Shown in pieces: positions 1 to 64,000 of a DNA stretch of 64,000 nucleotides. Source of the stretch: Candidatus Omnitrophota bacterium (GTDB lineage: Bacteria > Omnitrophota > Gorgyraeia > Zapsychrales > JANLHA01). A program made the position numbers and the translations under genes. Under the pieces are notes generated by a model. It searched no databases, was not told the origin of the DNA, and saw only the letters and a list, made by a program, of their open reading frames with translations. Every line of letters starts with the position of its first letter. Position 1 is the stretch's first letter. The stretch covers positions 1,754,662 to 1,818,661 of the forward strand of contig OY759724.1 in the NCBI GenBank assembly GCA_963662715.1, written 5' to 3'.

Positions 1-1
1 A

Positions 2-256
2 GTGCAAAATGGTTTTGTTGTTTCAGATAAACCGGATATAGAAATTAGAATAACAGAGTTTAGTTTGGTAAATAAGGAGATTATTTCATTAACATTTGAT
101 ATGAGATCAGATGATACAATTTATAGAACGACACAATACCGTCCAAAGGTTGGACCAGGATATTATCAAGGTGTTTCTTATTTTAGGGCAACCCCAGGAA
201 TAGGGAAAGCTACAGATATAATTTTAGTTAGTATAATGCGTAGAATTAAACGATAA
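2..256 (+). CDS. hypothetical cassette protein, 5'-partial (runs off window start)
   Basis: Open frame from position 2, with no ATG at its start. Followed by an attC at 282-357. Confidence 0.35.
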   Translation: MQNGFVVSDKPDIEIRITEFSLVNKEIISLTFDMRSDDTIYRTTQYRPKVGPGYYQGVSYFRATPGIGKATDIILVSIMRRIKR

Positions 257-281
257 ATATGATAACTTAAAATTAAAATAA

Positions 282-357
282 TCTAACCAGTCAATCCACC
301 GGATCTGATTACGCACCTGACGGCGCTCCATCAGTCCGGTGATTTCCGGCGTTAGGT
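282..357 (+). repeat. integron attC site
   Basis: Begins atcTAACcag and ends ggcGTTAGGTg (GTTRRRY). GC-rich imperfect palindrome: ccggatctgatt...tcagtccggtgat. Confidence 0.65.
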
Positions 358-364
358 GTAATAA

Positions 365-922
365 ATGAAAAAAGAAATCGCACTAATTATATTAGCTTTA
401 ACATTAAGTAGCTGTGCCACAACTGGATTAAGTCTATCTAAAGATCAGGATTTAGCTGCAAAAGGAGACGCAGGAGGTCTAAATAATATGGGTAGCAGAT
501 ATCAGTTTGGAGATGGTGTTCCCCAAAATTATGACAAAGCAGTAATGTATTATCAAAAGGCTGTAGATGAAGGTCTGTCTCTTGCAAAGTCAAATTTAGG
601 ATATATGTATGATCTGGGGTTGGGGGTTGTAGAAAATAATGATAAAGCCATATCTTTGTACACGGAGGCGGCAAATGATGGATGTCCTAATGGCATGGTT
701 AATTTAGCAATAATGTATGCAAATGGTGATAACATTGAGCAGTCTTTTGAAAAGGCCTACTTTTGGTTAGAGATAGCTAGGTTTTATACCCAAAGGGAAT
801 CGAATATGCAAATTAAATGGAGAGCTCGAGGTTTACGAGATCAAGTAATTACAATGCTTAACTCTGAACAAATTAAAAGCATTAACAAAATGGCGCATGA
901 TTGGATAGAGGAAAACAGGTAA
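365..922 (+). CDS. Sel1-like repeat lipoprotein (cassette-encoded)
   Basis: Signal peptide plus lipobox LTLSSC. Repeated ~36-aa units of Sel1/TPR-like type (e.g. NLGYMYDLGLGVVENNDKAISLY and MVNLAIMYANG). Confidence 0.55.
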   Translation: MKKEIALIILALTLSSCATTGLSLSKDQDLAAKGDAGGLNNMGSRYQFGDGVPQNYDKAVMYYQKAVDEGLSLAKSNLGYMYDLGLGVVENNDKAISLYTEAANDGCPNGMVNLAIMYANGDNIEQSFEKAYFWLEIARFYTQRESNMQIKWRARGLRDQVITMLNSEQIKSINKMAHDWIEENR

Positions 923-952
923 ATCATATTAAAATTATAATAATTCAATAAA

Positions 953-1036
953 CACCTAACAACCGCATTCACGCGGACGCCTCGCACGCCGCAAAAAGCA
1001 GCGGCGGCTCGGCATCGGTGATGCGCAGGCGTTGTC
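953..1036 (+). repeat. integron attC site
   Basis: Begins caccTAACaaccg and ends ggcGTTGTCTgg. GC-rich palindromic arms. Confidence 0.55.
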
Positions 1037-1278
1037 TGGCTGGAGAGATTGGTGGCGGGAAATTTTACATGAGAAGCGGAGTGGCGTTTGCGTTTAAGAA
1101 ATTTGTTGTTGGTGACGAAATACAAGATGAGGATTCCAGTCAGAAATTCGAAGTGTCGTTGGAGGCGGGTGGCATCACAAAAGAGAAGAGATAAATAAAA
1201 TTGGGTTCATATTTTGAACATTGTTATTAGGAAGCATGACCCCAATTTTGGGAATGGATTTGGTTCAGCAAACAAAGC

Positions 1279-1356
1279 GTACAACAAATCACTTCAGCGG
1301 TCGCAGCTCCGGCAGCTTCGCCGCCTGCGCACGACCGCTGAGTTCTCACGTTATTT
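1279..1356 (+). repeat. integron attC site
   Basis: Begins gtaCAACAAatcacttcagcgg and ends ccgctgagttctcacGTTATTT. Same family as the attCs at 12358 and 12797 (shared core gccgcctgcgcacg.c.gctgagtt). Confidence 0.65.
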
Positions 1357-1367
1357 TTTGAAAAATT

Positions 1368-1742
1368 ATGAATAAACTTCCAGTCATAAAAGGTGAAAAG
1401 AACTATTTTCCAACAAAAGCTTTATGTCCTATCTGTAAAAAGAATAAGGTTCTAGAGCCTCATTCTATGGCAATAATTAGCGGTGGTGCTTTATTAATGA
1501 ATCGCAAGGATGATTCAGGAGGACCTTCAGGTAATTTAGAAAGCTATTTAAATTTAAGTTGGCACGGGGCACATGATGGAGGAGAAGGCGAAGACCGAGA
1601 AATTGGATTGATTATGGATATTGCACAAGATGTCAAAGGTGGGCAATTTGATTTGTATTTTTGTTCTACATCATGTTTGCGAGAATTTTTAAATTCTTGT
1701 GTTGATGAACTTGAAAAGAGAATAAGAAAAGAAAAAAAATAA
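1368..1742 (+). CDS. hypothetical Cys-rich cassette protein
   Basis: 124-aa ORF with CPIC...CSTSC cysteine pairs. Its TAA stop overlaps the start of the downstream attC (TAACAAGTCA). Confidence 0.45.
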   Translation: MNKLPVIKGEKNYFPTKALCPICKKNKVLEPHSMAIISGGALLMNRKDDSGGPSGNLESYLNLSWHGAHDGGEGEDREIGLIMDIAQDVKGGQFDLYFCSTSCLREFLNSCVDELEKRIRKEKK

Positions 1743-1749
1743 CAAGTCA

Positions 1750-3000
1750 TCCATGAAAACAGTCATCTGGTCAAGCATAAAATAGAAAGGCCAAATCATC
1801 CATTCGCGCTATATTCCCCAAAAGGACTTATGCGCACAATAGCGTATTATGACAGGGCGTGCCAATCACTACAACGGCCTTAAATATGCCAGAGTTGTTA
1901 ACAGCATCACCCATTTATACTGACCGATATTTATACTCACAGTTGTTTTTCAAAACAGCAAAAACAGATTTTAACAGCTTATGAGCAACAGCAACTATAG
2001 CGACACCGTAATCTTTTTTAGTTCGAATCTTCTGAAAATGAGTTTGTAAATATATATCACGGCGCACAGCGGTTTGAGCCGCTTCGACAAAAGCAGTGCG
2101 TAAGTATTTATTGCCATCTTTAGTAATAGGGCCTGAATAATAGCTTTGACCTGATTGATGGACACGAGGAACAATGCCGGCGTAACGGGCAAGTTTATGC
2201 GCATTCTTAAAGCGGGAGATGTCACCGATTTCAGCCAGGATGACATGAGCAAGAATAACCCCTATACCAGGGACAGTGTAGAGTAACCGAGCCTTAGAAT
2301 CGACTTTGATGTTCAGACGGAGACGAGAATCGATTTTGTAAATATGCCGGGAGAGAATATCGATAAAGGAGAGATAATCGGCAATCATGGAAGAATAAGG
2401 TTGCCGTAAGGATAATTGATTTAAGAAGAGTTTGCCGGAAACACCGAAGAGGTCGCTGAAAGAATGCTGAATACCCTGATAATCAAGGATAGCATGAATA
2501 CGATTTTTGAGGCTAGTGCGAATGGCGATCAAACGGTGGCGATACCGCATCAAAGCACGAGCATCACGATGAAAGCGGGAAACACGGTAAGCTTTGGGCA
2601 AGAGATCGGCTCTCAAGAGGTCAGCTAAAACAGAAGCAGAGATTTTATCGGTTTTAATGCGTTGTTCGGCAATAGCCTTAGTTCGCGCGGTATGAGCGAG
2701 AGAAACATCTAAGCCGGCCTCTTCAAGCAAGTCACCGAGCCAAAGGTCAAAGCCAGAGGCTTCCAGTGCGACAGAAGAGTTATGAGGAAGGGCTTTAAAA
2801 TAATTTTTCATAGCATCTTTCTGGAAGTGATATAATTTTGTTTGATCGATGCGGTTGCCATTCTGATCTTTAACGACAACATACGAATACTTTTTGTGTT
2901 GATCGATTCCGATGTAATACATACGTGCCTCCTTTCTGGAAGGTTGTGGTTTTTGGCTTAAAATCATTATACGCCTTCCAGAGGCACGTTTTCATACTAT
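1750..3000 (-). mobile_element. IS110-family insertion sequence (IS1111-attC-like), copy 1, inserted in an attC site
   Basis: A 1251-bp segment identical to 4585-4665 plus 6970-8143. It splits an attC between aacaagtca and (t)cactacagcgg. No obvious terminal inverted repeats; subterminal palindrome ctggaaggttgtgg...ccttccag. Carries a DEDD transposase. Confidence 0.8.
1915..2967 (-). CDS. IS110 family transposase (DEDD)
   Basis: 350 aa. N-terminal YYIGIDQHKK motif and C-terminal AGIVPRVHQSGQS motif are typical of IS110/IS1111 transposases. Identical copy at 7058-8110. Confidence 0.9.
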   Translation of the reverse strand: MILSQKPQPSRKEARMYYIGIDQHKKYSYVVVKDQNGNRIDQTKLYHFQKDAMKNYFKALPHNSSVALEASGFDLWLGDLLEEAGLDVSLAHTARTKAIAEQRIKTDKISASVLADLLRADLLPKAYRVSRFHRDARALMRYRHRLIAIRTSLKNRIHAILDYQGIQHSFSDLFGVSGKLFLNQLSLRQPYSSMIADYLSFIDILSRHIYKIDSRLRLNIKVDSKARLLYTVPGIGVILAHVILAEIGDISRFKNAHKLARYAGIVPRVHQSGQSYYSGPITKDGNKYLRTAFVEAAQTAVRRDIYLQTHFQKIRTKKDYGVAIVAVAHKLLKSVFAVLKNNCEYKYRSV

Positions 3001-3065
3001 CACTACAGCGGAGCCCCTCGCCACCTTCGGCAGACTCGGGACCCCGCTGAGTTCTCACGTTATAA
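3001..3065 (+). repeat. integron attC site, right portion (left 9 bp at 1741-1749; split by IS110 copy 1)
   Basis: cactacagcggagcccctcgccaccttcggcagactcgggaccccgctgagttctcacGTTATAA. Homologous to the intact attCs at 9339 and 10611. Confidence 0.7.
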
Positions 3066-3083
3066 ACAAAAATTAAAGAAAAA

Positions 3084-3761
3084 ATGTTTAAATTCAATTT
3101 CGATTTACTAAAAAAATCAAAAAATGTTCTATCCCAATATAAAAATATTTATTGGATTATCGGGGGAGCATGTTCTGGTAAATCAACCATATGTAAAACA
3201 ATTGCAAAACAAAAAAAGGCACATTTATACGATATGGATGAATATATATTTAGTAAATATATGAGCCGTTATACAAAAAAAAGACATCCTGCAAGTAAAA
3301 CATGGTTTTCGTCAAAGAACTCTCTAGATTGGGTATTATCTTTATCTTGGAAAGATTTTGATCAACTAAATAAAGCAGCCAATGCAGAATACCTGGATTT
3401 ATTTTCTGAAGATATGAAAAAGTATTCCTCTGATGATTTAATATTTGTTGATGGTGGCATCAGTTACCCTTCTGTACTAGCAAAAGCTTTTCCAATTAAG
3501 AATATTGTCTGTTTATATATTCCACCAACTCAAAGTAACATGTTATGGAACAATACTAAAGAAAGAAAACCAATGAAGGATATGATCCTAGATCTACCTC
3601 AAGGTAGAAAGAAATGGGAAAAATTCTTATTCTGTGACAAGAAGATAGCAGAAATCAGCTTGAGAGAATCTAAAAAACACAATATAAAGATATTTCGTAG
3701 AAATAATAATGTATCAATAAAACAATTATCGAAAAAAATTTTAAATTATTTTGACCTTTAA
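3084..3761 (+). CDS. P-loop NTPase / kinase-like ATP-binding protein (cassette)
   Basis: Walker A motif IIGGACSGKST near the N-terminus. 225 aa, AT-rich. Confidence 0.55.
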   Translation: MFKFNFDLLKKSKNVLSQYKNIYWIIGGACSGKSTICKTIAKQKKAHLYDMDEYIFSKYMSRYTKKRHPASKTWFSSKNSLDWVLSLSWKDFDQLNKAANAEYLDLFSEDMKKYSSDDLIFVDGGISYPSVLAKAFPIKNIVCLYIPPTQSNMLWNNTKERKPMKDMILDLPQGRKKWEKFLFCDKKIAEISLRESKKHNIKIFRRNNNVSIKQLSKKILNYFDL

Positions 3762-3770
3762 CTAAGTTTA

Positions 3771-3852
3771 TAACAACTCATTCCACCCGACCGTATTCGC
3801 GGCTTCGCCGCTCATCCGGCGGGTGAACTCGGGCTAGAAATGGGTTGAATTA
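3771..3852 (+). repeat. integron attC site
   Basis: Begins tATAACaactcattcc and ends gaaatgGGTTGAAT (GTTRRRY). GC-rich arms gcggcttcgccgc. Confidence 0.65.
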
Positions 3853-3898
3853 TACGTATAATTATGGTATACTCTATACGTATAAAGGAGGTATTAAA

Positions 3899-4147
3899 AT
3901 GGTAACAAAATTAACATTAGCTTTAGATGAAGCTGTGGTTAGAAAAGCAAAACAATATGCGAAAAAACAAAAGCTTAGCCTGTCAAAATTAGTTGAATTT
4001 TATTTCTCATCATTAGTATCTGATAATTATTCGGAACAATATAACATGCCGCCCATAACAGCAGAACTTGCAGGTATGGTCAAATCTAAATTGTTCAAAA
4101 GTGACAAGGATTTATTAACAGATACCTTGATAGAGAAATATGTATGA
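3899..4147 (+). CDS. type II antitoxin (VapB-like, ribbon-helix-helix-type), cassette-encoded
   Basis: Small 83-aa protein (MVTKLTLALDEAVVRKAKQYAKKQKLSLSKLVEFYF). It overlaps the downstream PIN-domain gene by 4 bp (ATGA). Start chosen at the internal ATG after a GGAGG-like RBS. Confidence 0.5.
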   Translation: MVTKLTLALDEAVVRKAKQYAKKQKLSLSKLVEFYFSSLVSDNYSEQYNMPPITAELAGMVKSKLFKSDKDLLTDTLIEKYV

Positions 4148-4563
4148 AAAATAAAATATTTATTGATACAGACATTTTTTTGGACACAATTCTTGATAGA
4201 AAACCGCATTCGAATTATTCAAATAGAATAATAAGCCTTTGTGAACAAAATGAAATTCAAGGATTTACATCTAGTCTTGTTATTGCAAACATTTATTACA
4301 TCTTAAATAAGTTGTCGAGCCACAACAAAGCCCTTCAAGCAATTAATAAGATTCGAGCTATAATTAATATCCTTCCCTTTACTGATAAAGAAATTGGTGA
4401 ATCAATTAATGCCGATTTCCAAGACTTCGAAGACGGCGTTCAGTATTTCATTGCGATTAACAATAAGGTAGACAGAATAATTACACGAAATGTTAAAGAT
4501 TTTAAAAAGGCCTCAATAGGGATATTGACTCCTAAAGAGTTCCTGCAATCAATAAATACGTAA
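4144..4563 (+). CDS. PIN-domain toxin (VapC-like)
   Basis: 139 aa. N-terminal IFIDTDIFLD acidic motif typical of the PIN fold. Translationally coupled to the upstream small gene. Confidence 0.6.
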   Translation: MKNKIFIDTDIFLDTILDRKPHSNYSNRIISLCEQNEIQGFTSSLVIANIYYILNKLSSHNKALQAINKIRAIINILPFTDKEIGESINADFQDFEDGVQYFIAINNKVDRIITRNVKDFKKASIGILTPKEFLQSINT

Positions 4564-4679
4564 TTATTAATGCATAACAAGTCATCCATGAAAACAGTCA
4601 TCTGGTCAAGCATAAAATAGAAAGGCCAAATCATCCATTCGCGCTATATTCCCCAAAAGGACTTATGTAATGACCCTAG

Positions 4680-5447
4680 TTAAGCAAGGATTTTTTTGTG
4701 TAGATCGAGTTCTTTGTTAATCCATCTTTTGTAAAACTCTTCAGGCGTAGCGAAGAATAATGCCTGATGAGGGAAATCGGTGTTGTAATCGTTGATCCAA
4801 CGCTTGAAGTCATCTTGAAGATCAAATGGGTTGTCCCATTCATTGATCCAAATGAAATCTTCTTTGATTCTGCGGATGACGCGTTCGGTGTCAGCATTGC
4901 CTTTGGGGTTGGACCAGGTTGAGAAGATCTGCTTGATGCCGGCCAGTGAACAATTAAGCCTGAAGCGCCCGCTGGTGGGCTGACAGCCATTGTCCGAGAT
5001 CAGGTGCAGGTCATGATTCAGTGTGTCTTTGATGCCGTTTGGGAATCGGTTGTTGATGGCCATTTCCAGGGCATCCAGCCAGTCATCAGTCTTTGACTGG
5101 ATGTTGAGGCTATAGCCGATAATTTCTTTGGTATACCAGTCTAGGACGATGGTCAGATAGAACCAGCCCCAGGTCGCCAGTTTGATTTTTGTCATATCGA
5201 TACCCCAGAATTGATTGGGGTGAGAAGCTCGTGGTTTCCGGCGGAGGTTGCCACGCTTGGCCTTCAAGCGATCGTTGGGTTGAACCGTTAATTGATTTTC
5301 TTGCATGAGGCGTTGGACACAATTTTTGCCAATTTTGTAATGTTTACGGTTGTTTAAATAGGCCCAGACTGAACGGTATCCCCAGAGGGGATGTTGCTTT
5401 TTAATTTGTCGGATTTTGACTAAATGTTTTTGGTCTTGTTCGATACG
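4680..5447 (-). pseudogene. IS3 orfB of the outer copy, separated from its own orfA by the inner insertion
   Basis: Identical to orfB at 5466-6257 but lacking the first ~6 codons, which continue at 6602 onward. Confidence 0.7.
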
Positions 5448-5465
5448 CTTTTGTAATGACCCTAG

Positions 5466-6257
5466 TTAAGCAAGGATTTTTTTGTGTAGATCGAGTTCTT
5501 TGTTAATCCATCTTTTGTAAAACTCTTCAGGCGTAGCGAAGAATAATGCCTGATGAGGGAAATCGGTGTTGTAATCGTTGATCCAACGCTTGAAGTCATC
5601 TTGAAGATCAAATGGGTTGTCCCATTCATTGATCCAAATGAAATCTTCTTTGATTCTGCGGATGACGCGTTCGGTGTCAGCATTGCCTTTGGGGTTGGAC
5701 CAGGTTGAGAAGATCTGCTTGATGCCGGCCAGTGAACAATTAAGCCTGAAGCGCCCGCTGGTGGGCTGACAGCCATTGTCCGAGATCAGGTGCAGGTCAT
5801 GATTCAGTGTGTCTTTGATGCCGTTTGGGAATCGGTTGTTGATGGCCATTTCCAGGGCATCCAGCCAGTCATCAGTCTTTGACTGGATGTTGAGGCTATA
5901 GCCGATAATTTCTTTGGTATACCAGTCTAGGACGATGGTCAGATAGAACCAGCCCCAGGTCGCCAGTTTGATTTTTGTCATATCGATACCCCAGAATTGA
6001 TTGGGGTGAGAAGCTCGTGGTTTCCGGCGGAGGTTGCCACGCTTGGCCTTCAAGCGATCGTTGGGTTGAACCGTTAATTGATTTTCTTGCATGAGGCGTT
6101 GGACACAATTTTTGCCAATTTTGTAATGTTTACGGTTGTTTAAATAGGCCCAGACTGAACGGTATCCCCAGAGGGGATGTTGCTTTTTAATTTGTCGGAT
6201 TTTGACTAAATGTTTTTGGTCTTGTTCGATACGCTTTAGAGAACGGCGTCTTTTCAT
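5466..6257 (-). CDS. IS3 family transposase OrfB (DDE integrase core)
   Basis: 263 aa. Matches the rve-type DDE region (WGIDMTKIK...LISDNGCQ...). Overlaps orfA by 4 bp. Confidence 0.85.
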   Translation of the reverse strand: MKRRRSLKRIEQDQKHLVKIRQIKKQHPLWGYRSVWAYLNNRKHYKIGKNCVQRLMQENQLTVQPNDRLKAKRGNLRRKPRASHPNQFWGIDMTKIKLATWGWFYLTIVLDWYTKEIIGYSLNIQSKTDDWLDALEMAINNRFPNGIKDTLNHDLHLISDNGCQPTSGRFRLNCSLAGIKQIFSTWSNPKGNADTERVIRRIKEDFIWINEWDNPFDLQDDFKRWINDYNTDFPHQALFFATPEEFYKRWINKELDLHKKILA

Positions 6258-6559
6258 AACTCGTACTCGTTTTTTTTTAGTTCAACGGTCAAGTCGCCGA
6301 TGATGCGTTTGAGTTTGGCGTTTTCTTTTTCAAGACGTTGCTCTTTCTGGGACTGTTGTTTGATGTCAAAGGCCATATGGCATTCTTTGAGGAACTGGTC
6401 GCGCCATTTGTAATATTGGGTTTGGCCAATTTGGTATTTGTTACAAAGTTTACTGATGTCGATTTTCCCGCTGAGGCCTTCAAGCACGATTTGGGTCTTT
6501 TGTTGGCTGGTCCATTGGCGTTTTTTCATGGGAATTGGGCTCCTTTCCTTGGAACTCAA
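6254..6559 (-). CDS. IS3 family transposase OrfA (HTH)
   Basis: 101 aa. HTH followed by a leucine-zipper-like C-terminus, typical of IS3 OrfA. Confidence 0.85.
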   Translation of the reverse strand: MSSKERSPIPMKKRQWTSQQKTQIVLEGLSGKIDISKLCNKYQIGQTQYYKWRDQFLKECHMAFDIKQQSQKEQRLEKENAKLKRIIGDLTVELKKNEYEL

Positions 6560-6621
6560 TTCTACACCATTTGTTTAAATTTGTTAACTAGGGTCACTAT
6601 ACTTTAGAGAACGGCGTCTTT

Positions 6622-6927
6622 TCATAACTCGTACTCGTTTTTTTTTAGTTCAACGGTCAAGTCGCCGATGATGCGTTTGAGTTTGGCGTTTTCTTTTTCA
6701 AGACGTTGCTCTTTCTGGGACTGTTGTTTGATGTCAAAGGCCATATGGCATTCTTTGAGGAACTGGTCGCGCCATTTGTAATATTGGGTTTGGCCAATTT
6801 GGTATTTGTTACAAAGTTTACTGATGTCGATTTTCCCGCTGAGGCCTTCAAGCACGATTTGGGTCTTTTGTTGGCTGGTCCATTGGCGTTTTTTCATGGG
6901 AATTGGGCTCCTTTCCTTGGAACTCAA
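6622..6927 (-). CDS. IS3 family transposase OrfA (outer copy)
   Basis: Identical to the OrfA at 6254-6559. Confidence 0.8.
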   Translation of the reverse strand: MSSKERSPIPMKKRQWTSQQKTQIVLEGLSGKIDISKLCNKYQIGQTQYYKWRDQFLKECHMAFDIKQQSQKEQRLEKENAKLKRIIGDLTVELKKNEYEL

Positions 6928-7057
6928 TTCTACACCATTTGTTTAAATTTGTTAACTAGGGTCACTATACTTATGCGCACAATAGCGTATTATGACAGGG
7001 CGTGCCAATCACTACAACGGCCTTAAATATGCCAGAGTTGTTAACAGCATCACCCAT

Positions 7058-8110
7058 TTATACTGACCGATATTTATACTCACAGTTGTTTTTCAAAACA
7101 GCAAAAACAGATTTTAACAGCTTATGAGCAACAGCAACTATAGCGACACCGTAATCTTTTTTAGTTCGAATCTTCTGAAAATGAGTTTGTAAATATATAT
7201 CACGGCGCACAGCGGTTTGAGCCGCTTCGACAAAAGCAGTGCGTAAGTATTTATTGCCATCTTTAGTAATAGGGCCTGAATAATAGCTTTGACCTGATTG
7301 ATGGACACGAGGAACAATGCCGGCGTAACGGGCAAGTTTATGCGCATTCTTAAAGCGGGAGATGTCACCGATTTCAGCCAGGATGACATGAGCAAGAATA
7401 ACCCCTATACCAGGGACAGTGTAGAGTAACCGAGCCTTAGAATCGACTTTGATGTTCAGACGGAGACGAGAATCGATTTTGTAAATATGCCGGGAGAGAA
7501 TATCGATAAAGGAGAGATAATCGGCAATCATGGAAGAATAAGGTTGCCGTAAGGATAATTGATTTAAGAAGAGTTTGCCGGAAACACCGAAGAGGTCGCT
7601 GAAAGAATGCTGAATACCCTGATAATCAAGGATAGCATGAATACGATTTTTGAGGCTAGTGCGAATGGCGATCAAACGGTGGCGATACCGCATCAAAGCA
7701 CGAGCATCACGATGAAAGCGGGAAACACGGTAAGCTTTGGGCAAGAGATCGGCTCTCAAGAGGTCAGCTAAAACAGAAGCAGAGATTTTATCGGTTTTAA
7801 TGCGTTGTTCGGCAATAGCCTTAGTTCGCGCGGTATGAGCGAGAGAAACATCTAAGCCGGCCTCTTCAAGCAAGTCACCGAGCCAAAGGTCAAAGCCAGA
7901 GGCTTCCAGTGCGACAGAAGAGTTATGAGGAAGGGCTTTAAAATAATTTTTCATAGCATCTTTCTGGAAGTGATATAATTTTGTTTGATCGATGCGGTTG
8001 CCATTCTGATCTTTAACGACAACATACGAATACTTTTTGTGTTGATCGATTCCGATGTAATACATACGTGCCTCCTTTCTGGAAGGTTGTGGTTTTTGGC
8101 TTAAAATCAT
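7058..8110 (-). CDS. IS110 family transposase (DEDD), copy 2
   Basis: Identical to the protein at 1915-2967. Confidence 0.9.
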   Translation of the reverse strand: MILSQKPQPSRKEARMYYIGIDQHKKYSYVVVKDQNGNRIDQTKLYHFQKDAMKNYFKALPHNSSVALEASGFDLWLGDLLEEAGLDVSLAHTARTKAIAEQRIKTDKISASVLADLLRADLLPKAYRVSRFHRDARALMRYRHRLIAIRTSLKNRIHAILDYQGIQHSFSDLFGVSGKLFLNQLSLRQPYSSMIADYLSFIDILSRHIYKIDSRLRLNIKVDSKARLLYTVPGIGVILAHVILAEIGDISRFKNAHKLARYAGIVPRVHQSGQSYYSGPITKDGNKYLRTAFVEAAQTAVRRDIYLQTHFQKIRTKKDYGVAIVAVAHKLLKSVFAVLKNNCEYKYRSV

Positions 8111-8143
8111 TATACGCCTTCCAGAGGCACGTTTTCATACTAT

Positions 8144-8207
8144 CACTACAGCGGAGCCCCTCGCCACCTTCGGCAGACTCGGGACCCCGCTGAGTTCGTT
8201 GTTGGCC
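8144..8207 (+). repeat. integron attC site, right portion (left 9 bp at 4576-4584; split by IS110 copy 2)
   Basis: cactacagcggagcccctcgccaccttcggcagactcgggaccccgctgagttcGTTGTTGGCC. Confidence 0.7.
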
Positions 8208-8210
8208 TAA

Positions 8211-8948
8211 ATGGAGAATATCATGGTTGAAGATGTGGTCGTAGAACCGATGACAGAGGAATCCATCCTGTGGCGTTGTCTTCATGGTGGGCCGATTGTG
8301 CTCGACACTATTGATCAATCCCCTCTTGGAGGCTCGATACCGTGGGTGTGCTATCGGGATCGAAACACCTCACTCTTGGTGAAACTCACCAGAACCTATG
8401 GAGCTTGCGCTATCTTAGCACGCGATGGCGAGCAGATTGTAGGCCACCTTCGTTTCTATCCCAAGTTTGTCTGTGACAAGGAGGGGGCAGGTGGTCTTTG
8501 CCTTCAGCAAGATTCTCCTACAGGTCCAATTGAAGACTTTGCCGACAGCAACTTTCCAGAACCTATACAGATAGAAGACAAGACACTTGTCGTTCATTGC
8601 CTTATGACAGGAAGCTCCCAGCAGAAAGAGAATCCGTACCAGCGGGAGGGCATCGGCACACGCATGGTCAAAGCTTTGATTGAGTGGGCCAGAGTAAACA
8701 GCTGGGAACGAATTGAGGCGAACTCCTTTGAGGACCTTTCCATTATTTACGATACTACAGGAAGTGCTGGCCATACATTCTGGGAGAAATTGGGATTTCA
8801 CCTTGTTGATCGGCATCCACACCCGGAGCTGCAGGATCGTAGCCAGTTCGGCGGGTTTATCAAGACGCTCGAAGAACAGGCAGAGACTATCGGAATTCCC
8901 GTTGAGCGAGCAAGAGATCGACTCGTTATGCGTCTCGATCTGTTATGA
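8211..8948 (+). CDS. GNAT family N-acetyltransferase (cassette)
   Basis: Acetyl-CoA binding-like motif QREGIGTRMVKALIEWAR and C-terminal GFHLVD. 245 aa. Confidence 0.6.
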   Translation: MENIMVEDVVVEPMTEESILWRCLHGGPIVLDTIDQSPLGGSIPWVCYRDRNTSLLVKLTRTYGACAILARDGEQIVGHLRFYPKFVCDKEGAGGLCLQQDSPTGPIEDFADSNFPEPIQIEDKTLVVHCLMTGSSQQKENPYQREGIGTRMVKALIEWARVNSWERIEANSFEDLSIIYDTTGSAGHTFWEKLGFHLVDRHPHPELQDRSQFGGFIKTLEEQAETIGIPVERARDRLVMRLDLL

Positions 8949-8962
8949 TATAAACTGGATAT

Positions 8963-9031
8963 GCCAACAACGGGCTTGACAAGGAAGCGCGAAAAAGGCA
9001 GCCGCGCTCCTGTCAGCCCGAGCGTTGTGCG
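8963..9031 (+). repeat. integron attC site
   Basis: Begins TGCCAACaacgggc and ends cccgagcGTTGTGC. Palindromic arms gcgcgaaaaaggcagccgcgc. Confidence 0.55.
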
Positions 9032-9039
9032 GTAAGATA

Positions 9040-9282
9040 ATGAAAATGAAGAATATCATCAATAAACTTCTTGGCCCCAAATGTGCAAAATGCAAGAAAG
9101 CAGCACTTAAATTATTTGAATCCCCATTCACGGGAGAAACATTATTTCAAGCTCATAAATGTCCACAATGTGGTTCATTATATTGTGATGATTGTTATCC
9201 GTCTCTGCCTTGGACATCATATCCGATGGGATATTCTAAATGTCCAGATTGTGATTTACAGCTAGAAAGATATTTAAAATAG
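9040..9282 (+). CDS. zinc-ribbon hypothetical protein (cassette)
   Basis: CAKC...CPQC...CDDC...CPDC cysteine pairs. 80 aa. Confidence 0.4.
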   Translation: MKMKNIINKLLGPKCAKCKKAALKLFESPFTGETLFQAHKCPQCGSLYCDDCYPSLPWTSYPMGYSKCPDCDLQLERYLK

Positions 9283-9338
9283 AAGAAATAGATAAAAAAT
9301 AAAAGAATATAGATTAAGCAAACTTTGCGCACAACAAG

Positions 9339-9416
9339 TCACTACAGCGAGGGCGCTCGGCCACCTTTGGCAGGCTCGGGACCCCGATGAGTTCCTTGCG
9401 TTAGACGAAAAAATAT
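9339..9416 (+). repeat. integron attC site (intact member of the family targeted by IS110)
   Basis: acAACAAGTCACTACAGCGagggcgctcggccacctttggcaggctcgggaccccgatgagttccttgcGTTAGAC. Confidence 0.75.
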
Positions 9417-9439
9417 TATAATTATGATATAATGACCTT

Positions 9440-9628
9440 ATGAAAATTAATAAACAAATAGTAACATTAAAGAAAATCACTCAACAGGACGACTGTTTTG
9501 TCGACACTTCTCCTCAAGAAAGGGTATTATTTGTTTGGGAGCTAACGGCAGAATTGTGGTCTTTGAAAGGCAAGGAACATGTTGAACGAAGACTACAAAG
9601 AGATATTACAAATCTTATTAAAAAATGA
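9440..9628 (+). CDS. small hypothetical protein, possible partner of the downstream nucleotidyltransferase
   Basis: 62-aa ORF overlapping the next gene's start. Sits in the same cassette. Confidence 0.3.
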   Translation: MKINKQIVTLKKITQQDDCFVDTSPQERVLFVWELTAELWSLKGKEHVERRLQRDITNLIKK

Positions 9629-10022
9629 TGTTCAATTTCTTGTTGTGGGCGCATATGCAATGGCTGCTTATGGATATCCTAGGGCAACAGGTGATTTTGA
9701 TATTTGGGTAGAATCCTCAATAGAAAATTCAGAAAATATTTATAAATCATTGCTTGAATTTGGAACTCCATTGACAGGAATAACTAAAGATACATTTTCA
9801 GAAGATGGGCTTGTTTTTCAGATCGGAGTTGCGCCCAGAAGAATAGATATTATAACAGGTATTGATGGGGTTAATTTTGAGGATGCGTTTAAGGATAAAG
9901 AAGGTATTGAGGTCGAGGGTTTAAAATTGCCTTTTATATCGAAAGAGAACTTAATAAAAAATAAAAAGGCTACAGGCAGAGAAAAAGATAGATTAGATAT
10001 TAAATATTTAGAAGATAAATAA
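9579..10022 (+). CDS. nucleotidyltransferase-fold protein (MNT/DUF6036-like)
   Basis: GAYAMAAYG...GDFDIW motif (G-S/x then DxD) of minimal nucleotidyltransferases. 147 aa. Confidence 0.5.
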   Translation: MLNEDYKEILQILLKNDVQFLVVGAYAMAAYGYPRATGDFDIWVESSIENSENIYKSLLEFGTPLTGITKDTFSEDGLVFQIGVAPRRIDIITGIDGVNFEDAFKDKEGIEVEGLKLPFISKENLIKNKKATGREKDRLDIKYLEDK

Positions 10023-10024
10023 AT

Positions 10025-10102
10025 CGTCTAACAAGGCAATTAAGCGGCACAAGCTCGCACCTTTTGGCGCTCGCTTACGCCGTTTATTTTTTTGCGTTAC
10101 TC
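10025..10102 (+). repeat. integron attC site
   Basis: Begins cgTCTAACaagg and ends tttgcGTTACTC. Arms gcacaagctcgcacc/ggcgctcgcttacgcc. Confidence 0.55.
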
Positions 10103-10127
10103 TGAGCGTATTAATCGGGAAAATACT

Positions 10128-10604
10128 ATGGCTTCAACTGATAATGAATTTGTGATTGGTGCAACAATAGTTAAGTATGGCCTTTTTGAGTCTGCCGTTG
10201 CGGAGAAAAAGAAGAATGAAGGACTTCCATACTCATCATACGAAGAAAAAGCAACAATAATGCATTTACAAACCACAGATATTATTAAGGGAAAGATCGG
10301 GATAGAATTTGGTATATCATATGTTGTTAATTCAGTAAATCAGATTCATCTTATGGCTGAGAATCAATCTATTGAAATAAAAACAGTAGTGATATATCCG
10401 AGTCCGGGTATCAGAGATGTTGAAAATAATAAGATTTATCATGATTCAATAACATATAGAGATGTTCCTATGGATGCTGAAGTGTATGAAGGTTATTTTA
10501 TCGGTGGTGAGACAGATATTGTGGCCGGAGAATGGACATTTCAAATATGGCATAACGATCACAAGTTGGCAGAAAAAATATTTGATATTACAAAAGATAA
10601 ATAA
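10128..10604 (+). CDS. hypothetical cassette protein
   Basis: 158-aa ORF from an internal ATG after the attC. No recognisable motifs. Confidence 0.4.
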   Translation: MASTDNEFVIGATIVKYGLFESAVAEKKKNEGLPYSSYEEKATIMHLQTTDIIKGKIGIEFGISYVVNSVNQIHLMAENQSIEIKTVVIYPSPGIRDVENNKIYHDSITYRDVPMDAEVYEGYFIGGETDIVAGEWTFQIWHNDHKLAEKIFDITKDK

Positions 10605-10610
10605 GACAAC

Positions 10611-10677
10611 ATCTAACAAGTCACTCTGGCGGCACCGTTGGCAGGCTCGGGACCCCGCTGAGTTCGTTGCGTTGGAT
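10611..10677 (+). repeat. integron attC site
   Basis: ATCTAACAAGTCACTctggcggcaccgttggcaggctcgggaccccgctgagttcgttgcGTTGGAT. Confidence 0.75.
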
Positions 10678-10688
10678 TGGAAAAGAGA

Positions 10689-11171
10689 ATGTATTGTCCA
10701 GATGATGGTTTGAAATTAAATCGACTTGAAAGAAATGGCATTGAAATTTATGAATGCACCGAATGCGGGGGGCTTTGGACTCCCGTCAGAGCGATTGATT
10801 ATAAAAATACTTTAATTGACCATAAAGGTAGCAGTGATTTGTTGTGCCTTTCCTGTCAAGAACCAATGAATGAAAAAATATACAGAAGTTATCAAATAAT
10901 TGTATGTGAAGACTGTCAATATGCCTGGATTGGCGGGACAATCATTAAATCCTTATTTGTTAAAACTGATAAAGCAGAAATAAGAGCAAATGATAATTGT
11001 TTAACAGATGCTTTGGGGGCATTTAAAGAAGGACTGCCTCAATGGGTGATGGAGATCTTTGTGAATTTGCCGGATAAAGAAACATTGAATGCTCTGGCAG
11101 AAATTGCAGGAGAAGCGGGAGAAACGGTCGTGGAATTTTTTGCGTTTTTGTTTTCTGATATATCTAATTAA
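10689..11171 (+). CDS. zinc-ribbon hypothetical protein (cassette)
   Basis: CPDDG..CTECGG and CLSC...CEDC cysteine pairs. ATG at 10689. The TAA stop overlaps the attC start TAACAAG. Confidence 0.45.
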   Translation: MYCPDDGLKLNRLERNGIEIYECTECGGLWTPVRAIDYKNTLIDHKGSSDLLCLSCQEPMNEKIYRSYQIIVCEDCQYAWIGGTIIKSLFVKTDKAEIRANDNCLTDALGAFKEGLPQWVMEIFVNLPDKETLNALAEIAGEAGETVVEFFAFLFSDISN

Positions 11172-11257
11172 CAAGACATCCAACCATTCCCTGCGGCGTG
11201 GGCCCGGCCCCCTGCGGCTTCGTCAGGGGCCGATGAGTTCCTGGCGCTATGTTTAAA
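11167..11257 (+). repeat. integron attC site
   Basis: Begins atTAACAAGacatcc and ends cgtcaggggccgatgagttcctggcgctatGTTTAAA. Same family as the attCs at 13821 and 16066. Confidence 0.65.
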
Positions 11258-11265
11258 ATTCAAAA

Positions 11266-11643
11266 ATGACTAGCTTTAATAGAACCAAATGGATTTTGTT
11301 AATATCAATCGCGACCTTATTTGTAGGTGTCGTGCCTGTATATTTGAACAGAAGCATTGCTTCAAAATATCCTGTGTGGGAATCGGGTTGTTTTCAATAT
11401 CAAAATAACCACAAAATTGAGCCCGTATCTGAATACTGCGATTTACCAGCAGGCGAGAGGCGTTTATTATTGTTGGGAGAATTAATAAAAAGAGAGTGTT
11501 CCGAGTTATTATTTTACGCATATATATTTTTTGGTATAGCCGCTGTGGTTTTAAGGAAATTTAAATTTTTCTTTTTCCCGGTAATAATACATTTAATTCT
11601 TTGCTTGGTGATTTTATTAATATTTGGAAACATAGGAATTTGA
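11266..11643 (+). CDS. hypothetical membrane protein (cassette)
   Basis: Three hydrophobic helices. 125 aa. Confidence 0.4.
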   Translation: MTSFNRTKWILLISIATLFVGVVPVYLNRSIASKYPVWESGCFQYQNNHKIEPVSEYCDLPAGERRLLLLGELIKRECSELLFYAYIFFGIAAVVLRKFKFFFFPVIIHLILCLVILLIFGNIGI

Positions 11644-11660
11644 TTTTAGAAAAATTAAAA

Positions 11661-11721
11661 ACATAACAACTCCCTGTGGCGGCCCTTGCTCCGGTGGCTG
11701 CGCCGTTGAGTATGGTTTGTT
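11661..11721 (+). repeat. integron attC site
   Basis: Begins ACATAACaactccctgtggcggccc and ends ggctgcgccgttgagtatgGTTTGTT. Confidence 0.55.
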
Positions 11722-11731
11722 GTGCCAGAAA

Positions 11732-12355
11732 ATGAAAGAAAAAACATTTAAGCTTTTAACATTTTCCTCGCTTGCTATAACAGTCATCTCTTCTGCATTT
11801 TTGATCCATCGCATAAGATATGCTTTCTGGGGGATCAAAATAATTCCCATCCGAAATATCCTGAATGATAAAGAAATCCTTTTTATTAATTGCTGTCTTG
11901 ATTTTATCCTTTCTTTGCCTTTGTCGATGCTTGTCTCTTATTTTCTCTTGCTGAAAATTGATTCCTTAATTCCTGAAACTTGTCAGGATTTTCTTAAGCG
12001 TTTTCAGCGGCATACTCCTTACGGCGTAGTTAAGAGAAACGACCCGGAACTATTTAAAATTGCCGGTTCAAAATCTCCAGCCAGAGGTGTGCTTGAAATA
12101 TCGGCCGGATTAATTGTTTTGGCTGTGTTTATCGCGTGTGAAGCTTTTGCTTACTACGCAAGATATGAGATCCTCGGGATACCTTTTATTTCAGCCGGAG
12201 CCGGTGTGCAGCCAGCAATCAATTCATTAATCAATTTTATAATATCGATACCATTTTTGGGTGTAGTGGCTTTTTTGTTGATAAAACTTATTAAGTTGTT
12301 CGAAAAAATTTTAGGGGAAAGTATTATTGATTTTTATTCAACCATATTACGATAA
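11732..12355 (+). CDS. hypothetical polytopic membrane protein (cassette)
   Basis: Multiple hydrophobic segments. Internal ATG at 11732 used as start. Confidence 0.4.
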   Translation: MKEKTFKLLTFSSLAITVISSAFLIHRIRYAFWGIKIIPIRNILNDKEILFINCCLDFILSLPLSMLVSYFLLLKIDSLIPETCQDFLKRFQRHTPYGVVKRNDPELFKIAGSKSPARGVLEISAGLIVLAVFIACEAFAYYARYEILGIPFISAGAGVQPAINSLINFIISIPFLGVVAFLLIKLIKLFEKILGESIIDFYSTILR

Positions 12356-12357
12356 AA

Positions 12358-12431
12358 GCGCAACATCAGGTTCAGCATGGCGCGGGGAAACTTCGCCGCC
12401 TGCGCATGGCCGCTGAGTTGTCGCGTTACGT
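12358..12431 (+). repeat. integron attC site
   Basis: GCGCAACatcaggttcagcatggcgcggggaaacttcgccgcctgcgcatggccgctgagttgtcgcGTTACGT. Confidence 0.7.
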
Positions 12432-12472
12432 GAAAGATGGAATCTCCCCGTTAAAAAATTGAGGTCACCAGA

Positions 12473-12742
12473 ATGAGAAAAAAAGAAAGCAATCCAAAAG
12501 AGGACAAACTTAAAGGGACTGTAAATGCTGGGTACAAGATCATTGCCGTTAAAGAGGCCCCGATGAAGTACCCCATCCCACTTGTCCCTGCGGAAAGTAT
12601 TGTCTTAGCAAAACGCGTGAACAATTCGGCCCCAACCAATTACGTGGTATGGGAGTATGTTGGCCATGGCGAATTCAGGTCTGGTATTTACGAAGATAAT
12701 AGGGCGGAAGCAGAGAATATTTTTAATTCACAAACAAAATAA
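12473..12742 (+). CDS. hypothetical cassette protein
   Basis: 89-aa ORF with a GGTCACC-like RBS region upstream. Confidence 0.4.
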   Translation: MRKKESNPKEDKLKGTVNAGYKIIAVKEAPMKYPIPLVPAESIVLAKRVNNSAPTNYVVWEYVGHGEFRSGIYEDNRAEAENIFNSQTK

Positions 12743-12796
12743 GACTGTATGTATCTCAAATATTCGTTGAACATGTGGAATAAATATAACAAAAAC

Positions 12797-12863
12797 ACGC
12801 AACAACCTGCTCCTGCAGCCACTGCTCCGGCCTGCGCACGGCTGCTGAGTTCTTACGTTAGGA
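12797..12863 (+). repeat. integron attC site
   Basis: ACGCAACaacctgctcctgcagccactgctccggcctgcgcacggctgctgagttcttacGTTAGGA. Confidence 0.7.
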
Positions 12864-12905
12864 GAAGAGATTGAGTGTATATCGGAATTTAATGATGCAA
12901 GTGGC

Positions 12906-13262
12906 ATGTGCACGTTCACTGTCACCGGTAAGGTCCGTAGTCCCGAGGATGGGTATGAACTTCAATGCCGCGCAAACCAGGTCTCTATCCAGCATGAATG
13001 CCGTTTCTTTCTCATCGACATGAGACAGGCCGAGATAATAACTAAAACGATGCCTGCATTCGAAACGGCAAAAGTGAAGGATGAGTTCCGCCAGGAACTC
13101 CGAAAGCATAAGACGGCAGTGCTTTATTCAAGACTTGCAGAACATGAGCGCTTCTTTGAAACTGTTGCGGTGAACAGTGGTTTCACGCTCAAAGTGTTTG
13201 ACAGGTATGATGAAGCCGTTGAGTGGCTTGCAAAAGATTGTATCTCGGTCAACAGTGTGTGA
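12906..13262 (+). CDS. hypothetical protein, paralog of 13913-14296 (STAS/SpoIIAA-like?)
   Basis: Shares a C-terminal block with 13913-14296: ...AVLYS....E..FFE.VAVN.GF.L.VFD..DE...WL. Confidence 0.45.
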   Translation: MCTFTVTGKVRSPEDGYELQCRANQVSIQHECRFFLIDMRQAEIITKTMPAFETAKVKDEFRQELRKHKTAVLYSRLAEHERFFETVAVNSGFTLKVFDRYDEAVEWLAKDCISVNSV

Positions 13263-13269
13263 AAAAAAC

Positions 13270-13331
13270 GCCTCACAAAATTTGTGCTGGAACGCCGGCA
13301 AGCCGGCTTCGGTGAGCCGCGCCGTTTTGGA
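13270..13331 (+). repeat. probable integron attC site (degenerate)
   Basis: Begins cctCACAAAATTTGTGctgg and ends ccgcgccGTTTTGG. Arms gccggcaagccggc. Confidence 0.45.
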
Positions 13332-13405
13332 ATAAAGACGGAAAAGATGCATAAAAATAAAATTTTGCGGACGAAGTCCAGAATAAGACAAGAAAGGGAC
13401 ATGTT

Positions 13406-13792
13406 ATGACAAAAATACCGGAAGAAGTTAAAGTCGCAATAGATAAAACAAGCCCTATATGTGTGGCCACAGTGAATAATGAATATGTGCCGAATATAAT
13501 ATATGTCACTTTTTTAAAATATATAAATGACACGACAGTGGTTATAGCAGATAATAAACTTGTAAAAACAAAAAATAATATATTATCTAATTCCAACCTT
13601 TCCTTTGTTGTCCTTGATCCTGAAACAAAAAAGTCATATCAATTAAAAGGGGAAACGGAATATATACAAGAAGGGGAGAAATATCAAGATGTTTTTAACT
13701 GGGTGCAAGAAAGAAGACCGGATCTCCGCCCCAAAGGTGCTTTGTATGTAACTATCAACGAAATATTCTCCGGAGACAAGAAAATAGCCTGA
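13406..13792 (+). CDS. pyridoxamine 5'-phosphate oxidase-like (split-barrel, FMN-binding family) protein
   Basis: N-terminal pattern ...SPICVATVNNEYVPNIIYVTF...VVIADN...K... resembles the PNPOx-like/general stress protein 26 family. 128 aa. Confidence 0.45.
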   Translation: MTKIPEEVKVAIDKTSPICVATVNNEYVPNIIYVTFLKYINDTTVVIADNKLVKTKNNILSNSNLSFVVLDPETKKSYQLKGETEYIQEGEKYQDVFNWVQERRPDLRPKGALYVTINEIFSGDKKIA

Positions 13793-13820
13793 GAATTGGC
13801 TTGAAGTTTTGAAATTGGAT

Positions 13821-13904
13821 CAAAACACATGAGAAGTCGCTCTGTCGTCCCTGTCTCGTCACGTTGCGGCTTCGTCAGGGGCCGATGAGCTCCTTGCGTT
13901 AAGA
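13821..13904 (+). repeat. integron attC site
   Basis: Ends ...ggcttcgtcaggggccgatgagctccttgcGTTAAGA. Family of the attC at 11167. Confidence 0.6.
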
Positions 13905-13912
13905 GAATTAGC

Positions 13913-14296
13913 ATGCACTACACATATGAGTTAGACAACGACAGTGGCATTTGTATCGTTCGCGTGACGGACACGTTCAAGCGTCCGGAGGATGCTGCGG
14001 AGATGCAGCAACTTGTGTGCAAGCTCTATGAAGAGACCGGGTGTGGGGCTTTTCTGTTTGACATGCGGAGGGTCGATGTCGTTGCCAGTGTTTTATTCAC
14101 ATATGATACCGTCGTGTTCGAAGCTGCAAAGTTACATGTGCTTCGGAAGCTGAAGGCAGCTGTTTTGTATTCGGAAGTTACCGAAGAGGAATGTTTTTTT
14201 GAAAATGTGGCGGTGAATCGCGGGTTCCCGTTGCGTGTTTTCGACAGTCTTGACGATTCGCTTGACTGGTTAAGCGGGAAGGGTGGGCGCACCTAA
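13913..14296 (+). CDS. hypothetical protein, paralog of 12906-13262
   Basis: Shares ~40% of positions with 12906-13262 over the C-terminal 60 aa (AVLYSEVTEEECFFENVAVNRGFPLRVFDSLDDSLDWL). Confidence 0.45.
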   Translation: MHYTYELDNDSGICIVRVTDTFKRPEDAAEMQQLVCKLYEETGCGAFLFDMRRVDVVASVLFTYDTVVFEAAKLHVLRKLKAAVLYSEVTEEECFFENVAVNRGFPLRVFDSLDDSLDWLSGKGGRT

Positions 14297-14300
14297 AATA

Positions 14301-14382
14301 TCCAACAACTCATTCCAATGTGGCGTTCCACCTGGCGGTGTCGGTAGCCTTAGGCCCCCGCCGGGTGCTTTGCGCGTAGAGG
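14301..14382 (+). repeat. integron attC site (variant core GTAGAGG)
   Basis: Begins aTCCAACAactcattcc. Arms ccacctggcggtgtcggtagccttaggcccccgccgggtg. Ends ctttgcgcGTAGAGG. Confidence 0.5.
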
Positions 14383-14387
14383 GAATT

Positions 14388-14669
14388 ATGAAAAGCATAA
14401 AGATTGTGGGCACATCTATTGTGATATTGACTGTTCTTGGCGGTGTTTGTGTGGCTCAGACAGAATGCGAGAAAGCAAAAGGGGAGATAGTAAAAATAAA
14501 AGAATGTGACGGGTCTGAAAGCGAATGGTGTGTCATTTCAGAGAAAGAACAATGTTATGCGGATCAGGTGAAGAACGGCAGATGCACTGCCGGGAAATAT
14601 TCAGAAAAGTATAAAGGGATTGTAGGAATCAGCCCCCGGGTGCTTTGTGATAACTTTGATGGTCAATAA
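14388..14669 (+). CDS. secreted Cys-rich hypothetical protein
   Basis: Signal-peptide-like N-terminus (MKSIKIVGTSIVILTVLGGVCVA) and 8 cysteines. Internal ATG used as start. Confidence 0.4.
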   Translation: MKSIKIVGTSIVILTVLGGVCVAQTECEKAKGEIVKIKECDGSESEWCVISEKEQCYADQVKNGRCTAGKYSEKYKGIVGISPRVLCDNFDGQ

Positions 14670-14686
14670 AATAAGGGGAGAAGACA

Positions 14687-14929
14687 ATGGATAAAATTTG
14701 TATTGCCTGCGGAATGCCGATGAAAAACAGGGAAGATTATGCCGCCGGAGATATTAACAAAAGTTATTGTAAATTTTGCTGTCGTTCAGACGGTTCAATG
14801 CAAAGTTATGATGAAAAAATGGATTCCATGAGCAATTTTATAAGTAGAACAAAAAAAATAAATTATGAAGCTGCGAGAGACCTGGCCAGGAAGGTGATGG
14901 CTGATCTTCCGGCGTGGAAGGATCATTGA
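14687..14929 (+). CDS. zinc-ribbon hypothetical protein (same cassette as 14388-14669)
   Basis: CIACGMP...CKFCC motif. Only 17 bp from the upstream ORF, with no attC between them. Confidence 0.4.
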   Translation: MDKICIACGMPMKNREDYAAGDINKSYCKFCCRSDGSMQSYDEKMDSMSNFISRTKKINYEAARDLARKVMADLPAWKDH

Positions 14930-14957
14930 GGCCCCGCGGAGTCCCTTGCGTCAGATA
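14930..14957 (+). repeat. truncated or degenerate attC (right half only)
   Basis: gaggccccgcggagtcccttgcGTCAGAT matches the right arm of the attC at 15552-15644 (gaggcccgcggaggtccttgcGTTAGGA). No recognisable left arm. Confidence 0.45.
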
Positions 14958-14962
14958 ACAGA

Positions 14963-15556
14963 ATGAAAAGAATATTAACTGTAATGCTCGCGACATGTTT
15001 GATTTCCTGCCACACAAACAAATTATATGAAAAATATCCGGAAAGAACGCCCAGAGATCCCGCATGGGCAAAAGCAATTGAATTGGAGGGCGTTCCTAAT
15101 TTTTATAAAGTGTCGGATGACCTTTATCGCAGCGCGCAGCCTTCTGCCGAAGGGATGAGAAATTTAGAAAAGTTGGGGATAAAAACTGTCGTTAATCTAA
15201 GAGCATTTCATTCTGACAGCCGCAAGCTTGAGGGAACTCATCTGCAATATAAACGAATATACATGAAGAACTGGCATCCTGAAATGGAAGATATCGCCAG
15301 ATTTTTTAAGGTAATGTTGGATTCCAGGAATACTCCCGTGCTCATTCATTGCGAACAGGGCGCTGACCGGACAGGAATGATTGCCGCCATGTACCGTGTT
15401 CTTGTTCAAGGATGGTCACAGGAGGAAGCTTTGGAAGAAATGAAGTGGGGCGGTTTTGGAGCGCATAAAATATGGATACACTTGCCCCCTTGGATTAAGA
15501 ATTTGGATATCGATGAATTAAAAGAAGAAATTCAAGAAGAAATCAAAGATGATTAA
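14963..15556 (+). CDS. protein-tyrosine / dual-specificity phosphatase-like lipoprotein (CX5R)
   Basis: Lipobox LISC. Active-site signature HCEQGADRTG (HCx5R). 197 aa. Confidence 0.6.
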   Translation: MKRILTVMLATCLISCHTNKLYEKYPERTPRDPAWAKAIELEGVPNFYKVSDDLYRSAQPSAEGMRNLEKLGIKTVVNLRAFHSDSRKLEGTHLQYKRIYMKNWHPEMEDIARFFKVMLDSRNTPVLIHCEQGADRTGMIAAMYRVLVQGWSQEEALEEMKWGGFGAHKIWIHLPPWIKNLDIDELKEEIQEEIKDD

Positions 15557-15644
15557 CAGCTGACAAATCCCTGCCGCGGGTCAGCCTGCACCGCCGACGC
15601 CACCGTTGGCAGCCTCGAGGCCCGCGGAGGTCCTTGCGTTAGGA
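15552..15644 (+). repeat. integron attC site
   Basis: ATTAACAgctgacaaatccctgccgcgggtcagcctgcaccgccgacgccaccgttggcagcctcgaggcccgcggaggtccttgcGTTAGGA. Confidence 0.65.
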
Positions 15645-15647
15645 GAG

Positions 15648-16064
15648 ATGATGAAAAGAATTTTTATATTAATATTATTCATTGCGACTTCATGGATTGT
15701 CCCGGCGCAGGGAAGTGTCTTCCCGGGAATAAAAGAAGAAGATGCTGCGAAATTGGCAGAAGGCCTGTCGGAAATTTCGAATGATGCAACGTACGGATTT
15801 GACTCTTCCAATCCCATTCAAGTGGGAGGAGGCCCTTCTAATGAAAGAAAATATTTGATGATGATATGTGGCCCTGAAGGGCAAGACTTGAGCTTCTCGA
15901 GAATTGGCAGTTTTGGCGGCTTTGAAGTTATTGTCGATGGGTATATGGTTTCCTATGACGGGATCGAGGAGCCGGTTATTCTTTATGTTGATATGTATAA
16001 TTACGTTAATCCCAAAGCGCCAAAAGGTTTCCGTATCAAGGATAAATATAAAAAAGTAAAATAA
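15648..16064 (+). CDS. secreted hypothetical protein (last cassette)
   Basis: Signal peptide MMKRIFILILFIATSWIVPAQG. Internal ATG at 15648. Confidence 0.4.
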   Translation: MMKRIFILILFIATSWIVPAQGSVFPGIKEEDAAKLAEGLSEISNDATYGFDSSNPIQVGGGPSNERKYLMMICGPEGQDLSFSRIGSFGGFEVIVDGYMVSYDGIEEPVILYVDMYNYVNPKAPKGFRIKDKYKKVK

Positions 16065-16065
16065 T

Positions 16066-16145
16066 GACTCCTAAGGAGGCGCTTTGTCGTCCCCGCCTCG
16101 CCACAGTGCGGTTTCGGCAGGGGCCGATGAGGACATCTGTTTTAA
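16066..16145 (+). repeat. integron attC site (last in window)
   Basis: ...cgctttgtcgtccccgcctcgccacagtgcggtttcggcaggggccgatgaggacatctGTTTTAA. Family of the attCs at 11167 and 13821. Confidence 0.55.
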
Positions 16146-16157
16146 CTTCGAGGCTTT

Positions 16158-17417
16158 ATGAAGATTCCCGGAAAAAAGTTTCTTTTTGACATTCTTACCT
16201 TTTGTCTGGTTATAACACTGCTTGAATTGTTTCTTACCATAGTGTGTTTCTTCTCCCCCATGGTCAACGTGCTTTTAACCATGGATTCCATCTCGCCCAG
16301 CGTCCCGGATGAACGCCTCGGGCATCGTCCTAATCCTGCCCTGCCGGGGCACGACGATAAAGGATTCCGCAACGCCTCAGTGCCGGACGAGGCTAAAATA
16401 GTAGCCCTGGGGGATTCGCAGACTTATGGCGACGGTGTCTTTTGGCAGGATGCCTGGCCCAGCAAGCTGGAAGAATTATCCGGAGACACAGTCTACAGCA
16501 TGGCCTTCGGGGGCTATGGGCCCGCCCACAGTCTTATCCTGTGGGAAGAGGCGGCCCTTTTCAACCCGCGGATATATATAGAGGCCTTCTACTCCGGCAA
16601 TGATTTGTTTGATTCCTTTAACTTGGTTTACAATTTAGGACAGCTGCCAGAGTTGAAGACAGCAAATAAAGAAATAGAGTTAGAGATAAGAGAGATGGAA
16701 AAGGCGGAATCCGTCGCGCAACATGTTTCGAACCTGTATAAAATGGGGAAAAATAAAAAAGGAACCCTGGGGTATTATTTATCCCTGGGCGATGATTTTT
16801 TTTCGTCCCATTCGAATATATACGTATTGCTGCGCCGGGCTAAGCGCGAATTGTTCCGGCTTATTGAATCGGGGAAGACTGAATCGGATTGGGGTAAGGC
16901 AAGGACATTTGCCGAAGAGAATTCCGATTACTGTCAGGCTTTTGAGGACGGGCCGTTTAAGACAATCTTTACACCGGACTACCGGCTTACGGCCCTCGAC
17001 TTAGAAGACAGGCGGATTGCCGAAGGGTATCGTATTTCCCTTGAGGCTATAAAGCGTATGAACGAACTTGCTTTGCAGCAGGAAAGACAGTTTTTGGTCG
17101 TTCTCATCCCCACGAAAGAATTGGTTTTTAAAGAGCTTATACGGAATCCTTCTGAAAAACACCTCGCCCTGATCAGGAATGAGGAGCTGTTATGGAAAAA
17201 GGCGAAGGAGTTTTTCCGGGCGCATGACATTGATTTCGTGGACGGGTTGGCGGCCTTCCGGGAGATGCTCAGCCAGGGCATTCAACCCTACCTGGTGTCG
17301 CATGACGGACATCCCAACGAATACGGTCATTACGCTATTGCGGGATTGATTTATACAAAGCTGCTAAAAAACCGCGGAGATGGCGAGGCTGGCATCCGCG
17401 GGTTTCAAGATGAGTGA
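16158..17417 (+). CDS. membrane-anchored SGNH/GDSL-type hydrolase or acyltransferase (AlgX/AlgJ-like)
   Basis: N-terminal TM helix. SGNH blocks: GDSQTYG (I), GGYG (II), SGNDLFD (III), DGHPNEYGH (V). Confidence 0.5.
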   Translation: MKIPGKKFLFDILTFCLVITLLELFLTIVCFFSPMVNVLLTMDSISPSVPDERLGHRPNPALPGHDDKGFRNASVPDEAKIVALGDSQTYGDGVFWQDAWPSKLEELSGDTVYSMAFGGYGPAHSLILWEEAALFNPRIYIEAFYSGNDLFDSFNLVYNLGQLPELKTANKEIELEIREMEKAESVAQHVSNLYKMGKNKKGTLGYYLSLGDDFFSSHSNIYVLLRRAKRELFRLIESGKTESDWGKARTFAEENSDYCQAFEDGPFKTIFTPDYRLTALDLEDRRIAEGYRISLEAIKRMNELALQQERQFLVVLIPTKELVFKELIRNPSEKHLALIRNEELLWKKAKEFFRAHDIDFVDGLAAFREMLSQGIQPYLVSHDGHPNEYGHYAIAGLIYTKLLKNRGDGEAGIRGFQDE

Positions 17418-17568
17418 AGGGGATAAAATGAGTTTGGAGCAAGAGGTGTCTTGGGCAAAGACTGACCGGAGATATCTTTGGGTGGCGGTGATATCCGGAA
17501 ATTTTCCGTCGTTTGCGGCGGAAGATGCAACGCCGGCGGATGTGTCTGTTCTAAAAGCCTAAAAAAGC

Positions 17569-17964
17569 ATGATTTTAACCCGCTGTCTCATATTGCTGCT
17601 TATCCTTTCCGGGGGCATGAAATCCGCCAGCGCAAAAGAAGCCGTCTCCTGTCATAAAGATTATCTCAGGAAAATCACTTTTGATATTAACAAAATCAAC
17701 GATGACGGTTTGACCGGGCCGCCGGAGGGGTTGGTCTCCGTAGACTATGAGTTTTGCATACCTGCCGGCAAAGATTATGCTGAAGAAGTCAAGAGGATTG
17801 ACCCCAGTGCCGTCATCCATGAAAGTTCTTCGGGCAGGATAGGCTGCTCCCCGGAAGAATATCTCTGTATCGGAAACACGCACCAAAAAGACTTTAGAGC
17901 GGTTTTATGCCGGTTGGCCGGCTTGACGTATGTCCGGCGCATTGATATGTGCTTCTGGGAATAA
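17569..17964 (+). CDS. secreted Cys-containing hypothetical protein
   Basis: Signal peptide. 131 aa. Confidence 0.4.
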   Translation: MILTRCLILLLILSGGMKSASAKEAVSCHKDYLRKITFDINKINDDGLTGPPEGLVSVDYEFCIPAGKDYAEEVKRIDPSAVIHESSSGRIGCSPEEYLCIGNTHQKDFRAVLCRLAGLTYVRRIDMCFWE

Positions 17965-18202
17965 GCTTGCCAATCCGTGAGGACGGGCTTTTCGTCGTTC
18001 TTATCCTCCCTCTGTGCCCCTTCGGAGCGCTATTTCGTTTTTAAAAACAAGAATACATTAAGAAATGTCAGTTTTTGGGCGAGTCTGGCCATTGACAGTT
18101 CTTTAAGAGAAGACAATAATAGCCGTAATGTGCTTTCCCCGAAACTGAAACCGCCTTTTAATGAATTCTAATGATTTGAAACGTTTCAAGGGAGGAGTAT
18201 TT

Positions 18203-19243
18203 ATGAATTCATTTGGAAAGATATTTGAAACTTATGAAGTCCCGGAAAATGTGGGAGGATATCTGGAATGGGTTTCAGGTATTCTTTATATCAATGCATC
18301 AAAACAGCAGTGGAAAGAATACCTGAACGTCCAGGCGGGTGAGACACGTTCAGCCTCTCAACGTGAGTTGTGTCAAACCGTCACCCATGAAACCTATCAT
18401 TTCCTGCAGATCGCCATGACCGGCTATCTTTACAGGTTTGCGTGCAGGCTTTTTACAGGTTTCCGGTCACTTTTGTCCCCGCTATTGAGCAGTTCAAAAA
18501 TAGAGCAGCTGCTCTGCGATCCGCCGCCGCTTCCGCAGAATCTTATCGAACTGGTGAGAGCTTTGGACAGCCCTGGCCCGGAGGGGCTGACTGTCCGCGA
18601 TATCGTGGAATCCTCGGCCTACCTGTACGAACACTTAATGCATTATCCGGATATGAACAAATCCTTTTATGACGAAATTTTAGCTTCGTCTCATATCGGC
18701 CCGGAGTATAAAAAGGCATATTCTATGGCGGAGGATATCCTTGGCCCGCATGTCATGGACACATTTCTGACGGCATCTTTTATTTCTCTTTGTTTTGAGC
18801 AACCTGCCGGATGTTTTTTAGATGTCCTGAAGGCGATATCTGAAGCGGGGCCCGAAGAATTGGCATCAGGCTGTGATTTCAGCCGGATATTTTCGATCAC
18901 ACAGGAAGTCTCCCAAAGGCATAAGCCTTTAGGGCCGTCCGAAGAAGTCGCGGCAGGGGGGATGTCTCATCCTGTCTATACGCTGTCTTTGGAACTTATG
19001 AACGAGTCTTTGGGTCGGGAGCAGGCCATCCTGATGTTGCTTGCCCCCCGGAGCATGAACTTGTACGGTGCCGTTCTGGCCGTGCGGCCGGCCTTGTTTA
19101 AAGACCCCGCCCTTTGGGTCCCTGAAAATTTCAGGCAGAAAATGCCGGAACAGGATGATGCTAAACTTTTTATTGTCGCTCTTCTGGGGGCTTTTGCCCT
19201 CACCCTGCTTAACAAAGGGCAGGACCTTTCAAGATATAGATAA
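18203..19243 (+). CDS. HExxH-motif protein, putative zinc metallopeptidase
   Basis: THETYHFLQ (HExxH). GGGAGGAG RBS 8 bp before the ATG at 18203. Confidence 0.45.
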   Translation: MNSFGKIFETYEVPENVGGYLEWVSGILYINASKQQWKEYLNVQAGETRSASQRELCQTVTHETYHFLQIAMTGYLYRFACRLFTGFRSLLSPLLSSSKIEQLLCDPPPLPQNLIELVRALDSPGPEGLTVRDIVESSAYLYEHLMHYPDMNKSFYDEILASSHIGPEYKKAYSMAEDILGPHVMDTFLTASFISLCFEQPAGCFLDVLKAISEAGPEELASGCDFSRIFSITQEVSQRHKPLGPSEEVAAGGMSHPVYTLSLELMNESLGREQAILMLLAPRSMNLYGAVLAVRPALFKDPALWVPENFRQKMPEQDDAKLFIVALLGAFALTLLNKGQDLSRYR

Positions 19244-19332
19244 ACCGGGCACGAAGAAGTCTGCCCCGCCAGACCGGGGGCTGGCATGAAAAATTTTAAC
19301 GTTGATGACAAATAAAAACAAAGGAGGGGGAT

Positions 19333-20172
19333 ATGTCATTTTTAGGTCTTTGTGATGGGGATCCTTTAGTCACGGTTCTGAAGGATTTGTTCGGCTCAAA
19401 TATCGTCAAGGTCCCGGAAGAACGCATCAAACCTTTGTGCGTGGTTGCCAGTTCCGGCCGCCGGACAGCTTTCCGCGGAAAGTTATCCCCTTTGTTGGTC
19501 GGTAATCCGGAGTTGAATATTCAGATAAGTTCATCCAGAATGGCGGATTTGTCCGGTAAAAGTTCAAGGAAAGTCAACCTTGCTTTAGGGCTGGAAATAC
19601 TTGAGGGTTTTTTAAAAGGCTTTGGAATCCCGTCTGCCGGAATAAATTTAAAACTTCAAGGGGCTGAAAAAGTTTCGTTCCATTTTAAGAATGTTGTAAG
19701 AGATTTCCTTGATGTCAATGTCCTGGGAAAAATGTTGAGCGAGCAAATAGTTGATGAAGACAGTCCTGCGGCAAGTATATTTTTCGGAGAAACGGCTTAT
19801 GCCTTTTTGGTCATTGATTCTGTGATAACCAGCAGTGATTTTGCGATAAACCTTGAAAAGGGGCATGATCATAGTTTTAAATTAGATGTCCCGGCCATTC
19901 AGACTCTGGTTGCGCAAGCCAATGCCGGGATGGAGGTCAACACGACTACGGGCTATGACTTGATATTTAAAGGTCCGGAACAGCTGGCTTTTGCTTTTTC
20001 TTGCGTTAAATTGTATTTAGATCAGGCTGGGAGAATTACCTCCATGCCGCCGGCCGGTGAGATCCCGACCTTAAGGGTTTATTTCGGGAGAACCAAAGAA
20101 CATAAAATTGATTATTCTCCGGATAGGGTTCTGTTGAACCCTGAGCCAGCCATGCTTGCCTGGGATGAATAA
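19333..20172 (+). CDS. gasdermin-like (pore-forming N-domain-like) protein, candidate bacterial gasdermin
   Basis: 279 aa. By eye, ordered motifs resemble the gasdermin N-domain. IKPLCVVASSGRR matches QPYCLVVRKPSS. KVSFHFKNV matches RSFHFYD. KLDVPAIQTLV matches LSVDPNTWQTLL. N-proximal Cys7 present. Short C-terminal tail after residue ~245. Confidence 0.45.
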   Translation: MSFLGLCDGDPLVTVLKDLFGSNIVKVPEERIKPLCVVASSGRRTAFRGKLSPLLVGNPELNIQISSSRMADLSGKSSRKVNLALGLEILEGFLKGFGIPSAGINLKLQGAEKVSFHFKNVVRDFLDVNVLGKMLSEQIVDEDSPAASIFFGETAYAFLVIDSVITSSDFAINLEKGHDHSFKLDVPAIQTLVAQANAGMEVNTTTGYDLIFKGPEQLAFAFSCVKLYLDQAGRITSMPPAGEIPTLRVYFGRTKEHKIDYSPDRVLLNPEPAMLAWDE

Positions 20173-20517
20173 ACCCTGTCGGGCATTTTAGCCTTTGTCC
20201 GGGATATAAGGTCTCCCCGGGATATCCCGGAAACCAGGCAGACAGCCGTTGGGATCTTCAGGTTCTGCGCGGGTTTTCCGTTATTTTTATGGCCTGAAAC
20301 ATTTTGTCGGCAGCGGAAGGCCCTTATCCGCAGCAAGCCCTCCGACATTGAATCTTAAATTTACCTCTTACCAGAAGACCTTGTGCAGGGGGAGTTCCCT
20401 GAGTTTTTAACGCCCCGGAATATCCTCCGGGGAATAGTGTTTGTTATTGGTCGGCTTTCTGGTATATTAATTCTGTCTGTTATAAAAAAGGAAAATAAGA
20501 AACAAAAGGAGGAAATT

Positions 20518-20925
20518 GTGCCTCTATTAATATGGCAGGAAGATTTTAGTGTTGATGTTAAGGAGATTGATGAACAGCATAAAAAATGGGTGGGATTTAT
20601 CAATAGATTATACGATGCCATGATGGAAAAGAAGGCGAATAATATTCTGGGAGATCTTTTGAATGATTTTCTTGATTATTCAGGCACGCATTTTAAAACC
20701 GAAGAGAATTATTTCGATCAGTTTGGATACGCAGAGGCCGCCGAACACAAAGAGGCCCACGCCGCCTTTACCCGGAAGGTCCTTGGTTATAAACAGGAAG
20801 TCAAGGATAAGAATGTGTTTATTTCCATTGAAGTTTTGAATTTTATCAAAGAATGGCTCGTAAAGCATATTTGTCACACGGATCGGAAATATGCCGAATG
20901 TTTTCACGAGCATGGTTTGAGATAG
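20518..20925 (+). CDS. bacteriohemerythrin (GTG start)
   Basis: IWQEDFSVDVKEIDEQHK...HF..EE..F....Y..A..H...H......WL..HI..TD..Y. His/Glu/Asp iron ligands in hemerythrin spacing. AAAGGAGG RBS then GTG at 20518. Confidence 0.7.
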   Translation: MPLLIWQEDFSVDVKEIDEQHKKWVGFINRLYDAMMEKKANNILGDLLNDFLDYSGTHFKTEENYFDQFGYAEAAEHKEAHAAFTRKVLGYKQEVKDKNVFISIEVLNFIKEWLVKHICHTDRKYAECFHEHGLR

Positions 20926-21027
20926 GTCTTTTAGCACTTTGCCCTGCGAATCCGGAATCGCGTACGGACTTGACAGCTTTAGCCGTTTTGTGTTTTACCG
21001 CCGCCGGGATGGCTTCGGGGAGGAAAG

Positions 21028-21270
21028 ATGAAAAGGATATCCATAGATACTTTTGATAAGCTCAGTTTGTTGTTGATCGGATTTGTGTTTGGGTTCAGTT
21101 TCGGAGTGGCATTATCTGAATGGCATTGGTTCCCTGTTGAGGATGAATGGACCCGCATGGCCAATATCCCCCAGACGAAATTGAATTATGTGGCCCTGCT
21201 TTCTCCCGGGGTTGCGCTGTTGATGCTTTTATGGCTGCGCAGAAGATTTTTTGGGGGGAGGCCCATCTGA
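21028..21270 (+). CDS. small membrane protein
   Basis: Two hydrophobic helices. 80 aa. Confidence 0.3.
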   Translation: MKRISIDTFDKLSLLLIGFVFGFSFGVALSEWHWFPVEDEWTRMANIPQTKLNYVALLSPGVALLMLLWLRRRFFGGRPI

Positions 21271-21394
21271 TTTCCTGATGCTCCGTCAGGGAAAGCGGAA
21301 CATGCCCCGCGCGCGAAAGGGCTGGTAAACAGCAAGGGGGAGGCCAGGATGTCCGGTTATGGATAATTTAAATGATTAAGAAGGGAGTTTTTTT

Positions 21395-21970
21395 ATGCGA
21401 CATGGTGTCAAAATTCAAGTTGTTTTATTTTCCTTGATCCTCGGGGCCATGGCTGTTTTTCCGCTGTCTGCCGTGTCTCAGGATAATGAGAAATCTTTGA
21501 AGATCAGCGGATTTACTAATAAGAACATTGTTGAAAATGGTCAACCGAACGGCCCGTTAACCATGGTTTTTGAAAGCCATTCCGGTTCTGCGTTCATTGC
21601 CCAAAAAGACATTGCCGCGAGTGCGGAAGGGCAGCCGATGTCAGGGACGGTCGCCATCGCTGAACCCGATAAAGAGTCGCAGGAAATTGTTGTCCTTGAT
21701 CTGGATGCCGGGAAACTGTCCGGGACGAAATACGCTGATGTCAAACTGGTCATTCAATCGGACGGCCGAAACGGCAGACCGCTCGTTGGAGAAGGAGCCA
21801 CCTATATTATAAAAATAAACAAAGAGAAAGTCCGTCTGGGCGACTACTTTCTGAGTTCGTCAGGGGCAGAACAATGGGTGCGGGTCAAAATGCGCGGCCC
21901 GTCCGCACCCCCGGAGGTTGATTCTGATCAGGTCACCGTAACAAAGCGGGAAGAAACAGAGAATCTCTAA
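21395..21970 (+). CDS. secreted hypothetical protein
   Basis: Signal peptide. RBS AAGGGAG. Confidence 0.4.
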   Translation: MRHGVKIQVVLFSLILGAMAVFPLSAVSQDNEKSLKISGFTNKNIVENGQPNGPLTMVFESHSGSAFIAQKDIAASAEGQPMSGTVAIAEPDKESQEIVVLDLDAGKLSGTKYADVKLVIQSDGRNGRPLVGEGATYIIKINKEKVRLGDYFLSSSGAEQWVRVKMRGPSAPPEVDSDQVTVTKREETENL

Positions 21971-22057
21971 ATAATGCAGGAAAAACAGAAACGATAAATA
22001 ATGGAGAAGCGGCAGTTGATCCGGGGTCCCGGATGCCGCTTTTACAAGGAGACTGTT

Positions 22058-22420
22058 ATGGCCAAATTCATTGAGACTCCTTCGGAAATAAAAGCCTGCG
22101 GAAACAAAGAAAAAGTCATTAAAGAGTTTATCGGGAACGTTAACAGCGGGACAGCAACAATAAGTATCGCTAAAATGGACAGCCCCCAGGGGTGGGAAGA
22201 GCCGGGGCAGACACCCCAATTCGATGAATATGCAGTTGTATTAAAGGGGGTTTTAAAGGCGGAAACGCAAAAGGAATCATTTGACATTAAAGCCGGACAG
22301 GCGTTTATTGCAGAAAAAAATGAATGGGTCAGGTACAGCACTCCTTATGAAGGAGGGGCGGAATATCTTGCCGTTTGTCTTCCTGCCTTTAGTCCCGGAC
22401 TGGTTAGTCGAGATAGATGA
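22058..22420 (+). CDS. cupin-domain protein
   Basis: Cupin-like G(x)5HxH-less small barrel pattern (FDEYAVVLKG...AGQAFIAEKNEWVRY). Internal ATG after GGAG. Confidence 0.45.
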   Translation: MAKFIETPSEIKACGNKEKVIKEFIGNVNSGTATISIAKMDSPQGWEEPGQTPQFDEYAVVLKGVLKAETQKESFDIKAGQAFIAEKNEWVRYSTPYEGGAEYLAVCLPAFSPGLVSRDR

Positions 22421-22536
22421 TAGAAATATCCTGAGGGCCGGGAAATTTTGATATATAAATAAATTCTGCGCTAATTTGCGCTTTTAACAGCGCAGGGCTG
22501 ATGCGTTTTTGTGTCAGAATAACGAAGGAGAATTTT

Positions 22537-23229
22537 ATGAAAAAACAAACGACGCTGATATTGAGTTTGCTGGCGGTCATCTGTTTATTAAACCCGGCCT
22601 TTGCGCAAGACCCGGAACAGCCTTTACGGGAAGACGGGGTTTGCTTGGCCCGGATATTGAAGAGTCCCGGAGCAGTGCTTGTCCGGGAATCCCATGAATT
22701 GGACAGGATCGTTCCTGTTAATGGGGAAACTATTAAATCGGAAATTTTGATCGTCAGGCGTCTCTTGGATCCGTCAACCGAAAACGAGGATTGTTGTGCC
22801 GGTCTTGTCTTTGAAATAGAGGAAAAACACCAGATACGCAGAATTTCTTTGGAAGGGGATGAAATAAATGCCTTTTTGGCGGCATTGGCTCTGTTGGAAA
22901 AGGAGGGTGAGAAAATTATGACGTCTCCCAAGCTCACTCTCCCGGAAGAATTGTCCCATGATATGGAAGTCCATTTTTTAACCAGAGAGGGGCTGATGCT
23001 GGGGGTATTTGCGAGCGGAGACTCATGGAAATATGCCGTAAAGACGTCCGCGGTTTCTGATTGGTCTTTTTTAAATAAAACGGCCATGAAAACTCTTGTT
23101 GAAAATTTGAAAGTGGCCAAACAGGTCATAGAGGCCTTGGGCCCCAAAGATGCCGGTGAGGCTGCCGTCGGGCAACAGGAGCCGGCGCCGGCAGACAGTG
23201 GCGGTCTGCCCGAGACAGGGGAAGAATAG
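22537..23229 (+). CDS. secreted hypothetical protein
   Basis: Signal peptide MKKQTTLILSLLAVICLLNPAFA. RBS AAGGAG. Confidence 0.4.
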   Translation: MKKQTTLILSLLAVICLLNPAFAQDPEQPLREDGVCLARILKSPGAVLVRESHELDRIVPVNGETIKSEILIVRRLLDPSTENEDCCAGLVFEIEEKHQIRRISLEGDEINAFLAALALLEKEGEKIMTSPKLTLPEELSHDMEVHFLTREGLMLGVFASGDSWKYAVKTSAVSDWSFLNKTAMKTLVENLKVAKQVIEALGPKDAGEAAVGQQEPAPADSGGLPETGEE

Positions 23230-23362
23230 CGGTTCGCTGGCTGTGCTTTAAAACTCCGCGCCTCATAATCATCGGAGAAAGTCCGTCCGGGCGGACTGTT
23301 CGTATAAGATATCTGTCCGTGGGTGAGGCGTATATGAAAGGATTTGCGTCGTTAAAAGAACC

Positions 23363-23833
23363 TTGGTGATATTATTTATTTTGTTTTCCTGCGTAGGCTG
23401 CGATCAGCTGACAAAAGCCATTGCCAGACAAAATGTCCCCAAAACAGGATGTATAAGCCTGGCCAATGATCTGTTCAGGTTTCAGTACGCAGAAAATCCG
23501 GGAGCGTTCTTAAGTGTCGGGGCGGATATCCCCGAAACGTTACGTTTCTCGGTTTTTATCCTTTTGCTGGGAACAGCTCTTCTGGGCATGTTGGTCTATA
23601 TTTTGAGAACCCGTCATTTTTCTGAAGCACAAGTTATAGCCCTGGCTTTTATCCTCAGCGGCGGTTTCGGTAACTTGCTCGACCGGATTTATAACGAAGG
23701 GCGGGTCATTGATTTTATGAATTGCGGGATCGGCCAGCTGCGAACGGGCGTTTTTAACGTGGCTGACATGGCCATTACATTTGGTGCTGTTGGTTTCTTT
23801 GTCGTTTCCCTCAAGACGCCAAAAGAAGAGTGA
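23363..23833 (+). CDS. lspA: lipoprotein signal peptidase II paralog
   Basis: Conserved LspA blocks NPGAFLSVG, FGNLLDRI, VIDFM and FNVADMAITFG. Confidence 0.6.
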   Translation: MVILFILFSCVGCDQLTKAIARQNVPKTGCISLANDLFRFQYAENPGAFLSVGADIPETLRFSVFILLLGTALLGMLVYILRTRHFSEAQVIALAFILSGGFGNLLDRIYNEGRVIDFMNCGIGQLRTGVFNVADMAITFGAVGFFVVSLKTPKEE

Positions 23834-23882
23834 TGTTCCCTGTCCCGGATCACTACGGCATTTGTCCTTGGAGGAATAATGT

Positions 23883-24437
23883 ATGGAAAAACATATCTGT
23901 CCCGTATGGATCGGTTATCTTCTCTTGAGTCCCTTGAGAAAGCTGTCCCAGAATCCCGAGAAAATTCTGCGGCCGTATATCCGCGAAAACATGACGGTCC
24001 TTGATGCCGGGTGCGCCATGGGTTTTTTTAGCCTGCCGGCAGCCAGAATGGTGGGGGCCGCCGGGAAGGTTGTCTGTGTTGATCTGCAGGAAGGGATGAT
24101 TAAAGGCCTCAGAAAACGGGCGGCAAAATCCGGCTTGTTACCGCGTGTTGAAACCCGTCTGTGCCGGGAAAGTTCCCTGGGGCTTGATGACCTGCAAGAA
24201 AAGGTTGACTTCGCTTTTGCTGTCGCCGTAGTGCATGAAGTTCCAGATGCCGCGGCTTTCTTTTCGGAAATATATTCCGCCTTGAAGCCGGGAGGCCGTT
24301 TGTTGATGATCGAACCCAAACGTCACGTCCCGGAAGAAGAATTCGAAAGAAGCATACAGACCGCTCAGGAGCAGGGTTTTGTTGTCATGGAAAATTCAAG
24401 GGCGCGGGAGGGCAGCGTGGCGGTCTTTAAGAAATAG
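23883..24437 (+). CDS. class I SAM-dependent methyltransferase
   Basis: Motif I VLDAGCAMGFF. Post-I acidic residue VDLQ. Motif LKPGGRLLMIE. Confidence 0.65.
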   Translation: MEKHICPVWIGYLLLSPLRKLSQNPEKILRPYIRENMTVLDAGCAMGFFSLPAARMVGAAGKVVCVDLQEGMIKGLRKRAAKSGLLPRVETRLCRESSLGLDDLQEKVDFAFAVAVVHEVPDAAAFFSEIYSALKPGGRLLMIEPKRHVPEEEFERSIQTAQEQGFVVMENSRAREGSVAVFKK

Positions 24438-24666
24438 ATTTTTTTGTTCCTGTGGCGGACTAAGGATGAATTGTCTGAAAAGTTTCAGCGATGGCCTTGG
24501 AAAAAATCACTAATCATTATTGACGAATATGCCGGGGGAATAGTATTTTAAATAAAGGTGTTTTGGGAATGCCGGAAATTTTTCCGGAAGGTTTCCTGCC
24601 TTTTGGCCCCATATGTCAGGAGGGTTGACGAGGAGTGTTAACCCTAAATTTTGAGGAGGAGAGCGT

Positions 24667-25068
24667 ATGATTTTGTCAGAGAATGATTATGTCCTTATCT
24701 CGATTGATGAAAGCGTTCCCTGCTTGGAATGGATAGGCAAGAAAGGGTTTGTCCCTTCGGAAGAATTCCGTTTGTCTGAAGAGGAGAGCCTGAAATTTTA
24801 TCGTCAATATAAAAAACAATACCCTGCAATACAATGGTTTGTTGATGCCCGTTTTATCGAGACGGTCTCCCCGCATGACACTCAATGGTTGATTGATGAG
24901 ATCCTGCCGCTATTCGCCGCCGCTGGTCTGACCAAAGAAGCTTTTGTGGCTCCTGCCAGTGCTTTAGGAAAAATGACGGTTAACCACTATAAAACAACGG
25001 CTGGCCAGGTCATAGAAATCCAGACATTTGATTCCGTGGATGCCGCAAAAGCCTGGCTGAAAGCTTAA
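24667..25068 (+). CDS. hypothetical protein (STAS-like C-terminus, distant relative of cassette paralogs?)
   Basis: C-terminus ...QTFDSVDAAKAWL resembles ...VFD..DEAVEWL of 12906 and 13913. Confidence 0.35.
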   Translation: MILSENDYVLISIDESVPCLEWIGKKGFVPSEEFRLSEEESLKFYRQYKKQYPAIQWFVDARFIETVSPHDTQWLIDEILPLFAAAGLTKEAFVAPASALGKMTVNHYKTTAGQVIEIQTFDSVDAAKAWLKA

Positions 25069-25507
25069 CAGGATTGCGCGCTTGCCGCCTAGCTGTCGCT
25101 GGTCGCGGAAGGCGTCCTTTGTTACAGGGGCCCCCGCAGGGCCGAAAGAGCCGAGCGATGCCTGTATGGAGCGGAGGATAGCTTTGTTTTATGCTCCGCG
25201 GGCCGGCTAATTTTGTGAAAAGAAGAAAGGGTCGAAAAAAATGGCAGGACAACGTATAATAAAAAGGTAAAAGGAGCAGGATTTGCCTCCCGCTTAGGCG
25301 GGGCCTTTGAGGTTTTCCCCCTGGCTTTATCTCGGGGTTTAAGGATGGGAATGCTATTTAAAAATATCCGAACTTTATGCCTGAGACCGGCTCCAAGAAG
25401 AATAAATGAGGCGGCCTGTCCCGTGTCGGTTTCGGAAAGTTCAGTATATATATCTAAAAATAGCCTGTTCCCCCTGCGCTTGTCCGGTGCAGGGGGGGAA
25501 ATAAGAG

Positions 25508-25858
25508 GTGATGAAAATGCTCTTTTCCCCTTGTTCTTGTCCCCGGGCCGTCTCCGGCTGTTTCATGATTGGGTTTGTCCTGACGCTTTTTTTGAATTTG
25601 TTCTCATCCCATGCCTTTGCGCAGTCAACCACGGAGTATCTTATGTTACAAAGTCAAGTGGCGGGGGGCCTCCAGCAGGAGGCTTCTCAAAGGGGGAGAG
25701 TTTACGCCGGGCCGCAAGATATTCGAGAGTCGGGCCGGATGGATTCGAGAAACCAAGTTCATCATTCCTTTAAAAATATTTTAGAACAATTGACTCCCGT
25801 GCAGATTTGTGTGGCATTGGTTTTGCTGGCGTTTTTGTGGCTGTTTTTGCACAAATAA
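25508..25858 (+). CDS. small membrane/secreted protein
   Basis: Hydrophobic N- and C-terminal segments. Confidence 0.3.
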   Translation: MMKMLFSPCSCPRAVSGCFMIGFVLTLFLNLFSSHAFAQSTTEYLMLQSQVAGGLQQEASQRGRVYAGPQDIRESGRMDSRNQVHHSFKNILEQLTPVQICVALVLLAFLWLFLHK

Positions 25859-26250
25859 TGTTGACAGCGTCAGCGCAATATTATGCGTACGAATGATAAA
25901 AATTAAAGCCAAGCGCCCGGCCGTATGTTATGATGAGTTTTATCGTTAACGACTCGGGAAGCACTTTTGGGAGACAGCTCCCGCCTTTTACGGAGCTGGC
26001 ACGCCGGACTTCGTGAAACAAGAAGAGTCATGCAGAATTGCGGGATAAACGAAGTTATCAAGGTTGTTATATTGTTTGCCGTTGCTTATCTTCCGGGATT
26101 GTGGGTTGTGAAGAAATGATTCTTCTGCTTTGCATTGCCTTTATGACAGAGCCCTGCAGAAGAAGATCAAAAATTTTAGCCACCGCCTTTGCCGCTGTTG
26201 ATAGACCGGAAGACAGACTTTTTTTAACTTAAACATTTCAATTATGGAAA

Positions 26251-27561
26251 ATGACCAACATGATGAACTCAAGCCGTCCGGCTTCCGGCCGTAATTTGCT
26301 GTGTTGTTTTGTCCTCGTCCTGAGCTTGGCCTTGTTCCCGGGGAATGATGCCGGAGCCATCACAGACGAGGGCGCCGATATTTTTGAACAGTCAAAAAAG
26401 AGCGTCTTTCAAATTCGTGTTATTGATTTGGCCAGTGATGAAAAATCAACAACGGGGTCAGGGTTTTATATCAGTCCCCAGGGGCATATGATTACAAACT
26501 ACCATGTCGTTTCAGAATATGTCATGAAACCTGACCGCTACAGCATCAAATTTATTAATGAGGACGGGACTTCCGGAGATCTGAGCCTTCTGGGGATTGA
26601 TGTTATTCATGATTTGGCCATTTTGACCACCGGCCAAGAGACGGATTTTTTTCTCCGCCTGGGCAATTCCCAAATATTCAAAGGGGAACGTATTTTCAGC
26701 ATGGGCAACCCGCATGATCTCGGCATGTCTATTATTGAGGGCACATTCAACGGTTTGATGGAGAAATCCATGTACCGCAAGATTCTTTTTTCCGCGTCTT
26801 TGAACCCCGGGATGAGCGGCGGCCCGGCATTAAACCGCAACGGGGAGGTTGTCGGGATTAATGTTTCAACGATGGGCAACGATGTCAGTTTTTTAGTGCC
26901 GGTGGAATTCTTGACAGCTCTTTATCATGATGTCAAGGCGCAGGTGGCAAGTCCTGTCGCAGAATGGGAAAGCATTATAGAAAAACAGCTTTTGTCCCAG
27001 CAGGACCAGTTTATTGCGGATCTGTTGGCGTCTGAATGGGAGCATTTGACTCTGGGGGATATGTTCATCCCGGGAGAAATTGCTGTCCCGATCAAGTGCT
27101 GGGGGAATTCGATGGACAAGGAAAAAGAATTGATGGTCAAAGTCCGAACGTCCTGCAGCAGTGAGGACAGCGTATATCTGAATCATGAGGTGTACACGGC
27201 TTATTATTCTTTTTGGTTCCTGCATCATACCAGCAAGGGGATGAACACGTTCCGTTTTTATAATCATCTTGTTGATGATTATGTGGGCGCTTTTTCCTAT
27301 TATGATGAAGATGATGAGTTTTTCACCAAATTCCAATGCCGTAATGATTTTGTGAAAATAGCCGGCAGGAATTGGAAGGCGGCTTTATGCGTCAGGAAGT
27401 ATAAAAAATTCCAGCAGCTTTTTGACCTTAACCTGGTCATGAGTACCGTTGATGAATTTGATAATGGTTTGATGGGGGCCTTCGTGGTGAGGGGCGTCGG
27501 GAAGAAAGCCGGGCAAGCTTTGATCCGGAGGTTTATGGAGGAAATACAGTGCCAAAAATAA
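26251..27561 (+). CDS. trypsin-like (S1/S1C) serine protease with ~220-aa C-terminal extension
   Basis: Signal/TM. His (ITNYHVV), Asp (HDLAIL) and Ser (NPGMSGGPAL) catalytic-triad contexts. Confidence 0.65.
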   Translation: MTNMMNSSRPASGRNLLCCFVLVLSLALFPGNDAGAITDEGADIFEQSKKSVFQIRVIDLASDEKSTTGSGFYISPQGHMITNYHVVSEYVMKPDRYSIKFINEDGTSGDLSLLGIDVIHDLAILTTGQETDFFLRLGNSQIFKGERIFSMGNPHDLGMSIIEGTFNGLMEKSMYRKILFSASLNPGMSGGPALNRNGEVVGINVSTMGNDVSFLVPVEFLTALYHDVKAQVASPVAEWESIIEKQLLSQQDQFIADLLASEWEHLTLGDMFIPGEIAVPIKCWGNSMDKEKELMVKVRTSCSSEDSVYLNHEVYTAYYSFWFLHHTSKGMNTFRFYNHLVDDYVGAFSYYDEDDEFFTKFQCRNDFVKIAGRNWKAALCVRKYKKFQQLFDLNLVMSTVDEFDNGLMGAFVVRGVGKKAGQALIRRFMEEIQCQK

Positions 27562-28511
27562 TTGTCGAAATCACCCCGGATTCCAAGTCTGTGAGAGAAT
27601 ATAAGGTTTTTGACTCCGAAGAAGTGTGTGTCGGCAGGGGCTTTGATTGTGACGTTATCCTTCAGGATGTTTATGTCGCGGCACGACATCTGCTCATCAC
27701 CCGTACCGGGGACAGCATCAAAGTCAAAGACCTTGGTTCCGAGAACGGGACGTTTCTGCCCCCAGCAGAGCGGGTTAATCCCGAGGCCACGCTTTTATCA
27801 GGGGATGAGGTGACTTTGGGGAAAACCAGGCTGCGGATTTATCTTGACTCCCATCCTGTCCCGGCTGCCCGTATCTTATATGAACGTCATAAATTTTTAA
27901 AGCTCGCAGGAAAACCTCTGGTGGCTTGGGGCTGGGTGGGGGTCATGATGGGCTTTACCTTGCTGGAAGTGTATTGCCACACAACGAAAAATGAGGATTT
28001 TATTAAACTGCTTTCCACCCCGATTGTGGTCTTCTGCACGATTTTGCTGTGGGGAGGGTTTTGGGCTTTTATCGGGCGATTGCTTCGGCATAAAGTTTAT
28101 TTTTATGAACACCTTTCGGTGTGTTGCGCCTGGCTTTTTTCCAGCGCGGTGCTGGAAAATATCATTGACTATATGAGTTTCTATGCCAACAGCAAGTTGC
28201 TGAACACGATTTGCGCTTATATCCTCAACAGCGGGCTTTTTATCATCACATTGTTTGCGAGTTTGACGTTCTCGACGAATATGAGCAGAGCGAAGAAGAT
28301 CACGTTTGCCAGTATTTTTACTTTTGTCCTGGTTGCCTCTTTTGCCGGCCTGAAGTTGTCGGCTTCAAAGTATTATACATGGGCGCCCCCCTACGATACG
28401 ATCCTTAAACCGCCTGTTTTAGGGTCCCGGAACGGACGCCCCATTGAAGAGTTCATTGAGAATACAGATCCTTTGTTTATATTTAAGGAAGAAGAAAAAA
28501 CCGTTAAATAA
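27549..28511 (+). CDS. FHA-domain membrane protein
   Basis: N-terminal FHA (CVGRGFDCDVIL...SENGTF) followed by 5-6 TM helices. Start overlaps the protease stop by 13 bp. Confidence 0.6.
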   Translation: MPKIIVEITPDSKSVREYKVFDSEEVCVGRGFDCDVILQDVYVAARHLLITRTGDSIKVKDLGSENGTFLPPAERVNPEATLLSGDEVTLGKTRLRIYLDSHPVPAARILYERHKFLKLAGKPLVAWGWVGVMMGFTLLEVYCHTTKNEDFIKLLSTPIVVFCTILLWGGFWAFIGRLLRHKVYFYEHLSVCCAWLFSSAVLENIIDYMSFYANSKLLNTICAYILNSGLFIITLFASLTFSTNMSRAKKITFASIFTFVLVASFAGLKLSASKYYTWAPPYDTILKPPVLGSRNGRPIEEFIENTDPLFIFKEEEKTVK

Positions 28512-28610
28512 CCTCCCCAGGGAACATAACGTATGCGTTGCCTGCCACCGCGGAACGTCCTGTGCCGGTTTGAGCCTTCACCCTGGGGGCAAAAAAACAG
28601 GAGGTGTTGC

Positions 28611-28857
28611 CATGTCTATTCCGGTCATTCGTGATGTGTTGTTTGTGTGCTTTATGATTAATTTTGGACTATTGCTGTGGTGGTTCTGTATGTTTATTTT
28701 TGCGCATGATTTGATATATAAGATGCACAGCCGGTGGTTCAAAATTTCTGCGGAGAAATTTGATGCGATTCATTATGCCGGGATTGCTTGCTATAAAATA
28801 GGCATCTTTTTTTTCAACGTCGTCCCTTTTTTCGCCCTGCAAGTGGTCGGCGATTAG
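28611..28857 (+). CDS. small membrane protein
   Basis: Internal ATG after GGAGG. Two TM helices. Confidence 0.3.
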
Positions 28858-28875
28858 AAATAATGAATAACGGAC

Positions 28876-29523
28876 GTGGGTTATCCCCGCATGAAATTTT
28901 TTGATCATCCCCGGATTCGGGATTTGGGGCAGGCATCAGCTCCTTATTGGGCTGTTTTCATAGGATTGTATTGTTTCCGGAACGCCTGGTTCAGTTTGCT
29001 TTTATATCATTTCCAAATTGTTCTATACGCATGTTTTTTAAAGCCGGACATTAAGAAGATATTGTGCTCCGGGTTTTCCGGAAAAGAATTTTTACGCTTT
29101 GTCCTGCCGGTTGCGCTGCTCGGGCCATTTCTTTTTTATTTTCTGCCCGTGATGATGTGTGAACACGTTTCTCTGGCCGGGTGGTTGCAGTCGTACGGCC
29201 TGACCGAGAAAACGTTTTTTTGGCTCTTCCCGTATTTCGGAGGCATTCATCCCGTCCTGGAGGAAATTCACTGGTCGCGGTTCCGGGGAAGGGGACGTTT
29301 TTCCTGGATGATGTATGTCCTGTTTGCCGGATACCATGTCCTGGTCCTCGGCGATGTATTAAAGCCCCTGGGGCTGGCGGCCTGTTTTTTTGTCCTTGTT
29401 GCAGCCGCTTGTGTTTGGGATTTTCTTTATGTCAAATTGAAAGGGGGCTGTATCCCTTTTTTGTCGCACCTTGCCGGAGATCTCGGGATTATCGGAGCGG
29501 CGGTTGTCCTCCTTCGCGGGTAA
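28876..29523 (+). CDS. CPBP family intramembrane glutamic endopeptidase (CAAX protease/Abi-like)
   Basis: Motif 1 EEIHWSRFRG (EExxxR). Motif 2 FAGYH (FxxxH). Motif 3 SHLAGD (HxxxD). Polytopic. Confidence 0.55.
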   Translation: MGYPRMKFFDHPRIRDLGQASAPYWAVFIGLYCFRNAWFSLLLYHFQIVLYACFLKPDIKKILCSGFSGKEFLRFVLPVALLGPFLFYFLPVMMCEHVSLAGWLQSYGLTEKTFFWLFPYFGGIHPVLEEIHWSRFRGRGRFSWMMYVLFAGYHVLVLGDVLKPLGLAACFFVLVAAACVWDFLYVKLKGGCIPFLSHLAGDLGIIGAAVVLLRG

Positions 29524-29622
29524 TACAACAGGGCCGGCGAGAGAAATGAGGCCCTGTTTCGTCATTTTGGGAAAATGTCGGCGGGAACGCCAATAAAATA
29601 AAAGAAGACGGCATCGGCGGGG

Positions 29623-30264
29623 ATGCCGGATATAATATCACTCCCTGTTTATGTGCTTATGAACCAAATGCAAGATATTCTCCGGTCGTTTTACCATCCG
29701 ACAGTGAATTCTTTTTTTTCTGCGGAAATTTTTCATATCAATATTAATATTGTATTGCTCTGCCTGTTTTTGCTTGTAACCATCAGTTTCTATGTGGGGC
29801 AGTCTGTATTATCCCGCAAATGGCCCCGGATGTTCCTGTCTCCCTGGATGTTTAAGGGGCTGTTTGGCATTTTTATTTTGTATTCCTGCTGTCAGCTGCC
29901 CGGAATGCATTATTATTTTAAGAAAGGCCTGGCCTTTTCCGAAAAGCCGGAAAGAGAAAGGACCGCCGCTCTTTTTGGGGACAGGTACCTGTTCCCGGAG
30001 AAAGCCCGGGAGATGCTCCCTGACGGATGCCGCGCGGATTTGGAGACGGATTTAAATGTCTCTGCCGACCCGGGCATGCTGCATCACCGCGTTTTAAGCT
30101 ATTTTCTTTATCCGATTGATATCCGGGGTGTTCAGGACGGGCCGAAAAACTGTATGATATTTTTTCAGAAAGAAGGGGCTGCTGCCCGGGTGCCCGAAGA
30201 TTATGACGTCCTGTTTATGTATAACTCTGAGAATCTGCTGGCTGTTAAGAAGGAAAACCGTTAA
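29623..30264 (+). CDS. membrane hypothetical protein
   Basis: N-terminal TM helices. 213 aa. Confidence 0.35.
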   Translation: MPDIISLPVYVLMNQMQDILRSFYHPTVNSFFSAEIFHININIVLLCLFLLVTISFYVGQSVLSRKWPRMFLSPWMFKGLFGIFILYSCCQLPGMHYYFKKGLAFSEKPERERTAALFGDRYLFPEKAREMLPDGCRADLETDLNVSADPGMLHHRVLSYFLYPIDIRGVQDGPKNCMIFFQKEGAAARVPEDYDVLFMYNSENLLAVKKENR

Positions 30265-30267
30265 ATT

Positions 30268-31644
30268 ATGTTTTTTGCCGCATTCAAAGCCTTTATAATC
30301 GTCTATGCTTTTGGTTTATCCTTGACCCGTTTTCTGCTCGGCCGCCTCCGGGTCGGACGCTTGCTGGAATGGAGCCTGGCTTACGGCCTCGGTCTGGGAT
30401 TATTTTCTTACTGGATGTTTGCGGTCGGAGTCCTTCGGATTCCGTATTCTTTCTCGGTCCTTGCGTTCCCTGTTCTGACGCTTACAGTCTTTATCTTTTT
30501 TTTCTCGTGGAGAAAACCGGCCGGGGCTGTCCCTGCCGTTCCCCCGGAAAAAGACAAAAACGGCTGTCGTGATATCTTGTGCCTGCTGGGAGTCCTTTAT
30601 ATATGCTGGAATTTGGCTTATGTTTTCAACCTGGCTTTGAACACCCCTGTTAAAAGCTGGGATGAATTGGCGACAGTGGCTTTTAAGGCCAAGGTTGTTT
30701 TTTTTGATCATTCGCTGAGATACCTGAAAAATTTGCCGCACACCGCTTATCCGCTTCATGTCCCGCTGTCGGAAGCATGGGTGGCCCTTTGTGCGGGGCA
30801 GTGGAATGATTATGTTATCAAGCTTTTTTTCCCGTTAGCGTATGTCTCTTTTCTGGGCATTCATTTTAGTTTTTTAAAAGAATTGACGAACACCCGCTGG
30901 GCCGTGCTTGGCGTTGTTCTGCTGATTTCTTCCAATTTATTCACTTTGCATGCCACAATATCTTACCGTGATTTTTTTGTCGCTTATTACAATTGCACGG
31001 CTGTTTATGTTTTGCTTCTATGGAGAAGGCGTAATGACGTTCCTTTATTGATCCTGTCCTCTGTCTTTGCGGCGCTCGCGGCCTGGACAAAAATTGAAGG
31101 GACGATATATTTATTTATTGTTCTGTTTGTTCTTCTAGCCATCGTGGCAGAGAAGAAAGCGGGCTTTCGGCCTGTAAGGCTGCGGCCCCTGATGCGTTTT
31201 GTCCCTGTCCCGTTGTTTTTGGTGGGAGGGCATCATTTATACCGCATTTTACTGGCTATTGAAATTGAAAAGAAATCCCGGCTGGTTTTTCAAGGCCCGG
31301 TGCTGGAGAGATTCCTGGATTTCTGGGAGAAGTTTGCCTTGGACATTTTCGGTTCGGCTAACTGGAATATCGTTTGGATTTTATTGTTGGTCAGTCTGCC
31401 GAATATCCGGGCATGGAGGAGCTGTAAAGAGATCAGATTCCTTTTTCTTGCACTTTGTTTGTTCATCGGAAATTTGGCTTTTCTTTCCACGTTCACAGAA
31501 AGTTATGTTTATATCGGAGGCCATCAGTGGATCACAGGCCTGCCGCGCCTGATCCTGCATTTTTATCCCCTGGCCCCGGCCTTGATCGTCTTGCTGAATG
31601 CCCCGTTGAAACCGTTGGCCTCCGCTCAAGGAAGCAGGTCATGA
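30268..31644 (+). CDS. polytopic membrane protein, possible GT-C-type glycosyltransferase
   Basis: 12 or more hydrophobic helices. 458 aa. No catalytic motif confirmed. Confidence 0.35.
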   Translation: MFFAAFKAFIIVYAFGLSLTRFLLGRLRVGRLLEWSLAYGLGLGLFSYWMFAVGVLRIPYSFSVLAFPVLTLTVFIFFFSWRKPAGAVPAVPPEKDKNGCRDILCLLGVLYICWNLAYVFNLALNTPVKSWDELATVAFKAKVVFFDHSLRYLKNLPHTAYPLHVPLSEAWVALCAGQWNDYVIKLFFPLAYVSFLGIHFSFLKELTNTRWAVLGVVLLISSNLFTLHATISYRDFFVAYYNCTAVYVLLLWRRRNDVPLLILSSVFAALAAWTKIEGTIYLFIVLFVLLAIVAEKKAGFRPVRLRPLMRFVPVPLFLVGGHHLYRILLAIEIEKKSRLVFQGPVLERFLDFWEKFALDIFGSANWNIVWILLLVSLPNIRAWRSCKEIRFLFLALCLFIGNLAFLSTFTESYVYIGGHQWITGLPRLILHFYPLAPALIVLLNAPLKPLASAQGSRS

Positions 31645-31859
31645 TTGACAGGGAGACGGCTGCGGCAAGAAATGTCCGGGGGCCTGAAGTGTTGTGGAGA
31701 TGGTGGACCCGGGCGGTGAAGCCGGGACGAAACCGGGTTATAAAAACATATGGGTGCGGATTCTGAATTACCGGTGTTATCCTTAAACAGGTTTTAGCTG
31801 TAAAGACAGCGGAGCTTTGGTCCGGTTCCGCCGGAGGAAATAATAGGAGATGATTTCTT

Positions 31860-32558
31860 GTGACTTTTCAGTATAATAATATTGTGCCTTGGGGGCGGAA
31901 TTTTGATGAATATGTCCGTATGTTTGATTTGCAGGAACATGAATGCCGCCTGAAAATTTTAGGATGCGGGGACGGACCGGCCAGTTTCAATCACGAATGT
32001 CGTCAGCGGGGCGGCCGTGTTGTGTCGGTCGACCCGATTTACGCTTGTTCGCGGGCGGAAATCGAGCAGCGTATCCGGGACGTTTTTCCGGATGTCTTAA
32101 AACAGGCGGAAAGCCGGAAAGAAAAATTTGTCTGGACCACAATCAGATCCGTTGAAGAATTAGGCGCCGTCCGCATGGCGGCCATGACAGTGTTCTTGAA
32201 TTCTTATGAGGAGGGAAAGAAAGATAAAAGGTACATCCCGGCGTCTTTGCCGGAGCTGCCTTTTGCCGACAATTCCTTTGATCTTGCGTTAAGCTCCCAT
32301 TTCCTTTTTTTGTATTCAGAGAACCTGTCTTATGAATTTCACGAACAGGCGGTGCGGGAGATGCTCCGGGTAGCCCGGGAAGCGAGGATTTTTCCTCTGC
32401 TGGATATGGAGGGGCGAAAGTCTCCTTACGTGGACAGACTTTTGACAGATTTCAAGGATTACGATATTGAGATAAGAAAAGTGAATTATGAATTTCAGGC
32501 CGGCGGGAATGAAGTGTTTGTTGTGAGGAAAGCCCGGCAGGCTATCAGAGATAAATAA
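31860..32558 (+). CDS. SAM-dependent methyltransferase-like protein
   Basis: ILGCGDGPASF glycine-rich motif-I-like. 232 aa. Confidence 0.4.
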   Translation: MTFQYNNIVPWGRNFDEYVRMFDLQEHECRLKILGCGDGPASFNHECRQRGGRVVSVDPIYACSRAEIEQRIRDVFPDVLKQAESRKEKFVWTTIRSVEELGAVRMAAMTVFLNSYEEGKKDKRYIPASLPELPFADNSFDLALSSHFLFLYSENLSYEFHEQAVREMLRVAREARIFPLLDMEGRKSPYVDRLLTDFKDYDIEIRKVNYEFQAGGNEVFVVRKARQAIRDK

Positions 32559-32595
32559 TAGAGGTCCGTTCAGCCTTGATGAGGAGGGATGAGGA

Positions 32596-33351
32596 ATGAA
32601 AAAGAAATATTTCTTTGGCATTAAAAATCAGCAGGTGGGCCCGTTGGACGCGGATTTGATCAAGAAGCATATTGTCGAAGGCGCCATTACCGAAGATACG
32701 CTGGCCTGGTGCAAGGGCATGAAGACCTGGCAGCCGGTCCGCAACATCCCGGAACTCGTCGAAACATTCGGGGCATTATTGGACGAACATATTAAGCCTC
32801 CGCCTTTGCCGAAGACGCCTCTTCCGGAAAAGCCTCCGGTTCCTCCGCCTTTACCCAAGAGTCCCGAGGTTAGGACGGCCGGCGTCGTGCCGGAAAAGCC
32901 GGCTGCGGCGACAGAAAATCAGGATGACGGGGAACCGGAAGGATTGAGTCCTCTTCACCAAAACGCGTACCGTTTTGTCACCTGGTGTTTCCGCAGGGGG
33001 AAAGGCCGCTCGGTGATCCTGGACTATGTTGATAAAGACCCGCGCCGGGCCCTTTCGGTCGCCGTGCTGACGGTGTTTTGTTTGACGACTCTTTTGCTGT
33101 TTTCTGTAACGGTTGTCATGGAATCCGTGGAAGAAGGCCAGGATTATGAGCGCATGCCGGTCCTGCAGCAGGGGGGGGCGCCGCAGGGCTCGGGAGACTG
33201 GCAGCGCAGATACCAGATCTGGCAGGAACAGCAGCGGGACTCGCAGCGTGTTATGGATGATGTGTATCAGTATAAACGTGATTCACAGGACAGGATGGAT
33301 GAGACTTACCGTCGGGCCAATTATGACTGGTATCAGGACAAAAATGATTGA
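32596..33351 (+). CDS. DUF4339 (GYF-like) domain membrane protein with Pro-rich and Gln-rich regions
   Basis: YFFGIKNQQVGPLDADLIKKHIVEGAITEDTLAWCKGMKTWQPVRNIPEL. PPLPKTPLPEKPPVPPPLPK linker. TM helix. Confidence 0.5.
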   Translation: MKKKYFFGIKNQQVGPLDADLIKKHIVEGAITEDTLAWCKGMKTWQPVRNIPELVETFGALLDEHIKPPPLPKTPLPEKPPVPPPLPKSPEVRTAGVVPEKPAAATENQDDGEPEGLSPLHQNAYRFVTWCFRRGKGRSVILDYVDKDPRRALSVAVLTVFCLTTLLLFSVTVVMESVEEGQDYERMPVLQQGGAPQGSGDWQRRYQIWQEQQRDSQRVMDDVYQYKRDSQDRMDETYRRANYDWYQDKND

Positions 33352-33402
33352 GCCGGGCGCCGGATATGTCCCTCGTCCCGAAATGATTCAAGGACAGCCG
33401 TC

Positions 33403-34101
33403 ATGACAAATCTTATGGAATATGATATCGCTGTGGGGCCCACGTTTGCTCCCTTGCCGTTTTATGATCAGATATTTTTTAAAGGGTTGATTTCCAATCA
33501 TGTCCAGCTGTTTGAAGCCTTGAAAGAGGGGGAGGTTGATTCCGTTTTTGCCGTCAATATTATACGCCAGGATGAAAAATTTGTCTGGGAATCGTGCCTG
33601 GACCTGCTGAACGTCAGCATAGAATCCGGGTCACAGCTTGTCCGGGGTGTTTATCATTTTAATTTGCTGAATTTTGATGTCCATAAGGAATTGCAAACCT
33701 TTAATACTCAGGAACTGACTCATTTGCTGGTCAGCCGGTCCAGGCGTTTGGCTCCGGGGCAACAAAAGCTCATCAAGTACAGTTCCCTTTACGGATTGCT
33801 GCAAAAGCTGGTTGAAGAGGAGTGGGGAAAGATTATTTTTAAAGCTGCGGTCGAAGTTTTTCCTCATCCTGCGGAGAAACTGGACCTGTATATCAAGAAA
33901 ATTTATAAACTTATGGAAGCGGTCGACACAAGAAAAATTGCGGTCATTAACGATTTGAGTCAAACGCCGCTTTATGATCAGACGAATACCGTTCAGCAGG
34001 ACAGATTAGCTAAAGAAATCCGTCAAGGAGATCTCTTCCATTCCGTACCGGATATTATTATTCATGACAAAAACGGGCATAGGGTTTTAAACCACGCATA
34101 A
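33403..34101 (+). CDS. hypothetical protein
   Basis: 232-aa ORF. No motifs recognised. Confidence 0.35.
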   Translation: MTNLMEYDIAVGPTFAPLPFYDQIFFKGLISNHVQLFEALKEGEVDSVFAVNIIRQDEKFVWESCLDLLNVSIESGSQLVRGVYHFNLLNFDVHKELQTFNTQELTHLLVSRSRRLAPGQQKLIKYSSLYGLLQKLVEEEWGKIIFKAAVEVFPHPAEKLDLYIKKIYKLMEAVDTRKIAVINDLSQTPLYDQTNTVQQDRLAKEIRQGDLFHSVPDIIIHDKNGHRVLNHA

Positions 34102-34122
34102 GCCGTCGCCCCTTGTTAAAAA

Positions 34123-35067
34123 ATGAAACTGTCCGATTCATCGAAGTCACAATATTTCCCCTGGATTTTTTTCTGGTTGGCTTTACTCGGGCCCGGCCTT
34201 GGCTGGTTCGGGCGCTGGCACTGGTTTCTTGATTTGTTCAGCCATTTCCGCCTCCAGCAGCTCGGTATGCTGATTTTCAGTATCCCTTTTTTGATCCTTT
34301 GGAAAAAACGCCTGCTACTGGTTATGGCCCTGGCCGTTATTTTTTCTGCGGGATGGCCTCTGCAGGCGTACTGGCCTAAGCCCGATAGCAAAAGGGCCGC
34401 CCCGGCCCGACAGCTTAAGATCGTATATGCTAATGTCAATGTCGCGAATCTCCGGTATGAAAGCATAGGGGATTTTTTCGAACGGGAAACGGCTGATATC
34501 CTGGTCATTTCGGAGATCAGCCAGAAGCTTTTTGAGGCTTTGACTCCGATATTGAAAGATTACCCTTTCCGGGAGGTCATTCCCCGGGAAGATTGTTTCG
34601 GTTTGGCCGTATTCTCCCGCCTCCCGGTGAAGAGCATGCAGGCCAGGTATTTGGGAGAGGCGCAACTTCCTTCCATTAAATGTGTTATTGCCCGGGAGCC
34701 TCAGGATATCGTCCTCTGGGCAACGCATCCGGTTCCGCCTATGGGGCAAAGAGGCTGGGAAATGAGGAATGAACAGCTGCTCATTCTGGCTGAAGAGATC
34801 AAGGGGGACAGCCGTCCGCATATCGTGGTCGGTGATCTGAACACCGCGCCTTGGTGCTATTGGTTTGATGTCCTGCTCAACAAGACCATGAAGGATTCTT
34901 CTTTAGCCCGGGGCATCATTCCTACCTGGCCGGCCTATTTCCCGTTCTTTTTAAGAATTCCTCTGGACCATATTTTAATCGGCCGGGACATCGGGGTTTT
35001 GGAGCGTAACGTTTTGCCGGTGTCCGGCTCTGACCATCATTCGGTTTCTCTTGTAATAGGACTATAA
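34123..35067 (+). CDS. endonuclease/exonuclease/phosphatase (EEP) family membrane protein
   Basis: N-terminal TM helices. VVGDLNTAPW and SDHHSV motifs of the EEP fold. Confidence 0.6.
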   Translation: MKLSDSSKSQYFPWIFFWLALLGPGLGWFGRWHWFLDLFSHFRLQQLGMLIFSIPFLILWKKRLLLVMALAVIFSAGWPLQAYWPKPDSKRAAPARQLKIVYANVNVANLRYESIGDFFERETADILVISEISQKLFEALTPILKDYPFREVIPREDCFGLAVFSRLPVKSMQARYLGEAQLPSIKCVIAREPQDIVLWATHPVPPMGQRGWEMRNEQLLILAEEIKGDSRPHIVVGDLNTAPWCYWFDVLLNKTMKDSSLARGIIPTWPAYFPFFLRIPLDHILIGRDIGVLERNVLPVSGSDHHSVSLVIGL

Positions 35068-35144
35068 CTATAATTAATATCAAATATTATAGCATTTGCC
35101 GATACGCTTTATTCATTGACGCTTTTCTTCATTTATGATAGTTT

Positions 35145-35840
35145 ATGGCAATGATTCAGGAAAATCTTTCAGCTCTGCGAGCTGATATTATGAAAATTTG
35201 CCAGGCCTGCGGACGGAATCCGGAAGATATCACTCTGGTGGGTGTCACTAAGTTTGCGACAGGCGAAGATATCCGTGAAGCCATCCAGGCCGGATTAACC
35301 GATATCGGTGAAAATAAGGCCCAGGTGGCGCGGGATAAGTTTTTGACGTTAAAAGATTTAACCGCCAGGGTGAAGAAACATATGATCGGGCACCTGCAGA
35401 CGAACAAGGTGAAACTGGTGCTGGATCTTTTTGATATGATTCAGTCTGTTGACAGCCTGCATCTGGCGCAGGAAATTCAGAAACAAGCGGAGAAAAGGCA
35501 GCACCGCACGGACATTCTGATTCAAGTGGATTGTGCCGGCGAAGAGCAAAAATTCGGTGTTCCGGAACAGGAAGCTATGGGGCTGATAGAGCAGGTCTCC
35601 CGGATGAACCGCATCAGGATTTGCGGTTTAATGACGATCGCGCCCTTTACGGAAGATACAGAAGTGATCCGGAACTGTTTCAGGAAAGCAAAGGCCCTTT
35701 ACGATAAAGCCGGGACGGAATTCCGTCCGGTTCCTCATGTTGAGCTGAGATATTTATCGATGGGCATGACCCATGATTATACGATTGCCATTCAGGAAGG
35801 GAGCAATATGCTACGGATCGGGACAGCCATATTCCGTTGA
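35145..35840 (+). CDS. yggS: YggS family pyridoxal phosphate homeostasis protein
   Basis: LVGVTKF, GENKAQ, HLQTNK and MGMTHD blocks. Confidence 0.8.
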   Translation: MAMIQENLSALRADIMKICQACGRNPEDITLVGVTKFATGEDIREAIQAGLTDIGENKAQVARDKFLTLKDLTARVKKHMIGHLQTNKVKLVLDLFDMIQSVDSLHLAQEIQKQAEKRQHRTDILIQVDCAGEEQKFGVPEQEAMGLIEQVSRMNRIRICGLMTIAPFTEDTEVIRNCFRKAKALYDKAGTEFRPVPHVELRYLSMGMTHDYTIAIQEGSNMLRIGTAIFR

Positions 35841-35899
35841 CAGCCGCATACCCGGAAATCATTTTATTTAATTTACCGCGATAAGGGGATGGAGGAAGC

Positions 35900-36685
35900 A
35901 TGAAAAAGATCGGTTTTATAGGCGGGGGGAATATGGGTTCCGCCATTATGAGCCGCATTTATCAGCACTATTCGGTCTGCGTCTGCGAAAAAGACAAAAA
36001 AAAAGTTCAGCAGCTGCGGAGGAAATACCGCATTAAAAACATGGAGCTTCCTGACCTGGTTCGCCACGCTCAGGTGATCGTCCTGGCTGTGAAGCCGCAG
36101 GACAGCGGGGCCGTTCTGAAAGATGTCCGCAGGGATTTTGGCCGGGACAAGCTTCTCATTTCCATTGCCGCCGGCTTAACAACAGGATTCCTGGAAAAGA
36201 GGCTGCCGCCCCAAGCCAGGGTTGTCCGCACCATGCCCAACATGCCGGCGCTTATTGCCGAAGGCGTAACAGCTATTTGTCCGGGTAAGCAGGCTAAAGC
36301 CGCGGATATCCTTACGGCCCGGCGTATTTTTAAATATATCGGCGCCACGGAAATCGTTCAGGAGAAATGGATGAATGCGGTGACGGCTGTTTCCGGCAGC
36401 GGGCCGGCTTATGTTTTTTTGTTTGCTGAATGTTTCATGAAAGCGGCGCAGTCTTTAGGGCTGAGCCGGGACCTGAGCCGGCTTTTGGTCTCGGAAACAC
36501 TGAAAGGGAGCGTTGATCTTCTTCTGCAGTCGCAGGACGACGCGGCGCAGTTGAGGGCCAAAGTCACGTCAAAGGGCGGGACGACCCAGGCTGCGACGGA
36601 AGTTTTTATGAAACATCGGTTGGACAAGATATATGACCAGGCTTTAAAAGCTGCCGAAAAAAGAGCCCGGCAGCTGAGCCAATAG
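35900..36685 (+). CDS. proC: pyrroline-5-carboxylate reductase
   Basis: N-terminal Rossmann IGFIGGGNMGSAI. C-terminal ProC dimerisation region (KGGTTQA). Confidence 0.8.
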   Translation: MKKIGFIGGGNMGSAIMSRIYQHYSVCVCEKDKKKVQQLRRKYRIKNMELPDLVRHAQVIVLAVKPQDSGAVLKDVRRDFGRDKLLISIAAGLTTGFLEKRLPPQARVVRTMPNMPALIAEGVTAICPGKQAKAADILTARRIFKYIGATEIVQEKWMNAVTAVSGSGPAYVFLFAECFMKAAQSLGLSRDLSRLLVSETLKGSVDLLLQSQDDAAQLRAKVTSKGGTTQAATEVFMKHRLDKIYDQALKAAEKRARQLSQ

Positions 36686-36738
36686 AACTGTTTGATTTAA
36701 TTGTATCCTTTACTATTTTATTCCATGAGGAGGCCCCT

Positions 36739-37596
36739 ATGGCTAAAGTCGGCATTATCGGTGGCAGCGGTCTGTACCAGTTAGACGGGATGGAAACGGT
36801 TGATGAACGCTCAATGTTGACCCCTTTCGGTGAGCCGTCCTGCAATTTCGTTTTAGGGCGCTTTAACGATGTGGAGGTTGTTTTCCTGCCCCGGCACGGA
36901 AAAGGCCACCGGATATCCCCCAGCGAGATTAATTACCGGGCGAACATCTGGGCGATGAAGAAACTGGGCGTGGATGCTGTTGTCGCTGTTTCTGCCGTCG
37001 GCAGTCTTAAGGAAGAGTTGCAGCCGCAACACTTTGTTGTCCCTGACCAGCTTTTTGACCGGACCAAGGGGAAACGGGCCGACACATTCTTTTCGGACGG
37101 CATTGTCGCGCATATCCCTTTTGCGGAGCCTTTCTCCCCGGAGATACGGGATGTCCTGATTCGCAGCGGACAAGAGGCCGGAGTCACGATTCATGACGGA
37201 GGCACTTATATTAATATTGAAGGCCCGCAGTTTTCCACGAAAGCGGAATCGAATGTTTATCGAGGCTGGGGCATGGATATTATCGGCATGACCAACCTTA
37301 CGGAAGCCAAACTGGCCAGGGAGGCGGAAATATCCTATGCCACGCTGGCGGCGGTCACCGATTACGATTGCTGGCATCCGTCCCATGAATCGGTCACTGT
37401 TGAAATGATCCTTGAGAACCTGAACAGCAATGTGAGCAACGCCAGAAAAATACTGGAAAAGGCGATCCCGCTTATCGGCGCACTGACGGAATTCAGCGCC
37501 GTCGGAACACTGAAATATTCTGTCGTGACGGACCGGGAGATGATCCCGGAGGAGAAAAAGAAGCAACTGGAGATTTTTACCCAGGAAAAAGTCTGA
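36739..37596 (+). CDS. mtnP: S-methyl-5'-thioadenosine phosphorylase / purine nucleoside phosphorylase
   Basis: VGIIGGSGLY, VVFLPRHGKGH, EINYRANIWA and MTNLTEAKLAREAE blocks. Confidence 0.75.
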   Translation: MAKVGIIGGSGLYQLDGMETVDERSMLTPFGEPSCNFVLGRFNDVEVVFLPRHGKGHRISPSEINYRANIWAMKKLGVDAVVAVSAVGSLKEELQPQHFVVPDQLFDRTKGKRADTFFSDGIVAHIPFAEPFSPEIRDVLIRSGQEAGVTIHDGGTYINIEGPQFSTKAESNVYRGWGMDIIGMTNLTEAKLAREAEISYATLAAVTDYDCWHPSHESVTVEMILENLNSNVSNARKILEKAIPLIGALTEFSAVGTLKYSVVTDREMIPEEKKKQLEIFTQEKV

Positions 37597-37687
37597 AAAG
37601 AGGGCGGGATGCTTTTTAAAACAGTATTTTATTAAATGTGAAATTAAAAAATTTTTATAAAATATAAAATAAGGAACATATTTTCAA

Positions 37688-40510
37688 ATGGATTATCAAA
37701 AAACACTCAACTTGCCCAAGACTGAATTTTCAATGCGGGCCGGCCTGGCCCAAAAAGAACCGCGGTGGCTTGAACGCTGGGAAGAGCAGGGGCTGCACGA
37801 AGCCATCCGCCGGAAGAGCGCCCGGCAAAAACCCTATGTTTTGCACGACGGGCCTCCTTATGCCAACGGGAATATTCATATCGGACATGCCCTGAATAAA
37901 ATTTTAAAAGATATCATTGTCAAAATGAAGACCATGCAGGGATACGATGCGCTTTATGTCCCGGGGTGGGACTGCCACGGCCTGCCGATCGAGCATCAAT
38001 TGTTTAAGGAGCTGAAGAAAAGGAAAGCGGACGTCGATACGGTTGATTTTCGGAAGAAAGCCCATGATTATGCCATGAAATATGTGGGGATTCAGAGAGA
38101 CCAGTTTAAGAGACTGGGGATTTTCGGCCAGTGGGACGAGCCTTATTTGACTCTGTCCTCACAGTATGAGTACTGGATTTTATGGTCTTTTGCCCGTTTG
38201 GTCCGGGAGGGATATGTTTATCGGGGGCTGAAACCGGTCAACTGGTGCGCTAATTGTGAGACAGCTTTGGCCGAGGCGGAAGTCGAGTATGAAGATCATG
38301 TTTCCCCATCCATTTATGTTAAATTCAAAGTCAATAATCCTCAGGCCATCCCGGGGCTTCCGCAGGAGAAGCCGCTGTATTTAATGATATGGACGACCAC
38401 GCCCTGGACCCTGCTGGCGAATGTCGCGGTGGCTGTGCATCACGCCTTTCGGTATGTTTTTGTCGATACCGGCTCCGAGATTGTGGTCCTGGAAAAGACG
38501 CTTCATCAGAATGTCCTGGAAAAAGTCGGACTGAAAAATGGCGGTGTTCTTAAAGAAGTTGCCGGAGATGCCCTGCAGACCCTGGTGTATACTCATCCTT
38601 TTGATCTTAAGCAGGATTGCCGGGTTGTGGCGGTGGATTATGTTTCCCAGGAAGACGGGACGGGGTTGGTTCATACCGCGCCGGGACATGGGCAGGAGGA
38701 CTATGAAGCCGGTTTGCAGCACAACCTGGATATTATTATGCCGGTTGACGACCGGGGGCTGTTTACCGGCGAAGCCGGTGCGTTCGCCGGTCAGCATGTC
38801 TTTAAAGCTAATGACAATATTGTTGCTGATTTAAAATCCCGGAACATATTGGCCGGGGTGGAATCCATTAGCCATTCCTATCCGCACTGCTGGCGCTGTA
38901 AGAAGCCTATCATTTTTCGTGCGACCTGTCAGTGGTTCATGCGGATTGATCATAAAGAATTGCGCGCAAAGTTGAAACAGAACGTTCAGCAGCAGGTTCA
39001 GTGGATTCCGCCTTCGGGGCAGGAGCGGATTTCCGGCATGATTGCGTCCCGTCCCGACTGGTGTCTGTCCAGGCAGCGTCATTGGGGTGTTCCTATCCCG
39101 GCCTTAGAGTGTGCGGGCTGCGGGGGAGAACATAAACTTTTTTATGACGTAGTGGCTCATTTCGCGGAAATTGTCAAGACAGAAGGGACGGATGTCTGGT
39201 TTCAGAAAGAACTGGCCGCTTTGCTGCCGGAAGGTTTCCAATGTCCGGACTGCGGACAGAAAGATTTTAAAAAGACGCATGATATCCTGGATGTCTGGTT
39301 TGATTCCGGGGTCAGCCACCAGGCTGTTGTGGGCCCGATGCTTCACCAGGACATCCCCGTGGATCTTTACCTGGAAGGGTCCGACCAGCACCGGGGCTGG
39401 TTTCAGTCTTCTTTAATCCCGGCCGTCGCGCTTGAAGGGAAACCGCCGTTTAAGGCTGTTTTGACGCATGGTTTTGTCGTTGACGGACAGGGAAGAAAGA
39501 TGTCCAAATCCCTGGGAAATGTGATCTCCCCTCAGGACGTCATAAAAACAAACGGGGCCGACATCCTGCGTTTGTGGGTGGCCTCAAGCAATTATCACGA
39601 TGATATCCGTCTTTCTAAAGAGATTATGGAAAGAATTATTGACGCGTACCGTAAAATCCGCAATACGATCCGTTTCCTCCTGTCCAATCTGAACGGTTTT
39701 GCCCCGGAGAAGGAGATTCTGCCTTATGAGCAATTGATCGAGATCGATCAATGGGCGTTACACCGGCTTTCGCAGATGAGTTCCGAACTGAAAGACGCCT
39801 ATAACCTTTTCGAGTTTGCAAAAGTCTATAAAATTATTTACGCCTATTGTAATGAAAACTTGTCGGGATTTTATCTTGACATTCTTAAAGATAGACTGTA
39901 TACTTCACACACTTTTTCGCGGGAGAGAAAATCAGCGCAGACCGTTCTTTACCATATTCTTAATCATTTGGTCCGTTTTATTGCTCCTATCCTGTCATTT
40001 ACAGCAGAAGAGGTCTTTCACCTGATGCCCGGGAAGGAGCAGGGAGACGATGTCCAGAGCGTGCATTTGCTGTCGTGGGGTGATATCCCTGATGATTGGG
40101 ACAATAAAAACCTGGAGAAAAAGTTTCAATTTCTGGAAACATTAAGGCCGAATGTTCTTAAGGCTCTAGAAGATAAGCGGCGTGATAACGAAATCGGCAG
40201 TTCTTTGGAAGCCAAGGTCATCTTCAGAACAGCCAGTTCAGGAGACGCCGAACATTTAAAAACCTTAGAACCTATTTTGCCCCAAGTGTTTATTGTGTCT
40301 CAGGTTGAGATCCAAACAGTGTCAGAGGTTGGCCAGGGAGTTAACGAGGCGTTCCCTCAAACGGAGATCATTATCCGGAAAGCAGACGGAGATAAATGTG
40401 TCCGTTGCTGGAATTACAGCCCGAACGTCGGACAGAACCAGGAGCACCCGCAGTTGTGCGAACGGTGTCTGCCGGTTGTGGAATCCCTGCAGAGAGAGGG
40501 GTTGGTTTGA
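37688..40510 (+). CDS. ileS: isoleucine--tRNA ligase
   Basis: HIGH (HIGHALNK) and KMSKS (KMSKSLGNV) motifs. 940 aa. C-terminal Zn-binding cysteines. Confidence 0.95.
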   Translation: MDYQKTLNLPKTEFSMRAGLAQKEPRWLERWEEQGLHEAIRRKSARQKPYVLHDGPPYANGNIHIGHALNKILKDIIVKMKTMQGYDALYVPGWDCHGLPIEHQLFKELKKRKADVDTVDFRKKAHDYAMKYVGIQRDQFKRLGIFGQWDEPYLTLSSQYEYWILWSFARLVREGYVYRGLKPVNWCANCETALAEAEVEYEDHVSPSIYVKFKVNNPQAIPGLPQEKPLYLMIWTTTPWTLLANVAVAVHHAFRYVFVDTGSEIVVLEKTLHQNVLEKVGLKNGGVLKEVAGDALQTLVYTHPFDLKQDCRVVAVDYVSQEDGTGLVHTAPGHGQEDYEAGLQHNLDIIMPVDDRGLFTGEAGAFAGQHVFKANDNIVADLKSRNILAGVESISHSYPHCWRCKKPIIFRATCQWFMRIDHKELRAKLKQNVQQQVQWIPPSGQERISGMIASRPDWCLSRQRHWGVPIPALECAGCGGEHKLFYDVVAHFAEIVKTEGTDVWFQKELAALLPEGFQCPDCGQKDFKKTHDILDVWFDSGVSHQAVVGPMLHQDIPVDLYLEGSDQHRGWFQSSLIPAVALEGKPPFKAVLTHGFVVDGQGRKMSKSLGNVISPQDVIKTNGADILRLWVASSNYHDDIRLSKEIMERIIDAYRKIRNTIRFLLSNLNGFAPEKEILPYEQLIEIDQWALHRLSQMSSELKDAYNLFEFAKVYKIIYAYCNENLSGFYLDILKDRLYTSHTFSRERKSAQTVLYHILNHLVRFIAPILSFTAEEVFHLMPGKEQGDDVQSVHLLSWGDIPDDWDNKNLEKKFQFLETLRPNVLKALEDKRRDNEIGSSLEAKVIFRTASSGDAEHLKTLEPILPQVFIVSQVEIQTVSEVGQGVNEAFPQTEIIIRKADGDKCVRCWNYSPNVGQNQEHPQLCERCLPVVESLQREGLV

Positions 40511-40631
40511 CATCCAAGCTGGAGCGGGCTTCAAAATTTAAATTTTGATCTTGCTCTTGAATCATGTATACTTGGCTATGGGTTTATTTTTGAGTATGAG
40601 ATTTAGGCAAATTCTTCTCCCTAAGAAATAA

Positions 40632-41051
40632 TTGTGGGAAGCTAGAAAAGGAGAGAGGGGAATGACGGAAAAGAAGTTAGGAAAACGGCAAAAAGATCAG
40701 TTTAAAAAGGTTCTGATAGAGATTAAAGAGAATATCCTTCATGATATTAAGAACATGACAGGAAGCAACGGAGAGTCCTCGGAACCATCTGAAGAATTGT
40801 CAGGCGGGCATGGTTTGCATATGGCGGATTTTGCCACTGATATGTATGACCGGGAATTCAACTTGGGGCTTGCTTCTAATGACAGAGAGCTGTTGCAGAA
40901 GGTGGATAATGCCCTAAAACGCATGGAAGATGATAATTATGGAATTTGTGTGGAGTGCCAGGAAGTTATTCCTGCGGCTCGTTTGGAAGCCATCCCTTAT
41001 GTAGAGACTTGCCTTAAGTGTCAGGAGAAGCTGGAACAGCAACGCCGATGA
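40632..41051 (+). CDS. DksA/TraR family C4-type zinc-finger regulator
   Basis: C-terminal CVECQEVIP...CLKCQ four-Cys finger after a coiled-coil region. Confidence 0.7.
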   Translation: MWEARKGERGMTEKKLGKRQKDQFKKVLIEIKENILHDIKNMTGSNGESSEPSEELSGGHGLHMADFATDMYDREFNLGLASNDRELLQKVDNALKRMEDDNYGICVECQEVIPAARLEAIPYVETCLKCQEKLEQQRR

Positions 41052-41156
41052 TTTTGCTCCCAGTTGCATGATCTCAATATTTTAGATATCCGTAATTTTG
41101 ATCATCGCGGGTTATCTTCTGGCAAATCATAGTATTTTTTTAAAAAACGATACAAC

Positions 41157-41645
41157 ATGAAAAATGCTGTACGCTCCCAGATAGATATTTTTCTTTCCCT
41201 CATTACTGTTTTCTCTATTGTTTTTGTTGATCGCATCACGAAAATTTTCTTTTCCAATATTTTGTCTGAAGGGGAATCCTGGCCTGTTATCCGCAATGTC
41301 CTGCATATGACCCTTGTTCACAACAGCGGGATCGCTTTCGGTTTGTTTAAGGACCAGGGGATTGTTTTTATTATCGTTCCGTTGATTGCGATTGTTCTGC
41401 TTATCTATAATATTTATTACTATAAATATAATGACGAAAAATTGAGCCGTCTTTATATTATTGCTTTTTCTATGATTTTGGCCGGTGCGATTGGGAATCT
41501 TATTGACCGTATTTATTTTGGTTACGTCATTGATTTTATTGATTTCCAGGTCTGGCCGGTTTTCAATATCGCCGACAGCGCTATTACCATAGGGGCCCTG
41601 ATTATCGCTTTTAAATGTATTCCCCGGGCAGATATCCATAAATAG
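41157..41645 (+). CDS. lspA: lipoprotein signal peptidase II
   Basis: NSGIAFGLF, GNLIDRIYFGYVIDFIDF and FNIADSAITIG blocks. Canonical position after ileS. Confidence 0.8.
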   Translation: MKNAVRSQIDIFLSLITVFSIVFVDRITKIFFSNILSEGESWPVIRNVLHMTLVHNSGIAFGLFKDQGIVFIIVPLIAIVLLIYNIYYYKYNDEKLSRLYIIAFSMILAGAIGNLIDRIYFGYVIDFIDFQVWPVFNIADSAITIGALIIAFKCIPRADIHK

Positions 41646-41760
41646 GAATTTTCTCGGAGATTTTTGGCACGGCGGGCTGCTGTGGCAGGCAGAATAGCGC
41701 GTCAGGAATAACCTTCATGATTAAGGAGCTCGGGAGCCCGATGAGGGACACCGTCCTGCG

Positions 41761-42516
41761 GTGTCGACCGGGTTTTACCGTGATTGTGTTATGCACCCTG
41801 TTATTTGTTCCATTGGCCCTTTGCAGATCTATTCCTACGGTTTGATGCTGGCCGTTGCGATTGTTGTTTGCTCGCTGCTCCTCAGCCGCGACGCCCGGGT
41901 TTATCATATCCCGGCAGATACGGTTTATGACCTGGTGTTTTGGACGGTTCTGGGGGGCATTGCCGGAGCCCGGGTTTTTTTCGTTGTATTGCATCTGGAA
42001 TTATTCCAGGATAACCCGATTGAAATGGTGATGCTTCATCAGGGCGGCTTATCCTGGCAGGGGGGGCTGTTTCTCGGAGCGCTCGCCGCTGGAATTTTTA
42101 TCCGCCGCAAAAACCTTTCGTTCCGTACGACCGTAGACCTTATTGCTCCTTATCTGGCGCTGGGACAGTCTATCGGACGAATAGGCTGTTTTCTTAACGG
42201 ATGCTGTTTTGGCCGGGAAGTTTCCTGGGGGATTTATTTCCCTGTTCACCATGCCCGTCTTCATCCCACACAACTTTATGCCAGCGGGGCCCTGTTTTTG
42301 ATTTTTTGGGCTTTAAAGGTATATCAGAAAAGACCTCATCGGTCCGGCCAGATTTTAGCCATGTATTTTATGCTGGCCGGGACGCAAAGATTTATTATCG
42401 AATTCTTTCGGGGGGATCACGTGATGACCCCGTGGGGTGTCAGTGTTTTTCAGCTTGTGAGTCTGGCTATTTTTGTGACAGGCTTCGGATTAATGGTTTA
42501 TTTTAAGAAAACATGA
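41761..42516 (+). CDS. lgt: prolipoprotein diacylglyceryl transferase
   Basis: Lgt signature region (HPTQLYAS, GR.GCFLNGCCFG). Polytopic. Confidence 0.8.
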   Translation: MSTGFYRDCVMHPVICSIGPLQIYSYGLMLAVAIVVCSLLLSRDARVYHIPADTVYDLVFWTVLGGIAGARVFFVVLHLELFQDNPIEMVMLHQGGLSWQGGLFLGALAAGIFIRRKNLSFRTTVDLIAPYLALGQSIGRIGCFLNGCCFGREVSWGIYFPVHHARLHPTQLYASGALFLIFWALKVYQKRPHRSGQILAMYFMLAGTQRFIIEFFRGDHVMTPWGVSVFQLVSLAIFVTGFGLMVYFKKT

Positions 42517-42603
42517 GGCCGATGTAAGCAAAACGTCCCTGCACGTTAAGGCCGTGGCCCAGACAGTCCGCGCAGTTCTTTAACCTGCGGTTTTTTTATT
42601 TTT

Positions 42604-43530
42604 ATGACAAAAAAGAGTTTTATCATTGATGAAGAACACCATTTTTTGAGGATTGACCTGTTCCTTTCCCGGGAACTTGCCGGAGAACTGTCCCGCACCG
42701 CTATACAAAAGTTGATAGAGGCGGGGCAGGTAACCCTCAATCAAAAGACAGTCAAGGCCAACCATAAAGTCCAGGCCGGTGATGAAGTTATGGTTGATTT
42801 GGATGCCTTGGCGGGGCCGGACTCGTCACATATTCATCCCGAAAATATTAGATTAGATGTCTTTTATGAAGATAAGGCTATTTTGGTCCTGCGGAAGCCG
42901 GCCGGCATGGTCGTGCATCCGGCGCAGGGGTGTTATTCCGGAACATTAGTCAATGCCCTGCTTTATTATTGCCGGCAGACCGGACAGACGCTTTCCGACG
43001 TTAATACCGCGGAGCGTCCGGGCATTGTTCACCGTTTGGACAAAGAGACATCGGGCCTTTTGGTCGTGGCCAAAAGCAACACGTATCATATCCGGCTGGC
43101 CAGGCAGTTTGAAAAGCATAAAGTCCGGAAAAAGTATATAGCCTGGGTGCAGGGATCCGTGGCGTTCGATGAAGGGCAGATCGATGCTCCGGTGGGGCGG
43201 CATCCGATTCACCGGGAGAAAAAAGCCGTTACGTATGAGAAGGGCAGCCGGGAAGCTAAAACATATTATAAAGTCTTGAAGCGTGTTGGGAAGGAAGCAT
43301 CCTTAATGGCTTTGTTCCCGCAAAGCGGCCGGACGCATCAATTAAGAGTTCATATGGCCCATTTGGGGCACCCGATACTGGGAGACAGCAAATACGGGGA
43401 TCAGAGACGTTTTCCCCGGCTTGCCCTGCATGCACAGGGGCTGGGCTTTTTTCACCCGGAGACAAAGGCCTGGGTGGAGTTCTCCTCTCCTCCTCCGGAC
43501 ATCTTTTTTCAGGAAGACCTTTTGAGGTAA
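42604..43530 (+). CDS. rluD: RluA/RluD family pseudouridine synthase
   Basis: S4-like N-terminus. Catalytic HRLDKETSGLLVVAK. Confidence 0.8.
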   Translation: MTKKSFIIDEEHHFLRIDLFLSRELAGELSRTAIQKLIEAGQVTLNQKTVKANHKVQAGDEVMVDLDALAGPDSSHIHPENIRLDVFYEDKAILVLRKPAGMVVHPAQGCYSGTLVNALLYYCRQTGQTLSDVNTAERPGIVHRLDKETSGLLVVAKSNTYHIRLARQFEKHKVRKKYIAWVQGSVAFDEGQIDAPVGRHPIHREKKAVTYEKGSREAKTYYKVLKRVGKEASLMALFPQSGRTHQLRVHMAHLGHPILGDSKYGDQRRFPRLALHAQGLGFFHPETKAWVEFSSPPPDIFFQEDLLR

Positions 43531-43761
43531 AGCCGGACGTGAAGATTTCCGGAGAAAGTCTTTACTTCCTTAAGATTTGCCATATAATAAGTTATAGTTT
43601 ATCGGGCCATAGATAACAAAAGGCTTCTGCTGTCTGTGAAATTATAGAACGGCGGCAGGCTTTTTTCTCATGCCCTTTTCTTATATACTATATAGAGAAT
43701 TAAGGAAAGGGGCGTAATTTATTTCAGGAAGAGAGTTTATTTTTAAAAGGAGAAAAGGACA

Positions 43762-44610
43762 ATGAATAATACTGGTAAAACATTAACTATTTTCTTGGTC
43801 GTTATTGCCGTTCTTCTGTTGTGTTTAACCGGGATATCCGTTTTTTTCTTTGTGAAGGAAATAGATCTGCGGAAATCGGCGGAAGTGAACCTGGAGCAGC
43901 TTCGCATTGTGGAGGCGAGCCTCCGGGCTGATTTGCAGGAAGCGGAAAAGCAGATTCAGCTGCTTGGAGAAAAAAATAAAGAGGCAAATGGCAGAGTGGA
44001 AGACCTGATTGAAGAGAAGGCTTTGGAACAGGAATTAAAGGAAGAGCTGAAGCGGGAAGTGCGGCAACTGAAGGACAAGTTGAGTACGGAGGAAAAAGCC
44101 AAAGAAGAGATACGTCAGGAATTGATGGCTGAATTGGATTCTGCCCAGGAAAAAGTTTCTCAGATAGAAGCGGAATTGAACACCACCAAAACGAGAAATA
44201 CGGAATTAGAAACGATCCGTCAGAATTTAGAAACACAAGTGACCGATCTGCAGAATCAAATTGATACTTTAACTCAAAAATTAACAATCTCGGGCGATGC
44301 GGATGTTCCCTCCGACGATTCTTCGGCCGTCAAAGATAGTGTGAATCTTGACCCTATTGTTATTAATCCGGGGGACAGTCATAAGGGAGTCGTTATCAGC
44401 GTGGACCGGGAAGCTGATTTTATTATTGTGAGTTTGGGGGAAAAACACGGAATTAAAAAAGGAATGTTGCTTTCGGTTTATCGTGGTGATAAGCACCTCG
44501 GGGATGTAGAGGTGTCCCGGGTTCTCCCCGAAATGTCCGCGGCTGACTTTATCCCCCCTTTAAAAAGTAAGAAAGTCCAGAAAGACGACCAAGTGGTTCT
44601 TCAAGAATGA
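43762..44610 (+). CDS. membrane-anchored coiled-coil protein
   Basis: N-terminal TM helix. Long heptad-rich region. Stop overlaps the aroA start. Confidence 0.4.
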   Translation: MNNTGKTLTIFLVVIAVLLLCLTGISVFFFVKEIDLRKSAEVNLEQLRIVEASLRADLQEAEKQIQLLGEKNKEANGRVEDLIEEKALEQELKEELKREVRQLKDKLSTEEKAKEEIRQELMAELDSAQEKVSQIEAELNTTKTRNTELETIRQNLETQVTDLQNQIDTLTQKLTISGDADVPSDDSSAVKDSVNLDPIVINPGDSHKGVVISVDREADFIIVSLGEKHGIKKGMLLSVYRGDKHLGDVEVSRVLPEMSAADFIPPLKSKKVQKDDQVVLQE

Positions 44611-45896
44611 AATTAGTCCTCCATCCTGTCGCTGCTCTCCGTGGCCCAATCCTTCTTCCTGCCTCCAAGTCTTATTCGATCCGTGCTTTTATCATAGCGG
44701 CTTGCGGCGGGGCTTCTGTTATTGTCCGCCCTTCGGATTGCGATGATGCTAAAGTGGCCATGAAAGCGGCCCGTTTCCTCGGCGCCCGCGTTAAACGGGT
44801 CGCGGATAATACCTGGGCCGTGCAGGCCGGACCGATGAAAAAAGGGATCAGAGATATTGATGTCCAGGAATCCGGAACGGTGTTGAGATTTTTGTTGCCG
44901 TTGTTGTCGGTAAAAAGTGAAGCCATAAAAGTGAACGGACAGGGGACATTGATCGGCCGGCCCAATGCGCATTTGACCGCGGTTTTGCGAAAGCAGGGCG
45001 TTTCCATCCGGGGACAGGGCCGGAATGAATCCGTTCCTATTCATTTGCGGGGCGGAAAATTTCGGGGCGGCAAAATTGTTATTGACGGGACAATGAGTTC
45101 TCAATTTATCTCCGCTTTGTGTATCGCCTGCCCGCAGCTGCTGGAAGATACGTGGTTGCTTGTTAAGGGCAAACGCATGGTTTCAGTCGATTATATTGAA
45201 ATGACACGGTTGGTCCTGGCCCAGAGCGGGGTTCATATTAAAAAGGTCAGCAGCCGTTCTTTCTCCATCGCGGCCTCTCAGAAATTTCAAGGCTTAAAAA
45301 GGTTTGTGGTCCCTTCAGACTACGGCCTGGCGGCTTTCTTAATAGCCGCGGGACTTTTGACGGAATCTTCTTTGGTTTTAAAGGGTGAATTCAGCCGCAC
45401 ATTTATTCAGGCGGACGGAAAAATTCTTGAATTTTTGAAAAAGATGGGCGTCCGGATAATCTTGACGAAAAATACGTTAAAATGGCAGAGGAAAGGCCCC
45501 TTGCGGGGAGGGGATTTTTCTCTGAAGGATTGTCCGGATCTGGTCCCGATTATGGCCGTGCTGGCGCTTTTCGCCAAAGGGACGACGCGCCTGAAGAACA
45601 TTAAACATGCCCGCGTGAAAGAGTCCAACCGGATTTCAGATTTGCGAAGGGAATTGCTCAAGGCCGGGGCGCGATTAACGGAGACATCCGATACTCTGAC
45701 AATTCACCCGCAAGCCCAGTATAAGACCTCCGCGTGCCTTAATCCGCATCATGATCACCGTTTAGCCATGGCCTTTTGTGTTTTAGGTTTGAAACTCGGG
45801 GCGGTCATTGAAGATATTGAATGTGTTTCAAAATCTTACCCGGGATTTGTGCGGGATATTAAAAAGCTTGGGGCCAAGGTCAGATTCTGTTCCTAG
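44607..45896 (+). CDS. aroA: 3-phosphoshikimate 1-carboxyvinyltransferase (EPSP synthase)
   Basis: LPASKSYSIRAFIIAA (LPGSKS.SNR-like). EPT fold length 429 aa. ...RPIDLH-like regions. Confidence 0.65.
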   Translation: MKLVLHPVAALRGPILLPASKSYSIRAFIIAACGGASVIVRPSDCDDAKVAMKAARFLGARVKRVADNTWAVQAGPMKKGIRDIDVQESGTVLRFLLPLLSVKSEAIKVNGQGTLIGRPNAHLTAVLRKQGVSIRGQGRNESVPIHLRGGKFRGGKIVIDGTMSSQFISALCIACPQLLEDTWLLVKGKRMVSVDYIEMTRLVLAQSGVHIKKVSSRSFSIAASQKFQGLKRFVVPSDYGLAAFLIAAGLLTESSLVLKGEFSRTFIQADGKILEFLKKMGVRIILTKNTLKWQRKGPLRGGDFSLKDCPDLVPIMAVLALFAKGTTRLKNIKHARVKESNRISDLRRELLKAGARLTETSDTLTIHPQAQYKTSACLNPHHDHRLAMAFCVLGLKLGAVIEDIECVSKSYPGFVRDIKKLGAKVRFCS

Positions 45897-46191
45897 CCGT
45901 TTTTCCCTTTTGCACGGTATGCCTGAGATTATCTATTTTTTTCTGGAATAGGGGTCTTAAATGGAGTATAAAATAGAATAATAGATAATAATAGACTAAA
46001 TAAAATGATTATTCGTTGACAGTAAATTTCTTTTCATATATGATGTTTCCTGTTGCATAGCAACTAGTTACTAGTTATTTCTCCTCGAGAAATATTCCAT
46101 TAATATAAAAAAAGGAAGGACTCAGTTGCTAAAATTTATCCGATATATCCAAAGAACCATCAATTATGTCTTAGGTTTGTTTTCCAATGAC

Positions 46192-47196
46192 ATGGGCATT
46201 GATTTGGGGACCGCCACGACGCTTGTTTATGTGAAGGGCGAAGGCGTCGTCCTGTGCGAGCCTTCGGTTGTTGCCATTGAAAAAGAAACGAACCGGGTCG
46301 TGGCCGTGGGGGATGAAGCCAAGAAAATGTTGGGCCGTACTCCGGGAAATATTGTCGCGATCCGGCCGATGAAAGACGGGGTTATTTCAGATTTTGAAAT
46401 CACCGAAGCGATGTTGAAATATTTTATCAAGAAGGTCCATAAACGTCAGGTTCTGGTTCGGCCGGCGATGGTCATTGCTATTCCTTCGGGCATTACCGAA
46501 GTGGAAAAGCGCGCCGTAAAAGATTCTGCGGAAAGAGCCAGCGCCCGGTCCGTGGAGCTGATTGAAGAGCCCAAAGCCGCTGCGGTCGGAGTCGGGCTTC
46601 CGGTCGAAGAAGCCGCAGGGAATATGATTATTGACATCGGTGGTGGAACGACGGAATTTGCTGTTATTTCATTGGGAGGACTCGTTTATTCCAAGTCGAT
46701 CCGGATTGCCGGTGATGAAATGGACCAGGCGATTATGGAGTATTTAAAGAAAACTTATAATCTGATGATCGGAGAACGAACAGCGGAGGAGATTAAGATC
46801 CGGATCGGATCCGCTTATCCGCTGGAGGAAGAACTGACAATGGACGTGCGGGGCCGGGATCTTATTGCCGGGCTGCCAAAGACAATTACAATTTCATCTG
46901 AAGAAATTCGGGAGGCACTGCAGGAACCGATTCAGGCCATTGTTGATGCTTCAAAAATCACTTTGGAAAATACTCCCCCGGAACTTGCTGCGGATTTGAT
47001 TGATCGAGGGATTGTTATGGCTGGCGGCGGCTCCCTCTTGCGGGGATTAGACAAGAGAATTGCCGAAGAGACAGGCCTTCCTGTTCACATTGCCGATGAT
47101 CCTTTAACGGCTGTCGTCTTGGGAACGGGGCAGGTTCTTAACATGCCCGTGAAGCTTAGAAGACGTGTTGTTGTCCCGACCAAATTGGATTTTTAA
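46192..47196 (+). CDS. mreB: rod shape-determining protein MreB
   Basis: GIDLGTATT actin-fold phosphate-1. DIGGGTTE phosphate-2. Confidence 0.9.
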
Positions 47197-47329
47197 GTTC
47201 GTGCTTTCTCATTCTTGCGAGAGGTTCGTTTTTTTCCTCTTGTGGCCGGAACAACGAGGCGCCAATCCCTCCCGATGTCTACGGGGAGGGATTTACTTTT
47301 TTTAAAATGATTATTTAATATTTACGTGA

Positions 47330-48115
47330 GTGTCTAGATACCATAAAAAAACATTAATTTACGGCTTCATTATCCTCAGTGTCGTTTTGTTGTTTTTCCT
47401 CCCCTCCCGTTTTGTTGCGCCCTTGAAATTCAAAATCATTGAAGGCACGTCTTTGCCGGTACGCATTATTTCGATCCCGTTGCTGGAACTGAAAAAGATG
47501 GTTTTTTATCACAAAACACATGCCGACTATGTCAAGCTGAGGAAAGATTATAACACGTTAAAGGCCCGTCTGGTCGGCATGGAAGAGGTTGTCCTTGAAA
47601 ACAATCGGTTGGAGAAACTGCTGAAATTCAAGCGCAGTCTGGTTTATTCATCTATCGGGGCCAGTGTCGTTGGCCGGGATCCCTCCAATTGGAATGAGAC
47701 CGTTATTATTGATAAGGGAACGAGCGCCGGGGTTGATGTCGGGATGCCGGTTGTGAATGCCCAGGGGGTCGTCGGAAAAGTTGCAGAAGTGAGCGAAAAG
47801 AAAAGCAAGGTGATCCTTTTGACAGACCCGGGATTCGGCTCGGCCGCGCTGGTGAAGCGTTCCCGGGAAACGGGACTTATTTCCGGAACCCTCCAAGGCC
47901 TCTGCCGTATGCGTTATCTGTCAGCCGACGCTGATGTGAAAATAGGAGATCAGGTCATTACGTCTAAGCTCAGCTCTTCTTTCCCGGAAGGATTGCTGGT
48001 GGGAGAAGTCATCGCCGTTTATCGTAAAAAGAACAAGCTTTCCCTGGATTGTATTATCCAGCCGGCCGTCCCTTTGTCCCAGATAGAAGAGGTTCTGGTT
48101 ATCCAGACACGCTAA
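47330..48115 (+). CDS. mreC: rod shape-determining protein MreC
   Basis: N-terminal TM, then coiled coil, then a beta domain (GLPVVNAQGVVGKV). Sits in mreB-mreC-mreD order. Confidence 0.75.
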   Translation: MSRYHKKTLIYGFIILSVVLLFFLPSRFVAPLKFKIIEGTSLPVRIISIPLLELKKMVFYHKTHADYVKLRKDYNTLKARLVGMEEVVLENNRLEKLLKFKRSLVYSSIGASVVGRDPSNWNETVIIDKGTSAGVDVGMPVVNAQGVVGKVAEVSEKKSKVILLTDPGFGSAALVKRSRETGLISGTLQGLCRMRYLSADADVKIGDQVITSKLSSSFPEGLLVGEVIAVYRKKNKLSLDCIIQPAVPLSQIEEVLVIQTR

Positions 48116-48117
48116 TT

Positions 48118-48603
48118 ATGTATCTTATTGCCATTATATTAGGACTGGTTTTTGCCACTTTTGTCATAGAATGTGCGCTAGCTCAATTGATGAGTTACGC
48201 TTATATTCCTAATTTGCTTATTATCCTTATTGTTTTTTTCAACCTGTACCGGGGGACTCGTTACAGTCTGACAGCCGCGATCTTTGCCGGAGTGTTTAAA
48301 GACAGTTTTAGCGCCGGGCCTTTTGGCTTGTATACATTCTCATTTATCATTGCGGCATTTCTCTCGACGTTATTTAAGATGTACATTTATCAGACAGGCT
48401 CAATGCCCTCCCGCGTTTTTCTGGTCTGCGTCGTTACGACCGGTTACGTCACCACGTTTTGGGTCGTGCAGCTTATGTTTACGTCTTTAACTTTTCCATC
48501 GGTCTTTTTCCATATTTTCGTTCCGGAAGTCGGTTTAACAACTCTCATAGCTCCTTTGGCTTTTAAGAAATATCGGCAATGCGCGTTAAGATTATTCGCA
48601 TAA
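48118..48603 (+). CDS. mreD: rod shape-determining protein MreD
   Basis: Small polytopic protein immediately after mreC. Confidence 0.55.
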   Translation: MYLIAIILGLVFATFVIECALAQLMSYAYIPNLLIILIVFFNLYRGTRYSLTAAIFAGVFKDSFSAGPFGLYTFSFIIAAFLSTLFKMYIYQTGSMPSRVFLVCVVTTGYVTTFWVVQLMFTSLTFPSVFFHIFVPEVGLTTLIAPLAFKKYRQCALRLFA

Positions 48604-50294
48604 TTCTTTTTTTGGGTTTGCTCTGCGTGAGCTTAGACCTGATCTATATTCAGGGTATCCGGGGGAGTTTTTATTTTCACCAAAGTGTCAATAACCGCAT
48701 CAGGGTTATCCCGATGGAGGGCATCCGCGGCCGTATCCTTGACTGTAACGGAATTGTTCTGGCGGATAACCGTTTGTCTTTTAACGTGGCGGTTATCCCG
48801 CAGGATATTAAAGAAAATGAGAAAGTCTTCCATTATTTAAGCCAGGTTTTAAATGTAAAAAAGAAAAAATTGCTGCAGCAGTATTATCAGAAAAAACTGG
48901 CTCCTTTTGCTCCCGTCGTTGTGGCGGAGGATGTTGACAAGCGCGTCGCGATGATCCTGGAAGAGAACCGTTTCCGCTTCCCGGGCCTTTACGTTCAGGA
49001 GCATTACCGGAGGTCTTATAACCTCAAAGAGATCGGCGCGCATATCCTGGGGCATGTGGGAAAAATTAACCGGATCAGGATGGAGAAATTGAAAGATTAC
49101 GGTTACACGCCTTTGAGTGTCGTCGGTTATTCCGGCGTGGAAGAATACTATGATAATTATCTGAAAGGGCAGGAGGGCGGCCAGCAAATTGAAGTGAACA
49201 ACCGGGGGCAACAGGTCAGGCTGCTCAGTATCCGGGAGCCGGAAAGCGGACAGGATGTCCAGTTGACTATTGATGCCCGTATCCAGCAACTTGCCCAGGA
49301 AAGCCTTACGGGACGGAACGGGGCCATTGTCATCATGGATTTTGACAGCGGAGCTATTTTGGGTATGGTGAGTTCGCCCTCTTATGATCCCAATATTTTT
49401 GTCGATAATCGTCTGAAGAAAAAGATAAGCTGGGCCATGACAGATTCTTCGTCCCCTCTTCTTAACCGGGTGATACAAGGTCAGTATCCTCCCGGGTCGA
49501 TTTTTAAAACGATTGTCACCATTACCGGCTTGGCCCATAAAAAAATCAGCCGTCACACGAGCTTTAACTGCCCGGGTTATTATGCTTTGGGCCGGAGGAA
49601 GTTCCGCTGCGCGCACGTCCACGGTTCGCAGAATCTGATCCAAGGCATTGCCCACTCATGTAACGTTTATTTTTTCAACGTCGGTTTGCTTGTCGGCCCG
49701 GATTTGCTGCATAAATATGCCAGACTGCTGGGGCTGGGGCAGCTTACCAATGTCGATTTGCCGGCGGAAGAAAAGGGTTTTGTCCCGAGCCGCAGGCAAA
49801 GGAAGATTAAGAATCCGCAGGGCTGGTTTAAGGGCGACACCTTGAATTATTCCATCGGACAGGGAGAAGTCCTGGTCACGCCTCTGCAAATAACGCGTCT
49901 TATGACGACGATCGGCAGGGGGGGCAAGGAAGTCCAGCCTTTTTTAATAAAGAAGATCGGAGACCAGGATATTGTTCAATTTTCAACGATCAGGATTATC
50001 AATGTCGACCCGAAGATTTTTGACACGCTCCAAGAGGGGTTAAAGGAGGTTGTCAAGGACCCCTACGGCACGGGACGGCTTTTGGATATGCCTGATTTTG
50101 AAATTTCAGGAAAGACCGGAACCGCGCAGTCCATTCCCGGCCATGAGGACCACGGATGGTTCGCTGGCTATAATCTAAAAGGAAAAAGACGCATATCTTT
50201 TTGTGTTTTTCTGGAATTCGGCGGTTCCAGCTATAATGCCGTTGTTATTGCCCGGGAATTATTACAGCGACTAAGGCAGGAAAATATTCTGTAG
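48579..50294 (+). CDS. mrdA: penicillin-binding protein 2 (elongasome transpeptidase)
   Basis: SxxK (SIFK), SxN (SCN) and KTG (KTGTA) transpeptidase motifs. N-terminal TM and dimerisation domain. Confidence 0.85.
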   Translation: MRVKIIRIILFLGLLCVSLDLIYIQGIRGSFYFHQSVNNRIRVIPMEGIRGRILDCNGIVLADNRLSFNVAVIPQDIKENEKVFHYLSQVLNVKKKKLLQQYYQKKLAPFAPVVVAEDVDKRVAMILEENRFRFPGLYVQEHYRRSYNLKEIGAHILGHVGKINRIRMEKLKDYGYTPLSVVGYSGVEEYYDNYLKGQEGGQQIEVNNRGQQVRLLSIREPESGQDVQLTIDARIQQLAQESLTGRNGAIVIMDFDSGAILGMVSSPSYDPNIFVDNRLKKKISWAMTDSSSPLLNRVIQGQYPPGSIFKTIVTITGLAHKKISRHTSFNCPGYYALGRRKFRCAHVHGSQNLIQGIAHSCNVYFFNVGLLVGPDLLHKYARLLGLGQLTNVDLPAEEKGFVPSRRQRKIKNPQGWFKGDTLNYSIGQGEVLVTPLQITRLMTTIGRGGKEVQPFLIKKIGDQDIVQFSTIRIINVDPKIFDTLQEGLKEVVKDPYGTGRLLDMPDFEISGKTGTAQSIPGHEDHGWFAGYNLKGKRRISFCVFLEFGGSSYNAVVIARELLQRLRQENIL

Positions 50295-50353
50295 AAGGGA
50301 TGATCGACCGTCATAGGTCCCTTGGCCATTTTTTATAAGGAGCGAGGAAGTTT

Positions 50354-51460
50354 ATGCGCAGGGATTTGGGTTTTATTATTCTGTTATTCACCATTATCAT
50401 TATCGCTATTGGTTTGGTCTGTCTTTACAGCGCGTCCTACCAGAATGTCCGGGTGTCCCATAAGGTTTTTTATGATCAGCTGGTCCTTTCCATTGCCGGG
50501 GTTTTCTTGCTGATTTATTTGAGCCAGCTTGATTACCGGAGATTTTATGACCTGGCTTATTTTTTTTACGGCGGAAGTGTTCTTCTGCTTATTTTGGTTT
50601 TAATCGGCGGACGTCACGCCTTGGGCGCCCAGAGATGGTTTACTGTCGCGGGCATCAGTTTTCAGCCGTCGGAATTGGCCAAGCTGACGTTAATCCTGGG
50701 TCTGGGACGATATTTCAGTGACCGTCGTTCTGCTCTTTCCGTCAGGCCACGGGATCATTTCGGGGTTTTATGGCACGATCTTTTTATCCCTTTATGCCTG
50801 ACACTCGTTCCGATGGTTCTTATTTTCAAGCAGCCGGATTTGGGGACAGCACTTTTGTTTTTTGGTATTTTTATATTTATGCTGTTTGCCAGCGGGCTGC
50901 GGTACCGGTATGTCCTCGGCTTCCTTTTCCTCTGTTTATCGGTTCTGCCGTTTGGCTGGAACATTATTAAGCCGTATCAAAAGGACCGGCTGCTTGTATT
51001 CCTGAACCCCAATATCGATCCTTTAGGAGCCGGATACACAATCATTCAGTCCAAGATCGCGGTCGGTTCGGGGCGGCTCTGGGGCAAAGGCTGGTTAGCC
51101 GGGACGCAGAATCAGCTCAATTTCCTTCCCGAAAGGCATACGGACTTTATTTTTTCCGTCATTGGAGAAGAGTGGGGGCTTTTCGGAACGTTGATTTTGT
51201 TGCTGTGTTATGCGGTTATTATTCATGCCGGATTAAAAGTCGCGGAACAAGTCAAGGACCGGTTTGGGATGCAAATTGCGGTGGGGATCATTGGCATCTT
51301 TTCATTACAGGTCTTAATTAATATCGGGATGGTTCTGGGGATGTGTCCTGTGGTCGGGTTGACCTTGCCTCTTATCAGTTACGGCCGGTCCTCTTTTCTG
51401 GTGTCCTTGATTATGATCGGTATACTATTGAACTTAAGTAAGCGGCGGACTATCTTTTAG
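50354..51460 (+). CDS. rodA: SEDS family peptidoglycan polymerase RodA
   Basis: 10-TM FtsW/RodA family. Adjacent to mrdA. Confidence 0.85.
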   Translation: MRRDLGFIILLFTIIIIAIGLVCLYSASYQNVRVSHKVFYDQLVLSIAGVFLLIYLSQLDYRRFYDLAYFFYGGSVLLLILVLIGGRHALGAQRWFTVAGISFQPSELAKLTLILGLGRYFSDRRSALSVRPRDHFGVLWHDLFIPLCLTLVPMVLIFKQPDLGTALLFFGIFIFMLFASGLRYRYVLGFLFLCLSVLPFGWNIIKPYQKDRLLVFLNPNIDPLGAGYTIIQSKIAVGSGRLWGKGWLAGTQNQLNFLPERHTDFIFSVIGEEWGLFGTLILLLCYAVIIHAGLKVAEQVKDRFGMQIAVGIIGIFSLQVLINIGMVLGMCPVVGLTLPLISYGRSSFLVSLIMIGILLNLSKRRTIF

Positions 51461-51634
51461 GTTAAACGGAGACAGTCGGCAGAAACCGGAAGCGGAGAAA
51501 TCTTGTCTTGCGGGGCAATTCATTATAAATTATATATATAAATAAGATAATCTGTTGTATAATAGGCCAAAATTCTTATAGCTAAAAGACAGAATAAAAA
51601 AAGATATAAAATTTTGTGATGAATTCCAGATGAA

Positions 51635-52093
51635 TTGAAGAATATGAAAGACTACAAACGGACATCCAATAAACATTTAGGTGAATTACTCGTTGAGAAG
51701 GGTGTTATCGACCGGGAACAGGTCGCCATGGCCATGGCTTATCAAAATGAGAATGGCGGTCTTATCGGCGAGATCTTAGTTGAATTGAAATTCGCCACCG
51801 AAGAAGACATCGCTCAAGCCCTTACCTGCCAATATGGATTCCCCTACCTGCCCTTATCGAACTATGAAATCGATCAAGAAGTCATTAACGCCGTCCCGGA
51901 GAACGTCTGCCAGAAGAATTGTCTTATCCCCATTGATAAGATCGGAAAAAGTTTGACCGTGGCCATGTCCAATCCTTTAAATCAAACAGCTGTCGAGGAT
52001 ATTGAAATGCTGACCGGTTGCAGTGTGCAAACCTTTGTGTCAACGACAAGCGATATCAAAGAAGCTATCAAAAAATACTACAGTATAGTTTAA
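51635..52093 (+). CDS. standalone GspE/PilB N-terminal domain (T2SSE_N) protein
   Basis: Two T2SSE_N-like repeats (LGELLVEKGVIDREQVAMA...IPID...LTVAMSNPLN). Confidence 0.55.
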   Translation: MKNMKDYKRTSNKHLGELLVEKGVIDREQVAMAMAYQNENGGLIGEILVELKFATEEDIAQALTCQYGFPYLPLSNYEIDQEVINAVPENVCQKNCLIPIDKIGKSLTVAMSNPLNQTAVEDIEMLTGCSVQTFVSTTSDIKEAIKKYYSIV

Positions 52094-52100
52094 GGACCCT

Positions 52101-53837
52101 ATGTTTTCCTTAAAAGAGCGATTACAAGAAATCCTTCTGCGAGATAACATTATTAAGCAGGAAGATTTAGACAGGGCTTTACAAGAACAAAAGAAATCCG
52201 GCGGTGATCTGAGTAAAGTCCTGGTGGAGTTAAATCTTATTGGCGAGGATGACTTAACGCATATTCTCAGTGAAGGCTTGGGCCTCCCCCCGATTGACAT
52301 ATCCCGGCTGACAATCGACCCCAATGTCGTTAAGCTTATTCCCCAGGAAGTCGCTGTCAAGTACCAGATTATGCCTATTTCCAAAATGGGCGGGAATCTG
52401 ACGTTGGCGATGGCGGATCCGTTGAACATTTTTATTATTGATGATGTCAAAACCTTAACGGGGCTGAACATTACACCTATTATTGCCAGGTCCACACAGC
52501 TTCAGCAGGCGATTGAGCATTGTTATACGAATGAGGGTGAGTCTGCCGAAACACTGGAAAGCATTATTAAGGATATGCGTGATGCCGAGGAACTGGAGTT
52601 GGTGAAGGATCTGGAAGGGGACGGGGAGAAAGTATCCGTTGAAGATATTACCCAGGATGCCCCGATGATCAAGCTCACGGATACGATCATCCAGCAGGCT
52701 GTTATGGCCAAGGCCAGTGACGTTTTTATTGAGCCCTTGGAAAAAACGCTTCGTATCCGTTACCGTGTGGACGGGATTATCCGGGAAATTGATCAGATGT
52801 CGAAGGCGTTGCATCTTCCGATCATTTCCCGTATTAAAGTCATTTCCAACCTGGATATTTCCGAAAGGCGGGTTCCTCAGGACGGGAGATTCCGGACGAT
52901 CCTTTCCGGAAACAGGGAAGTGGATTTCCGCGTGAACGTTTTGCCGACTGTTTTCGGGGAAAAGATCGTTTTGCGTGTTCTGGATAAATCGGCCGGGATG
53001 GTCGATATCGCCCAGCTGGGTTTTCAGCCGGCGGACCTGAAGAGGCTCCAGGAATGCTCCCAGAAACCGCACGGGATGATTTTGTCCTGCGGTCCGACGG
53101 GCAGCGGGAAAACGACAACACTATATTCTATTTTGAAATTTGTGGACTCCCCGGGCAAAAACATCGTGACCGTTGAAGATCCTGTGGAATATCAGATGGT
53201 CGGGATGAATCAGGTGAACGTTAAGCCTTCGGTGGGCCTGAGTTTCGCTTCGACGTTACGTTCTATTTTGCGCCAGGACCCGGATGTGATCATGATCGGA
53301 GAAATCCGGGAGAGGGAAACCCTGGATATCGCTGTTAAGGCCGCGTTGACCGGGCATCTTGTCGTCAGTTCTTTGCATACCACGACCGCCCCAGGCTCTG
53401 TGATCCGTATGGTGAATATGGGCGTTGAACCTTTCCTTATCTGTTCTTCTGTTATTGCCATTGTCGGCCAGAGATTATTAAGAAGGATCTGTCCGAAATG
53501 CAAACAGGAGAACGTGGTGTCAAAGGAAATGGCCGATAAATTAGGCCTCCAGACAAAAGGGCAGAAGGGAGAGTTGACCCTTTTTCGCGGCAAAGGTTGT
53601 AAAAACTGTTTGAACACAGGGTACAAGGGCCGGGTGGGGATCGCGGAAGTCCTGGTCCTGACCCCCAAGGTCCGGAAGGAAATTTTACAGCATTCCGGGG
53701 AACTGCAGATCAAAATGACCGGGAGAAAAGAAGGTATGACGACCATGCGGGAAGATGCCGTGGCCAAAGCTTTGGCGGGTTTGACAACGATGGAAGAAGT
53801 GTTGCGGGTGACGGCCCCCGATGAGCCGCTGCCGTAA
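52101..53837 (+). CDS. pilB: type IV pilus assembly ATPase PilB / GspE family
   Basis: Walker A GPTGSGKTTT. Asp and His boxes. Tetracysteine CPKC...CKNC. N-terminal T2SSE_N repeats. Confidence 0.85.
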   Translation: MFSLKERLQEILLRDNIIKQEDLDRALQEQKKSGGDLSKVLVELNLIGEDDLTHILSEGLGLPPIDISRLTIDPNVVKLIPQEVAVKYQIMPISKMGGNLTLAMADPLNIFIIDDVKTLTGLNITPIIARSTQLQQAIEHCYTNEGESAETLESIIKDMRDAEELELVKDLEGDGEKVSVEDITQDAPMIKLTDTIIQQAVMAKASDVFIEPLEKTLRIRYRVDGIIREIDQMSKALHLPIISRIKVISNLDISERRVPQDGRFRTILSGNREVDFRVNVLPTVFGEKIVLRVLDKSAGMVDIAQLGFQPADLKRLQECSQKPHGMILSCGPTGSGKTTTLYSILKFVDSPGKNIVTVEDPVEYQMVGMNQVNVKPSVGLSFASTLRSILRQDPDVIMIGEIRERETLDIAVKAALTGHLVVSSLHTTTAPGSVIRMVNMGVEPFLICSSVIAIVGQRLLRRICPKCKQENVVSKEMADKLGLQTKGQKGELTLFRGKGCKNCLNTGYKGRVGIAEVLVLTPKVRKEILQHSGELQIKMTGRKEGMTTMREDAVAKALAGLTTMEEVLRVTAPDEPLP

Positions 53838-53917
53838 CCCGATACGGAAAGCAAATACATACACCATGCCGGGCACACGACGTCCCCCCTTCGGGGACGC
53901 GGATCCGCCCATAAAAA

Positions 53918-55636
53918 TTGTCAGATATGTCACAACCACTTAAGACAAAGATTATTCAAACGCTGATAGAGTCGCTCAATATTAAAAAAGAGGACCTGAA
54001 CGAGGCGATGGAGCTGCAGAAAAGCAAGAACATCAGCCTGGACAGGGCTTTGATTGAGAAAGGCCTTATCAAAGAAGAAGACCTGATGGTCCTGCTTGTC
54101 CGGGAACTTCATATCCCTTTTATTAATTTAAAAAAATACAAGATCGACCTTTCTTTAAAAGAGGTTATCCCCGAACGGGTCGCCCGGCAATACCGTATAA
54201 TTCCTCTTTCCCAAATGGAAAAGACTATTACGATTGCGATGTCTGATCCCTTAAATATCTTTGCCATTGATGATCTCAAGAATCTGACGGGCAAGGATGT
54301 GGACGTTGTCATGAGCACGGAATCAGATATTATGAATACGATCGAAAGTTATTATGGCGGGAAGATTTCCAGTTCGGTCCAGGACGTCAGTAAGGATATC
54401 GACGTGGGGGGGCTGGAAATTATTTCTGACAGTGAGCTGATTGAGGGTGCGGAGATCGCCGCTGATGAAGGGGAGCAGGCGCCCATTATCCGGCTTGTGA
54501 ACCTTGTCATCCGGGAAGCCATAAAACAGCGGGCTTCGGATATTCATATCGAGCCGATGCTCGACAGCATGCGCGTCCGTTACCGTATCGACGGGACTCT
54601 TGTGAACGCCATGAAAATCCCCAAAGACAATCAAAATGCCATTATCGTCCGTGTCAAGATCATGTCCCGCCTGGATATTACGGCCACCCAGGTGCCGCAG
54701 GACGGCCGTTTTAAAATGCGGGTCGCCAACCAGGAAGTGGATTTCCGCGTGTCTCTTTTGCCGACGACTTTCGGGCAGAAAATTGTCATGCGCGTCCTTG
54801 ATAAAAAGAATCTGCGTGTCGGGCTGGACGGTCTTGGTTTCTCAGAGGCGTCGATCGAGAAGCTTAAAGATGCCATTGCGCAACCTTTTGGCATGATCCT
54901 CGTGACAGGTCCTACGGGGAGCGGGAAATCGACAACCCTGTATTCGATTATCAATGAGTTGAATCAGGTTGATAAGAATATTATTACTGTCGAAGACCCG
55001 GTTGAATATGTCGTTGATGGTTTGACGCAGATTCAGGTTAAAGCGGATATCGGATTGACTTTCGCGGAAGGCTTAAAGGCGATCCTCCGGCAGAGTCCGG
55101 ATATTGTTATGGTCGGGGAAATCCGTGATTTTGAGACGGCGGACATCGCTATTAAGGCGTCGTTAACGGGGCAAATGGTTTACTCGACGCTGCATACCAA
55201 TGATGCTCCGGGGGCGTTAACGCGTTTGGTTGATATGGGCGTAGAGCCTTTTTTGGTGTCCTCGAGTCTGGTGCTGGTCTGCGCACAAAGACTTTGCCGT
55301 AAAATATGCCGGCACTGTAAAGAACCTGTCACGATCCCGGATAAAGTTTTGCAGGAGTTGGGCATCCCGGTGAAAAAAGGACAGATTTTTTATCAGGGAA
55401 AAGGTTGCGATGGCTGCCGGCAAACAGGTTTTTTCGGAAGAATAGGCGTTACAGAAATGATGCCGTTGGACGATCATATCCGGGAGCTGCTGATTATGGG
55501 GAAGTCTTCCGATGAAATTAAGAACTATGCCAGGGAAAAAATGGGAATGCTGACATTGTGGGAAGACGGCGTGCAGAAATTTCTGCAGGGGGAGACAACA
55601 TTGGATGAGGTCCTGAGGATCAGCTCCAGCGATTAA
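53918..55636 (+). CDS. second PilB/GspE-family secretion ATPase (paralog)
   Basis: Walker A GPTGSGKSTT. CRHC...CDGC. Same architecture as the upstream gene. Confidence 0.85.
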   Translation: MSDMSQPLKTKIIQTLIESLNIKKEDLNEAMELQKSKNISLDRALIEKGLIKEEDLMVLLVRELHIPFINLKKYKIDLSLKEVIPERVARQYRIIPLSQMEKTITIAMSDPLNIFAIDDLKNLTGKDVDVVMSTESDIMNTIESYYGGKISSSVQDVSKDIDVGGLEIISDSELIEGAEIAADEGEQAPIIRLVNLVIREAIKQRASDIHIEPMLDSMRVRYRIDGTLVNAMKIPKDNQNAIIVRVKIMSRLDITATQVPQDGRFKMRVANQEVDFRVSLLPTTFGQKIVMRVLDKKNLRVGLDGLGFSEASIEKLKDAIAQPFGMILVTGPTGSGKSTTLYSIINELNQVDKNIITVEDPVEYVVDGLTQIQVKADIGLTFAEGLKAILRQSPDIVMVGEIRDFETADIAIKASLTGQMVYSTLHTNDAPGALTRLVDMGVEPFLVSSSLVLVCAQRLCRKICRHCKEPVTIPDKVLQELGIPVKKGQIFYQGKGCDGCRQTGFFGRIGVTEMMPLDDHIRELLIMGKSSDEIKNYAREKMGMLTLWEDGVQKFLQGETTLDEVLRISSSD

Positions 55637-55822
55637 TAATTATATTATCATTTATTGAAAATTTTTGGCAGCGGGCAGAAAAAATTTCTTATGCCGCAAT
55701 GAAAATATGCCCGACGTCGTATCGAATTTTAAAAAAACAAAAAAATTCCATGAAAGACTTTTTATCTCCCCCAAAATGATGTTATATTATGGGTGGATGA
55801 TTTTTACATAAGGACAGAAAAC

Positions 55823-57025
55823 ATGCCTACCTATAAATACGTAGCAAAAGACCAGTCGGCGCGTAATGTCGTTGGCAAAATTAACGCCGAAAGTCAGTCG
55901 TCTGTCATCGAGGAGCTGAGAAAACGGCAGCTCACCATTATCGATGTCAAAGAAGTAAAGTCGGGTACTTCCAAAGCCTATTTTGTCAGGAAATCCGTTA
56001 AGCCCGAAGATCTCGTCGTGTTCTCCCGGCAGTTATCGACCATGGTGGACGCCGGCATCCCCATATTGCAGGCCCTGGATGCTTTGCAGGAACAGATCAC
56101 ACAAGCCTATTTCCAATCTGTGGTGATCGCGGTCCGTGATGATATCCAGCTTGGCAGCAGTTTATCCGCCGCCTTTGCAAAACATCCCAAAGCGTTTGAT
56201 ACGCTCTTTGTTAATATGGTTAAAGTCGGTGAGACCGGCGGTGTTTTAAGCTCGATCCTGGACCGGATATCTTCTTACCTGGAAAAGACCTTAAAGTTGA
56301 AACGGAAAGTCAAATCCGCGTTAATATATCCCAGCGTTGTTATTTTTATGGCGGTTGTTATCACGGTTATTCTGCTTGTCAAAGTCGTCCCCACGTTTGC
56401 TTCCATTTATGATTCCTTCGACTCAGAGCTGCCGGCCATGACCCAGATGCTGATCAATGTCAGTGACCTGCTTAAACATAATTTATTGTATTTGCTGGGA
56501 GGGCTGGTGCTGTTTGGGATCCTGGTGACACGGGGGTATCACACCGATCGCGGTCGGGAAATTATTGATAGAGTGTCTTTACGCGTTCCTATCTTCGGCC
56601 CGCTCATCCGTAAAGTCGCCATCAGCCGTTTTAGCCGGACGTTGGCGACGTTATTGCAGACGGGCGTCCCGATCCTGGAATCCCTGGATATCGTTGGCCG
56701 GACCAGCGGGAACCGGGTCGTAGAAAATGTTATCGTGAATGTCAAAAATAACGTCCGGGAGGGGGAGAGTATCGCGACTCCTTTGGTGAAGAGCGGTGTG
56801 TTTCCTCCCATGGTGACGCGTATGATTTCTATCGGGGAAAAATCGGGCCAGTTGGAAAAAATGTTGGGTAAAATTGCTGATTTCTACGATGATCAAGTCG
56901 ATGCTGCCGTTGCCGGTTTAACGAGTATTATTGAACCCCTCATCATTGGTTTTCTTGGTATTGTCGTTGGTTTTATTGTTATCGCGTTATTTTTGCCGAT
57001 TATTAATATTACTCAGATTATTTAA
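55823..57025 (+). CDS. pilC: type IV pilus inner-membrane platform protein PilC (GspF family)
   Basis: Two T2SSF repeats. 3 TM segments. Confidence 0.85.
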   Translation: MPTYKYVAKDQSARNVVGKINAESQSSVIEELRKRQLTIIDVKEVKSGTSKAYFVRKSVKPEDLVVFSRQLSTMVDAGIPILQALDALQEQITQAYFQSVVIAVRDDIQLGSSLSAAFAKHPKAFDTLFVNMVKVGETGGVLSSILDRISSYLEKTLKLKRKVKSALIYPSVVIFMAVVITVILLVKVVPTFASIYDSFDSELPAMTQMLINVSDLLKHNLLYLLGGLVLFGILVTRGYHTDRGREIIDRVSLRVPIFGPLIRKVAISRFSRTLATLLQTGVPILESLDIVGRTSGNRVVENVIVNVKNNVREGESIATPLVKSGVFPPMVTRMISIGEKSGQLEKMLGKIADFYDDQVDAAVAGLTSIIEPLIIGFLGIVVGFIVIALFLPIINITQII

Positions 57026-57059
57026 ACCCAGTGTTCCGTCTCTGGAATTTTCTTAAATT

Positions 57060-58634
57060 ATGGTTTTTACAAAAGAAAAGATTTTTGTTTGTTTTTTAAG
57101 CATTTCTCTGTTGTGTTTCCGTCTCCCCGGACTTTTCGCAGAAGAGGAGGCTCCCGCAGAGAAAATGCCTGCCGAACTGATGTTGGAGAACGCTATTGTT
57201 GATTTAAAGCAGACCATGAAAGACGCTATCCGGAAGAATGAAGAGATTGAACAAAGAAATGGTGTGTTGCGTCAGGAGATTCTGAAGTATAAGGAGGACT
57301 TGCTCGAGCTGGAGAAGGAGAAAGACCAGTTCCTGGATGAACAGAGAATCCTGCAGGAAGCTTTGAGATTGCAGGAAGAGAAAAAGGACCTGTTGCTGAA
57401 AAAAACGGCGTCTCTGGCGGAAGAACAGAAATACCGGGCTGAAAAACAGGGGGATATGCAAAAGGAAATAGAGATTTTTATTAAAAAGCAGGATGCCTAT
57501 CAGAAAGAAGCGGTTTTATTGGAGAACGAGGTGGATTTTTTTCGGAAGCAAGCCCGGAAAAAGGACCTGCAGGCTTTTTTGCGGGATAAGGATAGCAAAA
57601 GAAAAGAATTGGAAGAGCAAATAGCAGAAAAGGAAGAAAGTTTCAGGAAAAGAAAAGAGGATTTTCAGCGGGCGAAACAAAACATTGCTGAAGCATGCGA
57701 TAAGAGAGACCGCCTTGAATCGGAAAAGGCAGAGAGGCAGCAGGCCATGGCTGAATTACATAATCAACGGGATAGTCTCGTGCGGGAGAAGGATGTTCTA
57801 GAAAAGCAGCGGGCGTCTTTTCAGACTAAAGAAGAAGCCCAGTTGCAGGCCTTTCAGGAAGACCTGGCCCGTCTGCGGTCCTATAAAGAACAATTGGAAA
57901 ATGGTATTAACGATATGAAGGAAGCCCGGGAGCAGATAAAATATTCCTTTTCCCTGCAGGAAAAACAGTTCTCTGCTTTCAAAAAGTCGTTCGTTCAAGA
58001 GGCCGCTTTGCTGCAGAGGCAAAAAAGAGAATTGGAGAGTCTTGTCGCGTTGCAGAAAGCCATCTGCGATTTCTTACCCGAGGACAAGGCTTCGGACAGA
58101 GATATTTCCCTTGTCCGGGAATCTCTTCAGGATGAGATTCATAATACAAAGCTGGCCATTAAGAAGGCGCATATTTTTATTAGGGATTATCAAAAGCAGG
58201 AAAAAAAGCTTGTCCATGAAATCGCCCGCTTAGAAGCCAAGAAGAAACAGGTGGAGCGCCAGGCGTCAGAATCATCCGAGTCGGCCGAAGACATCAAAGA
58301 AGAGCTGACCCGTTTATTATCCGACGTTGAATTTGAAGATGATGTTCCGGCCGAGGCTCCGGCAGCGGCCCGTGACGATAAAAGTCCTAAACCGCGTTCT
58401 GAGACAGACCGGACCGTAGAACGGGAAATTGAAGCTATGCAGTTAAGAGAGGCTGTTTTGTCGAATTCTTTGTCAATAATTCAGACACGTTATGAACAGG
58501 AAAAAGCGGTTGTCGATGATTTTCACAAGGAAGAAAAAGAACTTAAGGAATATTGGCAGGTTCTGCAGCAGGAGAATCGGGCCCTCCAGGAAAAAGTTTC
58601 CGGGCTTATTCAAGCCGTCGAAGCCGGCGAGTAG
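57060..58634 (+). CDS. long coiled-coil protein with N-terminal signal/TM
   Basis: 524 aa with E/K/Q-rich heptads. No enzymatic motif. Confidence 0.4.
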   Translation: MVFTKEKIFVCFLSISLLCFRLPGLFAEEEAPAEKMPAELMLENAIVDLKQTMKDAIRKNEEIEQRNGVLRQEILKYKEDLLELEKEKDQFLDEQRILQEALRLQEEKKDLLLKKTASLAEEQKYRAEKQGDMQKEIEIFIKKQDAYQKEAVLLENEVDFFRKQARKKDLQAFLRDKDSKRKELEEQIAEKEESFRKRKEDFQRAKQNIAEACDKRDRLESEKAERQQAMAELHNQRDSLVREKDVLEKQRASFQTKEEAQLQAFQEDLARLRSYKEQLENGINDMKEAREQIKYSFSLQEKQFSAFKKSFVQEAALLQRQKRELESLVALQKAICDFLPEDKASDRDISLVRESLQDEIHNTKLAIKKAHIFIRDYQKQEKKLVHEIARLEAKKKQVERQASESSESAEDIKEELTRLLSDVEFEDDVPAEAPAAARDDKSPKPRSETDRTVEREIEAMQLREAVLSNSLSIIQTRYEQEKAVVDDFHKEEKELKEYWQVLQQENRALQEKVSGLIQAVEAGE

Positions 58635-59092
58635 TATAACTTATTTAATATTAAGTAGTAGCCGGGGGCAATGGCAGGAAATTTTCCCGGCCTTGACAAG
58701 GCCGTTTTGAGGATAGTATACTTTCAGTAGGTTTAGACAATTTGGAGATGTCAAAGGTAAACCATTCGTAAGGATGGGACACAAAGCTAGAGGGCCCTAC
58801 CAGAGGGAGAGATATCCCCGGAGGGCAGCCAGTTGCCATCAGAAGGTTGTATTTACAAGGCAAAAACGATAATCTGTCCATCTTACGAAGGACAGATTTT
58901 TTTTTGGAATTGAATTGACAGTTAGAGGAACTATGTTAGCATGGAACTAAAGAAAAAGCCGACCTGTAAGCTAAGACAATGCCTCAGAGCAAGTTATGTG
59001 AACCGTCATTATTCGTATTTTTTGCTTTTGTTCTGTCAGGGTTGTTGATGGCTTGCGTGGTTAATCCGGGCTTGTGAAAGGAGGGAAAGAAA

Positions 59093-59485
59093 ATGAATAA
59101 GAAAGGTTTTACGCTCGTTGAAATCATGATCGTCGTCGCCATCATCGCCTTACTGGCAGCCATCGCTATTCCTAACTTGCTAAGAGCCAAGATCTCTGCT
59201 AATGATGCGTTGGCAAAGAGTACATTGCGTTCGCTGTCAACAGCTTCCGAGACCTTCGCCACGGCAAATACGGGTAATTATCCTGTTGACATTACGTCTT
59301 TGACCGGCGCTACGCCGCCGTATATCAACACGGAATATTGTGCAACCACAGTGTCCGGTTTTAATTACTCCTGTACTTTTGACGCCAGTGGTGGACACTA
59401 TACGTATACTGCAACTCCGGTAACTGTTGGAACATCAGGGACAACGACTTACACGATTACAACGGGAGGTATTTTAACTCCGTAG
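59093..59485 (+). CDS. pilA: type IV pilin (N-terminal methylation motif)
   Basis: Prepilin leader plus KGFTLVEIMIVVAIIALLAAIAIPN. Thr/Gly-rich C-terminus. Confidence 0.8.
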   Translation: MNKKGFTLVEIMIVVAIIALLAAIAIPNLLRAKISANDALAKSTLRSLSTASETFATANTGNYPVDITSLTGATPPYINTEYCATTVSGFNYSCTFDASGGHYTYTATPVTVGTSGTTTYTITTGGILTP

Positions 59486-59513
59486 TTTTAGACAGCATGT
59501 GCGAAACAGCTTC

Positions 59514-59546
59514 TAGGGGGGGCCAGCATGGCCCCCCCTATTTTTT
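59514..59546 (+). terminator. rho-independent terminator after the pilin gene
   Basis: ggggggGCCagcatGGCccccc stem followed by tatttttt. Confidence 0.7.
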
Positions 59547-60043
59547 GGAATCAATTGATGAGTAAGGGTTTAGGGGATATAAAGATTTGCTGTATGTTAA
59601 AAAAATTTTTTAACCAAAACACTGGGCTTTCAATTAAAAGGTGCTATAATGCACCGATTAAGGAGGAAATATGAGGCCTCCCCCATTAAATACAGTTATT
59701 ATTATTATACTTATACTCGGATTTATTGCCTTTGCCCGGTATCTTGTGATTGTTAACCAGGATATCCAGCAGCAAATCACTCTGGTCGGTCATACAGCGA
59801 GGTAAGACAGCAAGCGGGGGGCGTTGTCCTTAGTTCTTTTGCTTCCTAATGTTGAGATGCTGGTGGCGCATGTTTGATAGCTCAGGGCGGCAAGGTGAAT
59901 TCCTAAAGAGATGATTGAAAAAAAAGCATATTGGGCTTTTAAATGGGGTATAGTTTTTGTTACAATAGGGAATGTCTTAATTACTAGAAATAAATACTTT
60001 ATAAGATTCTTCACTTTAACCGGATGTAAAAAGGTATTTCAAT

Positions 60044-61096
60044 ATGGCAGGTTTTCTTAAGCGTGTTATCCCGGAGCGGGCGGCAGTTCCGATGCTTGGT
60101 TTAGATATCGGGACCTATGCCTGCAAGGGCGTTAAAATGAAAAAAACGGGTTCCGGGTATACCTTATTAGACTGGGCCGTCGTTCCTGTAGAGGCGGGGG
60201 ATCAGAAGAAAGCTATAAAACAGATAGTGCAAAAAATGTCAGCTGACCATATGGCTCCTTTAACGGCTGTCAACGGGAAAGGGACTCTTATCCGTTATAT
60301 TGAACTGCCCCGTATGCCGCTGGCTGACTTGAAAAAATGTTTCGCCATAGAAGCTGATAAGTATTTTCCGTTTCCTTTAGACCGTATTTACACCGATTGC
60401 CATATTCTGGACACCACCCTGAAAGACAATAAAATGCTGGTCTTGGTCGCGGCATCCAAGAAAGAAATTGTTGATGACCGGGTGTCCCTGTTAACGGAAT
60501 TAGGGTATCATCCTGATTTTATTTCACTTAATGCCGTAGCCATTTCTAACATTATTAATGTCCTGAACCCTAAGATGGATGAAAGTCCGGAAAAAACCGC
60601 AGACTCTGCCAATCACGCGGCTGTCGCTATTCTGGATATCGGCGAGGTGGTCAGCAACTTAACGATTATGGCGCAGGGCATGCCTCTTTTCACCCGTGAT
60701 GTCTTTATCGGAGGGCGGGATTTTACGAAAGCTTTAACAAATTCTTTAAGCCTGCGTTACGAAGAAGCAGAAAAACTTAAAGGGAATCCGGAGAAACAAC
60801 TTGGGAAAGTCTTGGATGCCTGTGAATCTGTTATCATTAACCTGGTGTCGGAATTGAGATTGTCGTTTGATTATTTCATGACGGAAAAGAATATCGGTAT
60901 TACCTATTTGCTGCTTACCGGAGGGACATCCAAACTCGAAGGGATGGATAATATCATTGCCAAGAATTTGGATATTAAAGTCTCCCGGTGGAACCCCTTT
61001 CCCTGGGTGACCCTGGGAGAGAAGATCCAGGCGGAAGAGATTGAAGGCCAGGCGCCGTTTTTGGCTGTCGCCCTGGGATTGGCCTTGTATTCTTGA
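60044..61096 (+). CDS. pilM: type IV pilus assembly protein PilM (actin-like ATPase fold)
   Basis: LGLDIGTYACKGV start. Order pilMNOPQ. Confidence 0.75.
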   Translation: MAGFLKRVIPERAAVPMLGLDIGTYACKGVKMKKTGSGYTLLDWAVVPVEAGDQKKAIKQIVQKMSADHMAPLTAVNGKGTLIRYIELPRMPLADLKKCFAIEADKYFPFPLDRIYTDCHILDTTLKDNKMLVLVAASKKEIVDDRVSLLTELGYHPDFISLNAVAISNIINVLNPKMDESPEKTADSANHAAVAILDIGEVVSNLTIMAQGMPLFTRDVFIGGRDFTKALTNSLSLRYEEAEKLKGNPEKQLGKVLDACESVIINLVSELRLSFDYFMTEKNIGITYLLLTGGTSKLEGMDNIIAKNLDIKVSRWNPFPWVTLGEKIQAEEIEGQAPFLAVALGLALYS

Positions 61097-61138
61097 CGCG
61101 GCCCGAGGCGGTAGGCATAACAAAAAGAATATTATAAA

Positions 61139-61723
61139 ATGATTGAAATAAATTTAGTACCACCGCAGTTTAAAAAGAAAAAGAAAAGCCGCCAAGTCAG
61201 CGAGTCGGCATCGAGCCCTTCTAAGAATAATATCATTGGGTTTGCCAGCCTTTTTATCGTTTTTCTGGCTATTGTCGCCGGAGCCTTGCAATTTATCATT
61301 TCGCAGAAATTAGCCCAGCGGAAAAAGTTGATGTCAGAACTGGCAGAATTGGTCCCGCAGAAGATAAATACCGACAGATATGTCGGACAGATCAAGGATA
61401 TTAATAAAAGATTAGAGCCGCTGGAAGAGATCCTGGGACAGAAGGATATTATGTGGTCGAAAAAATTGCATGCTGTCAGTGAAAGCTTGCCTCGGGGTGT
61501 ATGGCTGACCAAAATGCATCTGGACGAGGATGTTTTGCTTATTAACGGCAGTGCGGTATCGAAAGTCCAGACCGAAATGATCAGCGTGCATAGTTTTAAT
61601 ACAAGCTTAAAAAATAATGAGGATTTTATGGCGGATTTCAAGGAAATCGAACTCGAATATATCAAAAGCAGAACGATTAACGGAACCCCTGTCGCGGACT
61701 TCACGATCAGGGTTGATTTGTAG
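61139..61723 (+). CDS. pilN: type IV pilus assembly protein PilN
   Basis: IEINLVPP start. Single TM. Positional. Confidence 0.6.
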   Translation: MIEINLVPPQFKKKKKSRQVSESASSPSKNNIIGFASLFIVFLAIVAGALQFIISQKLAQRKKLMSELAELVPQKINTDRYVGQIKDINKRLEPLEEILGQKDIMWSKKLHAVSESLPRGVWLTKMHLDEDVLLINGSAVSKVQTEMISVHSFNTSLKNNEDFMADFKEIELEYIKSRTINGTPVADFTIRVDL

Positions 61724-61748
61724 CCTCCGGGCAGAAAGAGGTTGATCC

Positions 61749-62354
61749 ATGGGTGGCATGACAGGACAGATGGGATCAGTTGTTAATAAGATGAACGAAA
61801 AGAATCCCTTTATGGTGATTGCGGGGGTCTTTACCGTGATCCTTGTTGTTTTTTATCTGTTCCCCCTGCAGTTTCAGATCAAGACGCTGCAGACCGTCAA
61901 CCCTAAAATCGAGGAACTCACAAATGACGTCACGGAGACGAAGAATAATATTCTTCGTGTCAATCAGTATAAGAAGGAAGTCGCTAATCTGGAAAGCAAA
62001 TACGAAAATTTGCAGCGAAGAATTAAGCAAAAGGAAGACATCCCGTTTTTATTGGAAAATATCTCCAGAATTGCGGATAAACACGGCGTGAGGATTGAAC
62101 AAATTATGCCGCAAACAGCGATTGATGAACCTCTCCTGGAAAATGATGAGGGAAAATATTTCTCCATACCGATCATCATTGAGGCGCAAAGCGGTTTCCA
62201 TAATTTTGGTATGTTTCTTAATCAGCTGGAACGGGAGGGGGTTTTTTTGCGGCTGACGGATTATTCGATTCAGACGGGTATCGATGACCCTCATCTGTGT
62301 TTGATTAACTTGTCCATTGAACTCGTTGTCTTTGAAGATGGGGGCAAGGGATGA
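61749..62354 (+). CDS. pilO: type IV pilus assembly protein PilO
   Basis: TM plus coiled coil plus ferredoxin-like C-terminus. Positional. Confidence 0.55.
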   Translation: MGGMTGQMGSVVNKMNEKNPFMVIAGVFTVILVVFYLFPLQFQIKTLQTVNPKIEELTNDVTETKNNILRVNQYKKEVANLESKYENLQRRIKQKEDIPFLLENISRIADKHGVRIEQIMPQTAIDEPLLENDEGKYFSIPIIIEAQSGFHNFGMFLNQLEREGVFLRLTDYSIQTGIDDPHLCLINLSIELVVFEDGGKG

Positions 62355-62734
62355 AAACTATGACGATCATGCGGGTTTTTATCTGTACTTTGATTCTCTG
62401 GGGCTACCGGGGGCCTGGGCTTCAAGCCGAAGAGGCTATGGAAGAGGAGCCGGAGTTTATTTATGCCCCTAATGACAAAAGGGACCCTTTTTGGCCTTTG
62501 GTCAATTCCAAGGGGATGATTATCAGCTTTGAAAAAGATTTGCTGGTAACGGATTTGATGCTGGAAGGAATATTTGTCGGTGAGGCAGGGAAGAACGTGG
62601 CTATCATTAACGGAAAAATTCTGCAGAAAAACGAATCAATCGGTGTATTCACCGTTAAAGATATAAAGGAAAATCGGGTAACATTACAAAAAGGTCAAGA
62701 ACGAGTCATACTAAAACTCAAAAAGGAGGATTGA
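62351..62734 (+). CDS. PilP-like pilus assembly lipoprotein/secreted protein
   Basis: Small beta-rich protein between pilO and the secretin. Confidence 0.4.
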   Translation: MKTMTIMRVFICTLILWGYRGPGLQAEEAMEEEPEFIYAPNDKRDPFWPLVNSKGMIISFEKDLLVTDLMLEGIFVGEAGKNVAIINGKILQKNESIGVFTVKDIKENRVTLQKGQERVILKLKKED

Positions 62735-62735
62735 C

Positions 62736-64000
62736 ATGTTTAGGAAATGGGTAACACTGGTTATTTTTTTGGCCTTGATGATGACTCCTGCCTATGCACA
62801 AGAAAGCACCACGGCTGGTCAGCCTGGCTCGCAAGATAGTTTGTCTTTCTCCGACGAAGGGCATGTGAGCCTGGATTTTAGGGATGCAGATATCCAGAAC
62901 GTGTTGCGTATCCTTTCTTATAAGAGTGGAGTCAACATCGTGGCAGGTCCGGAAGTGACAGGATTAATCACGATCAAACTGCAGGATGTCCCTTGGCAGA
63001 AAGCCTTGCAGGTTGTTTTGGAAACCTACGGCTATGCCTATGAACAGCGGGGCAATATTATCACGGTCACAACGATTGAGAATCTTAAGAAAAGGCGGGA
63101 GGACGCGAAAGCATTGGCTGAGCAGGAACCGTTAATCACGAAAACGTTTGTTCTGAATTATGCGAAAGCCACGGAAGTCATCGGCTCTGTTGCCAAGATG
63201 AAGACGGACCGGGGCAGCGTTAATCATGATGAGCGGACCAACGCCATTATTGTGCGGGATATCCCGGAGAACCTTGAGTTGATCGCAGAAGTGATTTCAA
63301 AACTGGATGAGACAACACCCCAGGTGCTGATCGAGGCCAAAATTGTTGAGACAACATTGAGCAACAGCGATAAATTAGGTATTGACTGGGTCGCCCAGGC
63401 TTCCATTACCGGGTCGGCCCGGCCGCATATCTGGCCTTTTTCAAACTCGACGGAAAATAAATATATGAAGGATGATAATTTCCCGTCAGCTTCCGAATCC
63501 GACTTCACCTTCGGGACTTTGAGTTTCGCCGAGGCGCAGGCGGTTTTTGAAGTGTTGTCATCTCGTTCTGATACGAATATTCTGTCAAACCCGCGTATCG
63601 TAACGCTGGATAACAAAACAGCAAAAATCACCGTGGGGAGCCAGTATCCGATCCCGGAGTACAACTACAATGAGGAACAGGCCACATTGCAGGTCAGCGG
63701 CTGGGAGTATAAAGACATCGGTATTATTTTTGAAGTTACGCCGCATGTGAATAACACCGGCCATGTGACCCTGGATATTAATCCGAAGATTACGGCCATC
63801 CTGGATTATGTCACGGTAGAAAACACGTCGCTTCCTCAATTGAGTGCCGAAGAGGCTCAGACGAGTGTTATGATAAAAGACGGTGAGACTCTTGTTATCG
63901 CGGGCTTGATCAAAGACCAGGTCTCCGACGTCGTAAGGAAAATCCCGTTATTAGGAGATATCCCGCTTCTGGGACAACTGTTTCGTAAAAACGAAAAGAC
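62736..64000 (+). CDS. pilQ: type IV pilus secretin PilQ, 3'-partial (runs off window end)
   Basis: Signal peptide. N0/STN-like region. Secretin domain (NPRIVTLDNKTAKITVG...IPLLGDIPLLGQLFR). Confidence 0.8.
   Translation, partial: MFRKWVTLVIFLALMMTPAYAQESTTAGQPGSQDSLSFSDEGHVSLDFRDADIQNVLRILSYKSGVNIVAGPEVTGLITIKLQDVPWQKALQVVLETYGYAYEQRGNIITVTTIENLKKRREDAKALAEQEPLITKTFVLNYAKATEVIGSVAKMKTDRGSVNHDERTNAIIVRDIPENLELIAEVISKLDETTPQVLIEAKIVETTLSNSDKLGIDWVAQASITGSARPHIWPFSNSTENKYMKDDNFPSASESDFTFGTLSFAEAQAVFEVLSSRSDTNILSNPRIVTLDNKTAKITVGSQYPIPEYNYNEEQATLQVSGWEYKDIGIIFEVTPHVNNTGHVTLDINPKITAILDYVTVENTSLPQLSAEEAQTSVMIKDGETLVIAGLIKDQVSDVVRKIPLLGDIPLLGQLFRKNEK

Follow-up and report, generated by a model that had tools for sequence, protein, structure and literature searches.

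Organization of the locus

The window (here, the whole stretch of 64,000 nucleotides of a “Candidatus Omnitrophota” genome that was analyzed) carries a chromosomal integron cassette array with a run of small genes beside it. Within this run, reading of the window confirmed two open reading frames on the + strand, one encoding a protein with an HExxH motif (18203 to 19243) and the other a bacterial gasdermin, or bGSDM (19333 to 20172). The features of the two genes and of the DNA around them are the following.

18092 to 18120, + strand: sigma-70-like promoter, TTGACA-17-AATAAT, 5' of the HExxH gene, 11/12 consensus matches
18190 to 18197, + strand: ribosome-binding site GGGAGGAG of the HExxH gene, seen in the sequence itself 5 nt ahead of the 18203 ATG
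18203 to 19243, + strand: gene for the 346-aa HExxH protein, unannotated family, putative metallohydrolase/peptidase
18386 to 18400, + strand: codons of H62-E63-T-Y-H66 (HETYH, residues 62 to 66), the invariant HExxH motif, in predicted helix 51-72
18608 to 18610, + strand: codon of E136 in the RDIVES motif, nearly invariant, candidate third metal ligand
19244 to 19332, + strand: intergenic spacer of 89 bp, free of terminators and attC sites, holding the ribosome-binding site of the gasdermin gene
about 19321 to 19329, + strand: ribosome-binding site AAGGAGGGGG of the gasdermin gene, within the spacer
19333 to 20172, + strand: gene for the 279-aa bGSDM, with PADLOC, NCBIfam, and PDB matches
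19351 to 19353, + strand: codon of Cys7, the N-terminal cysteine invariant in an alignment of 24 relatives and matched in Vitiosangium
20041 to 20169, + strand: C-terminal tail of the gasdermin (residues 237 to 279), a variable linker plus a conserved segment
20269 to 20291, + strand: terminator-like hairpin followed by a T-run, 3' of the gasdermin gene

Two ATG codons, at 18161 and 18203, could initiate translation of the HExxH gene. The one at 18203 is the likely start, since the GGGAGGAG site lies 5 nt upstream of it and the N termini of the homologues align at this position. The two genes look like a single two-gene operon spanning 18203 to 20172, because they share the same strand, are separated by a gap of 89 bp, and have a promoter-like site before them, no terminator between them, and a terminator after them. 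The original prediction had set the genes 37 bp apart, an underestimate of the actual spacer (89 bp, 19244 to 19332), in which a search for terminators found none and whose RNA fold was not unusual (z = -0.56). Another terminator-like hairpin (17974 to 17996) follows the preceding gene, ahead of the pair, and the one after the pair was placed at 20269 to 20281. The promoter is to be read as a consensus match only, with five sites observed in the region versus 4.5 expected by chance.

We built an attC covariance model from 10 attC sites of the window. The array that it recovered extends between 267 and 15646 and comprises about 16 sites; a last, degenerate attC follows at 16055 to 16147, beyond which nothing credible appeared even in a focused scan with the filters off. 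The HExxH-gasdermin pair is located ~2 kb past this last recognizable site, just outside the integron end as had been predicted, with no attC between or flanking the two genes. The possibility that the pair represents one integron cassette, or two separate ones, was ruled out, given that no attC lies within 2 kb.

The genes in the neighborhood encode a protein tyrosine phosphatase (PTP)-like phosphatase, a weak GDSL-like hydrolase, a hemerythrin, a cupin, LspA, and a methyltransferase. They are functionally unrelated and, in such a run of small genes beside an integron array, chance juxtaposition is easy. No C14, CHAT, S8, or trypsin-type protease was found within 5 kb of the pair, the only protease there being the housekeeping LspA. 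GDSL lipases are found repeatedly next to relatives of the gasdermin, but BLAST gave no similarity between them and the GDSL-like gene of the window (16158 to 17417). An Rfam scan returned a single match, to RgsA, which was far under the threshold and within coding sequence and was dismissed as noise.

A gasdermin with a clade-specific C-terminal tail

On the evidence of profile and structure database matches, the product of 19333 to 20172 is a genuine bacterial gasdermin, a member of a known family of pore formers. It matched the PADLOC bGSDM model with an E value of 3.9e-66 (residues 6 to 244) and the NCBIfam model NF051890 (prok_gasdermin), an equivalog model with a cutoff of 100 bits, with 192.1 bits and coverage of the whole 203-position profile. 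Among the solved structures, those of the Vitiosangium bGSDM (PDB 7n51/8sl0) were matched with an E value of about 2e-27 over residues 5 to 236, and two more bGSDM structures were matched more weakly. We infer a gasdermin N-domain fold from this homology to solved bGSDMs. The gasdermin-like motifs on which the original prediction had been based are, by these profile checks, real and strong. There is hardly any chance left that the likeness arose fortuitously in a protein other than a gasdermin: such a reading could point to our local Pfam copy, which gave no family, but it is refuted by the PADLOC, NCBIfam, and PDB matches and by the family annotation of the homologues. The Pfam result carries no weight here: P0012, a database entry identical to the window protein, and 70 homologues have a precomputed assignment to PF26164 (Bact_GSDM), a family that the local copy evidently does not include.

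The N-proximal cysteine that had been anticipated corresponds to Cys7, which is invariant across 24 gasdermin relatives and aligns with the cysteine of the “GLC” stretch near the N terminus of the Vitiosangium bGSDM. Palmitoylation of an N-terminal cysteine has been reported for bGSDMs (Johnson et al.). At the other end of the protein, the structurally aligned domain finishes near residue 236, leaving a tail of about 43 aa (residues 237 to 279) rather than the ~30 aa first estimated, a length that fits inside the range of 17 to 67 aa given for bGSDM inhibitory peptides (PMC13475620). Within this tail, the 24 relatives keep a clade-specific pattern consisting of ITSMPP, a variable stretch of ~20 aa, and YSPDRVLL...WD. 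From this pattern, the YSPDRVLL...WD segment is likely the inhibitory peptide, and the variable linker (residues about 242 to 260) is the probable region of cleavage.

A widespread family of HExxH proteins

The protein encoded upstream had no match in Pfam, NCBIfam, or PADLOC at an E value of ≤10, nor among PDB sequences, including a sequence-profile search, and it is placed in none of the known peptidase families. It is predicted to be cytoplasmic, since it has no signal peptide, and it lacks sensor repeats or domains of the TPR, LRR, WD40, or NACHT type. A word-indexed search retrieved only 11 relatives, while an exhaustive profile search gave 378 representatives of the family, 116 of them at an E value of ≤1e-30. 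Searches with tblastn of phages, plasmids, and viral contigs found no relatives.

In 115 members, with identities as low as ~18%, H62, E63, H66, L196, and P201 were invariant and W23, G26, Q69, E136, and Y169 were nearly so, defining the signature THETxHFxQI...RxIxES...Y. The HExxH motif that had been noticed in the 346-aa open reading frame is, with its three key residues invariant in all these members, beyond chance. Together, the conservation of HExxH, E136, and Y169 suggests a catalytic metal site, in which E136 might provide the third ligand. An HExxH motif with a downstream Glu (and a Tyr) is a pattern typical of gluzincin peptidases. On these grounds of conservation, the designation “zinc metallohydrolase” is well motivated and that of zinc metallopeptidase is plausible.

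The AF2 model, based on a deep alignment, had a pLDDT of 93.8 and a pTM of 0.93. Helices make up most of it, along with a small beta-hairpin at the N terminus, and it places HExxH in the middle of helix 51-72 and E136 on a later helix (131-147). In comparisons with solved structures, no peptidase or zincin fold was matched significantly, and the only structurally coherent weak matches were to gluzincins. The zincin fold suggested for this product (18203 to 19243) is therefore putative: the motif lies on a helix and E136 is a candidate ligand on a later one, and no known zincin was matched significantly.

Genomic contexts of the two families

We surveyed 65 other gasdermin loci (61 genome loci of relatives and 4 metagenomic loci), none of which contained a member of the HExxH family. 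Conversely, a gasdermin was missing from all the other HExxH-family loci surveyed, which number about 16 (14 distinct ones plus 2 gene tables without DNA, several of the contigs being short). This applies also to the nearest relatives, given that the locus of the closest HExxH homologue (L001, 53% identical) has no gasdermin and that of the closest gasdermin homologue (L007, 63% identical) has no gene of the HExxH family. Among the loci surveyed, this genome is the only one with the pairing. Thus, the zinc metalloprotease partner postulated in the original prediction is backed by the conserved motif, E136, Y169, the operon-like layout, and the lack of another candidate protease nearby, while neither a family or fold match nor conservation of the pairing came to its support.

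The recurrent partner of the HExxH family is instead a domain of ~180 aa, which occurs as a C-terminal fusion in about 30 of 146 representatives and is encoded immediately downstream in L004 and L072, that is, in the position that the gasdermin occupies in the window. L003 has this domain as well; the window lacks it. The idea that it could be a cryptic gasdermin was ruled out (hhalign probability of 0.1%), and gasdermin fusions were not found among the 146 representatives. Other contexts included a C14 caspase with an alpha/beta-hydrolase (L003), a DUF433/PIN pair (L005), and a methyltransferase with an SPPY motif (L073), so that the contexts of the family are heterogeneous and, anecdotally, defense-like.

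Among the closest gasdermin relatives, the turnover of partners is high. In L014 (Chloroflexus), the gasdermin is accompanied by CHAT together with an amidase and an FtsZ-like protein; in L084, by a CpXC-TPR-CHAT protein; in L082 and L009, by S8; and in L012 and L013, by a patatin and a C1 peptidase. C14 was found in 12 of 60 immediate neighbors surveyed, and GDSL lipases are recurrent. Two gasdermins, 59% (L081) and 57% (L083) identical to that of the window, have a 395-aa HExxH protein encoded directly upstream, at 28 and 5 bp, respectively. These partners bear the signature AHEYxH...ELEAD; the one in L081 scored 28.3 bits with Pfam M48 (threshold, 20.3) and is assigned to U49 by a precomputed match. 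In Solirubrobacter (L035), a member of the same M48/U49-like family is encoded after the gasdermin. Remote homology of the HExxH family of the window to these U49/M48-like partners was rejected: hmmsearch with the filters off gave E values of 0.04 to 0.05, hhalign gave a probability of ~1% with a 9-residue stretch around HExxH alone aligning, and the window protein had no Pfam U49 match.

According to Johnson et al., a protease is adjacent to 43 of 50 bGSDMs; in their Table S1, the neighbor is Peptidase U49 for 6 of the 50 and Peptidase C1-like for 2, and 7 have no protease next to them. Metalloproteases are not discussed in the main text of that work or in later papers. An HExxH-type partner, even one directly upstream of a gasdermin, is nevertheless already catalogued. 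The “undescribed configuration” of the original prediction was therefore overstated, because Table S1 already has U49 beside 6/50 bGSDMs, and M48/U49-like partners occur in L081, L083, and L035 as well; what survives of it is that, if the pairing holds, the novelty would reside in the family of the protease, for which no relationship to U49/M48 could be detected.

Proposed mechanism and alternative explanations

Beyond the identity of the gasdermin, the conservation of the motif, and the operon-like layout, which are observed, we infer a protease activity, the gasdermin as its substrate, a trigger, and a role in defense. The reading that we favor, tentatively and with a rough probability of 0.45, is that of a two-gene operon in which a metalloprotease of a new family would remove the tail of the gasdermin in response to a cue that is probably phage derived, resulting in pores and cell death. 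The gasdermin would probably be held inactive by its C-terminal peptide of ~40 residues, like the characterized bGSDMs, and would probably be stabilized by lipidation of Cys7. The upstream HExxH protein would be its dedicated, zinc-dependent protease. With phage infection as the most likely trigger, this protease would cut the variable linker (residues about 242 to 260) and free the pore-forming domain, and loss of the peptide would lead to large membrane pores and the death of the cell, i.e., abortive infection. A broader version, which we regard as doubtful, is that the whole HExxH family may represent a new class of regulated metalloproteases acting on downstream partners in conflict systems, here rewired to a gasdermin.

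It is also quite possible, if short of an even chance, that this is an orphan gasdermin with the HExxH gene as a chance neighbor in a variable region at the distal end of the integron, any activation depending on a protease encoded elsewhere or on a nonproteolytic route. The uniqueness of the pairing to this genome is consistent with such a situation, as are the recurrent ~180-aa partner domain and varied contexts that the HExxH family has of its own, and the lack of a recognizable protease in L007 and L008, the two closest gasdermin relatives in genomes. So is the modest difference in GC3 between the HExxH gene (0.53, like the housekeeping genes) and the gasdermin gene (0.45), and the surrounding genes (GDSL-like hydrolase, hemerythrin, cupin, and LspA) are unrelated in function. 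Besides, with 7 of 50 bGSDMs having no protease nearby (Johnson et al., Table S1), orphans are not rare. However, the tight same-strand layout, with a promoter before the pair, no terminator between its genes, and one after them, argues for a functional unit, and the supposed bystander bears an invariant, catalytic-looking metallohydrolase motif. Most bGSDMs adjoin their protease, and the layout with an HExxH gene directly upstream recurs with another family in L081 and L083.

A different partition of roles, in which the HExxH protein cooperates with the gasdermin as something other than its protease, appears improbable. In that case the protein could sense a signal in a metal-dependent manner, regulate or inhibit the gasdermin, or be an enzyme with another substrate, such as a lipid, a nucleotide, or the cell wall. 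Such a role would fit a confident model (pLDDT of 93.8) that has no significant match to solved peptidase folds, the occurrence of HExxH in non-peptidase metalloenzymes as well, and the amidase, FtsZ-like, GDSL lipase, and patatin genes that also flank gasdermin relatives. Yet the motif with its downstream Glu and Tyr follows the gluzincin pattern, the weak fold matches that made structural sense were gluzincins, and all characterized bGSDM systems use proteolytic activation.

If the favored metalloprotease-gasdermin pair is real, it would extend gasdermin activation to a further catalytic class, since, to our knowledge, every activation characterized so far in bacteria, fungi, and animals relies on cysteine or serine proteases, and it would show how freely the gasdermin effector swaps its trigger module. 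HExxH-type gasdermin neighbors (Peptidase U49) were tabulated in 2021 and are not known to have been tested, and we know of no U49/M48-like bGSDM pair that has been characterized experimentally. Should the rewired-module version prove true, this gasdermin would be the first to be controlled by a zinc protease that is not of the U49/M48 type, and the pair would help in working out what the HExxH family as a whole does. The locus brings to light a widespread unannotated family whose metal-site motif is invariant, whose fold is predicted with confidence but matches no solved structure, and which has a recurrent partner domain. The compact two-gene operon is an easy experimental entry to this family. 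If, on the other hand, the pairing is fortuitous, the locus would be one more orphan bGSDM recognized by current annotation models. The gasdermin itself is already captured by those models, and its candidate HExxH partner is a plausible metalloprotease of a new family.

Comparison with known systems

The E. coli Lit protease, encoded by e14 and classified as U49 in MEROPS, is an HExxH peptidase of abortive infection that cleaves EF-Tu. The parallel is one of concept only, that of a stand-alone cytoplasmic HExxH protease that is switched on by a phage product and kills the infected cell; Lit and the window protein have no sequence relationship, and the substrate of Lit is EF-Tu, unlike the target proposed here.

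Among the bGSDM-protease operons of anti-phage defense and cell death, those of Runella zeae (bGSDM-CHAT) and Lysobacter (bGSDM-trypsin) (Johnson et al. 2021/2022) resemble the window pair in having a candidate protease adjacent on the same strand and in their location in a variable region rich in mobile elements. They differ in the nature of the neighbor, which in the window is not caspase-like, CHAT, subtilase, or trypsin-like, has a putative protease activity, and carries neither a repeat nor a NACHT sensor domain. In fact, none of the recognized proteases whose adjacency defines a canonical gasdermin defense system (C14, CHAT, S8, trypsin-like, U49, or C1) adjoins the gasdermin of the window. 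Its closest solved relative is the Vitiosangium bGSDM (7N51, inactive form; 8SL0, pore form). Table S1 of Johnson et al. gives a CHAT protease as the partner of the Vitiosangium gene. The tail of the window gasdermin is longer than that of this relative and bears the clade-specific ITSMPP...YSPDRVLL...WD motif.

A match in organization is provided by the pairs of bGSDMs with U49/M48-like proteins. Their partners (HEYxH...ELEAD) have no detectable homology to the family of the window (THETxHFxQI...RxIxES...Y), but in both cases an HExxH protein of ~350 to 400 aa adjoins the gasdermin, and L081 and L083 share with the window the same upstream layout.

Genomic setting of the gasdermin and the HExxH gene

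Upstream of the gasdermin and the HExxH protein, the window carries a chromosomal integron cassette array in which ca. 16 attC sites separate small open reading frames (ORFs). These sites comprise R'' (ATCTAAC, for instance), L'' and L' arms that pair, and R' (GTTRRRY), and the last of them is degenerate. Within the window, no integrase was seen on the side of the array.

267-16147, plus strand: integron cassette array
1826-3065 and 6969-8208: duplicated insertion sequence (IS), the two copies identical and each encoding a 350-aa transposase
1915-2967 and 7058-8110, minus strand: transposase ORFs of the two copies
3845-4563: pair of small genes (100 and 139 aa) that overlap by 4 bp, within the array
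4574-6901, minus strand: IS3-like region with ORFs at 4680-5306, 5466-6257, and 6254-6559
16055-16147: last attC site

An attC remnant adjoins each copy of the duplicated IS (2976-3067 and 8119-8209), which looks like an attC-targeting element, a known trait of the IS1111/IS110 group. The IS3-like region contains perfect 300-nt duplications (4662-4961/5448-5747 and 6234-6533/6602-6901) and shares a 94-nt repeat with positions 1739-1832, which together suggest nested or rearranged insertions. Judging from its sequence, the small gene pair resembles a toxin-antitoxin pair.

Within the gasdermin coding sequence, a match to the RgsA small RNA (19535-19644, minus strand) was rejected as noise, with an Rfam score of 26.9 bits versus a gathering score of 88.4. 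The local copy of Pfam-A used for the family scan did not include PF26164 (Bact_GSDM), and therefore a result of "no Pfam family" for a gasdermin in that scan is a false negative.

The HExxH protein and the partner domain of its family

Near its C terminus, the HExxH protein has a hydrophobic helix with a mean Kyte-Doolittle value of 1.7 over 19 residues.

19154-19219: C-terminal helix KLFIVALLGAFALTLLNKG, residues ca. 318 to 338 of the HExxH protein

This helix could be either buried or a membrane tail-anchor, and in the latter case, the HExxH protein would be placed where the gasdermin acts. Across the family, a domain of ca. 180 aa recurs either as a C-terminal fusion (database proteins P0102, P0116, P0129, and others) or as a separate gene just downstream, as in two of the family loci compared (L004 and L072); it also occurs in L003. 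Its consensus is ...RGxxxLxFPDxE...DPxVRxFLRxLxxxxPxLLYFL..., and it had no match in Pfam.

L004 1088-1753: partner domain, separate gene
L072 5342-5827: partner domain, separate gene
L003 3726-4370, minus strand: partner domain

Companions of gasdermin relatives

We surveyed 60 immediate neighbors of gasdermin relatives (alignment A6, loci L009 to L063). GDSL-like lipase domains (8/60), Amidase_2 (7 of the 60), and FtsZ/tubulin-like proteins (3/60) are recurrent non-protease companions. The weak GDSL-like gene of the window (16158-17417) showed no similarity by BLAST to the GDSL-like lipases next to gasdermins.

In two loci, the gasdermin is followed by a phospholipase of the patatin type and by a C1 peptidase of the papain family (L012 4621-6582; L013 10149-12058). 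In L082, a C1 peptidase (10-909) lies ca. 3 kb upstream of the gasdermin. In two Saprospiraceae/Bacteroidetes MAGs, the gene directly 3' of the gasdermin encodes a DUF3810 protein that contains an HExxH motif (L040 10837-11940; L041 10871-11971); the genes flanking it have housekeeping functions (pyrophosphatase and aminotransferase), and the adjacency may be coincidental.

Three further loci have M48/U49-like HExxH...ELEAD peptidases (ca. 395 aa) directly adjoining the gasdermin.

L081 3785-4972: M48/U49-like peptidase
L083 3808-4995: M48/U49-like peptidase
L035 ca. 10830-11994: M48/U49-like peptidase

Some relatives of this family carry TPR fusions (P0255 to P0258). These peptidases probably correspond to the "Peptidase U49" class among the bGSDM neighbors listed by Johnson et al. 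(Table S1).
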